Virus record (IMG/VR): IMGVR_UViG_3300027708_000015 | Reading direction: 5' to 3' (one strand) | Length of the DNA: 64,000 nt | Source of the DNA: a virus | Lineage: Duplodnaviria > Caudoviricetes | Shown: piece by piece, positions 1-64,000 of the stretch | Position numbering within the stretch: position 1 is the stretch's first letter | Layout of the letters: every line of letters begins with the position of its first letter | The notes under the pieces: generated by a model | Database searches by the model: none | What the model was told of the DNA's origin: nothing | Seen by the model: only the letters and a program-made list of their open reading frames with translations | Program-made: the position numbers and the translations under genes

Positions 1-165
1 TGTGCTGAGTTCTTGACGTTTAGCAAAATCAATGGCTGTGATGCCATACGGATTTAATTTCACGTTAGCAAACTCTTCTTCCAATTTAGCAAGTTCTGCG
101 CTAGCACCTTCTTTTTGCTCGGTAATTTTTACGATGATGGTTTGAAGTTGTTCTTTGTAGTTCAT
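1..165 (-). CDS. Hypothetical protein, 5' part only (runs off the window edge)
   Basis: ATG at 165 preceded by AAGGA; 55 open codons (MNYKEQLQTIIVKITEQKEGASAELAKLEEEF...) with coiled-coil-like composition. Not in the ORF track because it is truncated. Confidence 0.7.
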   Translation of the reverse strand, partial: MNYKEQLQTIIVKITEQKEGASAELAKLEEEFANVKLNPYGITAIDFAKRQELST

Positions 166-168
166 AGG

Positions 169-981
169 TTATCCTTTAGTCTTGTACTTATTTAAAATAG
201 TTATTACACGGCTTAGTCTTGAAGACAGCGAATCATTTGCTAAAAATGCACAGTTTGATGCATAGTTAAATTCGTGTTCTTTTTTAGTGTCATTATCAGT
301 AGCTGTATCTATTGTAACATCATAAAACGATCCGGACAAGGCTTTTCTTGAAATTGGAATAATTTGACACAACGGTGTTCCTGCTTTTACGGTAGTTGCT
401 CCATTTAACACTTTCCAGAATAATTGAATATTAACAACGTGTCCGTATTTGGGATCTAATATTCCAGTAGCTGCCGAGAATCTGCTTTCGTTGTTGTATG
501 TCACTGGCATTAGTAACAGTACTGTATCGTCACTTGCTTCAATTCGCCAAGGAGTTTCAACTTTCACTACAGTTTTCAATGTAGAAGTTTCGTCATCGAG
601 CAATGGTTCCGTTTGACTGCGAGTATGACTGTTGACATACGCTTCCATGCCAGGAGTGATTTTACTGAATCGATACGGTTGAGCCCAGTCAAAACTAATT
701 CCGTCACCGTTGGTGTTTATTGTAAAGTCTGCTGGGGCAGGTACTATCCAACCGCTTGACACAATCTTCTTAATGCCGGGGCAGTTTTTTGAAGATAGTG
801 TTTCTGGTTGATCACCCGGTTGAATATTTGATAAAAAATTACGATCGATAGATGATGATTTTACAATAGGAAATAGAGTTGCAGTACCTGGCTCTAGCGA
901 GTAAAAGCGAATAAAAGGTTTTGATTCTCTACGCATCCACCCAAACAGAGTTTTACACAGCGTGGTCATCTTTTCCGCCAT
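169..981 (-). CDS. Conserved phage hypothetical protein (DUF6065-like, often found near oxygenases/halogenases)
   Basis: 270 aa with motifs CPGI..GWIVPAPADF, KVETPWRI and GTPLCQIIP typical of this phage family as I recall it; overlaps the halogenase stop codon. Confidence 0.6.
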   Translation of the reverse strand: MAEKMTTLCKTLFGWMRRESKPFIRFYSLEPGTATLFPIVKSSSIDRNFLSNIQPGDQPETLSSKNCPGIKKIVSSGWIVPAPADFTINTNGDGISFDWAQPYRFSKITPGMEAYVNSHTRSQTEPLLDDETSTLKTVVKVETPWRIEASDDTVLLLMPVTYNNESRFSAATGILDPKYGHVVNIQLFWKVLNGATTVKAGTPLCQIIPISRKALSGSFYDVTIDTATDNDTKKEHEFNYASNCAFLANDSLSSRLSRVITILNKYKTKG

Positions 982-2569
982 AGATTTCTTTCTTCAAGAA
1001 TGCATAATGACTTGGTAATGTTTTCACGTAATCAATTACATAATCTCTATATTCTTCGTATCGACGTTTAGTGTATCCAATTTCTTCTTGTTTGAGCGTT
1101 TTAGCCTGTCTAGTACCATTAAAAAAGATTAGTTCTTTGGTCGAGATAGACTTAACCCCCATACCACCCGCAATAAACATATTGCCCACATACTCACCGT
1201 AATAGCGTTGATTACCAACAATGTTAGCCATCAAGTTGGGATACTGTGCCTGAGTCAACATGTAGTCTCCCATCTGGTCTGGGCAATACTCATGCAACTG
1301 GGTGCACCAGCGCCAATATGGAGTATCAGTTCTTTGAGAAAGTGCATAGTGTTGGCTAACGAAATCTCTAAAACGTAATACTTCGTTCTCAACAGAAAAG
1401 TTAAAGCCTTCAATTTCTGTACGAGTTATGTATCCCTGACGGCGATTCAACTGCTCCACAAGTTTGATAATATTTTCATGTGTAGTCAGCAATCCAGTTG
1501 ACTCAAGTGGTTCGACAAATCCATAACTCAGTCCAACTCCTACCACATTCTGCACCCATGCACGACGTCTGCGGCCGTGTTTGATCTTAACATGCATCAT
1601 TTCTGCATTTTCTGCACGTTCTTTTGATCCAGTAGTTGCCAAGTGATTGCGAAACTCACGCTTGGCTTCTTCGTCTGTGGTAAACTTGGATGAATAGCAA
1701 TAGCCTGTTCCTATGCGATTCCACAAGGGAATGTTCCATACCCATCCATTACCAAGTGCATGGCAGTCAGTAATATTGTGCATTTCTTTTTCGCGATCTT
1801 CATAAGGAATACGGCAGGCCCATGCACTGTCATTTGCCAAATACTTGTCAAACGATCTAAATTCTGATCCCATCCATCCTTCCAACAGCATTGATTTAAA
1901 TCCAGTACAGTCAATAAACAAATCTGCACGGAGTACAGTACCATCAACACACAAAATATCCGTTAAATTGCCAAGATAATCTTTTTTATAAGAATGAATC
2001 TCTGCATCAAGATGTGTAACTCCGTTGGGAATTGCAATTTTATTTTTCAAATACTGTCCTAGCAATTGTGCATCAAGATGATATGCAGTATCCCATGCAA
2101 AATCATAGTTACGCAAAATACCTTTTTCATCGCGGGTCTGTTTGTTGTATTTGGCCAGCATCGTGTTACCAGTACAATAAAATTCTGCAAAAGTCTCAGG
2201 AGTGTATTCTTCGGGATATAGCGTTGCCAGTTCTGACCATGCACCAGTGCCCGCAGGCTTGTCAGTAAAATCCAGCCCCGCACTGAACGGATATTCAAAA
2301 TGAGTGCCGTCGTTTTCTCTAAAGTTGGTAAAGCGGATAGAATTTTTGTAAGTGGCATTGCATTCTGCCATCCAGTCTTCATCCTTCAATCCCAGCATAC
2401 CAAAAAATTTATTGATATGTCCAAGAGTACTTTCACCCACTCCAATAGTACCTATCTTTATAGACTCTACCAATGACACTTTTAAATGAGGGCATAGTTT
2501 TGATAATGCGGCCGCAGTCATCCAGCCAGAACTACCACCACCAACAATCATTACCGTTTTTATCTGCAT
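953..2569 (-). CDS. Tryptophan halogenase family flavin-dependent halogenase
   Basis: GGGSSG FAD-binding motif, GVGEST, ATYKNSIRF (position of the catalytic Lys), WVWNIP (WxWxIP) and FVEPLESTG (FxxPxxSxG). Confidence 0.92.
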   Translation of the reverse strand: MQIKTVMIVGGGSSGWMTAAALSKLCPHLKVSLVESIKIGTIGVGESTLGHINKFFGMLGLKDEDWMAECNATYKNSIRFTNFRENDGTHFEYPFSAGLDFTDKPAGTGAWSELATLYPEEYTPETFAEFYCTGNTMLAKYNKQTRDEKGILRNYDFAWDTAYHLDAQLLGQYLKNKIAIPNGVTHLDAEIHSYKKDYLGNLTDILCVDGTVLRADLFIDCTGFKSMLLEGWMGSEFRSFDKYLANDSAWACRIPYEDREKEMHNITDCHALGNGWVWNIPLWNRIGTGYCYSSKFTTDEEAKREFRNHLATTGSKERAENAEMMHVKIKHGRRRRAWVQNVVGVGLSYGFVEPLESTGLLTTHENIIKLVEQLNRRQGYITRTEIEGFNFSVENEVLRFRDFVSQHYALSQRTDTPYWRWCTQLHEYCPDQMGDYMLTQAQYPNLMANIVGNQRYYGEYVGNMFIAGGMGVKSISTKELIFFNGTRQAKTLKQEEIGYTKRRYEEYRDYVIDYVKTLPSHYAFLKKEIYGGKDDHAV

Positions 2570-2593
2570 AATTTATCCTTTGCTATTGCCGAG

Positions 2594-2601
2594 TATTTAT
2601 A
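2594..2601 (-). promoter_or_regulatory. T4-type late promoter TATAAATA
   Basis: Exact T4 gp55 consensus 24 nt upstream of the halogenase ATG; the window encodes a gp55-like sigma factor. Confidence 0.8.
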
Positions 2602-2624
2602 ACCACAGAGTTTTGCAGTCGTTA

Positions 2625-2649
2625 AAAAAGGCGCTTCAAGCGCCTTTTT
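2625..2649 (-). terminator. Intrinsic terminator, possibly bidirectional
   Basis: AAAAAGGCGC-TTCAA-GCGCCTTTTT inverted repeat with A/T tracts on both sides, just after the 164-aa ORF. Confidence 0.85.
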
Positions 2650-2666
2650 GTATAATATACTAGATA

Positions 2667-3161
2667 TTATTGTCCAAATCCTTTCCATCCAGGATAACGT
2701 TTCCATGCTGGTAATTCAGGAGTAGATATTTGATGTGGATTATCAACATGTGGCTCCATAGTATTCGCACGAATCATCATTTCTTCCATTGTGATCGGTA
2801 CTTCGTAAACTGGTTTTTCAATTAGATTTTTTACGTTTTGAATGTGAGCGAACCACACACTTGTTTCAGCACTTAATGCTCCGTGCTCTTTGATGTCGTC
2901 AAATATCTGACCTAATTGAGCTCCTATTTCACCGTATGCCACTTTACGAGCAACTTCGTTACTGGTAAATGCGCCTTCTCGTTCAATCCATATCATTTCT
3001 TGACGGCTGGGACTCCATTCAAGTGTCCATTCTTTTTGGATTTCGTCTGGGGCGTCTACCCATACAAATGTGGCATCTGGACCTTCGTAGATCTCAAAAT
3101 GCTCGCCTGGATCTCTAATGTCCTGGACATAACCTTGATATGTTACTAGTGCTTTTTTCAT
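2667..3161 (-). CDS. Hypothetical protein, last gene of the fibre cluster (possible fibre chaperone)
   Basis: 164-aa acidic ORF directly after three Gly-rich fibre genes; no SD, late promoter 5 nt upstream. Confidence 0.6.
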   Translation of the reverse strand: MKKALVTYQGYVQDIRDPGEHFEIYEGPDATFVWVDAPDEIQKEWTLEWSPSRQEMIWIEREGAFTSNEVARKVAYGEIGAQLGQIFDDIKEHGALSAETSVWFAHIQNVKNLIEKPVYEVPITMEEMMIRANTMEPHVDNPHQISTPELPAWKRYPGWKGFGQ

Positions 3162-3165
3162 AATG

Positions 3166-4020
3166 TTATTTATACTCCTCGATGACTATAATTCCTGGTC
3201 TTCCATCTGAACCCCTGTGTCCAGTGAAATAACCGCCTGTGCCCCCAGAACCTGGAGCCGCATGACCTTGATGATTGTGACTAAAATGTCCACCTTGTGG
3301 ATGACCGCTGGGTGCTGGGCCACCAAAGTGACTGGTGCCGCCGGGTCCAAATGAGTGGTGATGTGAGCCACCTGATCCAGTATGAATGTTTAGATCGCCT
3401 CCTGAGCCACTACCACTAACTCCGCCTGAGTGTTGATTTTGTCTATTTGCCCCATGACCAGCTGATGCTGAGCAGTAAGGGCCAAATGAACTGGCGCCGC
3501 CGTCGCCACCTGCACCTGAATAGTATGTGCCGCCACCACCACCCCCAACAGTAACAGTCACTGAACCAATACCTGTTACATCCAATACACGTTCACTGTA
3601 TCCACCGGCAGCTCCTGATTCTCCGTGCCCGCTTGCACCACCACCACCAGCTTGACATTTGACCTTGATGAATCTGACACCAGCTGGTCTGTTCCATGTA
3701 CCGCCACCGGTAAATACCTGCATACTTGAAAAACCAAGTTTGGCATACTCGTAACCGTTGGCACTGCTGTTGGTTCTAAGTGCTGTATTGGCTCCGCCTA
3801 CACTAGTAAGTGCAGTACCACCCTTGCTGATTGGCATGGCATTGGCTACAATAGTTGAAGTATAGTTGATTGCGCTGTTGCTAATTTTTGCCGCAGTCAC
3901 GTTGCCATCGGCAATGTTGCCTGATGAAATGGTACTATTTGCAATATTAGAGGTCACTAACGTACCGTCAGTAATTGCGGCACTATTAATATTTTTTAAT
4001 GTTTGATAGTCAAACGCCAT
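3166..4020 (-). CDS. Gly/His-rich tail fibre or adhesin-like protein, paralog 3
   Basis: Starts MAFDYQTLKN; has DGxVTAAKI-type repeats and a C-terminal GGGG-rich domain ending GSDGRPGI. Confidence 0.75.
   Translation of the reverse strand: MAFDYQTLKNINSAAITDGTLVTSNIANSTISSGNIADGNVTAAKISNSAINYTSTIVANAMPISKGGTALTSVGGANTALRTNSSANGYEYAKLGFSSMQVFTGGGTWNRPAGVRFIKVKCQAGGGGASGHGESGAAGGYSERVLDVTGIGSVTVTVGGGGGGTYYSGAGGDGGASSFGPYCSASAGHGANRQNQHSGGVSGSGSGGDLNIHTGSGGSHHHSFGPGGTSHFGGPAPSGHPQGGHFSHNHQGHAAPGSGGTGGYFTGHRGSDGRPGIIVIEEYK
3167..3174 (-). promoter_or_regulatory. Late promoter TATAAATA overlapping the upstream stop codon
   Basis: TATAAATA-ACATT-ATG; its TAA is the stop of 3166..4020. Confidence 0.7.
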
Positions 4021-4030
4021 AATTTACCTT

Positions 4031-4894
4031 TTAATAATATTCCGTGATCACACAAATTCCTGGACGTCCATCTGAACCTCTGTGTCCACTGAAATAACCG
4101 CTGGTGCCGCCTGTACCCGGTGCTGAATGGCCTTGGTGAATGTGACTAAAGTGTCCGCCTTGTGGGTGGCCGCTGGGTGCTGGCCCGCCGAAGAATGTGC
4201 TTCCGCCCATGCCTGAACTACGCTGTTCGTGACCACCGCCTGATCCTTGGTACAAATTCACATCTCCGCCTGATCCAGTACCACTAACACCACCGTTGTG
4301 TTGATTTTGTCTATTTGCGCCATGCCCGCCTGATGCTGAGCAATAAGGCCCAAATGAGCTTGCACCACCATCGCCACCTGCACTTGAATAGTATGTGCCG
4401 CCGCCTTGGCCGCCTATGGTAATACCCACAGAATTAATACCGCTTTGCATCACTTCAAGCACACGCTCGGTATATCCGCCTGCGGCTCCTGATTCACCAT
4501 GACCCGACGCTCCGCCGCCGCCAGCTTGTAGCTGAATGTGAATATAGCGCACGTTGGCGGCTCTAGTCCATGTGGCGTTGCTGGTGAATACCTGCATTCT
4601 ATAGATGCCCGACGGTACAAAGTTCAATGCGTTATTGGCACTGTTGGTTGCTAGAACCTGGTAAGCTGAACCTACACCACTGAGACTGGTACCGCCCTTG
4701 GATACCGGAGTAACTCCTGTAACTGTGCCCGATGTCAAATCTACCGAGCTAGTGGCAAATTCGTTTGCAGTCAGAGTTGTACCTACAAATTTGTTTGTTG
4801 TAACCTGCTGTGAACCAATGTCTGAACCAGTAATAGTGTTTGCAATAAACGATGATGCAACTAAATTTTTAAGTGTTTGATAATCAAATGCCAT
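4031..4894 (-). CDS. Gly/His-rich tail fibre or adhesin-like protein, paralog 2
   Basis: Same N-terminus and collinear Gly-rich C-terminal domain as its neighbours. Confidence 0.75.
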   Translation of the reverse strand: MAFDYQTLKNLVASSFIANTITGSDIGSQQVTTNKFVGTTLTANEFATSSVDLTSGTVTGVTPVSKGGTSLSGVGSAYQVLATNSANNALNFVPSGIYRMQVFTSNATWTRAANVRYIHIQLQAGGGGASGHGESGAAGGYTERVLEVMQSGINSVGITIGGQGGGTYYSSAGGDGGASSFGPYCSASGGHGANRQNQHNGGVSGTGSGGDVNLYQGSGGGHEQRSSGMGGSTFFGGPAPSGHPQGGHFSHIHQGHSAPGTGGTSGYFSGHRGSDGRPGICVITEYY

Positions 4895-4905
4895 ATATGC
4901 CTCTA

Positions 4906-5757
4906 TTAATAGTAATTAGTAACAATAACAATACCGGGCCTGCCATCTGATCCTCTATGTCCGTGGAAGTGTGCGCCTGCACCACCAGTTCCCGGAGCAG
5001 TATGGCCTTGATGCACATGTGCAAAATGTCCGCCTTGTGGGTGGCTACTCGGGGCGCCACCGCCAAAATATGTATCTGCACAGCTTTGTGCTGAATAAGC
5101 ATGGTGGCTTAGGCCGCCACCCATGTGTAGGTTTAAGTCACCGCCTGAGCCTACACCACTAACACCACCTGAGTGTTGATTTTGTCTATTTGCGCCATGG
5201 CCAGCTGATGCAGAGCAGTATGGTCCAAATGAACTTGCGCCGCCATCGCCGCCTGCGTTGGCATAATATGTGCCACCGCCTCCGCCGCCAATGGTGACAG
5301 TCACTGAACTGATACCAGTTACATCCAAGAATCGTTCACTGTACCCGCCAGCGCCACCACCTTCTCCATGTCCTGATCCACCGCCTGCGCCTGCTTGACA
5401 CTGCACTCTGATGTATCGCACTCCGCTTGGTCTATTCCATGTACCACCGCCAGTGAACACACTGAGTCCTTGAATACCATGATTGGTAAAACTCAAATTG
5501 CCGCCGTCACTGTAAATTGCTTGATTGGCACCTGGAAAACTGGTTAATTGTGTACCCCCTTTACTGTAAGGCAAAGTGCCGGTGGTCACTGATGACGTGT
5601 TGTCAATGGCTCCGCTAGCAAGTTTTGCCGCAGTAATATTGCCAGCAACAATTGTTGTGGCTGTGACACTGTTATCAGACAAGTCAGCAGTGGCCACAGT
5701 ACCGTCAATGACTGCGTCAGTACGTATGTTCTTGAGTGTTTGATAGTCAAACGCCAT
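4906..5757 (-). CDS. Gly/His-rich tail fibre or adhesin-like protein, paralog 1
   Basis: Same N-terminus and collinear Gly-rich C-terminal domain as its neighbours. Confidence 0.75.
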   Translation of the reverse strand: MAFDYQTLKNIRTDAVIDGTVATADLSDNSVTATTIVAGNITAAKLASGAIDNTSSVTTGTLPYSKGGTQLTSFPGANQAIYSDGGNLSFTNHGIQGLSVFTGGGTWNRPSGVRYIRVQCQAGAGGGSGHGEGGGAGGYSERFLDVTGISSVTVTIGGGGGGTYYANAGGDGGASSFGPYCSASAGHGANRQNQHSGGVSGVGSGGDLNLHMGGGLSHHAYSAQSCADTYFGGGAPSSHPQGGHFAHVHQGHTAPGTGGAGAHFHGHRGSDGRPGIVIVTNYY

Positions 5758-5769
5758 GTTATTCCCTTA

Positions 5770-6537
5770 TTAAATACCTGTTGCCACTAACCAACCTGGA
5801 TTGGCTGCGCCTGAGTACAGTAGGACAAATGCGGCACCGTTGGTTGATACTGTCATAGTATCTGCCACACGCTGAATTCTGTTACCACCGGGAGCAATAG
5901 TCAAGTTACGGGAACTGAGTGTTCCAGCATAGTCAATAATATGTACCATGTCGCCCGAGGCTGGACTAGATGGTAAAGTCATGGTAAATGCAGTGACTCC
6001 AGTATCGATAAAATATCTACCACCAGCAGTGGCTGTAAAACCTGCACTTTTTACTGACCAAGCCTGTCCATAGTTAGTTTGCAAATAATTTAGGTGTACC
6101 AAATCATAAGATGTGGTTATTGTTTGAGCGGAACTGGTTTGAATCAAAGTGCCAGTCATAGACACGTTGGCTGCCGCTGTCAATAATCCAGTTGCATTGA
6201 TAGTGGATGATAACTGTGGGCCGCCTTCATTGTTGGTTACAATAAAGTCAGTGCCGTCTGATGTTAGTGTATACACTGCATTGGCAGGAATAATCTGTGT
6301 GGTGGCTGCTGTAAAACCAGGACCTTTGATGTTGCCAGTTGGTGAAGCAATTGTTACGTTGCCGCCAGTGGCATTGTAAAATAGTTGTGATATACCAGAA
6401 AATAAGTTTGGTGCAGACAACGTTACAGTGTAACCCGATGACCCTGTCAAAGTGGTAACTAAACCTTGGGTTGGAGCTCCAACAGTAACGGCCCCGCTTG
6501 AAACAGATGTCGGATTAACGGTGTTATAACGTGCCAT
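5770..6537 (-). CDS. Virion structural protein with T4 gp9/gp10-like domain
   Basis: C-terminal GGRYFIDT..FTMTLPSSPASGDMVHIIDYAG...NLTI pattern matches the gp9/gp10-like repeat. Confidence 0.6.
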   Translation of the reverse strand: MARYNTVNPTSVSSGAVTVGAPTQGLVTTLTGSSGYTVTLSAPNLFSGISQLFYNATGGNVTIASPTGNIKGPGFTAATTQIIPANAVYTLTSDGTDFIVTNNEGGPQLSSTINATGLLTAAANVSMTGTLIQTSSAQTITTSYDLVHLNYLQTNYGQAWSVKSAGFTATAGGRYFIDTGVTAFTMTLPSSPASGDMVHIIDYAGTLSSRNLTIAPGGNRIQRVADTMTVSTNGAAFVLLYSGAANPGWLVATGI

Positions 6538-6547
6538 AATATCTCAC

Positions 6548-6868
6548 TTATACTGTAGATGTTTCAATGCCGTAAACGTTTGCGTTTACACCAGAGGCGC
6601 TGGAATATGCAACTATTAATAAGTTTCCGTTGGCCACTAGCCCACTGCGTTCAAAAACACCCTTGGGGATGATTGTTGTATCGTACTCGATATATTCACT
6701 GGTCGCAGGTGTAGCCAATGTTGCTATTGCCAATCGAATAGTCACTGATGTAGAGTTTGTATTTGTAAATGAAACGTTAAACACTGCGTAGTTATTACTC
6801 GGTACAGTATACACTGTAGTTAGAGTAGTAGCTGCCAGTGCAAAAGTTCCTAATCTTCCTGTTGCCAT
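6548..6868 (-). CDS. Small virion structural protein, paralogous to 27220..27771 and 31921..32247
   Basis: 106-aa beta-rich protein with shared pattern ..V/I.xN......V.L/V...; SD GGAGA upstream of the preceding giant gene is part of the same operon. Confidence 0.6.
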   Translation of the reverse strand: MATGRLGTFALAATTLTTVYTVPSNNYAVFNVSFTNTNSTSVTIRLAIATLATPATSEYIEYDTTIIPKGVFERSGLVANGNLLIVAYSSASGVNANVYGIETSTV

Positions 6869-6886
6869 TTTAATTTCTCCAAAATT

Positions 6887-9800
6887 TTATTTCTGTCCAA
6901 AGAATATCAAAGCCACTGGTGCTCCGTCTATTCCGCCTGTAAAGTTCATTTTACTTGTAACGTTAATTGTTGTTGTACCAGTAACTGTTGCTGCCAATCC
7001 TATAGAGTTGTTTGCAATATATACCTGTCCAGCTGTCAGTGTATTTACGTTCAAACTGCTTGATCCGCCACCAATTTGAGCTGTAATATAGCTTTTAATT
7101 GCTTTCTGTGTTGGAACAATATTATCGCTATTGGCTGTAAAGTATGGATCTGTACTAAATTGTGTAATAGTAGCTGATCCAACCCCCAAGTTAATAGCAC
7201 CCAATGTCAAACTCTGCAAACCAGCCAAGTTAAACGCACTGGCATTCAATGTAGCAGTACCAGTTGACTGTTGAACTCCAAACAAGTTACCCACGTTAAA
7301 GTTACCGTCTTGGTCAGTTGACGTAAAGAACACACGTCCGCCAGCTACAGGATACTGTTGATTTGCCTGTATCGCGTTGGCCGCATTGACATATGGGTAG
7401 TTGGTCTGTGTTTGATTTCCAGTACCAATGTACAAGAAATCATGTCCAGTCAAGCGTACTTGACTGTATTTCAATCTTGTAGTGATTGTAGTGTTGTGTA
7501 CACCTGCTGTAGCAGTGGTCAGTGCAGGATTCACTTGGAATGTGGCTGTGTAATTGCCAGCAATTCCCAATTGATTGCTGATAGTAACTAATTTGTACCA
7601 AGTGTTTGGATTTTGTCCCACATAGCTTAGTGTTGCTGTACCATCACTTACACTTGAACCAGTGCTTGTCGGAGCAGTTGATCCTGTAGTACCACCGTTA
7701 GAAACAGTATATACATTGTAGTAATAAGTTGTTGTACTGCCAACTACAACTGAGTTGGTTGCAATTAACTGTACACCAGTTCTAACCACTGTGTTTGCAG
7801 TCCAAGGAACACCAGTATATGTAGTACCAAACTGAACGTTTGCACCTGGACTTGGCATACTGTACAATCCAGCCACGTTGATATATGCACTGTTTTGGAA
7901 CAAGTCGGAATATCCATCACCAAGTGTAGATACAGTTCCTGTAGCGTTGCCTGCACCTTTGTTGGTAATACTTGGATTGCCTAAAATACCATTTCCAGTA
8001 CGCACACGAGTTGCCGCAGTTTTAACTCTGTTGGTATCAAACTGTTGAACCAATGGTCCCACAGTGTAAATCATACCAGTTGGTGTAGTTGATGTCAGTG
8101 CAACCGGTGTTGTACTGCCTGATGTAGCAGTAACTTGGAATGTAGATGCTCCCACACTTGAACCAATCACATAATAAGTGGTGTTGGTTGTCAATGTACC
8201 GCTGGCTACACTAAATTCAACTGGATAATTGTTGGCAATACTGGTTGGCATGTTGGTAGTATCATCTACAACCAACACTGGTTGTACAGTTGCAACTACA
8301 GTCAATGCCGAAGTTGTTCCCGCAGTTGCCGCACTGCCTGTTGGTGTTGTAGCTACCGATAAACTTGTACCTGAACTTGCTTGTACATAATAAACTACAG
8401 GACTGGCTGATATAGATCCAACTGCACTGGCAAATGTAATTGGTGCTCCAACTGTTAGTGTGGCGCTTGCACTCAATGTGATTGTAGTACCGCTACTAGA
8501 GTTGACTGTCACAGTAGTTTGTGCAACTGTTGAACTAACGTTGCCTTTGGCAAATCCGCTACCTGGTTCAACCATACGTATTTCTGTAATCACTCCGCTG
8601 GCCGCCTTCATGCGTCCCAGTGGTTGAGTTCCAGTTCTAATGCTGGCGGCCGCTGTGGTACCTTGTGTGGTCACTGCAACAAACAATGGTTGAGCTCCTA
8701 ATGTAGCACTGATTGGGTTGCCAAATGCTATACTGCCCCAGTTTGTGCTGGTTGGCAATGTTGTTCTATACCAGTTGATACCGTCCCAGCTGGTTGCTGC
8801 CACAGTACCTTGTGCCACTGCAACAAACTGACCTTGACCGTATGTGATTGCTGTCCAAGTATATGTGGATGACAACACACTTGTGGTTGTGCCAGTACAT
8901 GATGGTGCCGTGGTCCAACCTGCAACAGATTGTGTTCCGCCGTTGTTGATACTGTAGGCAATCTTGCCACTTGTTCCCAGTACCACATATCGATTATTAC
9001 CATAAGCAATACTTACTGCATCTGTAAATCCTGACGGTAAGTTGGCACCCTGAGTCCATGTATTGGCATTTTGCGTAACACTGGTTATCAATGCACCGTT
9101 TTGAACAGCTACAAAGTATGATCCGCCGTATGTAACTGCTGAATAATAGCCAGACACTAGAGCTGTGATGTTTGATGAGCGATTGGTCCAGCCGCTCACA
9201 ATATCTGAAGTAGATACTGCGGTAGCTGTACCGCTTGCGCCGCCCACTGCCACATATACACCGTTGCCATATGCTAGTGAACGCAAGTTCAATACAGTGG
9301 TTGTGGTGTTGGTCCAACTGGTACCGTTGTTTGAACTGTAACTGGTATTTGTACTTGTGCTTGCACTGTTGCTTATTGCTACAAACTTTGCACTGGTATC
9401 AGTTATTGTCACTGTTGGTGTACTGGTATAGCCGTATCCTGCAACGCTTAGTGGTAATGCACTTACACCGTTATTGGTCAATGTTGGCGATGCCACTTGA
9501 GCTTGTGTAGCAATGTAAGTGAAGTACGCACTACCGTTCTGAATATTTGTATAACCAGACGTAGTTGTATAATCAAATGATGGAATTGTAGCACTTGTCG
9601 TACCAGCTGTTATACATAGATAAATTCTTCCGGCTGCTGTTTGATAGTATGTCCCCTGTGTTGCCGAAGCACTTTGCGGATATGCCGTTGGGCTTAATCC
9701 TTGTGGCTGACTTACTGTGATTTGTGGACTACTAAAATAATTACGACCGTATTGATTGGCAGTGATACTTGCCAAAATTGAAGTATTAGCAGTCACAGTT

Positions 9801-12800
9801 GGTGCGCTAGAATAACCAGAACCATTAACACTCAAAGTCACTGTTTGAATAGCACCATTCAACACAGTACATATGGCTGTAGCACCGCTTCCACCACCAC
9901 CGACAATAACAATGCTCGGAGGTGTAAGATAATTATATCCGCCACTAACAATAGTTATACTTACAATTTGTGTAGCATAAGCACCAGTACCAACCACTGC
10001 GGTTAATACAGCACCCGTTCCGCCAAGTCCGCCAATCACTGCTGTGGCTGTAGCACCAGCACCACCACCATATACAACTCCGTTCCAAGTTGCGCTTGTG
10101 AGTGTTCCGCCATTTGCAAAAGTTTTTCCATCTGTTGACACGTTGGTAGTTGTACCCGTACCTACGGTGATATAACGCCCATTGCCAAACGCCACTGCGC
10201 CACCTGTTACAGCGTTGTTGAGTGTTCTAGCAGTTGCCAGATACCCCGGGGCAGTGTAGCTGATGCGCGGTTCAATAACATATCCAGTGGTCAAGTCTGG
10301 TCCATTATTGATTGCAACACCTGGCAATACGTGGTCCCATCCAGCGGCATACATTGCTGACCCAACAGTACCTGTAGATGTAGCACTGCCAGTTGCTGTG
10401 ATAGTCACTGCCACATTGGTCCATGGATCTCTTGCGACAGCAAATGAACTGGTTGTCAGGTTTGTTGCTAGTACAAAATATGTTGTACCAGAATCAATAC
10501 CGTTAAAACTACTGTTGAAAGTTATTGCTTGCCCAGCTGTTAGTGTATTAGTGGCTGTTATCAAGTTGTTTATAACGGCTGTTGCTGTAACGGTAACTGT
10601 GACCGCTGCCACGTTACTACCAATATTAACTGCTGAGCCAGCACCGCCTGATGTTAGACTCAACTGGAATTGCGTTGCACTAAAGTTGGCAGAATTTACA
10701 TAATACAAAGTCTGCACCGATAGCAATGAGCTGAATGCAGTATAGACATACACTGGCATACCTGTATACATACCTGCTGTGCTAGCAACTGTAAACAAAT
10801 TATTTGTTGTTGCGGCAGCGGTAATAATTAATGGTGCAAAGCTATCTTTCACAATTGTAGCAACTTTGTTACCGTTAGTAAATGTTAAAATATTTGCATA
10901 TTGTCCTACACCTGTACCAGCAGTCAATTGCACACGCATACCTGCATAGGCTCCAGTTAATGCAGTGTCAGTGGCTGCTACTACTAGTTGTCCTATCACA
11001 CTAATCTGAGCACTATTAGTTGCGGTTAAGTAGCTTGTTCCGCCAACACTAGATGTAGTGCTGTCACCATTGTCAATCAAACGAGTTTCAAATACGCCTG
11101 CATCTCTAAATTCGTCTGCCACAATAACTGTACCGTATCCTGGAGAACTCAAAGTGTGAACAGTGTTTGTGTAGTTACTACCTGCATTGGCAAATTCAAA
11201 ACGGTACACTTTATCAGTAGCATCTGTAACCACATTGGTTATTTGTGCCTGATAATATCTATTGTTCAATGTGCCATAGATAGGTGTTTCAAATGTATCA
11301 ACCCCTTCTGCAATCACACCGTATGTACCATATGAACTATTACCGTTGGTAGCACGTATACGTCCGCCCAACTCACTCAAATATCCTGAGTAACCGTAGT
11401 AGTTAAACACCGAAACAAGCTCTGCTACAGCATTACTGCCAGTTACCCAGTATCCAATGCCGTCACCGATAATAGTCGTATAGTCGTTAGCAACCATAGA
11501 ACGGTTGCCGCCGGCGTGTAATGCACCGTCAACCTTAGCACCGGTACATGCATAACCAAACATTGTACAGTTTTGTGTATAGCATGAACGAGCGTAGATC
11601 CAGCTGTTAGCATCGTTTGGTCCAAAGCCTGGATCTAAACTTGCATACGCACCAGCTGTTGGGCGACGTGTGAAGTTGGCGTTAGCGGCACTCAGCACAC
11701 CGGTTAATCCGTTCATGGTCATGTTGCGTAGACCAGTTGAATTTCGTACCAAGAACATGTTTTTAGTGGCTGATCCAGTGATAGCATTGTTGTATAACTC
11801 CACAGCTCTCATTGATTTGTAATTGCCTGGGAATTGTAAATCATATATCAATGCATTAACAATGTTTGTTGTGTCTCTCAAGCATTTGACCACACTATAA
11901 TAATACATCACAGTGGCAACGCCGTTGGCCGCAGTCCATGTACTGGTGGTTTGTGTTCCTTGACCAGATTGTACTGTTGACACAGTCAACGATGTTGTAG
12001 TTGGCACTGTCAACACATAGTAAAGTTGTGTTAATCCAGTATTGCTGTTGGTTGCAGTCAGGCCACCAAACAATCCACCCACTGTCATTGTTGCACTACC
12101 AGTGGTTGTGCTTGTTGGAGTATATAGACTGGTACTGGCTGGATATGCTGTGCTCAATGTAACAGTTGTACCGCTTATACTTCTAATGTAATATGTTGTT
12201 GCTATGCTCAAACCACCAAATACTGATCCTGTGAAAGAAACTGGCATGTTGACAACCATCCCGGTTGAACTATTAACTGTGATATTGCCGTTGGTATTTG
12301 TACCAGTAACTGTTGTTACAACAGTTGTTGCTGTAAAGTTTACAGGATCACCTGCTTTTAAATTGTGGGCCGCGGAAGTTGTAATAGTACCATCTGTTGC
12401 GGTAGTAGTTACTGTACCGCTGAAGTTTGCGGCTGTGTAGGCGCTAGCTTCATTTGCTAGGAAATTAATGTTAGCACGTAGAATTTCTGAACCTTGAACA
12501 GTGGTTTGCGTATTATCGTAAGTTAATGTTCCGTTGCGTTCTGCACCAGGAGTTGCTCCAGCAATTTGACTACTTGCATTAATAGTCACTACTGCGGACA
12601 TACCGCTGACTGTATTATTAATCACAAGGGCTGTACCACTCTTATAAGCCGAAGTGATAGTTAGTGTAGTTCCGCTAATAACTGTGTTTACATAATAAAT
12701 GTAGTTGTTCCATAATCCGCCTGCATTATTTACTATCACGTTCATAGTTGCGGCAGGAGTAGCATTATTCAATGATACGGCAGCTCCACCAAATGTGTTA

Positions 12801-15800
12801 CTAACTTGAATAGTACTAGCACTCGGGTTAATTACATAATACATCTGATTAGGTACTAAATTACCAACAACTGCACCTGTAAAGTAAATTTGCTGGCCAG
12901 CAACAATACCTAAACTTGCCGCTGTGGCAGCTAGGTTAATTACGTTTGTGCTTGTTGTTGTAGATGTTGCCGTAGTTGTAATGTTTGCTGGTAACCCTGT
13001 AAACGAAATTTGCATACCTGGCAACACGTTTGTAGTAGTTCCTACAGTTAATACGTTTGTACTTGTCGTAGCTACTGACAATGTTGTCGATACAGTTCCA
13101 TAAATTGACTGGATCATGTCGTCGATTGTAGTCTGTGCTCTAATTACAGAACCACTAGATACAATCTGTTTCATCTTATAACCAACAAAGTTTAGTGCAC
13201 CTAATGTAGCTACTAATTCGTTGTTTGAATTTGCTAATAATGCTAATGCGCTAGTGTTCAATCTATTGTAAGCACGGCCAATAGCAATACTATTAAAGTT
13301 TGACTGCAACAATAAGTCCCATGCTAGTCCTGCAGAAACTAAACCAGCATCTCTGTTGGTTAATGTTGTGCTAATAGAATATGCTTGATAGAACTTTTGT
13401 ACCCATACTTGCGCATCACTGGCAATTTCACTATTTCTAGCAGTGGCAATAGTATAAGCTGTTTGTAGTGCAGTAGAAGCCAATGCATACGCACCGCTAG
13501 TAATCGGAGTAATAGTTGAGTTTCCGGTGATAGTTGTGCTTGATACTGTTTGGCTTACACTTACCAAGTATGTGCCAGTTCCGCCTGCTGTGTAGAAGTT
13601 GTATGTTCCGCTGCCTGTTGCAATAAAATTGCTTGGATATCCCCAGTAGTTAACTAGAGTGATAGTTGTGCCAGCAGTATAAGTTGAAATAACATATGAG
13701 CCTGCTGGGACATTGGTACCTGTTACCAGTTGTCCAGCTAGTATACCAGTTGCACTACTGACAACAAATGTGTTTGTACCAGTTGTGCCACCGCTTGATA
13801 AAGTTGGACTGGCAATTGCAGTTACACCAGTTGATTGATTTACAATGTATGTTGGCGTACTTACACCAGTACCGGTAAGTAGCATTCCTGGTACTAGTGT
13901 TCCATTGGTAACTGCTGATACGGTTAGTGTTCCGCCAGCAGTTGTAGCAATACTACCAGTTACTGCTGAAGTACTTGTATTGGCAAATCCGTTGTTTATC
14001 CAGTAGATTACGTCCTGCACACGAGCCGCCGCAAAGGCTGCCGCGGCAGCTGATCCTGCTGTACCACTAGTTGATTGTGTTGCTGTATAAGGAGCAGTTT
14101 GTGATGTTGCAGTAACGCTTGTAGCTGTTACGATCTGACTGATAATACCTGCTACACGCTGTAAAGAAGCCACGGTTGATGGCAAATAAGAAGCTCTAAT
14201 TTGAAGAATATTTAATGAGTAGTATGCGCTACCATTAATAAGACTTTGATTATTACAACCATAAGTCATGTCATACTGTAGGCCGTCCAATATAAATCCA
14301 ACGTCACGCAATGTTTCTGCTTGTAAGGATGCGCCAAATGCAGTCCATTGGGTGGAGTAATTTGTGCTTAAAAAGTTAGCCACTTCATACTTAATGAATG
14401 TATAGTTATTCTTGATTTGAGTTGCGCCATCACCAAAGCCTGCTAAGAAACTTGTGTTATATCCTGTTGGGTTTGTAAAGCTGAACGGAGGAGTCGCTTG
14501 ATAGCCGTTATTAATCATGTCTTGCACTGTGGCAATGCCAGTCATCACAGAATTCACTGCCGATTGACTACCTGTATCGCCTGCTGGCAATGTGGTAATC
14601 TGCGTTTGTGTATTGCCGGTAGTAGCAGTTACAGTAGAGTTAGCCAATAGTGTTGGCAATATTGCTTGAATACGTGCAAGAGATGCTACTGATTTAGGTT
14701 TGTCAGTCGCTAAATTAAGATTAGCTGCCGCTGGTTGAACGATAGTGCTACGAAGTTCGTCACCAACTATGGCGGTGTATGATGGTACAACAATAGGTAA
14801 CACTTCATTATAAGTGCCAGTTTTTACGCTGATTGTGGTAGCTGGTGTCACTACTGCCGGCAATTGACTGGTATTTCCTAATGCCATAGCATTGGTTAGA
14901 ATAGTGCTCAATGATGTGATTGTTGATATTGCAACAGATTCCACACTTGAAGTAGCAACACTTGTTGTATTTTGAATTGCTCTAGAACCAGAACTGATTC
15001 CGTTCAACGCTTGATAGTTGTTGGCAGGTGCCGAGTTGGCTAGTATCTTACCTATCAGGCTCAGTAGATAAGTCTGTGCTCCAATAAACTGTGTAATTTC
15101 ATATTTTACAAAATTGTTGATGTAATCAGAACCCGCAGTGTTAAAGAACAACAGCGTATTAAGATTTGTATTGTACGTACCGCCGTGGCTTAGATCAAAT
15201 ACAAATCCATCAATTGTAAATCCTGCATCTCTTTCAATTTCTGTTGGCAGTGATGTGTAATATTTTGCTACAGCAGTGCCAGTACCGGCAGCAGTCAATG
15301 CTGTTCCGCCATAAGTACTGGCAACTGTGAAGCTGGTATTTGCTACAATAGCTTTGATGTAATAAACAGTAGTACTGGGAATAGCAGCCGCTGTTAGTGT
15401 CAAACTACCTGTTTGGGCAGTAAATGTGACTGGCATACCCACATTTAAGCCTGCTGTATTGGCTGTAAGGAATGCTCCTCCAGAAGTACCAGTTACACTG
15501 GCTTGATATGTGTAGGTAACATAATTGCTGACTTCTTTCAATAAGAATTGCTTGTTAACTGCAAGTAATAAACTGGCATTGGGGTTTAGATATCCGTTTT
15601 CAATTTGATAACATGCATATCTGATTGTGGCCCACGGCTTGTCAATTGTAGTTCCTTGACCGTTGGCCAATGTATCTACACCAGCTGGACTGACGTAAAC
15701 AATGTTGTTGATCTGTCCGTAATATTGCCATGCTGGTGTAGTATTGTTTACACGCAGGATTTGCCCGTCTGTACCAATTGGCAACCGAGTTGGTCCATTA

Positions 15801-17992
15801 GCACCGTAATAAAATGTGTCACCTTGTGTGGTCAATACACTTGACTCAGCACCGCTGGCCAATAAATTCCAGTATGTGCCAGTTACATCGTTATCTGGGC
15901 GATTGCCGGTTGCACTGACATGTGCCAGTACACAAGTATAACTGCTAACGCCCCACAGCACAGTATCTCCAGCTACGTAGGTTACACTAGTACTCCAGCT
16001 GACTGAAATACCAGTTGATGAAAATACTGTAATCACTCCACTACTTGTTCCAGTAACTGTGATTGTTAAGTCATTGGCAGGACTTAATCCGCCTAAACTT
16101 GTACCTAAGATCTTTATGGTATCACTGTTGGCATATCCACTGCCGCCTGCATTAAGTGTCACAGTGTAAATTGTATTCTTTGCAGTTACGTTCCAAGTCG
16201 CACTAGTTCCAGATCCAATAATATTGGTACCGGCTACCGCTGAATAAGAATTGTTTGTCGGATTCCATTTGAATCCCGAATTCAACTGACTCCAATATGT
16301 GGTAAATGGTGGTTTAGGATTGGTAGTGCCTGCACTTGTACCTGTAGCAGATACTAACGCAAAAGCTGTTCCACTAAACTGTGTTGCAGTTACAGTAAAA
16401 TGCGAACTGTCTGGGATCGTATTTACATAATATTGGCCAGTGGTCAACAAATTACCCAATGCTGTTCCAAATGTAATTGGTAATCCCACAATCAAGTTTG
16501 CAGTTGTTGCTGAAACTGTTCCGCCTGAACTACTTGCCGGACTTCCAGTCAGTGTATATTGCACCTGTGTTACACTTGGTGTTCCTGTTACAATAAATGT
16601 ACCGTTGTAAGCGGTATTAGTCACACCGGCAACTACAATAGTTTGTCCTGCAACAAACGGAATTTGTGATTGTGAAGCATAAGTTAGTGTAGCAGTAGTT
16701 GATGTAACACTGGCACCAGTAATAGTAATACCTGCGGCTATAGTGATTTGATTAGGGCGAGTACCGTCACTAGAAACTGTTGTAGCAATAGCTTGAACAA
16801 GTTGTACAGTGTTATCAAGTGCCGCCACATATGTATATCCACTAACACGGGCAACATCACCAATTCTGTAACTGTTTGATCCAGACCAATCACCACGGAA
16901 ATTAAATCCAGTGGTAAATGGTTGCCAATACCCTGTAGCAGTACTAGGAGTTTGTCCGTTTCCGTTTTGTATAGCAGTGTAAGTGTAGCCGCCATACGTG
17001 ACCATGTCACCTATAACATAGTTTGTCGTTGAATTCCAACTGTTTGAAAATTCAAAACCGTTAACAAAAATACTAAATTTAGTTACATCTAATACAGTTC
17101 CCGTTGACGTATGTGCAGTTGTACAAATCCATAGATCGGCGCCATAGGTAACAACATCATTTAGGCGATATGTTACACTGCTACCACTCCATGTTTGGCG
17201 ATATATAATTCCTGCATTGAATGTGTCCCATTTAGAAAGATCTGCTTCTAGGCCTAGGGCAACTGTGTTGGCACTGACGTGAGCAGTATTACAAACGTAT
17301 GTATAGCCACCGTTGGTGACTAGGTCACGAACTTTATATCGATAGTTGGTAGACCAGCCCTGAGACCAATTAAAGTTACTGGCAAAGGCTACCCACTTGC
17401 TTTGGTCTTGCTCGAGTCCTAGCTGACTTGTACCAGACACTGTACCCAAGATTGATACAGTATATGTGCCAGTTATTGCAAATGTAATTTGTGTTGTTGT
17501 ACAACTTGCAACTGTAAATGTTGAGTTAACTGTACTAGGAGTGCTAGTAGTACTTGGGCTGAATCCTGAAAGAGTAACAGTTGATCCGACAAGGAATGGT
17601 TGAACTACTTGGCTGGCATAAGTCAAGGTTGCTGTTCCTGCAAAAACTGTAAATCCTGTCGCAGTTATTGTAGCTGTTGATGCTGTGCTAGTATGCGAGG
17701 TTAAGCATTGATAAACTACGCCGCCGTATGATACTTGGTCGCTAACATTATAGTATGTTCCATTTGACCATGCTCCGATCCATTTTGCTCCGTCGGCAAT
17801 CAAATTCCAGTTGGTAGGATTGTAAGCTAAATCTGTAGCAAACCCTGTTGCTGAGTTTGTAGAAGTATGACTAACTACGCAAATATACGTTTTACCGCTT
17901 ACAGTAACCACGTCGTCAACTACATATGCGTTGTTTTGTGCCCAAGGACCTTGGTACACAAACTTAATTCTACCTAGTTTAAATTCTGCCAT
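6887..17992 (-). CDS. Giant virion fibre/adhesin protein (3701 aa)
   Basis: N-terminal CBM5/12-like repeats (W...Y...DxVxYGG.xYxC...HTS), a beta-helix-like block (GLRNMT..GNRSMVANDYT..RATNGN), YGNG/W propeller-like repeats, and C-terminal GRVFFTSTDQDGNF; SD GAGGA. Confidence 0.8.
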   Translation of the reverse strand: MAEFKLGRIKFVYQGPWAQNNAYVVDDVVTVSGKTYICVVSHTSTNSATGFATDLAYNPTNWNLIADGAKWIGAWSNGTYYNVSDQVSYGGVVYQCLTSHTSTASTATITATGFTVFAGTATLTYASQVVQPFLVGSTVTLSGFSPSTTSTPSTVNSTFTVASCTTTQITFAITGTYTVSILGTVSGTSQLGLEQDQSKWVAFASNFNWSQGWSTNYRYKVRDLVTNGGYTYVCNTAHVSANTVALGLEADLSKWDTFNAGIIYRQTWSGSSVTYRLNDVVTYGADLWICTTAHTSTGTVLDVTKFSIFVNGFEFSNSWNSTTNYVIGDMVTYGGYTYTAIQNGNGQTPSTATGYWQPFTTGFNFRGDWSGSNSYRIGDVARVSGYTYVAALDNTVQLVQAIATTVSSDGTRPNQITIAAGITITGASVTSTTATLTYASQSQIPFVAGQTIVVAGVTNTAYNGTFIVTGTPSVTQVQYTLTGSPASSSGGTVSATTANLIVGLPITFGTALGNLLTTGQYYVNTIPDSSHFTVTATQFSGTAFALVSATGTSAGTTNPKPPFTTYWSQLNSGFKWNPTNNSYSAVAGTNIIGSGTSATWNVTAKNTIYTVTLNAGGSGYANSDTIKILGTSLGGLSPANDLTITVTGTSSGVITVFSSTGISVSWSTSVTYVAGDTVLWGVSSYTCVLAHVSATGNRPDNDVTGTYWNLLASGAESSVLTTQGDTFYYGANGPTRLPIGTDGQILRVNNTTPAWQYYGQINNIVYVSPAGVDTLANGQGTTIDKPWATIRYACYQIENGYLNPNASLLLAVNKQFLLKEVSNYVTYTYQASVTGTSGGAFLTANTAGLNVGMPVTFTAQTGSLTLTAAAIPSTTVYYIKAIVANTSFTVASTYGGTALTAAGTGTAVAKYYTSLPTEIERDAGFTIDGFVFDLSHGGTYNTNLNTLLFFNTAGSDYINNFVKYEITQFIGAQTYLLSLIGKILANSAPANNYQALNGISSGSRAIQNTTSVATSSVESVAISTITSLSTILTNAMALGNTSQLPAVVTPATTISVKTGTYNEVLPIVVPSYTAIVGDELRSTIVQPAAANLNLATDKPKSVASLARIQAILPTLLANSTVTATTGNTQTQITTLPAGDTGSQSAVNSVMTGIATVQDMINNGYQATPPFSFTNPTGYNTSFLAGFGDGATQIKNNYTFIKYEVANFLSTNYSTQWTAFGASLQAETLRDVGFILDGLQYDMTYGCNNQSLINGSAYYSLNILQIRASYLPSTVASLQRVAGIISQIVTATSVTATSQTAPYTATQSTSGTAGSAAAAAFAAARVQDVIYWINNGFANTSTSAVTGSIATTAGGTLTVSAVTNGTLVPGMLLTGTGVSTPTYIVNQSTGVTAIASPTLSSGGTTGTNTFVVSSATGILAGQLVTGTNVPAGSYVISTYTAGTTITLVNYWGYPSNFIATGSGTYNFYTAGGTGTYLVSVSQTVSSTTITGNSTITPITSGAYALASTALQTAYTIATARNSEIASDAQVWVQKFYQAYSISTTLTNRDAGLVSAGLAWDLLLQSNFNSIAIGRAYNRLNTSALALLANSNNELVATLGALNFVGYKMKQIVSSGSVIRAQTTIDDMIQSIYGTVSTTLSVATTSTNVLTVGTTTNVLPGMQISFTGLPANITTTATSTTTSTNVINLAATAASLGIVAGQQIYFTGAVVGNLVPNQMYYVINPSASTIQVSNTFGGAAVSLNNATPAATMNVIVNNAGGLWNNYIYYVNTVISGTTLTITSAYKSGTALVINNTVSGMSAVVTINASSQIAGATPGAERNGTLTYDNTQTTVQGSEILRANINFLANEASAYTAANFSGTVTTTATDGTITTSAAHNLKAGDPVNFTATTVVTTVTGTNTNGNITVNSSTGMVVNMPVSFTGSVFGGLSIATTYYIRSISGTTVTLSTAYPASTSLYTPTSTTTGSATMTVGGLFGGLTATNSNTGLTQLYYVLTVPTTTSLTVSTVQSGQGTQTTSTWTAANGVATVMYYYSVVKCLRDTTNIVNALIYDLQFPGNYKSMRAVELYNNAITGSATKNMFLVRNSTGLRNMTMNGLTGVLSAANANFTRRPTAGAYASLDPGFGPNDANSWIYARSCYTQNCTMFGYACTGAKVDGALHAGGNRSMVANDYTTIIGDGIGYWVTGSNAVAELVSVFNYYGYSGYLSELGGRIRATNGNSSYGTYGVIAEGVDTFETPIYGTLNNRYYQAQITNVVTDATDKVYRFEFANAGSNYTNTVHTLSSPGYGTVIVADEFRDAGVFETRLIDNGDSTTSSVGGTSYLTATNSAQISVIGQLVVAATDTALTGAYAGMRVQLTAGTGVGQYANILTFTNGNKVATIVKDSFAPLIITAAATTNNLFTVASTAGMYTGMPVYVYTAFSSLLSVQTLYYVNSANFSATQFQLSLTSGGAGSAVNIGSNVAAVTVTVTATAVINNLITATNTLTAGQAITFNSSFNGIDSGTTYFVLATNLTTSSFAVARDPWTNVAVTITATGSATSTGTVGSAMYAAGWDHVLPGVAINNGPDLTTGYVIEPRISYTAPGYLATARTLNNAVTGGAVAFGNGRYITVGTGTTTNVSTDGKTFANGGTLTSATWNGVVYGGGAGATATAVIGGLGGTGAVLTAVVGTGAYATQIVSITIVSGGYNYLTPPSIVIVGGGGSGATAICTVLNGAIQTVTLSVNGSGYSSAPTVTANTSILASITANQYGRNYFSSPQITVSQPQGLSPTAYPQSASATQGTYYQTAAGRIYLCITAGTTSATIPSFDYTTTSGYTNIQNGSAYFTYIATQAQVASPTLTNNGVSALPLSVAGYGYTSTPTVTITDTSAKFVAISNSASTSTNTSYSSNNGTSWTNTTTTVLNLRSLAYGNGVYVAVGGASGTATAVSTSDIVSGWTNRSSNITALVSGYYSAVTYGGSYFVAVQNGALITSVTQNANTWTQGANLPSGFTDAVSIAYGNNRYVVLGTSGKIAYSINNGGTQSVAGWTTAPSCTGTTTSVLSSTYTWTAITYGQGQFVAVAQGTVAATSWDGINWYRTTLPTSTNWGSIAFGNPISATLGAQPLFVAVTTQGTTAAASIRTGTQPLGRMKAASGVITEIRMVEPGSGFAKGNVSSTVAQTTVTVNSSSGTTITLSASATLTVGAPITFASAVGSISASPVVYYVQASSGTSLSVATTPTGSAATAGTTSALTVVATVQPVLVVDDTTNMPTSIANNYPVEFSVASGTLTTNTTYYVIGSSVGASTFQVTATSGSTTPVALTSTTPTGMIYTVGPLVQQFDTNRVKTAATRVRTGNGILGNPSITNKGAGNATGTVSTLGDGYSDLFQNSAYINVAGLYSMPSPGANVQFGTTYTGVPWTANTVVRTGVQLIATNSVVVGSTTTYYYNVYTVSNGGTTGSTAPTSTGSSVSDGTATLSYVGQNPNTWYKLVTISNQLGIAGNYTATFQVNPALTTATAGVHNTTITTRLKYSQVRLTGHDFLYIGTGNQTQTNYPYVNAANAIQANQQYPVAGGRVFFTSTDQDGNFNVGNLFGVQQSTGTATLNASAFNLAGLQSLTLGAINLGVGSATITQFSTDPYFTANSDNIVPTQKAIKSYITAQIGGGSSSLNVNTLTAGQVYIANNSIGLAATVTGTTTINVTSKMNFTGGIDGAPVALIFFGQK

Positions 17993-18012
17993 TTTATTTT
18001 ATTCCTCTAGTC

Positions 18013-18020
18013 TATTTATC
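18013..18020 (-). promoter_or_regulatory. Late promoter GATAAATA
   Basis: Intergenic NNTAAATA 20 nt upstream of the 3701-aa gene. Confidence 0.6.
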
Positions 18021-18037
18021 TTAAATTAATTTATAGG

Positions 18038-21000
18038 TTATTGTGATCGTGCAAATGCAGTTCTAGCAAAGAAACTCAGTGCCGGCAAATTACCGTCAAC
18101 TGCGGCATTAGGACCTGTAAAATTTGCTAAGGCTGAGAACCTTACATTCGATCCTATCACTCCTGCAGGTATAGTTGACCTAATAAAGTTTGGACCGCCA
18201 ACTACAACAGTACCTGCTGTCAGCTGTCCTGTAAATGTGTTTGATCCGCCTGCTGATAGTCGATCTGTTAGATACTTCTTGATTGCTTTCTGTGTAGGGA
18301 TTACATTATCACTATTAGCCGTAAACGTACTGTCAGTGCTGAACTGGTTGACAACAACACTTGATCCGCCTACTGCAATACCGCCTAAGCTCAGACTGCT
18401 CAATCCGCTCAATCCAAATTGACTTGCACTTAGGGTAACAATACCAGTGGCTTGTTGTACTCCAAACAAGTTACCAACTTTGAAGTTACCGTCTTGGTCA
18501 GTTGACGTAAAGAACACACGCCCATAGTTGGCTTCAACTGATTGGTTATTTTGGGCAGCCGCATAGGCGCCCACTGGAAAGCCAGGATAGTTACTGTTGA
18601 TAAAATCTCCGTAGCCAATATTTAAAAAATCGTGTCCAGTCAATCGTGCCTGACTATATTTGCTACGTATACTTACAGTTGTTCCGTTGGCAGTGGCGTT
18701 AGCTGTGCTAATACTTGGACTTACGCTTACGTTAGCTTCTAAGTTAGGAGCAACGGTATTAAACACACTGTATGCACTAGTGACTTTGAAAATTTGGCTG
18801 ACTCCGGTAATAGTCAAGTTATCACCTGGGCTAGGCAGTCTTGTTAGATTATTCAAAATTATCTGTAAACCTGTTTGATACTGATCTGCATATCCGTTAC
18901 CTGTTACAATTACTGAAGTAGAATTAGTATTGTATCCAGTTCCTCTATTGGCAAAGGTTGGACTACTTAACACTCCGTTGGCTATGCGTGGACTGATGCT
19001 GGCTAGTGTGGTCACATTAGGGTCCACAAAAGATACAGATGGTGCCACGCTATATCCAGAACCAGGTTCAAACAAGTTAAGACTTGTAATTATATTTGAT
19101 GCAATACTGGCTCGAGCCTTGGTTTGACAGCCTGCACTGATAACACTTCCTGTGTTTCTTCCTGCTAGAGTAGAGAATACTCCATTATATTGGGTGGCGC
19201 CAGATGCTCCAACGAATCCAAATGCCATTGCACTGTAGCCATCATTTGAAACTGTTCGAGATTTCCAGTCAAATCCATTTTCGCTTGTGTATGCTGTTGT
19301 ACTTGATGCAGATACTGTAACAAATACTCCTTGTCCGTAACTGATTTTATCTGCAGAAATAATATTGTTTGCCGCATACCACACTACGCCGTCTTGCGAA
19401 TATACAGGAGTTGCACCCGTGCCGGTAGCAACTGCTACAAACAGACCGTTTCCATATGCGACTGAACTCCAAGCACCGCTAGCAGGTAATGTAACGCTGA
19501 TCCATGTGGCTCCAGTCGCGCTGTATGCGGCAATGGTGGCTGTTGTAGTTACAGGAGTGCCTGTAAATGTAACTGAACCAACGGCATTGCTACTGGTAGG
19601 ATTCACTCCACTAATTGTGATAAGAATATCATTGGCTGGGGTTGTGCCGCCCACGCTGGTTCCAAGAACTTTCACAGTGTCACCCACTGTATAACCGCTG
19701 CCGCCGTTGGCCACAGTAACAGTGTATGCAGAAGGATTTACAACCACATTAAAAGTTGCACTTGTACCAGTAGCTACCACTACTTGAGAGGCCACGCCTG
19801 CGTATCTTACTCCGCTTGCTAGGGCAACAAATCGTCCACCAGTTACATTGTTAGGTGCAGACCCTCCGTAAGTCATACACGACCAAGGTGCGGATGACGG
19901 CAGTGTTGCAGAGGTCCATGAGATTCCATAGTTAGTACTATAAATTGCATTGTTTGTATTTGATGCTATCACACTAAATGTACCGTTGCCGTAGGCAATA
20001 CTACTCCAAGAGTTTGTTGGTGCAGAAGTCACAGTTCGCCAGCCAGCTCCATTAGATTTTGAAATTGCAAATGTGCTATTAGATACACCACCACTTGAAA
20101 TTATCACCCAGTATCCGTTGCCATATGCTATGCCAACAAAACTAGATCCTGGTAAAGTGATACTAGTCCAAGTTGTTCCGTCACTGGATCCAGCTGCCAC
20201 TGTGCCGGAACTGGCCAATGCTATCCAATAACCGTTGCCGTGCGCCATAGTGGCGTATGTGGTCCCTAAAGATAGTGCTACTACTGAAGTTGCAACTGAC
20301 TGTGTAAATGCAGGTTGCGTAAAGGTTGTTCTTGGTTCAATAAAATACTGTGACGAGCTATCTAGTGCTACGACCGGCTGTGTACCTGGATTGATATGGT
20401 CCCAACCCACCGCGGCAATACTCATTGATCCAGTTTTGTCAGCAAGACTTATTGGGCTAGCACTTGTACTGGTTCCTGAAATTGTTCCGGTATTAAGTGC
20501 TACTGAGAAGTGTAATGAATCGGGAATTGATTGAATATAATATGTCTGGCCTATTTGCGGACCACCGAATAGCTGAGTTGAGAACGTGGCATTCATACTG
20601 CCAATACCTAGAGACAATGAGGTCTTTGCAGAAGTTGATGATAGTGTCATCGTGCCGCCTGTGGCTGTAGTAACCTGAGTTGCTTGTGGACAAGTTGTTG
20701 CAGTCATATAGCCAGTAGTAGTAGCAGTACATTGAACTACTGCCTGTCCTGGCAATGTGGTAATAGTAAACGTTGTAGCGTTATTGATAGCTGAAATATA
20801 ATAAGTTGACTCGGGAGAAATGGTATTTATGGCGGCTCCGACAAACCTAATTGGATGATCTTGTTGAAATCCGGTAGTACTGGAAACAGTAATCAAGTTT
20901 GTACCTGCTTCAAATCTAGTTACAGTTACTGATATAATTGTTGTGGATATTGCAATTGTTGTGCTGTTGAGAATTTTGGCAATGTAATATTTTTGTGAAT

Positions 21001-24000
21001 CTGTTAGTCCGCCAATCATCGGAGAAGAAAATATCACAGGATTCAATGCTACCAATGATGAAGTATCTGCCATAGTGAGTTTGGGATAATTTGAACCCCA
21101 ATAGGCATTGGTTGCACCGTTAACTACACCTGCTGTTGATGCTGTTACTGTCAAACTAATAAGTGTAGAAGAAATAGTAAAACTAGTAGAACTAACAATT
21201 TCGTTAATATAGTAAACTGTGCCAACTGATATTCCACCTAATGCTGTTCCTGTAAACTGTATCGGATAATTAACAACCATATTGGTTGTTGAGCCTTGCA
21301 GATAACTTGTATTAGAACTAAAATTCATAGTCATAGTACCAGTACCACTGATTAACTGCCACACTGTGCCAAATGGTTGATTAGTAATTTGTATCGTTGT
21401 GCTGTCAACAATTGCAAAAATATAATATGTTTGCGTTGGATTAACTGTACTGAATGTTGTGCCACTAAAAGTCACTGCTTGGTTAAATACCAATCCCACA
21501 GTGCTTGCAACTGTGAATGTATTAATTGTTCCACCAAATGCCTGCGTAACTGTAGTTGTTGCTAGAGATGTTGAAGTAACCGAAGTTGTATAGTATGTGG
21601 GAATAAATTGAACTGGCTGATTCAAATATAATGATGCCGTTGACGTAGTAGTTAATAAACTTCCGCTACTGGCAGTTGCAGTTATAGGTACTGCTGAAAA
21701 AGATTCTTTTAGTAACCAAGCTACTTTAGTTCCGCTATTATAATATGAGATATAACCGTATTGGCCTGCGCCCGTACCGCCTTGTATGAATACTCGCATA
21801 CCGGTATAGTTACCATTAGTGTTCGTATCTGCCTGCGATAATTGCACATACTGAGGATTACCTGCTTGAGCATTATTAGACGCAGTAAGATAGCCAGCGC
21901 CGCCGGTTATACCATTACTATCTGTAACTACACGTGATTGAAACACTGCACCGCTACGAATTTCATCTCCAATTGTTACAACACCGGTACCTGCACCAGT
22001 AATATTGTAATTAGCATAGGCAGTAAACTTGGATGTGTTGGTTACTTCCAAGTAAAAACTCGGCGTAAAATTAGATTTTGATAACTCAGTCTGGGACGCA
22101 TAAACAAATGTGTACTGCCCAATGGAGCCATTATAGCCTCTAGGATACAATCTATATTGTAGTTGTGTGTTCAAGCCGGTTGTATCGTATACTGAAAACC
22201 ATATTCTTATCCATCCAGCTGTGGGATCAGTTGCTGATAGTTGTTGATTGATAGCGCCATAGTTTACGGGCAATAATCCGCCACCAGAATTTCCTGCTGT
22301 TACTACTCCTGTATCAAAATTGTAACTGATACTACTGGTCACTGTGCTTGATCCAGAAAATATTGCATACAAATCAACAATTGACGATGTGCCTTTTTTC
22401 ACATAAGCACTTAGAGTATATCCCAACGCACTGTTAATTGGAACTGTTCCAACACTTGATACACTTGTAACCACATTACCGCTTACTCCGGTTATTGTAA
22501 TGATACAATCATTGACATTATCAACACCGCCTAGTGTACTACCAGCAATATATAATGTGTTACCGTTTACATACCCGGCGCCACCGTCTGATACAGTAAC
22601 AACATATGCAGTAGCGGTAACTGTAACGTTGAACAGTGCTGGATTATTGGCGCCGGTACCACCGCTACCTAGAATATTTGTACCACCTAAATTACTATAA
22701 ACTGCGCCAGCCGCTGGCACACTGATATTCTGATAAACATAACTTCCGTTAGGGCCGGCAGAATTTCCTGCAATAGCCCATGCCTCAGTCAGACCAGTCG
22801 GTGCTGTAGTATTCTTGTTAAATGACACGTTTGAATCATTAAGCCAACTGCCGCCTAGGAAATTATTGCTGAAATTTAATAAATTAGTAGTTGTTGTATT
22901 GTAGGCCGATCCAGAATTGGAGAAAGTCAATCTTACCAATTGAGCTTGAGCGCCAAACGCACTTTGTACTTGGGCTTGTACTTGGCTACTTTGATTATAA
23001 ACGATGCCGGTCGCTGGTGTTTCTGTGAGGTCGTAACCTTCTGCAATAACGCCGTATGTACCATAACTAGTGTTACCGTTGGTAGCACGTATACGTCCAC
23101 CATTTTCTGCAAAATATCCACAGTATCCGTAGTATGAAAATATAGATACTGCTTCTGTTAATGCGCCTGGACCAGTACACCAAAGTCCGACACCGTCACT
23201 AATAATGTGTGTGAAATCATTACAAACAATTGATTTATTACCGCCATTGTGTAGATTACCGTCAATCTTTAAACCAGTACAGCCGTTACCAAATGATGAA
23301 ATATTTTGAACATATGGGCTACGTCGATAGATCCACGCTGTGGTGTCAGTTGGGCCCGACCCGGGATCTAAGCTAGCATAACTTCCTCCTGTAGGTCGTT
23401 GTATATAAAAAGCATCTGGATTTGATAAGGTACCTAACAGCCCGGTTAGAGTCATGTTGCGCAAACCAGAACCGTTGCGAAGACGGAACATGTCTTTCAC
23501 ACAGTCACCCGCATAAACTGTCATATGAGTGCCTAATGCAACACTGCCTACGCCGGTTGTCAATGGAAATATTGTTGAGCCAACTACGGTCACTGTTGCT
23601 ATGGCTCCTGAGATCACAGACGCCACTGTAATGATAATATCGTTAGCAGTTATGGTTGCAGTACCAGTACCAGTGCCAACTCCTGTTGCAGTAAATCTTA
23701 TACCAACAGTACTGGCACTAGCACCAATTGCAGTAAAATCAGTTGTGCCAACAGATATAATTGTGTATTGGAATCCTGTTATAAAAAATCCTGCAACAGT
23801 TGAGGCGATTCCAAGACTACTGCCTAAAATTCTTATTGTGCTACCAGCCACATAGTTTGTGCCGCCATATGCCACGCTCACAGAGTAGGTTCCATCTTGT
23901 ACTGGGGTCACATTGAATGTTGCACCTGTACCAGTTGCTGTTATATTGGTTCCCGAGACAGAATAATACGTTCCAGACAATGCAGTAATTTTAAATTGTG

Positions 24001-26815
24001 TAGCAGTGATTGTTGCACCTACAACATAATAAGTTGTTCCTGGAGTTATGCCGCCAAACCCATAATATGGATTTGTTCCTATGACAGAAGTAATACTTGG
24101 GTTAACAAACTGCAATGCTGTTTGATCTACAAATTGACTGGTACTGTTAACTGTAACTAGATTGCTGCCACTTGTAGTAGCAGTGCATTGCAGAGTCAAA
24201 ATAATTGCTGGAGAAACTGTTACTCCGCGCAGTTCGTCCCCAATAATGGCCACGTTGGCGGGCACCACAATTGGTAGGGTTTCGAAATAACTTCCAGTCT
24301 TGACAAAAATACTGGCAGTTATTCCGCTGTTGGAAGGTGGTACCAGTGCAGTGCTCTGATTAGTAAGTGCTGTGGTCACAATGCTCAGCAATGAAGATGC
24401 TAATGCAGTTGCTCCCAGCTCGGGGCCAGCACTTGTTGTTTTTTGATAAACTACGGGTGTTATTGAATTTGCGGTTTGATATATTGCACCATTACCGACG
24501 ACATTATTGGTCAACGCTGTTTGTATAAACGTGCCTAACTGAAGTAATCCAGATAGGAAATATGGTAGTTCTGCTAGACTGGCAGCATTGATGAATGTAG
24601 TTGAACTACCAAATGCAAAATATGCCAGGGTGGCTGCGACTGTTTGACTGTTGCCGCCACGTGACATGTCATACACTATGGCATCAATGATATATCCTGC
24701 ATCGCGTATAGTCTTGGTTTGATCGAATACTGAACTGGGAGTAAATCCATTAGTACTGGCCGCTTTTTGAGACAGCATCCAGTAGTACATTTCTGTGGTC
24801 AACCAAGTTTTATTTGCTGTGATAAGAGCAGTTGCGTTTTGATTAATAGTTCCAGCACCGACAAAGTTACATGCGTATGCAATGGTCTTCCAAGGTTGGT
24901 CCCAAGTAGTTCCGTAGTCTGCACGGTCTATACCTGTTTTTGTTGAAACATAGTAAACAGCATTGACCTGATTGATTTTATTCCAAGCCGGAGCCGTTGT
25001 TACGGTGCCAGTGACTCCGGTGCTAGCTACTGCTTTGAGTGTATATTGATTAGTTCCGATCGGTAATGCAGTATAAGAACTAGTAGCATTTGAATAGTAT
25101 TCAGTATCACCAATAGTATTCATTGCATTTTTTCTAGCATGAGGTATGTAAAATATCCAATAGATATTTGTAGTATCAGCATCAGGACGATTATTTTGTG
25201 GAGAAAGTTGTGAGGTGTGCGTTTGGACACAAACATAAGTACCGTTTTGCCAAACAGCCAAATCGCCCACTATGTATGTGGTCCCAACGGTCCAGGTTTT
25301 GGTCCAATAGCGTCCCGGAATAACTATCTTCCAATTGATATAATTGGTACCCACTAGCGATAGTGATTGACCATCTGTGAGTGCTGTATCATTTACTGCA
25401 CTGACTGTGATTGTAGTTGCGGTATTATCAATGTTGATAACAGTTTGTCCAGCACTAAAGCCGTTGCCAATAACATTCATGCCAATCGTTATGCCTGAAA
25501 CTGAATTGAGTTTTAATACAGTGCCTGAACTGCCAGTTGTGGAATATGTTTTGCTAACACTATAAGAGCTTGGGTCTTGTGCAGTATTATCAGCAATGGC
25601 ATCAAAGAACATGCCATTACGCCTAATCACATCACCAATTCGATAATTGGTTGCAGAACCCCATTCTCCCCTGAAATTAAAACCTTGTGTCAACACTCCC
25701 CAGTCAGTCGCATCAACTGATGGTGTATTACCTATGTTGTTAGCAGTTTTACTATAGTAGGTATATCCACCATATGATACAGTGTCTCCTGTTTGGTATA
25801 CAGTACCAACATTCCAAGAGCCAACGTATTCAAATCCTGGCATCCATGTGGTCCATTTGGCTTGATCAAAACCATTAATGCTGACTGTTAATCCTGTCAA
25901 CGTTCCCTGAACAGTGGTCAGTTGACCTGTGTTTGCAATAGCGTTTGCATAGGTATTTGATAATGTAAACGTGCTGGCTCCATCGGTTGCACTCACATAA
26001 TACGTTGTTGTTGCTCCGGCGTATCCTGAGATAGATCCAGTCGCTGTTGAAGCCAGTTGTCCAGAAACAGTAACAGCTTGCCCAATAATAAGTGTGCCGC
26101 CGGTATAAGAAAATTGTCCAGCGGTTCCGGTTGTAGCAACAGTGCTTAACGTGTTAGCTACGACACTGGTATGTCCGTTGATGGCAGACCACAAGTCCGG
26201 ACCGTATTTTACAATGTCATTGGTTTTGTATCTAACATTTGATGACCATGTGCCTTTGTATTCGACACCACTATCTATAATGGTCCATGCTGATTGATTT
26301 GCCTCTAAGCCCAGTGTATTGCTTGCAGAACTAGTATGGTTGGCTATGCACTTGTAAACAATGCCGCCATATTTGACCACATCATTTTTGCCGTAGACAT
26401 TATTTGGAAGCCAGCCCACTGACCTCCATGCATTAAATTCTGAATACTGAGTCCAATAAGATGCTTGGCTAGCAAAAGCTGTGCTAGTGTGTTTGGTGTT
26501 GGCATAATAAATAACGCCGCCAAATGACACAATGTTTCCTAAACTGTACGCTTGACCAGTTTGCCATGCTCCGCCGTTGGCTGTGACAAAAGTCTTGCCA
26601 TCTACAATCATGTTCCAGTATGGTGTGCTTGCTCCGGTCTGAGTAACGTAATACAAGTCGTTGTAAAAACTTGTAGCATCAGATGTATTTGGAAGTAGGC
26701 AAACATAGGCTTTACCTTGATAACTGACAACATCATCTCGAGCGTAGATAGTAGCAGGCGTCCATACACCCTTCCATGAAAATCTCAATCTTCCAATTTT
26801 AAATTCTGCAGCCAT
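18038..26815 (-). CDS. Giant virion fibre/adhesin protein (2925 aa), paralog of 6887..17992
   Basis: Same architecture: MAAEFKIGRLRF start, CBM5/12-like repeats, GDELR, GLRNMT, RATNGN, YGNG repeats, GRVFFTSTDQDGNF. Confidence 0.8.
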   Translation of the reverse strand: MAAEFKIGRLRFSWKGVWTPATIYARDDVVSYQGKAYVCLLPNTSDATSFYNDLYYVTQTGASTPYWNMIVDGKTFVTANGGAWQTGQAYSLGNIVSFGGVIYYANTKHTSTAFASQASYWTQYSEFNAWRSVGWLPNNVYGKNDVVKYGGIVYKCIANHTSSASNTLGLEANQSAWTIIDSGVEYKGTWSSNVRYKTNDIVKYGPDLWSAINGHTSVVANTLSTVATTGTAGQFSYTGGTLIIGQAVTVSGQLASTATGSISGYAGATTTYYVSATDGASTFTLSNTYANAIANTGQLTTVQGTLTGLTVSINGFDQAKWTTWMPGFEYVGSWNVGTVYQTGDTVSYGGYTYYSKTANNIGNTPSVDATDWGVLTQGFNFRGEWGSATNYRIGDVIRRNGMFFDAIADNTAQDPSSYSVSKTYSTTGSSGTVLKLNSVSGITIGMNVIGNGFSAGQTVINIDNTATTITVSAVNDTALTDGQSLSLVGTNYINWKIVIPGRYWTKTWTVGTTYIVGDLAVWQNGTYVCVQTHTSQLSPQNNRPDADTTNIYWIFYIPHARKNAMNTIGDTEYYSNATSSYTALPIGTNQYTLKAVASTGVTGTVTTAPAWNKINQVNAVYYVSTKTGIDRADYGTTWDQPWKTIAYACNFVGAGTINQNATALITANKTWLTTEMYYWMLSQKAASTNGFTPSSVFDQTKTIRDAGYIIDAIVYDMSRGGNSQTVAATLAYFAFGSSTTFINAASLAELPYFLSGLLQLGTFIQTALTNNVVGNGAIYQTANSITPVVYQKTTSAGPELGATALASSLLSIVTTALTNQSTALVPPSNSGITASIFVKTGSYFETLPIVVPANVAIIGDELRGVTVSPAIILTLQCTATTSGSNLVTVNSTSQFVDQTALQFVNPSITSVIGTNPYYGFGGITPGTTYYVVGATITATQFKITALSGTYYSVSGTNITATGTGATFNVTPVQDGTYSVSVAYGGTNYVAGSTIRILGSSLGIASTVAGFFITGFQYTIISVGTTDFTAIGASASTVGIRFTATGVGTGTGTATITANDIIITVASVISGAIATVTVVGSTIFPLTTGVGSVALGTHMTVYAGDCVKDMFRLRNGSGLRNMTLTGLLGTLSNPDAFYIQRPTGGSYASLDPGSGPTDTTAWIYRRSPYVQNISSFGNGCTGLKIDGNLHNGGNKSIVCNDFTHIISDGVGLWCTGPGALTEAVSIFSYYGYCGYFAENGGRIRATNGNTSYGTYGVIAEGYDLTETPATGIVYNQSSQVQAQVQSAFGAQAQLVRLTFSNSGSAYNTTTTNLLNFSNNFLGGSWLNDSNVSFNKNTTAPTGLTEAWAIAGNSAGPNGSYVYQNISVPAAGAVYSNLGGTNILGSGGTGANNPALFNVTVTATAYVVTVSDGGAGYVNGNTLYIAGSTLGGVDNVNDCIITITGVSGNVVTSVSSVGTVPINSALGYTLSAYVKKGTSSIVDLYAIFSGSSTVTSSISYNFDTGVVTAGNSGGGLLPVNYGAINQQLSATDPTAGWIRIWFSVYDTTGLNTQLQYRLYPRGYNGSIGQYTFVYASQTELSKSNFTPSFYLEVTNTSKFTAYANYNITGAGTGVVTIGDEIRSGAVFQSRVVTDSNGITGGAGYLTASNNAQAGNPQYVQLSQADTNTNGNYTGMRVFIQGGTGAGQYGYISYYNSGTKVAWLLKESFSAVPITATASSGSLLTTTSTASLYLNQPVQFIPTYYTTSVTSTSLATTTVTQAFGGTINTFTVASTVGLVFNQAVTFSGTTFSTVNPTQTYYIFAIVDSTTIQITNQPFGTVWQLISGTGTMTMNFSSNTSYLQGSTTNMVVNYPIQFTGTALGGISVGTVYYINEIVSSTSFTISSTLISLTVTASTAGVVNGATNAYWGSNYPKLTMADTSSLVALNPVIFSSPMIGGLTDSQKYYIAKILNSTTIAISTTIISVTVTRFEAGTNLITVSSTTGFQQDHPIRFVGAAINTISPESTYYISAINNATTFTITTLPGQAVVQCTATTTGYMTATTCPQATQVTTATGGTMTLSSTSAKTSLSLGIGSMNATFSTQLFGGPQIGQTYYIQSIPDSLHFSVALNTGTISGTSTSASPISLADKTGSMSIAAVGWDHINPGTQPVVALDSSSQYFIEPRTTFTQPAFTQSVATSVVALSLGTTYATMAHGNGYWIALASSGTVAAGSSDGTTWTSITLPGSSFVGIAYGNGYWVIISSGGVSNSTFAISKSNGAGWRTVTSAPTNSWSSIAYGNGTFSVIASNTNNAIYSTNYGISWTSATLPSSAPWSCMTYGGSAPNNVTGGRFVALASGVRYAGVASQVVVATGTSATFNVVVNPSAYTVTVANGGSGYTVGDTVKVLGTSVGGTTPANDILITISGVNPTSSNAVGSVTFTGTPVTTTATIAAYSATGATWISVTLPASGAWSSVAYGNGLFVAVATGTGATPVYSQDGVVWYAANNIISADKISYGQGVFVTVSASSTTAYTSENGFDWKSRTVSNDGYSAMAFGFVGASGATQYNGVFSTLAGRNTGSVISAGCQTKARASIASNIITSLNLFEPGSGYSVAPSVSFVDPNVTTLASISPRIANGVLSSPTFANRGTGYNTNSTSVIVTGNGYADQYQTGLQIILNNLTRLPSPGDNLTITGVSQIFKVTSAYSVFNTVAPNLEANVSVSPSISTANATANGTTVSIRSKYSQARLTGHDFLNIGYGDFINSNYPGFPVGAYAAAQNNQSVEANYGRVFFTSTDQDGNFKVGNLFGVQQATGIVTLSASQFGLSGLSSLSLGGIAVGGSSVVVNQFSTDSTFTANSDNVIPTQKAIKKYLTDRLSAGGSNTFTGQLTAGTVVVGGPNFIRSTIPAGVIGSNVRFSALANFTGPNAAVDGNLPALSFFARTAFARSQ

Positions 26816-26827
26816 TTTTATATCCTA

Positions 26828-27208
26828 TTAAATTGCACTAACAATCTGAGCGGCACTGTAAATATATGTTTGATTTACACGAACAACCAATTGTCCCTGT
26901 GTGTCAATATAATAAAAACAATTTTTACTGTCCCAACGATACTGATCAAAATACAAGTTGGGGTAAGGTCTACTGTGATCTGTTGCTAGTCTACCATCAA
27001 AATAATCCACGCCATATTCAAAATTTTCAAAGTTTGCGCTGTTTGGTCCCGGCAAGTTCACTGCAATACTGGCAGTTGAACTCAATTGATCAACTTTGTT
27101 AAAAAACAATGTGCCATCATCCAATCTGCGCAGTCCGTAAAAGAATCTGGGATTGCCCTCTCCCAACATATCATTGTAACTTAGATCACCACCAACATAG
27201 TATGACAT
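26828..27208 (-). CDS. Hypothetical protein in the structural operon
   Basis: 126-aa aromatic-rich ORF (FFYGLRRLDDG) with AAGGA SD and tight spacing to neighbours. Confidence 0.65.
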   Translation of the reverse strand: MSYYVGGDLSYNDMLGEGNPRFFYGLRRLDDGTLFFNKVDQLSSTASIAVNLPGPNSANFENFEYGVDYFDGRLATDHSRPYPNLYFDQYRWDSKNCFYYIDTQGQLVVRVNQTYIYSAAQIVSAI

Positions 27209-27219
27209 AATCTTATCCT

Positions 27220-27771
27220 TTAACTAATTTCAACGTAGCTTGCTATTACATCAAGACTACCTGCTGTGTTGGTAGTAACCAACATGTTTGTGCTGGGCCC
27301 TAGTATAAGTTTTTCTCCCTGAGAAACTAATCTTAAACTTTGAAAGCCAGGTAAAATTACATTGTACGCATAATACGCTGTGGTAGATGCTACTGTATCT
27401 TGTAATTGCACAGAGACCGTGATAATATTTGCCGTGGTGTTTGTAAGGCTGATTCCAATTACTGTGGTCTTGGCACCGGCGTTTGATTGCCACAGTACTG
27501 GTGTAATTGTGCCACCTGTGGCAGCAGTAGTTGTTGAATTTGAATAGGTCACTGAAGTGAATGTTGCACCTGTCACAGTCTGATATCCATTGTACCCAGC
27601 TACGCTGACTCCGGCAACATAGATATAACTTCCAATAGGAAACGGAACAATGTCTTGCGCAGGAAATCTCAATGTCACAGACCCTGAACTGGGGCTGCTG
27701 GCTGCCACTGTGCCAACTGATATGATTGGGCTTATATTGTTCTGTAGCGAGTTTTTAAATACTGTTGCCAT
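27220..27771 (-). CDS. Small structural protein carrying an inserted beta-module
   Basis: C-terminal TTVIGISLTN...EKLILG resembles 31921..32247; about 75 extra residues near the N-terminus. Confidence 0.65.
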   Translation of the reverse strand: MATVFKNSLQNNISPIISVGTVAASSPSSGSVTLRFPAQDIVPFPIGSYIYVAGVSVAGYNGYQTVTGATFTSVTYSNSTTTAATGGTITPVLWQSNAGAKTTVIGISLTNTTANIITVSVQLQDTVASTTAYYAYNVILPGFQSLRLVSQGEKLILGPSTNMLVTTNTAGSLDVIASYVEIS

Positions 27772-27774
27772 GAT

Positions 27775-28839
27775 TTATCCTAAACTTATTACCACACCCA
27801 ATGCCACATCACTGGCCTGGGCAACAGTTACACCGCTACTTAGACCCGCAACGCTGGTCCATGATATACCGTTGTAAACTTCAACATATTGATTGTCTGT
27901 ACTGAAACGTAACATTCCTGTGGTAGAATTTGCAAATGCAGGGCGCTGTGCTGTGTTTCCTACCGGTACTACAACACCGTAGGTTCCGGCAAATTGAAAA
28001 TACCCATTACCTGTACTGGTCAGTTGTGTTACTGCATTATTGGCAGTATTGGTTACACTGCCTGTGGTAAATTTTAAATTGCCCAAGGCCACTCCGCTGG
28101 TTCCTGAAGTGGTGAAATTGATATCTACGTTACTGGTATTGGCGCTGATTGTGTTACCACTAATTGTGATGCTGGGCGTTCCTGTGGTTGAAAAACTACT
28201 TACATTTCCTGTAGTAGCATTGATATTGGTAGTGTTGACGTTTTGACTGTATACATTTTTCCATCGTAGGAGATTAGATCCCAGCGTGTATGTGTTAGTG
28301 GTTGCGGGTAAAATATTACTGCTAACTTCACCGGCAAATGTGATAGTATCTGTAGGCATATCGCCTAATTGAATATTTCCGTCAGCAGTGATTGTACCAG
28401 TAGCATGCAAGTTGCCTGTAACCAACACATCTGAATTTAAATTGATTGCACCTGTACCGTTGGCAACAATATTGATAGCGCCGTTGGTGTTTGTAGACGC
28501 TAGGGTATTGCCAGTTAGACTTAGATTCCCTACAAGTGCAGTACCCTGATAGATAGTTGCATTTGGACCGCTTGGGGTAAATGTAATTGATGAATTAATA
28601 CTGCTTATTGTACTGCCTGAAAAGGTCAGTAACCCCAGTGAAGCTGATCCACTGGTGTATAAATTTGTAGTTCGGGTTGTGCCGTTTACGCTTAGATCGT
28701 TGGTAGGAGTGGCTGTGTTGATACCCACGCGGCTATTAACAACATCTAAATAGAGAAGGTTCGTCTCAAAGGCCAAATTCTGCCCGTTGCGGAGCAAATT
28801 ATCCTTTAAGAGCGGACCGGAAATTCGACCGACAGCCAT
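27775..28839 (-). CDS. Fibre-like virion protein, paralog of 28980..30143
   Basis: GRISGPLLKDNLLRNG...LYLDV N-terminus and VPVGNTAQRP...GMLRF...VEVY C-terminus. Confidence 0.7.
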   Translation of the reverse strand: MAVGRISGPLLKDNLLRNGQNLAFETNLLYLDVVNSRVGINTATPTNDLSVNGTTRTTNLYTSGSASLGLLTFSGSTISSINSSITFTPSGPNATIYQGTALVGNLSLTGNTLASTNTNGAINIVANGTGAINLNSDVLVTGNLHATGTITADGNIQLGDMPTDTITFAGEVSSNILPATTNTYTLGSNLLRWKNVYSQNVNTTNINATTGNVSSFSTTGTPSITISGNTISANTSNVDINFTTSGTSGVALGNLKFTTGSVTNTANNAVTQLTSTGNGYFQFAGTYGVVVPVGNTAQRPAFANSTTGMLRFSTDNQYVEVYNGISWTSVAGLSSGVTVAQASDVALGVVISLG

Positions 28840-28960
28840 GTGCTCTCCTTGTACCCCCGTGTTTCACGGATAACCACCTTTTCATCCCTTGTTTCAAGGG
28901 CTCTTTGCGGGTTTACCACAGTCGGATATCGCAATGCTTGGTCAAGCACCGCAGTAAAAG
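28840..28960 (-). promoter_or_regulatory. Structured 5' leader (four hairpins) between late promoter and SD
   Basis: Hairpins at 28931-28952, 28906-28920, 28886-28900 and 28857-28869; SD AAGGAGA at 28844-28850. Confidence 0.6.
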
Positions 28961-28968
28961 TATTTAGC
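28961..28968 (-). promoter_or_regulatory. Late promoter GCTAAATA
   Basis: NNTAAATAC immediately upstream of the structured leader. Confidence 0.6.
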
Positions 28969-28979
28969 TGATTTGAATT

Positions 28980-30143
28980 TTAGTAGCCAAAGACGATGCT
29001 GTACAATGTTGAAGCGTCACTGACGTCTTGCACAGTAGCATTGGCATTTTGACCATAGGCCGGAATCCAACCTTGGCTTGAACTATAAACTTCCACATAG
29101 GCCAATGTGGTGTCATATCTTACAGTGCCTTCTACTGGGCTTGCTGGTCGATTAAGGTTGGTTCCCACAGGAACTGCTACACCGTTGGTGCCTGAGAATT
29201 TGTAGTATCCCTGGCCAGTAACAGCCAAACTCATATTACTGGCAATTTTGAAGGTGTTGGCAGTGCTGAAGAAATCAGAACCATTGATCCTAACTGACCC
29301 GGTGCCCGTAGTAGAAAAATTAATATCTCCTACAGTGTCGGATATAGTATTGCCTGTAAAATTTATATTGCCAAAATTTGCAGTTGTTAGTGCAAGTGGG
29401 CCCGATGTGGTTTGCCCTACAGTCAGCGTAGTCAAATACAGATTATTCCATTGCAAAGCACTGCTACCCAAATCCCACTCATATGATGTGCCTATATACA
29501 ACAAAGACTCATCATCTACTCCTGTAAACAATGGGCTAGATTGGCTTATTACATTTTGTGCAGATTGATTAACTATTCCCACGGGAACAATATTACTGGC
29601 CACTTCTGCTGTAATTGTTATACGATTACTGGTGCTGGTGCCCAGTGTAATACTACCGTCAAATGTTATGTTTCCAGTAGCATGTAAACTGCCATTTACT
29701 GTTGTTTGTACATTACCCGAGTCGTTGGCAAAATTAATACTGCCAGTGCCGTTGGGTGAAAAATTCACAGCGTTGTTGGTAACAGTATTGCTTAAGGTAT
29801 TGCTGTACAAATACAAGTTTGCAGTGCTTAATCCCGGAGTGATAATTCTGGGGTTTATGTTTTGACTGGGACTAATTGTTATTGAATTGCCAAGCACGTA
29901 CTGAATTGTGCTGCCGCTGACCACAAAGTTGCCAATGTCTGCTGTAGTATCAACTGTTAAGTTTACTGTGTCAATTGCTGTAGGCACATATAGATCGTTA
30001 ACTGGAGACGCATTGTTGAACCCGATGCGTTTGTTAACCACATCGAGATATAGGACTTTGTTGTCAAACGCTAAATTTGTACCATTGCGTACTAGGTTGT
30101 CTGCTAGTAGCGGGCCACCTATTCTTCCCTGCTGGACTGACAT
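28980..30143 (-). CDS. Fibre-like virion protein, paralog of 27775..28839
   Basis: GRIGGPLLADNLVRNG...LYLDV N-terminus; VPVGTNLNRP...GTVRY...VEVY C-terminus; SD GGAGG. Confidence 0.7.
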   Translation of the reverse strand: MSVQQGRIGGPLLADNLVRNGTNLAFDNKVLYLDVVNKRIGFNNASPVNDLYVPTAIDTVNLTVDTTADIGNFVVSGSTIQYVLGNSITISPSQNINPRIITPGLSTANLYLYSNTLSNTVTNNAVNFSPNGTGSINFANDSGNVQTTVNGSLHATGNITFDGSITLGTSTSNRITITAEVASNIVPVGIVNQSAQNVISQSSPLFTGVDDESLLYIGTSYEWDLGSSALQWNNLYLTTLTVGQTTSGPLALTTANFGNINFTGNTISDTVGDINFSTTGTGSVRINGSDFFSTANTFKIASNMSLAVTGQGYYKFSGTNGVAVPVGTNLNRPASPVEGTVRYDTTLAYVEVYSSSQGWIPAYGQNANATVQDVSDASTLYSIVFGY

Positions 30144-30154
30144 GTCAATCCTCC

Positions 30155-31921
30155 TTAGGCGTCAAACCCTAGTAGTACTGTGACTACTTTGCCGTAGGGA
30201 ACTGGACTGGTAAATTGCAGGTAGTTGCCTGTATATGTAGTCGTTGGTTCTGTAATTGTAACAGACGTCAGCACTGCAATCGTTGATGTAATAGTGGGTT
30301 TGCTGATATTGATACTGAGCAATGCGTCTGTTGTAGCATCTGTTAGATAACTCAACACACAAGTTGGTACTGTGTAGGTTAATCCTGTAGGAGTTCCAAC
30401 TGCTGTTGTTATGGCTGTTCCACCAGGTGACAAACTAAGAGTAAATGTAGTAGTTCCGTTGGTTGTAATAATATAATAGGTAGTAGGATTTGAATAACCG
30501 CTAATACTGCCTGCTGTTGGATAAGTTTGTCCAGCTGTTCCGCTGATTGTGATTGCTTGATTAACAGCTAGCGTAGTACTGGTGCATTGAAATTGTCCTG
30601 CTGTTCCTACAATAATAACTGAGCTCAGTGTGGTTGAACTTGGTATGCTGGCTGGCCCGCTGACTACTGCTCCAAGAATATTCACTGCCGGATAAACTGC
30701 TGTATTACTGGTCACAGTTCCAGCGATGGTCATGGAACCTGTTGCTGGACTAAAATAGCTCACACTGGTTGTTGAGCTGGCTGTTACTGAAAATTTACCA
30801 TTGTATGCTGTCGGAGTAAATCCAGATACTGTGATAGTATCACCTATAGCAAATGGATTGCCGGCTTGTGCGGCAAAGTTTATAGTGGCTGTTACCCCTG
30901 CGGCTGTGATACTTCCGCTGGCAGTAGACTGACTGACACTGACTGTGTAACTAGTTCCTGTCAAGTTCACAGGACTACCGCTGGAACCACTGGCTACTGA
31001 TTGGCTTGTGCTTAAGGTATATGTGCCTGCACCACCTACGCCGGATCCTAATGCACTGATATAAGTTCCAGCAGCCATACTGCTACCAGTGATAACCATA
31101 CCCAAGGTAATAATACTGGATGTTATTGATGTCACTGTCAATGTTGTGCCGCTGGTGTAGCCCGTGAACGCTGAAGAGTTTGCTGCCACAATGGTAGTTC
31201 CGGCTGTGACACCGTTGTTGCTCAGTGTTTGGCCTGCTATTGGTGTAGACCCGCTTGTTACTGTGAGTGTGGTTCCAGCAGTGCCCGAAGGAGCAGAACC
31301 GTTTGAAATAAATCCTGTAAATGAAATAGTTCCACTGCTACTGGTAGCAGTGCCAACTAAACTGGTGCTGAAATACAGTGTGGTTGCTCCAGTAGCGGCT
31401 GATTGGCTAACTGATCCGGTATAGGTTTCTCCGCCCACTGACGGGCTTGCTGTCACTGAATAATTTATACCAGACAGTTGTAGCACATTTTCTACTACCA
31501 CTAAAGCGTTCTGTCCCCCAAACTGACCAGCGGCTGCACCACCAGCTGAAGGAATGTTGCTGGAATAGTATAACTTATCTGTGTTGTAGGCACTGTTTAG
31601 CGGACCAAATAATGTATTTAGGCCGTCACCTGCTCCTAGATTTTGTTGGATTATGGGATTACTTTCTTTAAAACGCAATGCTCTCCAGTTGGCGGTACTA
31701 AGGCCTGCTGATCCTTGATACACTTCAACTTGGTTTGTTGAAGTATTGTAGCGCATGGATCCCAAATTTGTACCGTTTCGTTGACCTGTAGTGCCGTTGG
31801 GTAGCACTAGGCTACCTGAATTAACAGGGCTCACAAAGACGTTAGTGTTGCTAACATCTGAATATAGAGTTGTATCGTTGGCAACTCTACGATTAATATT
31901 TTGACGTTTTAAATATCTCAT
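30155..31921 (-). CDS. Virion structural protein with mosaic T/S/G-rich modules
   Basis: 588 aa; LPNGTTGQR...MRYNTSTNQVEVYQG near the N-terminus, then repeated beta-modules. Confidence 0.7.
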   Translation of the reverse strand: MRYLKRQNINRRVANDTTLYSDVSNTNVFVSPVNSGSLVLPNGTTGQRNGTNLGSMRYNTSTNQVEVYQGSAGLSTANWRALRFKESNPIIQQNLGAGDGLNTLFGPLNSAYNTDKLYYSSNIPSAGGAAAGQFGGQNALVVVENVLQLSGINYSVTASPSVGGETYTGSVSQSAATGATTLYFSTSLVGTATSSSGTISFTGFISNGSAPSGTAGTTLTVTSGSTPIAGQTLSNNGVTAGTTIVAANSSAFTGYTSGTTLTVTSITSSIITLGMVITGSSMAAGTYISALGSGVGGAGTYTLSTSQSVASGSSGSPVNLTGTSYTVSVSQSTASGSITAAGVTATINFAAQAGNPFAIGDTITVSGFTPTAYNGKFSVTASSTTSVSYFSPATGSMTIAGTVTSNTAVYPAVNILGAVVSGPASIPSSTTLSSVIIVGTAGQFQCTSTTLAVNQAITISGTAGQTYPTAGSISGYSNPTTYYIITTNGTTTFTLSLSPGGTAITTAVGTPTGLTYTVPTCVLSYLTDATTDALLSINISKPTITSTIAVLTSVTITEPTTTYTGNYLQFTSPVPYGKVVTVLLGFDA

Positions 31922-32247
31922 TATACTGGTAGTGAACTTACGACTATTGACAAGTTTGATGTTGCTCCTGCTTGCACATACACAGCATCACCTGTGCCCA
32001 ACACTAGTTTTTCTTGATCTAAACTTACAGTTTCTGTTGGCGGAACTGGTAATGCATTAATAATCATATTGACAGTGCTGGCTGACTGCCCGCTAGGAAC
32101 TGCCCATACTGTCACTGTGTCTGTAACACTGCTACTGGTGTTGCAAATTATAATTGAAGTAATGGCATTTCCAATGCTGGGTGCTGTGACCGCAGGTAGT
32201 GTTACTACTAATGGTGAAGTTGTTATCTGTTGTGCATTAAGTGCCAT
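31921..32247 (-). CDS. Small virion structural protein
   Basis: 108 aa (ITSIIICN...EKLVLGTGD); TAATG overlap with the next gene. Confidence 0.65.
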   Translation of the reverse strand: MALNAQQITTSPLVVTLPAVTAPSIGNAITSIIICNTSSSVTDTVTVWAVPSGQSASTVNMIINALPVPPTETVSLDQEKLVLGTGDAVYVQAGATSNLSIVVSSLPV

Positions 32248-32256
32248 GTTGTGTCC

Positions 32257-33654
32257 TTATAGTAAAATACTTAGCAGTACTGCTCGTTTTCTACTTATTA
32301 ATTCGTCCGGTGTTTGCACAGTGGAATTTACTATATACAAGCCTGTACGTCCCGGTCCAACTTGAGAGCTGGAATATACTTGAGTGCTACTGGCCATAGT
32401 TCCGCTGTTGTACGTCAATGCTGATTGATTGTCAAATCGGGTGTATGCATTAATTTCAACAGTTCCGCTGTTGGCTGTCAGTGTTAGATTGTTACTGCCA
32501 ATATCATTTATAGTATCGCCGTAAATTCTAACACTGCCCACAGTCAAACTGCCGTTGGCACTGGTTGTGATTCCGCTAGCAGTTGTTCCTGTTACTGTGG
32601 CAAAATATCCCATGGGGTTGGGGTTGGTATTTGGCGTTGTCAAGAACTGGATTGATCCAGTAGCTTGGCTAGTACCAGTAACTGTTACCTGTGCATAGGT
32701 ATAGTTGGTAAACGTAAGTCCTGTAGTTGATCCTGCTGTAGTAACTATTGCAAGATTTCCTGGGTAAGTTCTCAGTGTAAACGTATTAAAAGTGTTGGTT
32801 GCAGATATTTGATATATTGTTGGATTGCTATAACCAGTAATAGAACCAGTGCCGCTGCCTGCTCCGCTAACAGTGACCTGCATTCCCACAAATAGTGTAG
32901 ATGTGTTACAGGTAAACTGACCAGCTGTACCAGCAATTATCACTCCGCTGATTGTAGGAGTACTGGGATACTGGATTGTACTGACCAGTGCTTGTCCTGC
33001 TCCTGCACCACTGTAGCTACTGGCCACATAGTTGTTTAGATATTGCACATTGGGTATGTGCCATGCACTTAGACCCAGTCCAGCATAGTTGTTTGCACTG
33101 GTTAGTAAAGTGTTGGTCGTACCGTTGTACGTTGCACCAGAATTCACTATGGCCAATGCTTTGGTGCCACCTTGCAGATCAAAAGCCAAATCGCCTGTAG
33201 AATCTGCTACCAATGTTCGCACTTGCAATGCATTCAACACTTGACCAGTTGTTGCTCTAGTGCTGGGATTGACTGTTACTGTGTCTAGTAAAAATGTTCC
33301 TGTAACTTCATTGTTCAACACTGCATCGTAGTGACTGACATTTTCATTAAACAACAACTGTCCTGCTGAAGTGTTGCCTCTATCAATTTGTAAACCGCTG
33401 GTACCAGAACCAGCAATAACTGATCCAGTTCCGCCTGAATTTATTTCAATAATATTGTCATTGAGTACACTGGTAGTTGTTTCAATAATAGTCGATGCAC
33501 CTTTGACATCCAAGTTGCCCCAGATAGTCACTGTGCCATAATTTCCGCTGGCATATCGACCAATCGCCGTGCCTGTAGTGTCAAAGATGATATTACCTCC
33601 AGGCCTTACCTGTAAGCTATAATCACCGTTGGCTACTTTGACAATTTTTGACAT
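32257..33654 (-). CDS. Virion structural protein
   Basis: 465 aa; GNLDVKG...DNIIEIN beta-helix-like N-terminus; contains a GTAGQF module. Confidence 0.65.
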   Translation of the reverse strand: MSKIVKVANGDYSLQVRPGGNIIFDTTGTAIGRYASGNYGTVTIWGNLDVKGASTIIETTTSVLNDNIIEINSGGTGSVIAGSGTSGLQIDRGNTSAGQLLFNENVSHYDAVLNNEVTGTFLLDTVTVNPSTRATTGQVLNALQVRTLVADSTGDLAFDLQGGTKALAIVNSGATYNGTTNTLLTSANNYAGLGLSAWHIPNVQYLNNYVASSYSGAGAGQALVSTIQYPSTPTISGVIIAGTAGQFTCNTSTLFVGMQVTVSGAGSGTGSITGYSNPTIYQISATNTFNTFTLRTYPGNLAIVTTAGSTTGLTFTNYTYAQVTVTGTSQATGSIQFLTTPNTNPNPMGYFATVTGTTASGITTSANGSLTVGSVRIYGDTINDIGSNNLTLTANSGTVEINAYTRFDNQSALTYNSGTMASSTQVYSSSQVGPGRTGLYIVNSTVQTPDELISRKRAVLLSILL

Positions 33655-33667
33655 TTAGAATCCTATA

Positions 33668-33685
33668 AGGGCCCCGAAGGGCCCT
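33668..33685 (-). terminator. cUUCGg hairpin (weak terminator or RNA stability/processing element)
   Basis: AGGGCCC-TTCG-GGGCCCT between two structural genes; short U tract. Confidence 0.55.
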
Positions 33686-33694
33686 ATTGGTTTA

Positions 33695-35476
33695 TTACAC
33701 GTTATCGATCTTAACTGAAACGCTGGACACTGCTGAACCAAATGTCCAGTTAACTGTTGCTCCATCTGCAAACTGTGTACCAGTATTGCGTGTTACACGG
33801 CAACGACGGTTAGTGATCTTGCTGACCCAATATGAACCACCAGCTGAGTCGACAGCGTTGATAGCCATTGTGCCACCAACTGTTGGGAAAGCTGTTACCA
33901 ACTTGGCGTAGAATACACCATCAGCATTTTCAACACGGAAACGTTGTGTGTTTTCTTGTTTGATAATGTCAGTGTCTTGACGAGCAACGCCACCAGTTGT
34001 GGCCAATGCCACTGCTTGCATAGCGGCATAGTTACCAGTGTAACCAGTTGTTACCTGTGCGGCAAATGTCATTGTTGCAGCCGCTGATCCTGAACCAAAT
34101 GTGATTGCTGTGTTACCACTTACTACTGTAGTAATTGTCAAACTTGTTGCTGTTGTAACAACTGCGGCATTGCCGCCTACTGAGCTACTTAGAACAATTT
34201 CAGTTGCTCCGTTGACTGCAATAATGTAATAAGTACCAGCTGACAAGCTACCACCTGAACCAGTTGTAACCACTTTCAATCCTGGAACCAATTGGTCTGT
34301 TGAACTTACAGTTTCTTTGTAAAGAACAATTGACAACCCAGTCACTGCACCTGCGGCTCCGCCTGTTGGAGCAGTACCTGCAATAGTTACCAATGTCAAT
34401 GTGCTTGTACCGTTAGTGGCTGTTACCAAATAGCTGTTACCAGTTGAGTATGAGCTGTCGATGAAGTTTGTACTTGCTGTACCAGTAAATGTAACCACCT
34501 GTCCAATATAGAATGTTCCAGCGGCTTGTGCTGTACCCAATGTGATTGTGTTAGTTACTGCACCCACTGTGATTGTACCATAAGCACCACTAGCAATAGT
34601 TGTTACTGTTGTAGCACTAATACCAGGAGTTACTGGAACTGTGTTGATATAACCGTTACCGTTGTTAGTGTATGTAACACCGTTAACACCAAATGTTGCT
34701 GGAGTAATTGTCAAACCGGCACCGCCAGTTACTGCTGGTGTTGGAGTTTGAGCGGCATTTAAACCAGCTGTAACACCTGACTGAGCGTATGTACCACCAG
34801 CTACTACGGCTACGCTCGCTACTGTGTTGTATGTGCCACCAACTACTACGGTTGAAGCTGTAACTGTACCAGAACCTGTTACAGTTGTAATTGCTACTGG
34901 ACTTGCGGCCACTGCATTAGCATATGAACTGGCAAGTGTGATGCTTGTTGAACTACCGACTACAGCAACATAATATGTGCCGTTAGCAAACCCTGTTGCG
35001 GTACCTAGTGTAACACCAGTAACTACAACGTCTTGTCCAACTACGTATGTACCAGAACTAATTGTAGCAACACCAGCAGTTGTAATGTTAGTAATTGCCA
35101 AACCAGTTTGACTAGCTGTTAGAGTTGGAGTATATGTACTTGTAACACCGCCATAAGCTACTGACAAACTACCAGCGCCAGTTGTGTATGCTTTAGTTTG
35201 TGAACCAGCTGAGTTAGTTGTACCAGTTAGAATTGTGAATGTTGGAGTACCAACTGCTGTTACACCACCTTCTGTGCTTAACGCTGGTTTTGGAAATGTT
35301 GTTGTTAATGCGGCTGCTTGAGCTTGAGTATATGAACCAGCTGTACCAACGCTGGCATTAAGAGCTTTTAAACCACCTAGATCGTAGTCTGTTGGCAGTA
35401 AACTTGTATTACCGTATAGGCCTGTGGCACCTGTATTTCTTTTACCAAAATATTTTTTATTTAGAGGACGTCCCAT
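33695..35476 (-). CDS. Virion structural protein (MGRPLNKKYFG type)
   Basis: 593-aa T/G/A-rich ORF with strong SD AAGGAGA; charged termini flank a low-complexity beta-rich middle. Confidence 0.7.
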   Translation of the reverse strand: MGRPLNKKYFGKRNTGATGLYGNTSLLPTDYDLGGLKALNASVGTAGSYTQAQAAALTTTFPKPALSTEGGVTAVGTPTFTILTGTTNSAGSQTKAYTTGAGSLSVAYGGVTSTYTPTLTASQTGLAITNITTAGVATISSGTYVVGQDVVVTGVTLGTATGFANGTYYVAVVGSSTSITLASSYANAVAASPVAITTVTGSGTVTASTVVVGGTYNTVASVAVVAGGTYAQSGVTAGLNAAQTPTPAVTGGAGLTITPATFGVNGVTYTNNGNGYINTVPVTPGISATTVTTIASGAYGTITVGAVTNTITLGTAQAAGTFYIGQVVTFTGTASTNFIDSSYSTGNSYLVTATNGTSTLTLVTIAGTAPTGGAAGAVTGLSIVLYKETVSSTDQLVPGLKVVTTGSGGSLSAGTYYIIAVNGATEIVLSSSVGGNAAVVTTATSLTITTVVSGNTAITFGSGSAAATMTFAAQVTTGYTGNYAAMQAVALATTGGVARQDTDIIKQENTQRFRVENADGVFYAKLVTAFPTVGGTMAINAVDSAGGSYWVSKITNRRCRVTRNTGTQFADGATVNWTFGSAVSSVSVKIDNV

Positions 35477-35564
35477 TTTGTTTTCTCCTTAGTGAAAAAC
35501 GGCGTTCTAGGCCGTACGCGGTTGGATTTCCGCATAAAACTCACCCCATGTGAGTCATACATTG
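35477..35564 (-). promoter_or_regulatory. Structured 5' leader (three hairpins)
   Basis: Hairpins at 35539-35555, 35516-35535 and 35499-35515 between late promoter and SD. Confidence 0.55.
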
Positions 35565-35572
35565 TATTTATG
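35565..35572 (-). promoter_or_regulatory. Late promoter CATAAATA overlapping a stop codon
   Basis: NNTAAATAC; its TAA is the stop of the upstream ORF (35568-35570). Confidence 0.65.
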
Positions 35573-36428
35573 CGTAGGTGATTCTTAAGCTCGCTTGACT
35601 TAGATAAACTGTATCTCTATGCGGATATATCGCATTGCTTTGAAAACTGACCACAACACCAAATGTAGGATTTGATACCAATTCTTCAGTTAGTTGTACT
35701 CCCCATACAGTTGAGTCACCACCGTATATATTATAATTTTCAACTGGATGTAATGGCTCTAGCAAAGATCCAGTATACATATCACTCTGCACAGGATTTA
35801 TAGTACTGGCAAGATCATTGCCTCCGTTAATTTCTGCGTTGTTTAGTACTAGTTTAATTTTTAAATCTTGTATTCTACCGGCACGTTGTATATCAATAGC
35901 TAAATCCAAACTTGTAACTTTCCTAGTTAATGGATTTAATGCTCTATATGCTGGGTAAACAGTATTAGTCCACCAATTAAAACTAAAAGTATCAGTTACA
36001 TCACCATTCGAAAGTAAAAGCCATTCTCTAGCATCGGCAGCAGTCATTCCTAACCTACTATTCATTGAAGGAGATTTATTAATATTACCATAAGCATAAC
36101 CGCTTACGGGATCTATAGTTGTTAAAAAACTATATAAAGATCCGGTAGTATCGCCAAGAGATATTTGCAGAACTTGATCTCTAATATTGCGTAACAGTTG
36201 AGAATAATCAGCATAACCGGTACAATATAATTCGCTAGTATTGCTTAGAAACTTTTCCATCCATAATCCACTGATCGTATACAAGGGTTTTTTACTTGAT
36301 GCATACGCCCCTGGTACCAGAGCTGTGGGATTAAAATTCCAATCTATACTGGAGATTCCTGTAACTGTATTAGGAATATTAACATTAGTTAAAATTGTTG
36401 GATTTAAAAAAGCTGTGGTAGTGGTCAT
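35568..36428 (-). CDS. Hypothetical protein downstream of the major capsid gene
   Basis: Open frame; I favour the ATG at 36428 (MTTTTAF) because the track start at 36443 lies upstream of or overlaps the promoter next to the terminator. Confidence 0.65.
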   Translation of the reverse strand: MTTTTAFLNPTILTNVNIPNTVTGISSIDWNFNPTALVPGAYASSKKPLYTISGLWMEKFLSNTSELYCTGYADYSQLLRNIRDQVLQISLGDTTGSLYSFLTTIDPVSGYAYGNINKSPSMNSRLGMTAADAREWLLLSNGDVTDTFSFNWWTNTVYPAYRALNPLTRKVTSLDLAIDIQRAGRIQDLKIKLVLNNAEINGGNDLASTINPVQSDMYTGSLLEPLHPVENYNIYGGDSTVWGVQLTEELVSNPTFGVVVSFQSNAIYPHRDTVYLSQASLRITYA

Positions 36429-36432
36429 ATCG

Positions 36433-36440
36433 TATTTACC
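36433..36440 (-). promoter_or_regulatory. Late promoter GGTAAATA
   Basis: NNTAAATAC directly after the capsid terminator, 4 nt before ATG. Confidence 0.6.
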
Positions 36441-36446
36441 CAAAGA

Positions 36447-36470
36447 AAAAGGCTACCGAAGTAGCCTTTT
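36447..36470 (-). terminator. Intrinsic terminator of the capsid transcript
   Basis: AAAAGGCTAC-TTCG-GTAGCCTTTT followed by T-rich tract; UUCG loop. Confidence 0.88.
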
Positions 36471-36498
36471 CTATATAACAAACCTCTTGGTTATCAAA

Positions 36499-37674
36499 TT
36501 AACTGAACTTAACGTTAGCTGAAGTGATAGCAACTAGACCTAGATAGTCAGCCGCATTACCTAGAGAAGATGCTGTGTTTGACAACTCAACATAACCATA
36601 ACGTGTCATGAATGAAACGACTGGTTCGAATGTTGATGGGTCAAGTACTACACCACTGCTCATCAATGGAATGTATGGGCAATAGAATGCAGGAGCATCA
36701 GACTCGCTAGCACCTTTGTATCCGATTAGGATAGATGCTGAATCTTGAGCGTATGAGTTAACATAAACCTTCATAGCACCGTTCAATGTACCAACAAACT
36801 TAGTGTTTGTAGGAGCTTCGAAAGTACCTTCTGTTGTACGAGCAAATGCGCTTGTAGTAGCAGATTGTAGAATTGTCAACGCAAATGGTGATACAACAGC
36901 GTAGTTACCAGCACCACGACGTGTACGCTGAGCGATCAAGTTGCTTACGCGATTGATCTGAACAGCTAGAGCGGCATGCTCGTCACCAACGAATGTTGCT
37001 GTACCTGAAACAGCAGACTGGTCATAAGTCTGTGTTGCTGTACCAGCTAGAGTTGTTAGAGATGCAATGATCTCTTGGTCGATTTCAGCAGTGATTTCTT
37101 GTGCCAAAGCAGCCATAACTTCAGCTTCAACGTCAATGCCTTGTTGGGCTTGTGCGTCTTGTGCTGACTCAAATGTCCAACGAGCAGACAATTTACGAGT
37201 TTTAGCTTCAACTGTTTGTTTCAAGATTTGAATGCTTAGTCTGTTACCAGCTACACCTTCTAGCGTTGCTGTTGAAGCGGCTTTAGCAGTCGCATCAGTA
37301 GCGTTACCAGAGTAGGCAGCGGCAATCTTGAATGGGCTCAATGCCTCTTCACCAGCTAACACGTTCGCACCTGTTGATGTATCGCTATAGCGTACACGTA
37401 GGGTGTGAATTTGTCCAACTGGACCAGTCATTGGTTGTACACCAACTAGTTCATTAGCAATGACTGTTGGCATAACGCGACGGATCACTGGAAGGATCAC
37501 GCGGTTTAGTGTTGCGACGTTACCAGCAGAAGTGGCACCAGCTGTAGGACTTTCCATCAAATACTTACGAGTATTTTCTAGAGTAACTCCCATCACTGAT
37601 TTTTTAGTGCCTGACAAGCCTTCTAATAGGGCTTCTTTTGTTTCTGCCCAACGTCCATTAAGTAGTTCTGACAT
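36499..37674 (-). CDS. gp23: Major capsid protein, T4 gp23 family
   Basis: VIRRVMPTVIANELVGVQPMTGP, VEAKTRKLSARWT, EITAEIDQE, FYCPYIPL, FMTRYG. Confidence 0.96.
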   Translation of the reverse strand: MSELLNGRWAETKEALLEGLSGTKKSVMGVTLENTRKYLMESPTAGATSAGNVATLNRVILPVIRRVMPTVIANELVGVQPMTGPVGQIHTLRVRYSDTSTGANVLAGEEALSPFKIAAAYSGNATDATAKAASTATLEGVAGNRLSIQILKQTVEAKTRKLSARWTFESAQDAQAQQGIDVEAEVMAALAQEITAEIDQEIIASLTTLAGTATQTYDQSAVSGTATFVGDEHAALAVQINRVSNLIAQRTRRGAGNYAVVSPFALTILQSATTSAFARTTEGTFEAPTNTKFVGTLNGAMKVYVNSYAQDSASILIGYKGASESDAPAFYCPYIPLMSSGVVLDPSTFEPVVSFMTRYGYVELSNTASSLGNAADYLGLVAITSANVKFS

Positions 37675-37685
37675 TTAAATTCTCC

Positions 37686-38789
37686 TTAAATTTTTAGTCC
37701 TGCGAGTCTACGGATTGCAATGATATTGCTATCACCTTCCGTTGTCTCACTGCTACGTGGGTTGTTGGAAATCTTATTTCCGGTTATTTCTTTAGCCTCT
37801 ACTAGTGCCTGTTTCTTCTGCGGAGTCTTGCCATTAATTACTGATGGCAAATACTTTTCAAAACTTTCGTTTAGACGTTCTGTTTTCACAGACTCCATTA
37901 ACTCGCTCATGATTTCACGTTGCTCACTGTTAAGTGGGTTCAGTAACTCGCTCATGATTTGTTTTCTTGTTTGACTCTCTTTAAGAGTACGGATCTCAGC
38001 TTGTTTACTTTCTAAGATCTTTTCTGCTTGCACAACTGCCTGAGCGGCTTCTTGCATTGCTTGATCTTTCAAGTCTATAACTTTGAGTAATTTTGCTGTT
38101 TCCGATTTTTCATTTAGGTAGCTGGACTGATATTCAGCGGCAAAAGCCTCAAATAACTTACGTCCAAAGTCTTGACGACGAGCGGCTTCAATGTCTTCTT
38201 TCAATGTTGCCATTTCAGAACGTAGTCCTGATTCGACAATGCCTTCGACCATTGTTGCGGCACGTTGTACAAACGCTTCTTTTACCTTCTTGATTTCTTG
38301 ACGACCTTCACGAACTAAGCGTACCTTAGTTTCTGCTAGGTCTTTCTTGTCTTGCATAAACTCTGTAATTTCTTGAGCTAGAGCTCCAACTACGAATTGT
38401 TCCAATTTACCAAACTTGCTTGCCATTGTTTTCTGATCTTCATGAAGTTCTTTAACTTCACTAGCTAATTGACGTGTAACAAATTCCTTCATTACACTAG
38501 CGTCTTTCTTCATTTTCTTCGCGTACTTAACTTTCATTTCTGCAAGTTGATTACGGTCATCGGCAAACTCAACGATCTCAGCACTTAATTGTTCAGAGAT
38601 CATGCGATCTACTGCGTCAACCATAGTGTTTTTATCGTGTTCGTATTTTTGTGCGAATTCTTCGCGTAGTTGTTGAGTAAGTACTTCACGTTGCTCGTTG
38701 ATACGAGCTTCAAAAGCATTCTCAATTGACTCTTTGATCTCTTCTGAAATCACATTGTTTTCGAATAAAGATTTTAGTGCATCCAACAT
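37686..38789 (-). CDS. gp22: Prohead scaffolding protein, gp22-like
   Basis: E/K-rich coiled-coil protein between protease and capsid genes (T4 gene order). Confidence 0.8.
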   Translation of the reverse strand: MLDALKSLFENNVISEEIKESIENAFEARINEQREVLTQQLREEFAQKYEHDKNTMVDAVDRMISEQLSAEIVEFADDRNQLAEMKVKYAKKMKKDASVMKEFVTRQLASEVKELHEDQKTMASKFGKLEQFVVGALAQEITEFMQDKKDLAETKVRLVREGRQEIKKVKEAFVQRAATMVEGIVESGLRSEMATLKEDIEAARRQDFGRKLFEAFAAEYQSSYLNEKSETAKLLKVIDLKDQAMQEAAQAVVQAEKILESKQAEIRTLKESQTRKQIMSELLNPLNSEQREIMSELMESVKTERLNESFEKYLPSVINGKTPQKKQALVEAKEITGNKISNNPRSSETTEGDSNIIAIRRLAGLKI

Positions 38790-38802
38790 GTGATTCTCCT
38801 TA

Positions 38803-39447
38803 TTATTGGAGTTTGTTTATTATTGCTAATAAACTCTCTTTGAGATATTTCTGTGCTTTGGGGTCACCTTTAACCTCTTGCGCTATACGCAAGGCATTAA
38901 GACCACCGCGATTATTCATCAGGTGTTCATAAATTGGTGTAGGATATGCTCCCGGGGCGCTAGGTTGAGCTACCATATCTACTGTGATAATCTCAAAATC
39001 TGATACTTCACCGGATCCGTCATCTCTGACGTTTCCGGATCCGCGACTTGAAACACCTAATTTTACTCCGCTTTCCAGCATAGTGCGGATTAGTTGTCCC
39101 ATAGGGGTTGGTAAAATTTTCAGTTTACCGTAACCATTAGGCCCGTCCATCCACATATTCACCATCATGTGGGACACACGGTCCAGGTTAATTTTTAGAT
39201 CATCTGGATGATCCACTTCTCCGAGAACTGAATAACCGTTCTGAATCTGATCGTTTAGGGTTTTGACAGCCTTGCCAATCTCATTAACAGGGTAAACACG
39301 CTGGTTAGCGTTGCGTATACCGCCCTGGATGCAAATCCCGGACATGTATAAGTTTTTCCCATCTTTGTCATCAGATTCAACGATCATTTTTGCTTCGTTG
39401 AAACTGAGATTCTCTCGGAGGTATAACATATTTTTCAATGTCATCAA
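38803..39447 (-). CDS. gp21: Prohead maturation protease, gp21 family (start may be 39429)
   Basis: NANQRVYP, GEVDHP (catalytic His), GVSSRG (catalytic Ser), DMVAQPS. Confidence 0.93.
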   Translation of the reverse strand: MMTLKNMLYLRENLSFNEAKMIVESDDKDGKNLYMSGICIQGGIRNANQRVYPVNEIGKAVKTLNDQIQNGYSVLGEVDHPDDLKINLDRVSHMMVNMWMDGPNGYGKLKILPTPMGQLIRTMLESGVKLGVSSRGSGNVRDDGSGEVSDFEIITVDMVAQPSAPGAYPTPIYEHLMNNRGGLNALRIAQEVKGDPKAQKYLKESLLAIINKLQ

Positions 39448-39450
39448 CTA

Positions 39451-47844: not shown

Positions 47845-48444
47845 TTATCCTAATAAAATATTCCCGCTGACTGATACTCTAACCTCATCTCCCTTGAATG
47901 GATAAGCACAATGCCTAAGGCTAGCAGGGAACATGAGAATTTTTCCTATATAACCAGCATCTAAATTAATATTATGTCCTATGTTTGTTCCTAAAATATT
48001 GCTGTATGTAAATTCTAGCTTGCCTTCAACTGCCGAAGGATGACTGTTTTGTATGACTTTAGGAATCCGCACCCATATCACATAGCTAAGGATACCTTCA
48101 TGCATGTGATTAGGCAAGAACTCCCCTTGTCTTTGTAGATTTACCCACGGGCGGTTAAAATAATAAGGAGCAGATTTATGTAAAATATTGATACTATTGA
48201 GGTACAATGAGCGTTGTTGATAGCTGTTAGCTACAGTTAACACATAGTCTTTGAGTAGTTCTTCTGTAGATTCCTGAAGTCTATAGTGCTCAGGTACTCC
48301 GGGCGCCGACAGTGCAGAATTTATCTTTTGTAGATTAGGATCATTGGCTAATATACGATCGACATCGTGTTCAATAGCCGTGAACACGCTGCCAGGTACG
48401 CTGTCTAAAATTAAACTAAGATTAGGTAATTCTAAGTCAATCAT
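47845..48444 (-). CDS. 2OG-Fe(II) oxygenase family protein
   Basis: WVNLQ..GEFLPNHMH, ILMFPASLRH, RVSVSGNI (HxH...H...R jelly-roll pattern). Confidence 0.8.
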   Translation of the reverse strand: MIDLELPNLSLILDSVPGSVFTAIEHDVDRILANDPNLQKINSALSAPGVPEHYRLQESTEELLKDYVLTVANSYQQRSLYLNSINILHKSAPYYFNRPWVNLQRQGEFLPNHMHEGILSYVIWVRIPKVIQNSHPSAVEGKLEFTYSNILGTNIGHNINLDAGYIGKILMFPASLRHCAYPFKGDEVRVSVSGNILLG

Positions 48445-50219
48445 TCTGTTATTTCTAGGTCTGTAGCATAGCTAGTAAACCCGTTTTCCTTGATAACTTT
48501 GAGTACATTGTTCACACGACCAATCAATTCGTCCTTGTGCGATATTAGGAATATGTTCTTTTTGCGTTCACGACTCATCTTTTTCAGCACTGCCAATGCG
48601 CCTTCTACACCCGATGCATCAAGCCCGTTGTCTATCAATTCGTCAACAAATAACAGGTTTATACCTTGATATAGGCTTTCCCAAACGTCTCTAAATGCCC
48701 AACTCAAGCCCAGAATCAAGCGATTGCGTTCGCCTCTCGACAGGTTATCAAAGTCTAAATCCTGTCCCAGCTGTGTGATCAACACAGTTAGATCGTTCTG
48801 AAACAGCACAGAGTGTGGCAAACCCATCTTGTCCAAGTAGTAGGTCAGACGATTGTTGAGATAAGCCAGGTTCTGATCGATGATTTTCTTGCGAATAAAC
48901 GAATCTTTTGACGTCAACAGCTTGAGCAAGAACTCCTGATGATCCTTTACACTGCTTAATTCGTTGACTCGATCCCAAGAAACTGTCTGCATGGCTGTGT
49001 GCTTGAGCTCATCTATCTGTTCTTGATAGGGATCTGCTTCGCCCGCTTTGATTTCCAGCTGTGTTTCCAAGCTCTTTAGATTGTTTTGATGCTTGAGTGC
49101 CTGTTCCACAGTGTCATAATAGGTATTGGGACGCTGTGCGACCTCGCCAACTGCGGCTATTTCACGGATGATCAGTGCCAGATCTGCAACAATCTTGTCG
49201 TGATAAGTGTTGGCATCAGTCATATGAGTAACAGCTTCTGCGGTCATTGACTCGTGTTTATGGTCATGCAGTTCTTGATCACAAGCGTGACATTTACGGT
49301 CTTGCAGTTTAGCCAGCTCGCCAGCGTACTTTTTTACGCTTCGCTCTGCTTGCGCTACCGCGCTATCTAACGTAGCCCGCTCCTTATTCAGGCTTTTCAG
49401 CTTTGCCGACGTGTCGTCGTAGACTTTTAGCTCCGCATGCTTCGCAAGCTCAGCTTCAATATCCACACTCTCTAGTTCTACTATCGCACGAGCAACCTTT
49501 TCAATTTCATTAGCATGCTGAGTATTCCACGCACTTTGCTTAGTAGTTAAACTGTCAATGCTCTTCTGAATACCTTCATTGCTACGTTTGACTGCTTCTA
49601 TATCTGCGTTTTCTTGTAGTATTTGATCTTTAGATTCTTTGATCAGCTCTTTGAGAGTCTCAGCTTTCTCACTTAGTATAGTAATACCCAGTAACTGCTC
49701 AATGATTGCTCGTTGATCGTTAGCTCGCATGCTTAAAAAAGGTTCAGTATAGGTATTCAATGCCACAATATGCTTGAACATGTCGTGACTCATGCCTATT
49801 AGATCATCCAAGTCCTTCTGAGTCTCACGCATATCACCTTGCGCATCATCTGTTTCTGCTGTTTCTTGTGCTTGGTCGTTGACAAAGAACTGTAGGATGT
49901 TCGGTTTACGCCCACGTTCAATGCGATAGTCTATACCATCTTTTTCAAATGCCAAGGTAACCAGCATACCTTTGTTATTAATTTTATTAACAAGGTTGTC
50001 TTTTTTAATATTGGTTAGGGCATTGCCATATAACGCAAAAGTCAATGCATTAACAATAGTAGTTTTGCCTGTTCCGTTACGTGATCCACTATCATCACCG
50101 CCTTGATCTAAGTTTTCTCCTAGTACAAGTGTCAAATTCTTCTGTGCAAAGTTTACAGCTTGGGTTTGATTGCCCACGCTCATAAAATTTCTAACGGTTA
50201 ATTCCTTAATATTGATCAT
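48441..50219 (-). CDS. gp46: Recombination endonuclease ATPase subunit (SbcC/Rad50-like)
   Basis: Walker A NGTGKTT, zinc hook CHAC, signature LSRGE, Walker B FVDE. Confidence 0.95.
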   Translation of the reverse strand: MINIKELTVRNFMSVGNQTQAVNFAQKNLTLVLGENLDQGGDDSGSRNGTGKTTIVNALTFALYGNALTNIKKDNLVNKINNKGMLVTLAFEKDGIDYRIERGRKPNILQFFVNDQAQETAETDDAQGDMRETQKDLDDLIGMSHDMFKHIVALNTYTEPFLSMRANDQRAIIEQLLGITILSEKAETLKELIKESKDQILQENADIEAVKRSNEGIQKSIDSLTTKQSAWNTQHANEIEKVARAIVELESVDIEAELAKHAELKVYDDTSAKLKSLNKERATLDSAVAQAERSVKKYAGELAKLQDRKCHACDQELHDHKHESMTAEAVTHMTDANTYHDKIVADLALIIREIAAVGEVAQRPNTYYDTVEQALKHQNNLKSLETQLEIKAGEADPYQEQIDELKHTAMQTVSWDRVNELSSVKDHQEFLLKLLTSKDSFIRKKIIDQNLAYLNNRLTYYLDKMGLPHSVLFQNDLTVLITQLGQDLDFDNLSRGERNRLILGLSWAFRDVWESLYQGINLLFVDELIDNGLDASGVEGALAVLKKMSRERKKNIFLISHKDELIGRVNNVLKVIKENGFTSYATDLEITE

Positions 50220-51238
50220 AGGCTACTGTAAATTTCCAGCAATTTGTTTTTGTCGTATGTTTCGCTGTCGATACTAATAATCTGATTGCTGACAATTTGA
50301 TCAATGCTTTCAAATGCTTGAATATCTATATTAGTATTGATTTCGATTTCTTTCTTTTCTGCGATAAGTGTAAGTTCACGTATGTCATAATCAGCAATGA
50401 ACTTCTCTTTGATAAAACTAGCTTCTTCAAAACTGATATCTATATCCAATGCCACACGTAAATGCTGTTTAGGCAGTATAATTTCATCTGCACGATCGAT
50501 CAATTCACTCAGTTTCAGTGTACGGAATGTGGGTTGAGCAGGCCAACTATGATAAACAGGTGTCTCACCCCATTGCATAATCATCATTCCGCGATCATCA
50601 TCCCATGCGTCTGAATAATTGTGTGGAAACGCATTGCCAATGTAAATCATATTTTCGTTTTGCTGACGCTTATGGAAGTGCCCGCTGAACCCCAGTTCAA
50701 AACCTTTGAATGCATCCACTTGTAGTTCGCCATGATCTGGCATCTGTACCATTGCGTTCATAAAGAACTTGGGCAATTCAAAATGACCAAAGCAGTATTT
50801 GCCCTTCATGTTCTTTATTCTTTTCCATTCGTCCCCGACAAGCCAAGGGCATAGTGTGACATCGCCGATAGTAGTAGGCTCGTGTACAACAGTAACACCG
50901 GGAATATACTTGCCAAATTCAACTGAATGTATGTCCCGTTTATCTTTGTAGTACAAATCATGATTGCCAGGAAAAAAGTAAAAATTATCAAAAGCCTTAC
51001 CCAGTTTTTCCAAGGCACGCAAACTATAATCCATCGTAGTGATATTAAGGCTATTGCGATTATGATGCCAATCACCCATAAAGATACCTGTATCACAACC
51101 TTCCTCCTTTGCTTTAGCAATGTACCAGTCTACAAAATCTTCACAGTCTTGATTGTGTACCGAGCTGTTAGATTTTAATCCAAAATGTATGTCCGTGAAG
51201 GCGGCAATCTTCTTAAACATATTACTCATTAATAACAT
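50216..51238 (-). CDS. gp47: Recombination endonuclease nuclease subunit (SbcD/Mre11-like)
   Basis: DIH, GDWHH, GNHD, GHFE and GHFH phosphoesterase motifs. Confidence 0.95.
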   Translation of the reverse strand: MLLMSNMFKKIAAFTDIHFGLKSNSSVHNQDCEDFVDWYIAKAKEEGCDTGIFMGDWHHNRNSLNITTMDYSLRALEKLGKAFDNFYFFPGNHDLYYKDKRDIHSVEFGKYIPGVTVVHEPTTIGDVTLCPWLVGDEWKRIKNMKGKYCFGHFELPKFFMNAMVQMPDHGELQVDAFKGFELGFSGHFHKRQQNENMIYIGNAFPHNYSDAWDDDRGMMIMQWGETPVYHSWPAQPTFRTLKLSELIDRADEIILPKQHLRVALDIDISFEEASFIKEKFIADYDIRELTLIAEKKEIEINTNIDIQAFESIDQIVSNQIISIDSETYDKNKLLEIYSSL

Positions 51239-51393
51239 TCCTTGACAATGTAATATGTAGGTTTGGGATATTTGTTAGCAATATCGTTTTCTTTAATCCA
51301 TTTGTTCATATCTGGCGCATTAAAAAACATTTTGTTAACGACTACTTTATGTGTGGCCGACTCTACAATACTAAGATAGTTACTTTTACTCAC
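51229..51393 (-). CDS. Small hypothetical protein
   Basis: GTG start at 51393 with AAGGAGA SD inside the end of the sigma gene; 54 aa. Confidence 0.55.
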   Translation of the reverse strand: MSKSNYLSIVESATHKVVVNKMFFNAPDMNKWIKENDIANKYPKPTYYIVKECY

Positions 51394-52219
51394 TGGGTGT
51401 TTCTCCTTCAAATCGTTTTAAAGCGGCCGCATGCTCGCCTGCACCAGTTCTTGAGTAGCTGGGGTTCATACCGTTGATTTCTAAGATATCATCTCGGATA
51501 TTTTGATTACGTTTTTCAATATTGATAACACGCACAAAACTGTTTGTAACTGCGGCAGTAAAATAAGCGAACGGATTATCTGATTTGCTTTCATCAAATT
51601 GCAAACCAATTTGTGTTAATTGTAGAATAGCTTGACCCTTCATCTCGTCATTGTATGTATAGCCACGTACATTGCCACGGGTGGCATATCTCTCACATAA
51701 CTTTAACATCATACGTGCCAAGGTGTTAGTAATTTGGCCAGCATCTTTGTCAAAGTGCCCTTTTTCTAAAGTGCCTTTCCAATGACTTTTACCTACACAA
51801 ACTAGCTCGTCGGCGTCATTATATTTCCAATGTTGAAAGGGCGGAAAATTCACTTTGTCTCTATGGTCAGCAAGACTTTTAGGATTCTTTTTGCGAGTAT
51901 TGTTAAGCGGAATATGGTCAAAAGTCATAACACGGAAAACGACATCTGTTTTTTGGATTTTTTTGTAGTCCACTTCACAGTCTGCTTGTTTGACTTTTTC
52001 TCCAGCTTTTTTACGAGTTTGATATTCTAGATCACCTTGTCGTTTGGCTCTATTACGTTTGGCCTCTGCTACAGTACGTATATTAATTTTGTCAATGCTT
52101 GGTATGATTAAATCATATTGATGAAACTCGGGACTTGAAAACACACAATACGAGCTTTTTGATTTGTGTATCTCTAACAACATATCCTTGTTGTTTAGGT
52201 AATTTACTTTAGCTGTCAT
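51386..52219 (-). CDS. gp55: Late-transcription sigma factor, T4 gp55-like
   Basis: NYLNNKDML, NVRGYTYNDEM and FDESKSDNPFAYFT align with T4 gp55 motifs; sits upstream of gp47/gp46 as in T4. Confidence 0.88.
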   Translation of the reverse strand: MTAKVNYLNNKDMLLEIHKSKSSYCVFSSPEFHQYDLIIPSIDKINIRTVAEAKRNRAKRQGDLEYQTRKKAGEKVKQADCEVDYKKIQKTDVVFRVMTFDHIPLNNTRKKNPKSLADHRDKVNFPPFQHWKYNDADELVCVGKSHWKGTLEKGHFDKDAGQITNTLARMMLKLCERYATRGNVRGYTYNDEMKGQAILQLTQIGLQFDESKSDNPFAYFTAAVTNSFVRVINIEKRNQNIRDDILEINGMNPSYSRTGAGEHAAALKRFEGETPSE

Positions 52220-52242
52220 TGATTCAGTTCTCCGGAATGTTA

Positions 52243-52271
52243 AGTATAAACTACGCAGTTAATAAAGTCAA
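52243..52271 (-). promoter_or_regulatory. Host sigma70-type promoter for the gp55-gp47-gp46 operon
   Basis: TTGACT-17 nt-TATACT (-35 at 52271-52266, -10 at 52248-52243). Confidence 0.85.
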
Positions 52272-52278
52272 ATAAATA
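52271..52278 (+). promoter_or_regulatory. Late promoter AATAAATA for the baseplate operon
   Basis: NNTAAATA 24 nt upstream of the 52303 ATG; SD GGGGA. Confidence 0.65.
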
Positions 52279-52302
52279 ATACACCAAAAGGGGATATTAA
52301 TT

Positions 52303-53289
52303 ATGGCAGTTCTTGGATCGACAGTTACAACTCTCAGTGCTAGCTCAAATATTTTGAGCCAGACTACTAACGTTAGCCGCCAGGTAGCAAGTGGAATTGC
52401 TGGTATAACAGCAGTCAGCGATCTTGGATCTGCAATACGATCCGGTAGTATAGCTTCTGGTGCAGAAGCCATTGGAGACCTGAGCAGTGCATTTGCTTCA
52501 TTTGGTGGCGATGCAAATTCGAATGATTGGCGTGTCAGATTAAGTCTCCCTACTTGGCCAAGTTTTAGATCTAGCCCTGTGCTTGCTCCACTGAAAGATG
52601 CTGGAGGATTGATATTTCCCTATACCCCGCAAATTACTATTCAGAGCAGTGCCACTTATGGTGCAATAGAAACTGTGCATACAAACTACAAATTCCATGC
52701 ATTTAGAAACAGTGATCCCGGAACAATTACAGTAACAGCACCTATGAACGTGGAAGATCCAACACAGGGCTTGTACTGGATTGCCGCTGTGCATTATTTA
52801 CGCAGTCTGACTAAAATGTTTACAGGTCTTGATCCTAAAGCAGGTAACCCTCCTCCTATAGTTAAACTTAACGGATATGGCAATTTTGTTTTTAAGAATG
52901 TGCCTGTAGTGATAACTCAATTTTCAACAACACTGCCTAACGATTGTGATTACATCGCTGTGCCGGTAGTTGGCAGTGCCGCAGGTGCAATAGAAGGAAT
53001 TGCAGACGCATTAGGCGGAGCCGCAGATAGCCTCGGCGGAGCCGGTATTGGACTAGGCGGACTAGTGAATAGTGTAAGTAGTATAGCAGGTGGAATAGGT
53101 CAGATAGCAGGGCTTGCAGGATCTTTGGGACTGGGCGGAAAAACAAGCGGCGGCATTAGCTATGTACCAACAAAGAGTTCGTTCCAAATTACTCTACAAC
53201 CAATTTACAGTAGAACCAGTTCTCGTACATTTAGTCTTGATAGGTTTGTGCAAGGTGGTTATCTAAACAGCGCCTTTGGATACATTTAA
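52303..53289 (+). CDS. Tail-tube-like baseplate initiator (gp48/gp54-like)
   Basis: LIFPYTP, HYLRSLTKMF, GNPPPIVKLNGYG..VPVVI..F; first gene of the baseplate operon. Confidence 0.65.
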   Translation: MAVLGSTVTTLSASSNILSQTTNVSRQVASGIAGITAVSDLGSAIRSGSIASGAEAIGDLSSAFASFGGDANSNDWRVRLSLPTWPSFRSSPVLAPLKDAGGLIFPYTPQITIQSSATYGAIETVHTNYKFHAFRNSDPGTITVTAPMNVEDPTQGLYWIAAVHYLRSLTKMFTGLDPKAGNPPPIVKLNGYGNFVFKNVPVVITQFSTTLPNDCDYIAVPVVGSAAGAIEGIADALGGAADSLGGAGIGLGGLVNSVSSIAGGIGQIAGLAGSLGLGGKTSGGISYVPTKSSFQITLQPIYSRTSSRTFSLDRFVQGGYLNSAFGYI

Positions 53290-53290
53290 T

Positions 53291-53590
53291 ATGGCAACTT
53301 ATACAAATACAAGTCCCTACTTTACAACCAGTATAACCAACAATCATCTTGGTACACTATCAATCAGACCAGTGAGTTCTGAAGTTGATGATATTCTATA
53401 TACAATACAACCACAATACACATATAGACCAGATCTATTGGCTCACGACCTTTACGGTGATTCTACACTGTGGTGGGTTTTCATTCAACGAAATTTAGAT
53501 GTTCTACAAGATCCTATACTTGATTTTATTCCCGGTAAACAAATTTATCTTTGTAAAAATAGTAGCCTAAAAACTGCCCTAGGAATATAA
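53291..53590 (+). CDS. gp53: Baseplate wedge protein gp53-like (LysM fold)
   Basis: YRPDLLAHDLYGDSTLWWVF..RN motif; ATG at 53291 preferred. Confidence 0.85.
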   Translation: MATYTNTSPYFTTSITNNHLGTLSIRPVSSEVDDILYTIQPQYTYRPDLLAHDLYGDSTLWWVFIQRNLDVLQDPILDFIPGKQIYLCKNSSLKTALGI

Positions 53591-53591
53591 C

Positions 53592-55808
53592 ATGAGCGGA
53601 GTAGACAGTTTAGTTCAGGTAGCCGCTGCCACAACTGCTGGACTAGCAGTAGTGCAAAGTCTATCATCATCCGGCCCAGCTAATTCTGTTTCGGCAGCGA
53701 GCGGAGCAACAGGATTATTTGGATCATTCTTCTCTGGCTCCGGCAATACCAAACTACCAGTGGCTAATCCACTACTAAACTATGCCAGCTATACATATCA
53801 GATAGGGTTAGGTGTGTTGACCAATGCACAGATAAACAATCCTAATCTTTACATGAAAGGCAACACGATTCCTTTGATTCTTAAAGATGCCAGTGCTAGT
53901 CCGCAGAATAGAGTAAAAACTCCCTACGGCACTTTTGAATTTTATATAGATAATTTAGAAATTGACACACTGCCAGTTCTCCAAACAAATGCCATGTCAA
54001 ATGTTACCAACATAACATTTAAAATTATTGAACCCTACAGCATGGGCATGTTTATGGTGGCACTACAAACAGCCGCTGCCAAAGCAGGGCATCAAAATTG
54101 GATACAAGCACCGTTTATAATCACTATAGATTTCAAAGGCAACAAGGAAACTGGAACCTTATCTAATATTCCCAAGACGAGTCGTAGGATTCCTATAAAG
54201 CTCACACAATCCGATATGACAGTAAATGAACAGGGATGTGTTTATTCGGTTTCGGCAATCCCATGGAATGGTCAAGCATATTCAAACGCAGATGCAGGCT
54301 TAAAAACAAATATAGCTATTTCTGGAAAAACTGTACAAGAAATATTGCAAACAGGACCAACCAGTCTTCAGGCAGTTATCAACGCAAAATTAAAACAGCA
54401 AGAAAAACAGGGAATAGTAAATCAAGCAGACGAAATTGTAATTCTATTTCCTCGAAGTTTAGAAACAGGCAAAGCTCCTGCTTCAACAGATCAAAAAGCT
54501 ACTACAGCGGTAGATGCAGACTCTATTAGCAAACAGATAGGAGTAACTAGAACTGGAACAATCGGCGATACCAAAGAAGGCATAAACAAAAATCTAATAC
54601 AATCATCTTCTGATGTTAATGAGCTGGGAGCATCCACATTGGGATTTAGTGAAATAAGACAGGGCGATACCACAGCAGGTAAAGAAAAAGACGTATGGAA
54701 AGAAAATTCCGGAGTGTATACTAGAGGAAACTTGGTAATTGATCCTGCAAAAAACGACATGCGATTTACTCAGAACATGGATATTTTTAATGTTATTAAT
54801 CAGGTCCTAATGATAAGTGATTTTTCTAAGAAAGCAATGAAAGGTGAAGCTGTAAGTGATAAAGGCACAAGGCCGCTATGGACTATAGATGCTCAAGTAT
54901 TCAATATAGATAGCAATGCTAATCTTAACAAGACAGGTATGTATCCTAGACTAATTGTTTATAGAGTGGCACGATACGAAGCACACACTCAACAAAATCA
55001 ACCAGTTAACACCGCACCAGTGGGTGTTGACAACTTGAAGAAAACAGTGGCTAAATCTTACAATTATATCTATACTGGCAAGAACGTGGATATAATAAAT
55101 TTTAATATTAAATTTGATGCCGGATTTGTAGGCAAGATGGGACAAGCCAAGTTGAATCAAAGTCAAGACATCACAAATAAAGCTAATGAAAGTGGCGCCC
55201 AAGAACTTAAAAAGGATGACTTTCAGTATCCTGAGGGCAAAGCACCACCTACAAGCGGAAGTTTTTTACCAGGAGTTGTGAGAGCTTTTGAAAACTGGTT
55301 AGGTACAGATTTCTACGGTGGTGGCGGCCCGGAAGATTACAGCACACGAGTAATGAGATCCTATTGGGATGCAGTTACCAGCATGTCTGACATGGTAGAA
55401 TTAGAATTAGAAATACTGGGTGATCCCTACTATATTATTCAAAGCGGATTAGCTAATTATTCGGGTTCTTTGGATTCGGACAATCTGCATGACGACGGTA
55501 GTATGGCGTATCAAAACGGACAGGTATTTATTAACGTAAATTTTAGAACGCCAGTTGACATAAATCTCACATCGGGAATGTATGATTTTGGAAAATCAGC
55601 CAAGACTGGTCCGGTACAGATGTGGTCCGGATTGTATAGAATTACAGAAGTACATAGCAAATTTCAAGGTGGTACATTTTTACAAACCCTAGACGGGATC
55701 AGATTGCCTAACCAGGAATTTCCTAGCTCTTCACAACCAACTAAGGACAAGCTCAATGGGCTGGTCCAAGCACCGCCTAACGGTGATCCCGCAACTACTC
55801 CAAAATAA
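53592..55808 (+). CDS. Baseplate hub protein (gp27/VgrG-N-like)
   Basis: LEILGDP and WSGLYRITEVHSKFQGGTFLQTL C-terminal pattern; between gp53 and gp5. Confidence 0.65.
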   Translation: MSGVDSLVQVAAATTAGLAVVQSLSSSGPANSVSAASGATGLFGSFFSGSGNTKLPVANPLLNYASYTYQIGLGVLTNAQINNPNLYMKGNTIPLILKDASASPQNRVKTPYGTFEFYIDNLEIDTLPVLQTNAMSNVTNITFKIIEPYSMGMFMVALQTAAAKAGHQNWIQAPFIITIDFKGNKETGTLSNIPKTSRRIPIKLTQSDMTVNEQGCVYSVSAIPWNGQAYSNADAGLKTNIAISGKTVQEILQTGPTSLQAVINAKLKQQEKQGIVNQADEIVILFPRSLETGKAPASTDQKATTAVDADSISKQIGVTRTGTIGDTKEGINKNLIQSSSDVNELGASTLGFSEIRQGDTTAGKEKDVWKENSGVYTRGNLVIDPAKNDMRFTQNMDIFNVINQVLMISDFSKKAMKGEAVSDKGTRPLWTIDAQVFNIDSNANLNKTGMYPRLIVYRVARYEAHTQQNQPVNTAPVGVDNLKKTVAKSYNYIYTGKNVDIINFNIKFDAGFVGKMGQAKLNQSQDITNKANESGAQELKKDDFQYPEGKAPPTSGSFLPGVVRAFENWLGTDFYGGGGPEDYSTRVMRSYWDAVTSMSDMVELELEILGDPYYIIQSGLANYSGSLDSDNLHDDGSMAYQNGQVFINVNFRTPVDINLTSGMYDFGKSAKTGPVQMWSGLYRITEVHSKFQGGTFLQTLDGIRLPNQEFPSSSQPTKDKLNGLVQAPPNGDPATTPK

Positions 55809-55810
55809 AC

Positions 55811-57451
55811 ATGACAAGTCCAAATCGTATAGATTATAACGTTCCCAAGCAGACAGAGAAATCCGGACCCGGTCCATTCCTTGCCAGAGTGGTAAGCCAG
55901 GTTGATGACACATATATGGGAAGTCTAGAAGTTGAGCTTCTGGGACCTTCAGGAGCATCTTTAGAAATAGGACAGACAGTAACTGTCAAATACATGACTC
56001 CTTTCTATGGGATAACTAAAAAAACATCTGACCCTAATCTAAACACATTTCAGAATAGTCAACAGAGCTATGGTATGTGGATGGTGCCGCCTGATCCCGG
56101 AACCATAGTAATGGTCATATATGTCAATGCAGATCCCAAGCGAGCCTATTGGATTGGATGTGTGCCCGAAGAAAATATGAATTTTATGATGCCCGGTGTA
56201 GCCGCAACAGAACGAGTTGTAGAATATACCAAAGGCGATAACAATGTACCAGATGCGCATCTTGGACGGGCTCCTACTGGAGAATACAATAAACTCATTG
56301 CAGAAAATAACACAGCCGGAGATCCAGAATTAAAATTAAAACCACAGCATCCTTTTTTCACAACATTGCAAAATCAAGGCCTAACTCTAGATGATATTAG
56401 GGGAATAACCACTAGCAGTGCAAGACGAGAATTCCCCAGTGCAGTATTTGGAATCAGTACTCCTGGTCCGTTGGATAAAACTTCAGCAGGTAGAAGAGGC
56501 CCCAAGGGAAATATAGGTCAACAGATAAAGAATGCTCCGCTGAGTCGTCTAGGAGGTACTACATTTGTAATGGACGACGGTGATGACAAATTTATCAGAA
56601 TGACCAAAGCCAACGCCGGACCGCCTGTATACGAAGCATTGGAAGCATTGCCCGACCAGCAGGTACCTAGTGGTGATGTTACTGTGCCGCACAACGATTT
56701 GGTAAGAATACGCACACGAACCGGACATCAAATACTTTTACATAATAGTGAAGATTTAATTTACATTGCCAATGCTGCCGGAACCAGCTGGATAGAACTT
56801 ACCAGCGACGGCAAGATCGATATCTATGCCAATGATAGCATCAGTGTACATACCAAAGCAGATATGAATTTTTATGCAGACCGAGATATTAATATGGAAG
56901 CTGGTCGTAATATCAATATGAAATCTAAGACACGTACACAGTTAGAATCAACTGGGGATTTTAATTTCCTTGTAGGCGGCAATTACAAAGTTGCAGTTAC
57001 TGGCAATTACATTAATGTGCTAAAGAATTTAAATGTAACTGCAACCGCCGCCGTAAACTTAACCAGCCTAAATACAAATTTACGCAGTAGCAATAATATT
57101 ATAATGACAGCCAACACTATAAGTGAAAATAGTGCACCGGCAGCAACAGCAGTGTCTACTGCACCCAAGGCACTATCCGCATTTGATAATTTTTTCAACG
57201 CCACTGGAGGTAAGATAACCAGTATTATGAAACGTATACCAAATCACGAACCTTGGCCACAGCATGAAAATTTAGATCCATTATTCATGACACCTAGTTC
57301 CACTGATAGAGAAAATACAGAACCTATCAAGTTTACAGCAAATGCTAATAATCAGTTGGTACCAAAGTATTACTCAGTCTATACAACTGCTACAGATACC
57401 TTTACAAAATATAAAGGCACTGCAAGCGGTCCTACATCAGGAGGAAAATAA
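55811..57451 (+). CDS. gp5: Baseplate spike protein, gp5/VgrG-like
   Basis: OB-fold GMWMVPPDPG...YWIGC, RTRTGHQILL, then beta-helix repeats (DINMEAGRNINM). Confidence 0.8.
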   Translation: MTSPNRIDYNVPKQTEKSGPGPFLARVVSQVDDTYMGSLEVELLGPSGASLEIGQTVTVKYMTPFYGITKKTSDPNLNTFQNSQQSYGMWMVPPDPGTIVMVIYVNADPKRAYWIGCVPEENMNFMMPGVAATERVVEYTKGDNNVPDAHLGRAPTGEYNKLIAENNTAGDPELKLKPQHPFFTTLQNQGLTLDDIRGITTSSARREFPSAVFGISTPGPLDKTSAGRRGPKGNIGQQIKNAPLSRLGGTTFVMDDGDDKFIRMTKANAGPPVYEALEALPDQQVPSGDVTVPHNDLVRIRTRTGHQILLHNSEDLIYIANAAGTSWIELTSDGKIDIYANDSISVHTKADMNFYADRDINMEAGRNINMKSKTRTQLESTGDFNFLVGGNYKVAVTGNYINVLKNLNVTATAAVNLTSLNTNLRSSNNIIMTANTISENSAPAATAVSTAPKALSAFDNFFNATGGKITSIMKRIPNHEPWPQHENLDPLFMTPSSTDRENTEPIKFTANANNQLVPKYYSVYTTATDTFTKYKGTASGPTSGGK

Positions 57452-57897
57452 TGTCCGATAGTTTACATACCAAAGTAGTTATTACTTCAAAGGCTACAAA
57501 TAATACAGTATCCAGTCCGAGAAAGTACAGAGGGTTTAGTACAGTCAGTACAACCACCCAGAATTTTGCATTGTATGATTTTGAATTGATCAAACAAGAT
57601 CTGCTAAACAGTTTTCATGTTCGGCAAGGTGAAAGATTGATGAATCCTGAATATGGGTGTGTGATATGGGATTTGTTGTTTGAACCATTAACTGATAATC
57701 TCAAAGAACTTATATTGCAAAATGTCAATCAAATAGTCAATGCTGACCCCAGAGTTCAGGCCAGTAATGTGATTGTTACCAGTTATGATACAGGGATACA
57801 GATAGAAGCAGTATTGACTTATCTGGTTTATAACCTACAACAGAAGTTGCAAATACAGTTTGATCAAACCAACGGTTTAACAGCGCAGACTGTATAA
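57451..57897 (+). CDS. gp25: Baseplate wedge protein gp25-like
   Basis: IKQDLLNSF...GERLMNPEYG...LLFEP...DPRV. Confidence 0.9.
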   Translation: MSDSLHTKVVITSKATNNTVSSPRKYRGFSTVSTTTQNFALYDFELIKQDLLNSFHVRQGERLMNPEYGCVIWDLLFEPLTDNLKELILQNVNQIVNADPRVQASNVIVTSYDTGIQIEAVLTYLVYNLQQKLQIQFDQTNGLTAQTV

Positions 57898-57918
57898 AAT
57901 ACACACATAATTTTATCA

Positions 57919-57926
57919 AATAAATA
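57919..57926 (+). promoter_or_regulatory. Late promoter AATAAATA
   Basis: NNTAAATAC upstream of SD AGGA and ATG at 57945. Confidence 0.6.
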
Positions 57927-57944
57927 CAGTTATTAGGATCAATC

Positions 57945-60900
57945 ATGAGTTCAACCACAAGACAAAATAATCTGCTTATGGCAGAAGATTGGCAAAAGAT
58001 ATATCAAAGTTTTAGGAATGCAGATTTCCAAAGCTATGATTTTGACAATCTGCGTCGAACAATGATTGATTACATTCGTACTAACTTTCCTGAAGATTTT
58101 AACGATTATATTGAAAGTTCAGAATACCTTGCGCTTATCGATTTAATTGCTTTTATAGGACAAAGTGTAGCTTTCCGCGCTGACCTAAATGCTCGTGAAA
58201 ACTTTTTAGAGCTTGCAGAGCGTCGAGACAGCATATTGAGATTAGCTCGACTGGTCAGTTACAATGCCAGAAGAACGGTAGCAGGTCAGGGATTATTAAA
58301 ATTTAGCACAATACAAACTACTGAAAATGTTGTTGACAGCAATGGGCGCGACCTTGCTGGACAATTTATATCTTGGAATGACAGCAGTAATCCCAACTGG
58401 TACGATCAATTTATCAAAGTTATCAATTCGGCACTTCCTCAAACTCAGCAGTTTGGCAATCCGGCGGATAGTGCTACCATTTATGGAGTTCCTACTGCAC
58501 AGTACAGATTCAATGCCACTAACAAAGATGTTCCGGTATATTCTTTTTCTAAAACTATAGCAGGTCGTGCAATGGACTTTGAAATAACCAGCACGTCATT
58601 CAATGGACAAACATTTATATATGAAGAAGCTCCAAAGATTGCAAATCAAATTGCTTGTGTGTACAAGGATGACGGTTACGGAGCTGGCAGTCCAGGCACT
58701 GGATTTTTCTTTAACTTTGTACAAGGAACACTCAACACAGGATCGTTCACAATCTCAAACCCCACTACCAATCAATCTATCAATATTGACACACAAAATA
58801 TCAATGATTCAGATGTTTGGTTATATGATTTAAATCAAAGCAATGGATTGGAGAACACACTATGGTTAAAAGTTCCTGCTCTAACAGGAAATAATATTGT
58901 CTACAATGCATTAAATCAAACCACTAATACAATTTATGCAGTAGCCACTCGAGTCAACGATGCAATCAGTTTAAATTTTGCAGATGGCACATTTGGAAAA
59001 CTGCCAAATGGTAATTTTAGAGTTTATTATAGAGTCAGTAACGGTTTAACTTATACCATTAATCCAGCAGACATAGTTAATGTATCAATAGTTATACCCT
59101 ACAAGTCTGCACTAGGCACAAGCGAAACCCTCACAATAGGACTCAGTTTACCCAGCTCGGTTATCAACGCAACTGCCGCCGAAACAAATGCCAGCATAAA
59201 ACAAAATGCACCGCAAACATACTACACTCAGAATCGTATGATCACAGGCGAGGACTACAATGTTAGTCCGCTAGCAGCCAATCTACAAGTGGCAAAAGTA
59301 AAAGCAATCAACAGAACATCCAGCGGCATCAGCAGATATTTTGATCTAACAGATCCTACCGGCAAATACAGCAGTACAAACTTGTTCGCAGACGACGGCA
59401 TAATTTATCAACAATTTTATACTTCAGGCACAACATTTTCTGCATCTGGCACCAAGGTAACCGGAGCCTACATTCAAGGTGTAATTGATAACACTGTGCT
59501 ACCTATCCTAGAAGATCCCAATCTTAGAAATTTCTTTTACTCAAATTTTATTACCTACACTTCTGCCAGTCTCAATGTGTCATGGTATTCAGTGACCGGC
59601 GATAGTAACAGCACCAGCGGATACATAGGTGGCATTGCATCTAAAACACCTTTTGCTGTAGGAACATATACATTGACAGATTTGAGCTATGTTAGGGCTG
59701 GCGCACTGATCAAATTTACTGCACCTGCTGGAAAATATTTTAATACAGCACAATATAATGCTGTCACTACTATACCAACGGTAGCAGGTCAACCGGTAAT
59801 ACCATCAAAGGGTACTAGTTATTTGTGGGCAAGGGTAGTTTCTGTAAACAGCGACGGTACAGCCGGGGGTGTAGGAACATTGTCGACTGGGTTTGGACCA
59901 ATTGTTCTCAGCAAACAAATCCCAACCGGCGCAGTAGTTTCAGCTGTAATGCCTCATTTTGCAACAACCTTGACTTCTAGTGTGCAAGCGTCGATGGTTG
60001 ATTTGATACTGAGTAATTCAACTTTTGGTCTGAGATATGACACTGCTACAACCAGTTGGCAAATTGTTTTTGAACAAAATCTAAATAACAAATCTACGTT
60101 CAGCTTGCAGTATCAGGGCAATAACAGTAACACACAGCAAGACGCCAGTTGGATGCTGTTGTTTACGACAGATACATTGATATACACTATTACAGAACGT
60201 GCGGCACGATATGTATTTGAGAGCAATGCCGAAGTCACATTCTATTTTGATGACAGCGTTAAAATTTATGATATTGTAAAATCAAATACTATTACAGACA
60301 CTATAAAGATACTTAATATCAATACACAGCCCGACAGTGCCTTTCCGTTCACGACTGACTATCAATGGCAAGTGGTTAGTGAATTTATTGGACAAGACGG
60401 ATATATTGATCCTAAAAAAATTATAATAACTTTTGCAGATCCAAGCAACAGTGGAGTAGTTGATAATCCTCAACAGTTTTTAGATATTGTTGCACCTTCA
60501 GTAAATTCATTAAACAAGTACATTGTTGAGAAAAAATATGAGATATCTTTAGGACAGGAAGACTACAAATATGTGCCTAATAATCCATCTACCGGGCCAG
60601 TAATTATATTGCCTACGCAAAGCGCCGCATATCCAGTAAGTCAATGGACAGCTGGACAATACTTTTATCTTGTTGACACACAATTGGTTGTGCAGTATGT
60701 GCCTACCAGTACTACTCAACAACTACAACCTACGTTGGATTATAAAGTCTATTCAGGTAGAGATGGGTTACGATTCCAATATACCCACGGTGCTAATTAT
60801 GATTCAAGGATTGATCCAGGCTCTAGCAACATCATCGATATCTACGTATTGACTCACAGTTATGATACTGCATTTAGGCAGTGGGTAGCCAAGGGTGCCT

Positions 60901-61457
60901 TGCAAGATGGAACCAAGCCATTACCACCAAGTCAGGACGAATTAAATACACTACTATCACCTAACTTGAATTTGATCAAATCAATATCAGATGAAGTAAT
61001 TTATCATTCAGTAAATTACACATTACTTTTTGGGCCAGCCGCCGACCCTGCACTACAGGCAACATTTGAAGTCATGATAAACCCTACATCAGCAGTGAGC
61101 TCGGCCAATGTCATAGCCAGAGTGTTGACAGCAATTAATCAGTTTTTTGCGCTTGAAAATTGGGGGTTCGGTGATACTTTTTACTTTACAGAATTATCAA
61201 CTTATGTAATGAATCAGTTGGCACCGGATGTGATCACATTTGTGATTGTACCAGCTCAAACAGGTAGATACTTTGGAAGTTTATTTGAAATAACATGTCC
61301 TAGTGACAGTCTTTTCTTGAGTTGTGCTACAACAACAAATATACAGGTAGTAGCTGGGTTGACCAGTACTAACCTTAAAACAGTAACGGGCACTGCACTA
61401 GGTGATACAGTGTCCAGTCAACAGATAACCAGTGCAAATTATGGGGCAAATAGTTAA
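57945..61457 (+). CDS. gp6: Baseplate wedge protein gp6-like
   Basis: YDFDNLR...DYI, ENFLELAERRDSILRLA, FADGTFGK.P, QNRMITGEDY. Confidence 0.88.
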   Translation: MSSTTRQNNLLMAEDWQKIYQSFRNADFQSYDFDNLRRTMIDYIRTNFPEDFNDYIESSEYLALIDLIAFIGQSVAFRADLNARENFLELAERRDSILRLARLVSYNARRTVAGQGLLKFSTIQTTENVVDSNGRDLAGQFISWNDSSNPNWYDQFIKVINSALPQTQQFGNPADSATIYGVPTAQYRFNATNKDVPVYSFSKTIAGRAMDFEITSTSFNGQTFIYEEAPKIANQIACVYKDDGYGAGSPGTGFFFNFVQGTLNTGSFTISNPTTNQSINIDTQNINDSDVWLYDLNQSNGLENTLWLKVPALTGNNIVYNALNQTTNTIYAVATRVNDAISLNFADGTFGKLPNGNFRVYYRVSNGLTYTINPADIVNVSIVIPYKSALGTSETLTIGLSLPSSVINATAAETNASIKQNAPQTYYTQNRMITGEDYNVSPLAANLQVAKVKAINRTSSGISRYFDLTDPTGKYSSTNLFADDGIIYQQFYTSGTTFSASGTKVTGAYIQGVIDNTVLPILEDPNLRNFFYSNFITYTSASLNVSWYSVTGDSNSTSGYIGGIASKTPFAVGTYTLTDLSYVRAGALIKFTAPAGKYFNTAQYNAVTTIPTVAGQPVIPSKGTSYLWARVVSVNSDGTAGGVGTLSTGFGPIVLSKQIPTGAVVSAVMPHFATTLTSSVQASMVDLILSNSTFGLRYDTATTSWQIVFEQNLNNKSTFSLQYQGNNSNTQQDASWMLLFTTDTLIYTITERAARYVFESNAEVTFYFDDSVKIYDIVKSNTITDTIKILNINTQPDSAFPFTTDYQWQVVSEFIGQDGYIDPKKIIITFADPSNSGVVDNPQQFLDIVAPSVNSLNKYIVEKKYEISLGQEDYKYVPNNPSTGPVIILPTQSAAYPVSQWTAGQYFYLVDTQLVVQYVPTSTTQQLQPTLDYKVYSGRDGLRFQYTHGANYDSRIDPGSSNIIDIYVLTHSYDTAFRQWVAKGALQDGTKPLPPSQDELNTLLSPNLNLIKSISDEVIYHSVNYTLLFGPAADPALQATFEVMINPTSAVSSANVIARVLTAINQFFALENWGFGDTFYFTELSTYVMNQLAPDVITFVIVPAQTGRYFGSLFEITCPSDSLFLSCATTTNIQVVAGLTSTNLKTVTGTALGDTVSSQQITSANYGANS

Positions 61458-64000
61458 TGGCTAACAATGTTATACCACCCGGAGGATTAGGTGTAAATTT
61501 CCTTCCGGACTTTTATCAAACCCCTGCCAATAAAAAATTCCTGCAGGCCACGATTGACCAACTCTACCAACCAGGAACTATTACCAAGACTAGCGGATTT
61601 ATCGGACGAGAAAACGCCAAGGCTGCCAACGGATCAGATATCTATGTAAAAGCATCCACTCGAGATAGACAGAACTATCAGCTGGAGCCGGGTATCGTAG
61701 TAAAAGATTCTTTAGCCAATGTAACGTTTTTTAGAGACTATCAGGATTACATCAATCAGTTGGGAGTATTTGGAGCAAATACCAACAACCATGCTCGTCT
61801 AAACAAGCAAGAATTATACAGTTGGGATCCACATATTGACTGGGATAAGTTTGTAAACTTTCAAAATTACTATTGGTTACCTTACGGACCTACCACTGTA
61901 AGAATTTATGGACAGCAAGCAACAGCTATCAGCACATACACTGTAGAACTACAGTCAGAAGGCAATGTCAATGAATATCTGTTTACACCAAATGGACTGA
62001 CACTCAATCCTACTATCAAATTATATAGAGGTCAGACTTACAATTTTAATGTTAACAGCCCAGCCAACCCATTCAGTATCATGCTGTCTAGAGCAACAGG
62101 TACTTCTACCCGTTATTCTCAAGGTGTTATTAACAATGGAGTTACTCAAGGAATATTAAAATTCACAGTGCCTATAAATGCCCCCGACCTACTGTATTAT
62201 CAAAGTGAGTCAGATATAGCAGTAGGCGGAGCAATAGAAATTTATGATGTGCTTGCTGATTCCTATATTGATATAGATAATGAAGTGCTTGGTAAAAAGA
62301 AATACACATTGAGCAATGGCACTGAATTGAGCAACGGTATGAAGGTTGCGTTCGGTGGAAATATCACTCCGGAAAAATACGCTAAAGGTAGTTATTATGT
62401 AGAAGGTGTAGGCACTGCAATCAAATTAGTCCCCGAAACTATTCTAGAAATAGTAAGTCCTTATACCACTAATCAGGCTATAGAATTTGGCGCAAGTGCA
62501 TTTGATACAGCACCGTTTGATGATGCCACAGGTTTTGCTACCTTAAAGGACTACATAGTAATCAATCGTGCCAGCAAGGATCATAATCCATGGACACGAT
62601 ACAATCGTTGGTTCCATAAAGATGTGATAGAAACATCGGCAAAATACAACAATGACACTGTATCGTTGGATCAAAATGCTAGAGCAGTACGACCAATCAT
62701 AGAGTTTGAAGCAGATCTCAAACTATTCAACATGGGAACTTCTGCTATAGTTGATATTGATCTAGTTGATGATTTTACTACAGATGTATTTTCAGTCATT
62801 GAAGGCACATCTGGGTACAACATTGACGGTGTACAATTGGTACAAGGGCAAACAATATTATTTTTAGCCGATACAGATCCTTTGGTAAAAAATAATATAT
62901 TCCAAGTTGACTTTGTCAACATACAAGGAACCACACGTATAGCATTGACTCAAGTGGCAACTCCTGTAGAAAATCAAGCAACAATAGTTCTACAAGGCGT
63001 TAAGAATCAGAGTCTAATGTACTGGTTCAATGGCACTACCTGGATCAAAGCGCAACAGAAAACTTCAATAAATCAAGCTCCGTTGTTTGATATATTTGAC
63101 GACAACGGTATCAGTTACAGTAATCAATCAACTTACGTGGGCACTACGTTTGTAGGAACAAAAATATTTTCCTATGAACAGGGCACGGGAATTTCTGATA
63201 CAGTTTTGGGATTCCCGTTAACATATCTAAATGTTTCAAACATTGGAGATATAGTGTTCAGCTTCAATTTAGCTACTGACACTTGGCAATGGAAGAAGAA
63301 CAGTGTAGCAGTCACCGGGCATGTTAATGCTGGCTATCTATTGAGTCAGGATTATGCTGGCAACGCCAAATATGTCAACGGCTGGCAATTGTGCAATACT
63401 TCAACTATTCAAGCCGCTATCCGAATTTATAAAAATTCTGGATTAAAAAATAAATTTGACATTGATGTATATGACAACATTGTCAATCTCAGCGATCTAC
63501 AAGTAAAAGTATACATCAACGGAGTCCGACTAGACAAAAGCGCATGGTCGTTAGTAAAAGGAACTGCCTATTATCAAGTAGTGCTATCAACGCCAATGCA
63601 CTTAACTGATGTTTTGACAATTAGAAGTTTTTCAGCTCAGCCTATAAACGCAAACGGCTATTACGAAATTCCATTAAACTTGCAAAATAATCCATTGAAC
63701 GATGATATCACTACATTTACATTGGGTGAAGTTACAGATCATGTAAACAGTATCATAGAAAATATACCGGACTATGTAAGTATTAGAAATTCAGGAAATG
63801 TTTCTCAGTACGGAACAAAGTTTGTTCAGCATAGTGGCCCGTTGAGCCTTGCATTATACCACATTACTTCAGAATCAAATAATGTTATCAAGGCATTAGA
63901 AACTGCTAGAGATGATTACAATTCATTCAAACGAAATTATATAAACATTGCTGGTTCATCAGGTATAGATGCAAATCCGATTCAACTAACTGAATTATTT
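61457..64000 (+). CDS. Large baseplate wedge protein (gp7 position), 5' part only
   Basis: TAATG overlap with the gp6 stop; MANNVIPPGG...FLPDFYQT..NKKFL...WDKFVNFQNYYW. The frame is open at both ends where I checked (848 codons); absent from the track because no stop falls in the window. Confidence 0.75.
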   Translation, partial: MANNVIPPGGLGVNFLPDFYQTPANKKFLQATIDQLYQPGTITKTSGFIGRENAKAANGSDIYVKASTRDRQNYQLEPGIVVKDSLANVTFFRDYQDYINQLGVFGANTNNHARLNKQELYSWDPHIDWDKFVNFQNYYWLPYGPTTVRIYGQQATAISTYTVELQSEGNVNEYLFTPNGLTLNPTIKLYRGQTYNFNVNSPANPFSIMLSRATGTSTRYSQGVINNGVTQGILKFTVPINAPDLLYYQSESDIAVGGAIEIYDVLADSYIDIDNEVLGKKKYTLSNGTELSNGMKVAFGGNITPEKYAKGSYYVEGVGTAIKLVPETILEIVSPYTTNQAIEFGASAFDTAPFDDATGFATLKDYIVINRASKDHNPWTRYNRWFHKDVIETSAKYNNDTVSLDQNARAVRPIIEFEADLKLFNMGTSAIVDIDLVDDFTTDVFSVIEGTSGYNIDGVQLVQGQTILFLADTDPLVKNNIFQVDFVNIQGTTRIALTQVATPVENQATIVLQGVKNQSLMYWFNGTTWIKAQQKTSINQAPLFDIFDDNGISYSNQSTYVGTTFVGTKIFSYEQGTGISDTVLGFPLTYLNVSNIGDIVFSFNLATDTWQWKKNSVAVTGHVNAGYLLSQDYAGNAKYVNGWQLCNTSTIQAAIRIYKNSGLKNKFDIDVYDNIVNLSDLQVKVYINGVRLDKSAWSLVKGTAYYQVVLSTPMHLTDVLTIRSFSAQPINANGYYEIPLNLQNNPLNDDITTFTLGEVTDHVNSIIENIPDYVSIRNSGNVSQYGTKFVQHSGPLSLALYHITSESNNVIKALETARDDYNSFKRNYINIAGSSGIDANPIQLTELF

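Follow-up and report, generated by a model that had tools for sequence, protein, structure and literature searches.

The window analysed here, a 64,000-nucleotide stretch of the IMG/VR virus record IMGVR_UViG_3300027708_000015, encodes a T4-type portal protein (a gp20 homologue) and a gp23-type capsid protein, which mark the virus as a T4-like phage. The public sequencing runs matching this stretch are freshwater and lake metagenomes. On its minus strand a gap of 140 nt separates two tail-fibre-like genes, whereas gaps elsewhere in the operon are mostly 3-13 nt. The leader element that fills this gap has a GC content of 50%, against 42% for the window, in agreement with a first-pass annotation of the sequence that described an unusually long, GC-rich leader of four hairpins ending at the Shine-Dalgarno (SD) sequence. 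Other long gaps in the packed late operon are found at 6538-6886 (349 nt) and 40456-40815 (360 nt). The features of the fibre leader and its neighbouring genes are collected in Table 1.

Table 1 Features of the fibre leader and adjacent genes, in window coordinates
Feature	Position	Strand	Remark
Leader element	28840-28967	minus	3' edge 16 nt upstream of the AUG of the fibre-like gene
T4-type late-promoter box CTAAATA	28961-28967	minus	(A/C)TAAATA at the equivalent position in 111 of 115 leaders among the matches listed
H1, 5'-proximal hairpin, 9 bp, GCGGUGCUU-GACC-AAGCAUUGC	28931-28952	minus	compensatory changes at 9/9 pairs
J1/2, variable linker GAUAUCCGAC	28921-28930	minus	differs by clade
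Pseudoknot 5' half, UGUGG-UAAAC-CCGCA	28906-28920	minus	from comparison of relatives
Stem alpha, 5' strand UGU	28918-28920	minus	
Loop 1, GGUA	28914-28917	minus	
Stem beta, 5' strand AACCC	28909-28913	minus	
Stem alpha, 3' strand GCA	28906-28908	minus	
H3, optional hairpin CCCUUG-AAA-CAAGGG	28886-28900	minus	inserted in pseudoknot loop 3
Loop 3 remainder, A-rich, AUGAAAAG	28878-28885	minus	
Stem beta, 3' strand G(U)GGUU	28872-28877	minus	U28876 bulged
H4, hairpin CCGUG-AAA-CACGG	28857-28869	minus	flanking bases W = 28870, K = 28856
Shine-Dalgarno AAGGAGAGC	28842-28850	minus	read off the sequence
Start codon AUG	28837-28839	minus	read directly
Codons 8-10 (CCG CUC UUA), candidate anti-SD segment in the gene	28808-28815	minus	putative
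Regulated gene, 354-aa fibre-like virion protein MAVGRISGPLLK...	27775-28839	minus	PHROG hits to virion structural or unknown families
Upstream paralog, 387 aa	28980-30143	minus	38% identical to the downstream gene; lacks a separate leader
126-aa protein, two genes downstream of the leader	26828-27208	minus	homologues in at least 100 loci

The two fibre-like genes are indeed paralogs, and the leader adjoins the ribosome binding site (RBS) of one of them, as had been proposed from the sequence; the upstream paralog begins 11 nt from the preceding open reading frame. A GRIxGP N-terminus is also present on the upstream gene in 43 of 80 complete cases. Among relatives of the downstream protein the N-terminus is kept and total length ranges from 349 to 2187 aa, as in tail fibres, with many relatives having a downstream gene of only about 350 codons. 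When the fibre protein was searched against isolated phages with tblastn, the only hits covered 17-20% of the query and fell in Melnitz and cyanophage baseplate genes. Foldseek comparison of an AlphaFold model of the fibre protein (pLDDT 71.6) gave weak tailspike-like matches only.

The leader heads an operon with genes for proteins of 354, 183, 126 and 2925 aa, the last an 8.8-kb gene, and the 183-aa and 126-aa proteins follow the fibre gene in at least 100 of 166 loci. The 126-aa protein, at 40-78% identity, is more conserved than the fibre and belongs to no Pfam family; its AlphaFold model (pLDDT 74.9) is mostly beta, with no match in the PDB. Foldseek searches of the PDB with the models of the fibre and 126-aa proteins returned nothing at E <= 0.001, a PDB sequence search was empty, and an RNA-binding family or fold was seen in neither, although weak or missing fold matches do not count against binding. 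The 126-aa protein is a candidate fibre chaperone, adaptor or regulator. Further down the late operon lie two giant open reading frames on the minus strand, 6887-17992 (3701 aa) and 18038-26815 (2925 aa, the 8.8-kb gene just mentioned), whose products may be giant fibre or virion proteins.

The late promoter placed before the leader in the first-pass annotation is supported by a TATAAATA-like -10 box of T4 type that recurs across the leader family (Table 1) and by a gp55-like late sigma factor encoded in the window at 51386-52219 (phrog_12791, E 2.8e-72); further TAAATA boxes precede late genes within the window. The stem of H1 begins a few nucleotides past the predicted transcription start. 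Two metatranscriptome contigs, at 28923-29075 and 28679-28939, span the promoter region and cover 28679-29075 at 100% identity; they are uninformative as to transcription, start, strand and 5' ends. No terminator-like site, that is, no GC-rich hairpin followed by a U tract as in an intrinsic terminator or attenuator, was found in 28500-29300. A DNA contig from a 2024 freshwater metagenome (run X6) joins 28875 to 28952, with just 21 nt on the short side of the joint, and probably comes from a related phage with a different leader middle.

Taken alone, the window sequence is weak proof of a functional RNA, since the fold energy of the leader is unremarkable: the single-sequence fold has a minimum free energy of -42.1 kcal/mol (z = -1.56) and 13 of 200 shuffled sequences fold equally well. 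The case is therefore carried by comparison with relatives. A protein-based search recovered 14 IMG/VR loci at 48-87% identity, every one with the leader, and a profile of the fibre-like protein recovered at least 584 relatives in IMG/VR. The core 17-mer is present in 40 viral loci, and a pattern search anchored on the last hairpin yielded at least 120 loci. About 145 distinct leaders were collected, and the number of related phage contigs in which the leader stands before this fibre gene is well above one hundred. Counts given for 114 or 115 pattern-found leaders, or for 100 pattern-found loci, are counts among the matches listed. The short form of the leader is about 85 nt and its core about 50 nt. 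Some 40 core nucleotides are near-invariant between phages whose fibre proteins are just 41-58% identical.

A covariance model built from 56 short-form leaders found exactly one copy in each of the 100 pattern-found loci among the matches listed, at 52-105 bits, with the window copy at 28854-28960 scoring 71.9 bits. Of the 80 protein-anchored loci, 77 contained one copy, and the other three were missed at contig ends. Every copy among the matches listed sits between an (A/C)TAAATA box (111 of 115) and a gene starting MA(V/I)GRI(S/T)GPLLK. Among 185,579 prokaryote species genomes, 19 loci share the core 17-mer and none holds a true copy; the best of these scored 16.9 bits with the model, and the occurrences were dismissed as chance. 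No match was obtained when long- and short-form leaders were compared by BLAST with 50,697 isolated phage genomes. The Rfam cmscan suggested in the first-pass annotation assigned the leader to no family. With Rfam 15 at the gathering threshold, hits in the window fell elsewhere than on the leader; at E <= 10, the segment 28600-29200 matched no family, including c-di-GMP-I, preQ1, SAM-II/V and the ribozymes; and searches of relatives (11 at E <= 5, then five) returned nothing overlapping the motif. A Polynucleobacter-1 RNA (RF01718, 108 bits) lies at 47001-47134 on the minus strand, inside the phage genome.

Alignment of the relatives redefined the secondary structure. H1, which corresponds to the hairpin with a GACC loop originally read from the sequence, shows compensatory changes at all nine pairs in both the pattern-found and the protein-anchored sets. 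Its loop contains ACC in 89 of 114 leaders (78%) among the matches listed, a feature that is not universal. Pairing of this loop with GGUA, GGUU or the downstream AUGGUU was considered and rejected, there being no compensating changes and 25 of 114 listed leaders having no ACC. The J1/2 linker differs between clades (GAUAUU, AUGGUU, GAACAU and others) with no compensating partner. The helix GAUAUCC/GGUUAUC, put forward earlier as the closure of a multi-way junction, can form at least six of its seven pairs in just 7 of 114 leaders among the matches listed and was abandoned.

The core of the leader is an H-type pseudoknot formed by a 3-bp stem alpha (UGU/GCA) stacked on a 5-bp stem beta (AACCC/G(U)GGUU). 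Stem alpha is paired in 100% of leaders. Its first pair is U:A in 107 and A:U in seven of the leaders listed, and its third pair is U.G, U-A or C-G. Loop 1 reads GGUA in 114 of 114 pattern-found leaders among the matches listed and varies solely in divergent clades. Stem beta takes the form AACC-x1 with y1-(bulge)-GGUU, and x1:y1 has the highest mutual information of all column pairs: C:G in 88 leaders, A:U in 16, G:U in six, U:A in two and unpaired in two, among the matches listed. All five beta pairs show compensatory changes in the protein-anchored set, where the stem is 100% paired, and one clade replaces it entirely with GGGCC/G(U)GCCC. The hairpin UGUGG-UAAAC-CCGCA of the original reading does not persist in the comparison, since its inner two pairs are not kept and G:x1 is unpaired in 22 of 100 sequences. 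Because x1 pairs instead with the base before GGUUA, a pseudoknot takes the place of that hairpin. The inner pairs, broken in 22% of sequences, were rejected in favour of the competing stem beta.

H3 is a hairpin in this phage, as first described; across the family it is an insert that need not be present, and 57 of 114 leaders among the matches listed do without it. The half of the family without it reads ...CCCGCAAUGYAAGGUGGUUA.... Where inserts are present they vary in sequence and length, always fold and frequently end in a GNRA cap; a second hairpin occurs in 18 of 53 distinct inserts. Since H3 is optional, the UGAAACA cap that it shares with H4, initially described as a twin motif, is a coincidence of this phage. 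A coding reading of the leader is excluded, since the inserts, with lengths of 6, 18, 19, 21, 22 and so on, do not come in multiples of three. H4 is near-invariant, as far as it is not exchanged for another hairpin; at its second pair C:G gives way to G:C in 12 of 58 distinct sequences, and in one subclade the hairpin is replaced by GGGA-CAGGA-UCCC at equivalent size and position and at equal distance to the SD. This subclade comprises loci L219, L225, L240 and L253 (about 560-600 in each locus), and loop 1 there is GGUC or GGUU. The bases flanking H4 (W..K) covary in a non-canonical way, being A..G in 85 leaders, U..U in 26 and U..G in three, among the matches listed, and never A..U, across all H1 classes.

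The whole structure outscores 500 of 500 column shuffles and all slid registers. Altogether 92-93% of cells are paired, with compensatory changes in all four helices (H1, alpha, beta and H4), and a mutual-information scan of all fixed columns brought out only x1:y1, W:K and the first alpha pair (a1:a1'). G.U pairs outnumber A.C pairs by 171 to 13 and by 92 to 8, an excess that assigns the structure to the mRNA-sense RNA rather than to DNA or the opposite strand. The covariation that the first-pass annotation proposed to look for in homologous leaders is present in these four helices, and the lack of structural conservation among relatives named there as grounds for discarding the element is decisively contradicted by this covariation and by the copies in 77 of 80 protein-anchored loci. 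The proposed architecture of four hairpins around a multi-way junction is not supported: H1 and H4 stand as hairpins, the second hairpin is the pseudoknot and the third the optional insertion. The leader is a genuine, strongly conserved, mRNA-sense structured element tied to one gene family of uncultured T4-like phages.

The region between H4 and the early codons is constrained as well. The 3' end of H4 lies 13-19 nt from the AUG, with a mode of 16, in 114 leaders among the matches listed. In the window H4 is followed by GGGGUAC and the SD, and an SD followed by GAGC is conserved across the leader family. Synonymous sites of codons 8-10 are frozen: CCG encodes 94 of 99 prolines, CUC 98 of 106 leucines and UUA 92 of 112 leucines, and at a leucine four codons later all six codons are used. 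Codons 8-10 complement the SD flank GAGAGC(G), with a duplex energy of -9.3 kcal/mol in the window, and local folds pair at least three of four SD bases in 89 of 114 leaders among the matches listed. Covariation also links the base preceding GCUCUU to the one that follows GAGAGC, the latter being G in 48 and U in 20 cases with CCG, and G in one and U in seven with CAG (Gln). Compared with synonymous recodings, the SD duplex energy has a mean z of -0.8, with 16 of 106 native sequences ranking among the best 5%. RNAalifold returned no consensus helix for the region from the SD to +45, since two SD registers are in use. A helix between the SD flank and codons 8-10 is likely, on moderate support; because of the RNAalifold result, an anti-SD role for these codons is something we infer.

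Three observations speak for control of translation initiation at a single fibre gene, and not for a role in transcription, in processing or at the DNA level: spacing to the AUG is fixed, the early codons are frozen and the association with one gene is absolute. The leader is very probably a functional cis-acting RNA and probably acts on translation. As in known translational operators, a structured leader of the gene's own mRNA adjoins the RBS, 13-19 nt from the AUG, in one gene family. Its fold is also aptamer-like and supported by covariation, as that of a riboswitch would be. In the short-form leaders, half of the family, no conserved pairing joins the core to the SD or an anti-SD.

Several known RNAs invite comparison. 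The pseudoknot of T4 gene 32 is likewise H-type, with coaxial stems, lies in the 5' leader of a T4-type phage mRNA and mediates translational control by free protein. It differs in serving an early/middle gene for an ssDNA-binding protein, in lying further upstream of the start, followed by an unstructured A/U-rich tract, and in its unrelated sequence; the fibre leader adds H1, H4 and insertable hairpins and precedes a late fibre gene, and its protein partner is only proposed. The freshwater-2 RNA (RF02980), an orphan candidate for cis-regulation, occurs in the same phage at 35474-35555 on the minus strand (75.5 bits). It too starts just past a CATAAATA box and reaches up to the SD of a gene for a late virion protein of 593 aa (33695-35476), which has no family hit. 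Its sequence and fold are unrelated to those of the fibre leader, which the Rfam model misses, and it serves a different gene, so that late leaders of at least two unrelated structures exist in this phage lineage. The compact pseudoknots of preQ1-I and SAM-II/SAM-V riboswitches, with an A-rich third loop adjoining the RBS, are also similar. In those classes the SD lies within or directly adjoining the pseudoknot, upstream of metabolic genes in bacteria, whereas the fibre leader has its SD beyond the pseudoknot, precedes a structural gene and is matched by no Rfam model.

A superficial likeness to c-di-GMP-I aptamers (GEMM-I, RF01051) had been raised because of the words GGNAAACC and CGCAAAG, and relatives of the leader often do carry a GNRA hairpin after CGCAAAG. 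The likeness is not supported. The AAACC of the leader pairs with the downstream GGUU in a pseudoknot and does not open a GNRA hairpin, the hairpin is absent in half of the family, and there is neither a closing P1 helix, the candidate for which is not conserved, nor a tetraloop receptor. The three helices of the c-di-GMP-I class (P1, a GNRA hairpin and a tetraloop-receptor hairpin) are thus not found together here, and cmscan gave no match at E <= 10. The wider proposal of a cis-regulatory RNA setting the level of one fibre paralog keeps its basis in a conserved sense leader adjoining the RBS.

The reading tentatively favoured, with a probability of roughly one in three, is that the leader is a protein-responsive operator, ranked ahead of a constitutive stabiliser or standby platform and, after that, a metabolite riboswitch. 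It would act as a translational operator for the first gene of the tail-fibre module, with the folded pseudoknot and H4 at the 5' edge of the 30S binding site, and codons 8-10 would pair with the SD flank and close it further. A trans-acting factor would recognise the near-invariant core and set the frequency of initiation. Speculatively, this factor may be free, unassembled fibre acting via its invariant N-terminal domain, or another phage or host protein, and the outcome would be assembly-coupled feedback on fibre dosage. The invariance of about 40 core nucleotides, set against fibre identities of 41-58%, points to recognition by a specific partner. A protein is preferred to a metabolite as that partner because the leader serves a single structural-gene family and the motif is absent from the cellular genomes searched. 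Autogenous leaders tied to one gene are familiar from ribosomal-protein leaders, the T4 gene 32 pseudoknot and the P22 scaffolding protein, and the confinement of the present leader to phages and to one structural-gene family would, by analogy, fit that pattern. Two points speak against a protein operator: neither the fibre nor the 126-aa protein shows an RNA-binding fold or family, and the upstream paralog has the N-terminal domain in common with the fibre but is not preceded by a leader. The near-invariant junction and loop bases and the covarying stems, moreover, fit a small-molecule aptamer equally well.

On that last evidence the core could instead be an aptamer for a late-infection metabolite, ion or second messenger that alters access to the RBS and hence fibre dosage, a riboswitch that we consider unlikely. 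Near-invariant loop 1 and junctions, covarying stems and variable GNRA-capped inserts are the pattern of aptamers, and an H-type pseudoknot abutting the SD recalls the preQ1-I and SAM-II classes. Riboswitches are carried by related aquatic myophages, Melnitz with its glutamine riboswitch being an example (PMC9004378). The leader, however, precedes a single family of structural genes with no metabolic link, rather than several families of metabolite genes, no true copy of its core 17-mer exists among the 185,579 prokaryote species genomes, the short form has no conserved alternative pairing between core and SD or anti-SD, and no Rfam aptamer matches. A phage-only class that senses the state of the infected cell and doses one of two alternative fibres, as a hedge on host range, is similarly improbable. 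A constitutive leader with no sensor, which protects the 5' end from decay, offers a ribosome standby or enhancer platform that offsets a closed SD, or both, is doubtful but placed second. H1 lies within a few nucleotides of the predicted 5' end, the operon is one of very long genes, spacing to the AUG is fixed and the SD is predicted to pair with the coding region, all of which such a leader would explain; a stabiliser, however, needs structure and not sequence, yet about 40 core nucleotides are near-invariant, and the W..K covariation and invariant loop 1 suggest specific recognition.

It is very improbable that the leader is a self-cleaving ribozyme or an RNase processing site separating the two fibre cistrons on read-through transcripts, even though its size and its pseudoknotted core with invariant bases are like those of small ribozymes; strict spacing to the AUG points to initiation and not to cleavage. 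It does lie between two genes, and metatranscriptome contigs spanning the promoter region weakly suggest read-through RNA, DNA being possible in such libraries; a late promoter just upstream makes processing unnecessary, however, and no Rfam ribozyme matches. Processive antitermination by a put- or EAR-like RNA, aiding read-through of the very long fibre operon, is given slightly less credence still. Such an RNA would be well placed directly after the promoter, where it leads an operon with a gene as long as 8.8 kb, but would have no need of a fixed distance to the AUG or of frozen codons 8-10, and the downstream gene of relatives often has only about 350 codons. An element acting as DNA, either a linker for recombination of fibre modules or a protein-binding palindrome (GGTTAACC), is the least credible of all. 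In its favour, conservation at the nucleotide level continues past the leader through the opening 45 nt of the gene, the fibre bodies further downstream vary strongly and GGTTAACC is palindromic. Compensatory changes nevertheless retain pairing, G.U exceeds A.C by about 12:1 as expected only for single-stranded RNA, and the palindrome is broken (GGTTATCC) in 29 of 114 leaders among the matches listed.

The motif was not found in the literature searched, which includes the main text of Weinberg et al. 2017. Fremin et al. 2023 mined IMG/VR intergenic regions for covarying structures and reported 8,495 unnamed 'DNAVirus_X' candidates (PMC10690425); the leader, common as it is, may well be among them, the main text of that paper presenting no fibre-gene leader. 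The motif is absent from Rfam 15, extremely conserved and confined to abundant uncultured freshwater T4-like phages.

Phage late operons seldom carry structured regulatory leaders, and to our knowledge no other has been tied to a tail-fibre gene. In metagenomic phages the leader can serve as a practical marker by which to annotate late transcription starts and to locate the first gene of a fibre module, and it is compact enough for direct tests in vitro. Should it bind a metabolite, it would represent a new phage-specific riboswitch class governing host range. If, in line with the protein operator favoured here, it responds to free fibre protein, assembly-coupled autogenous control would reach the organelles of host recognition.
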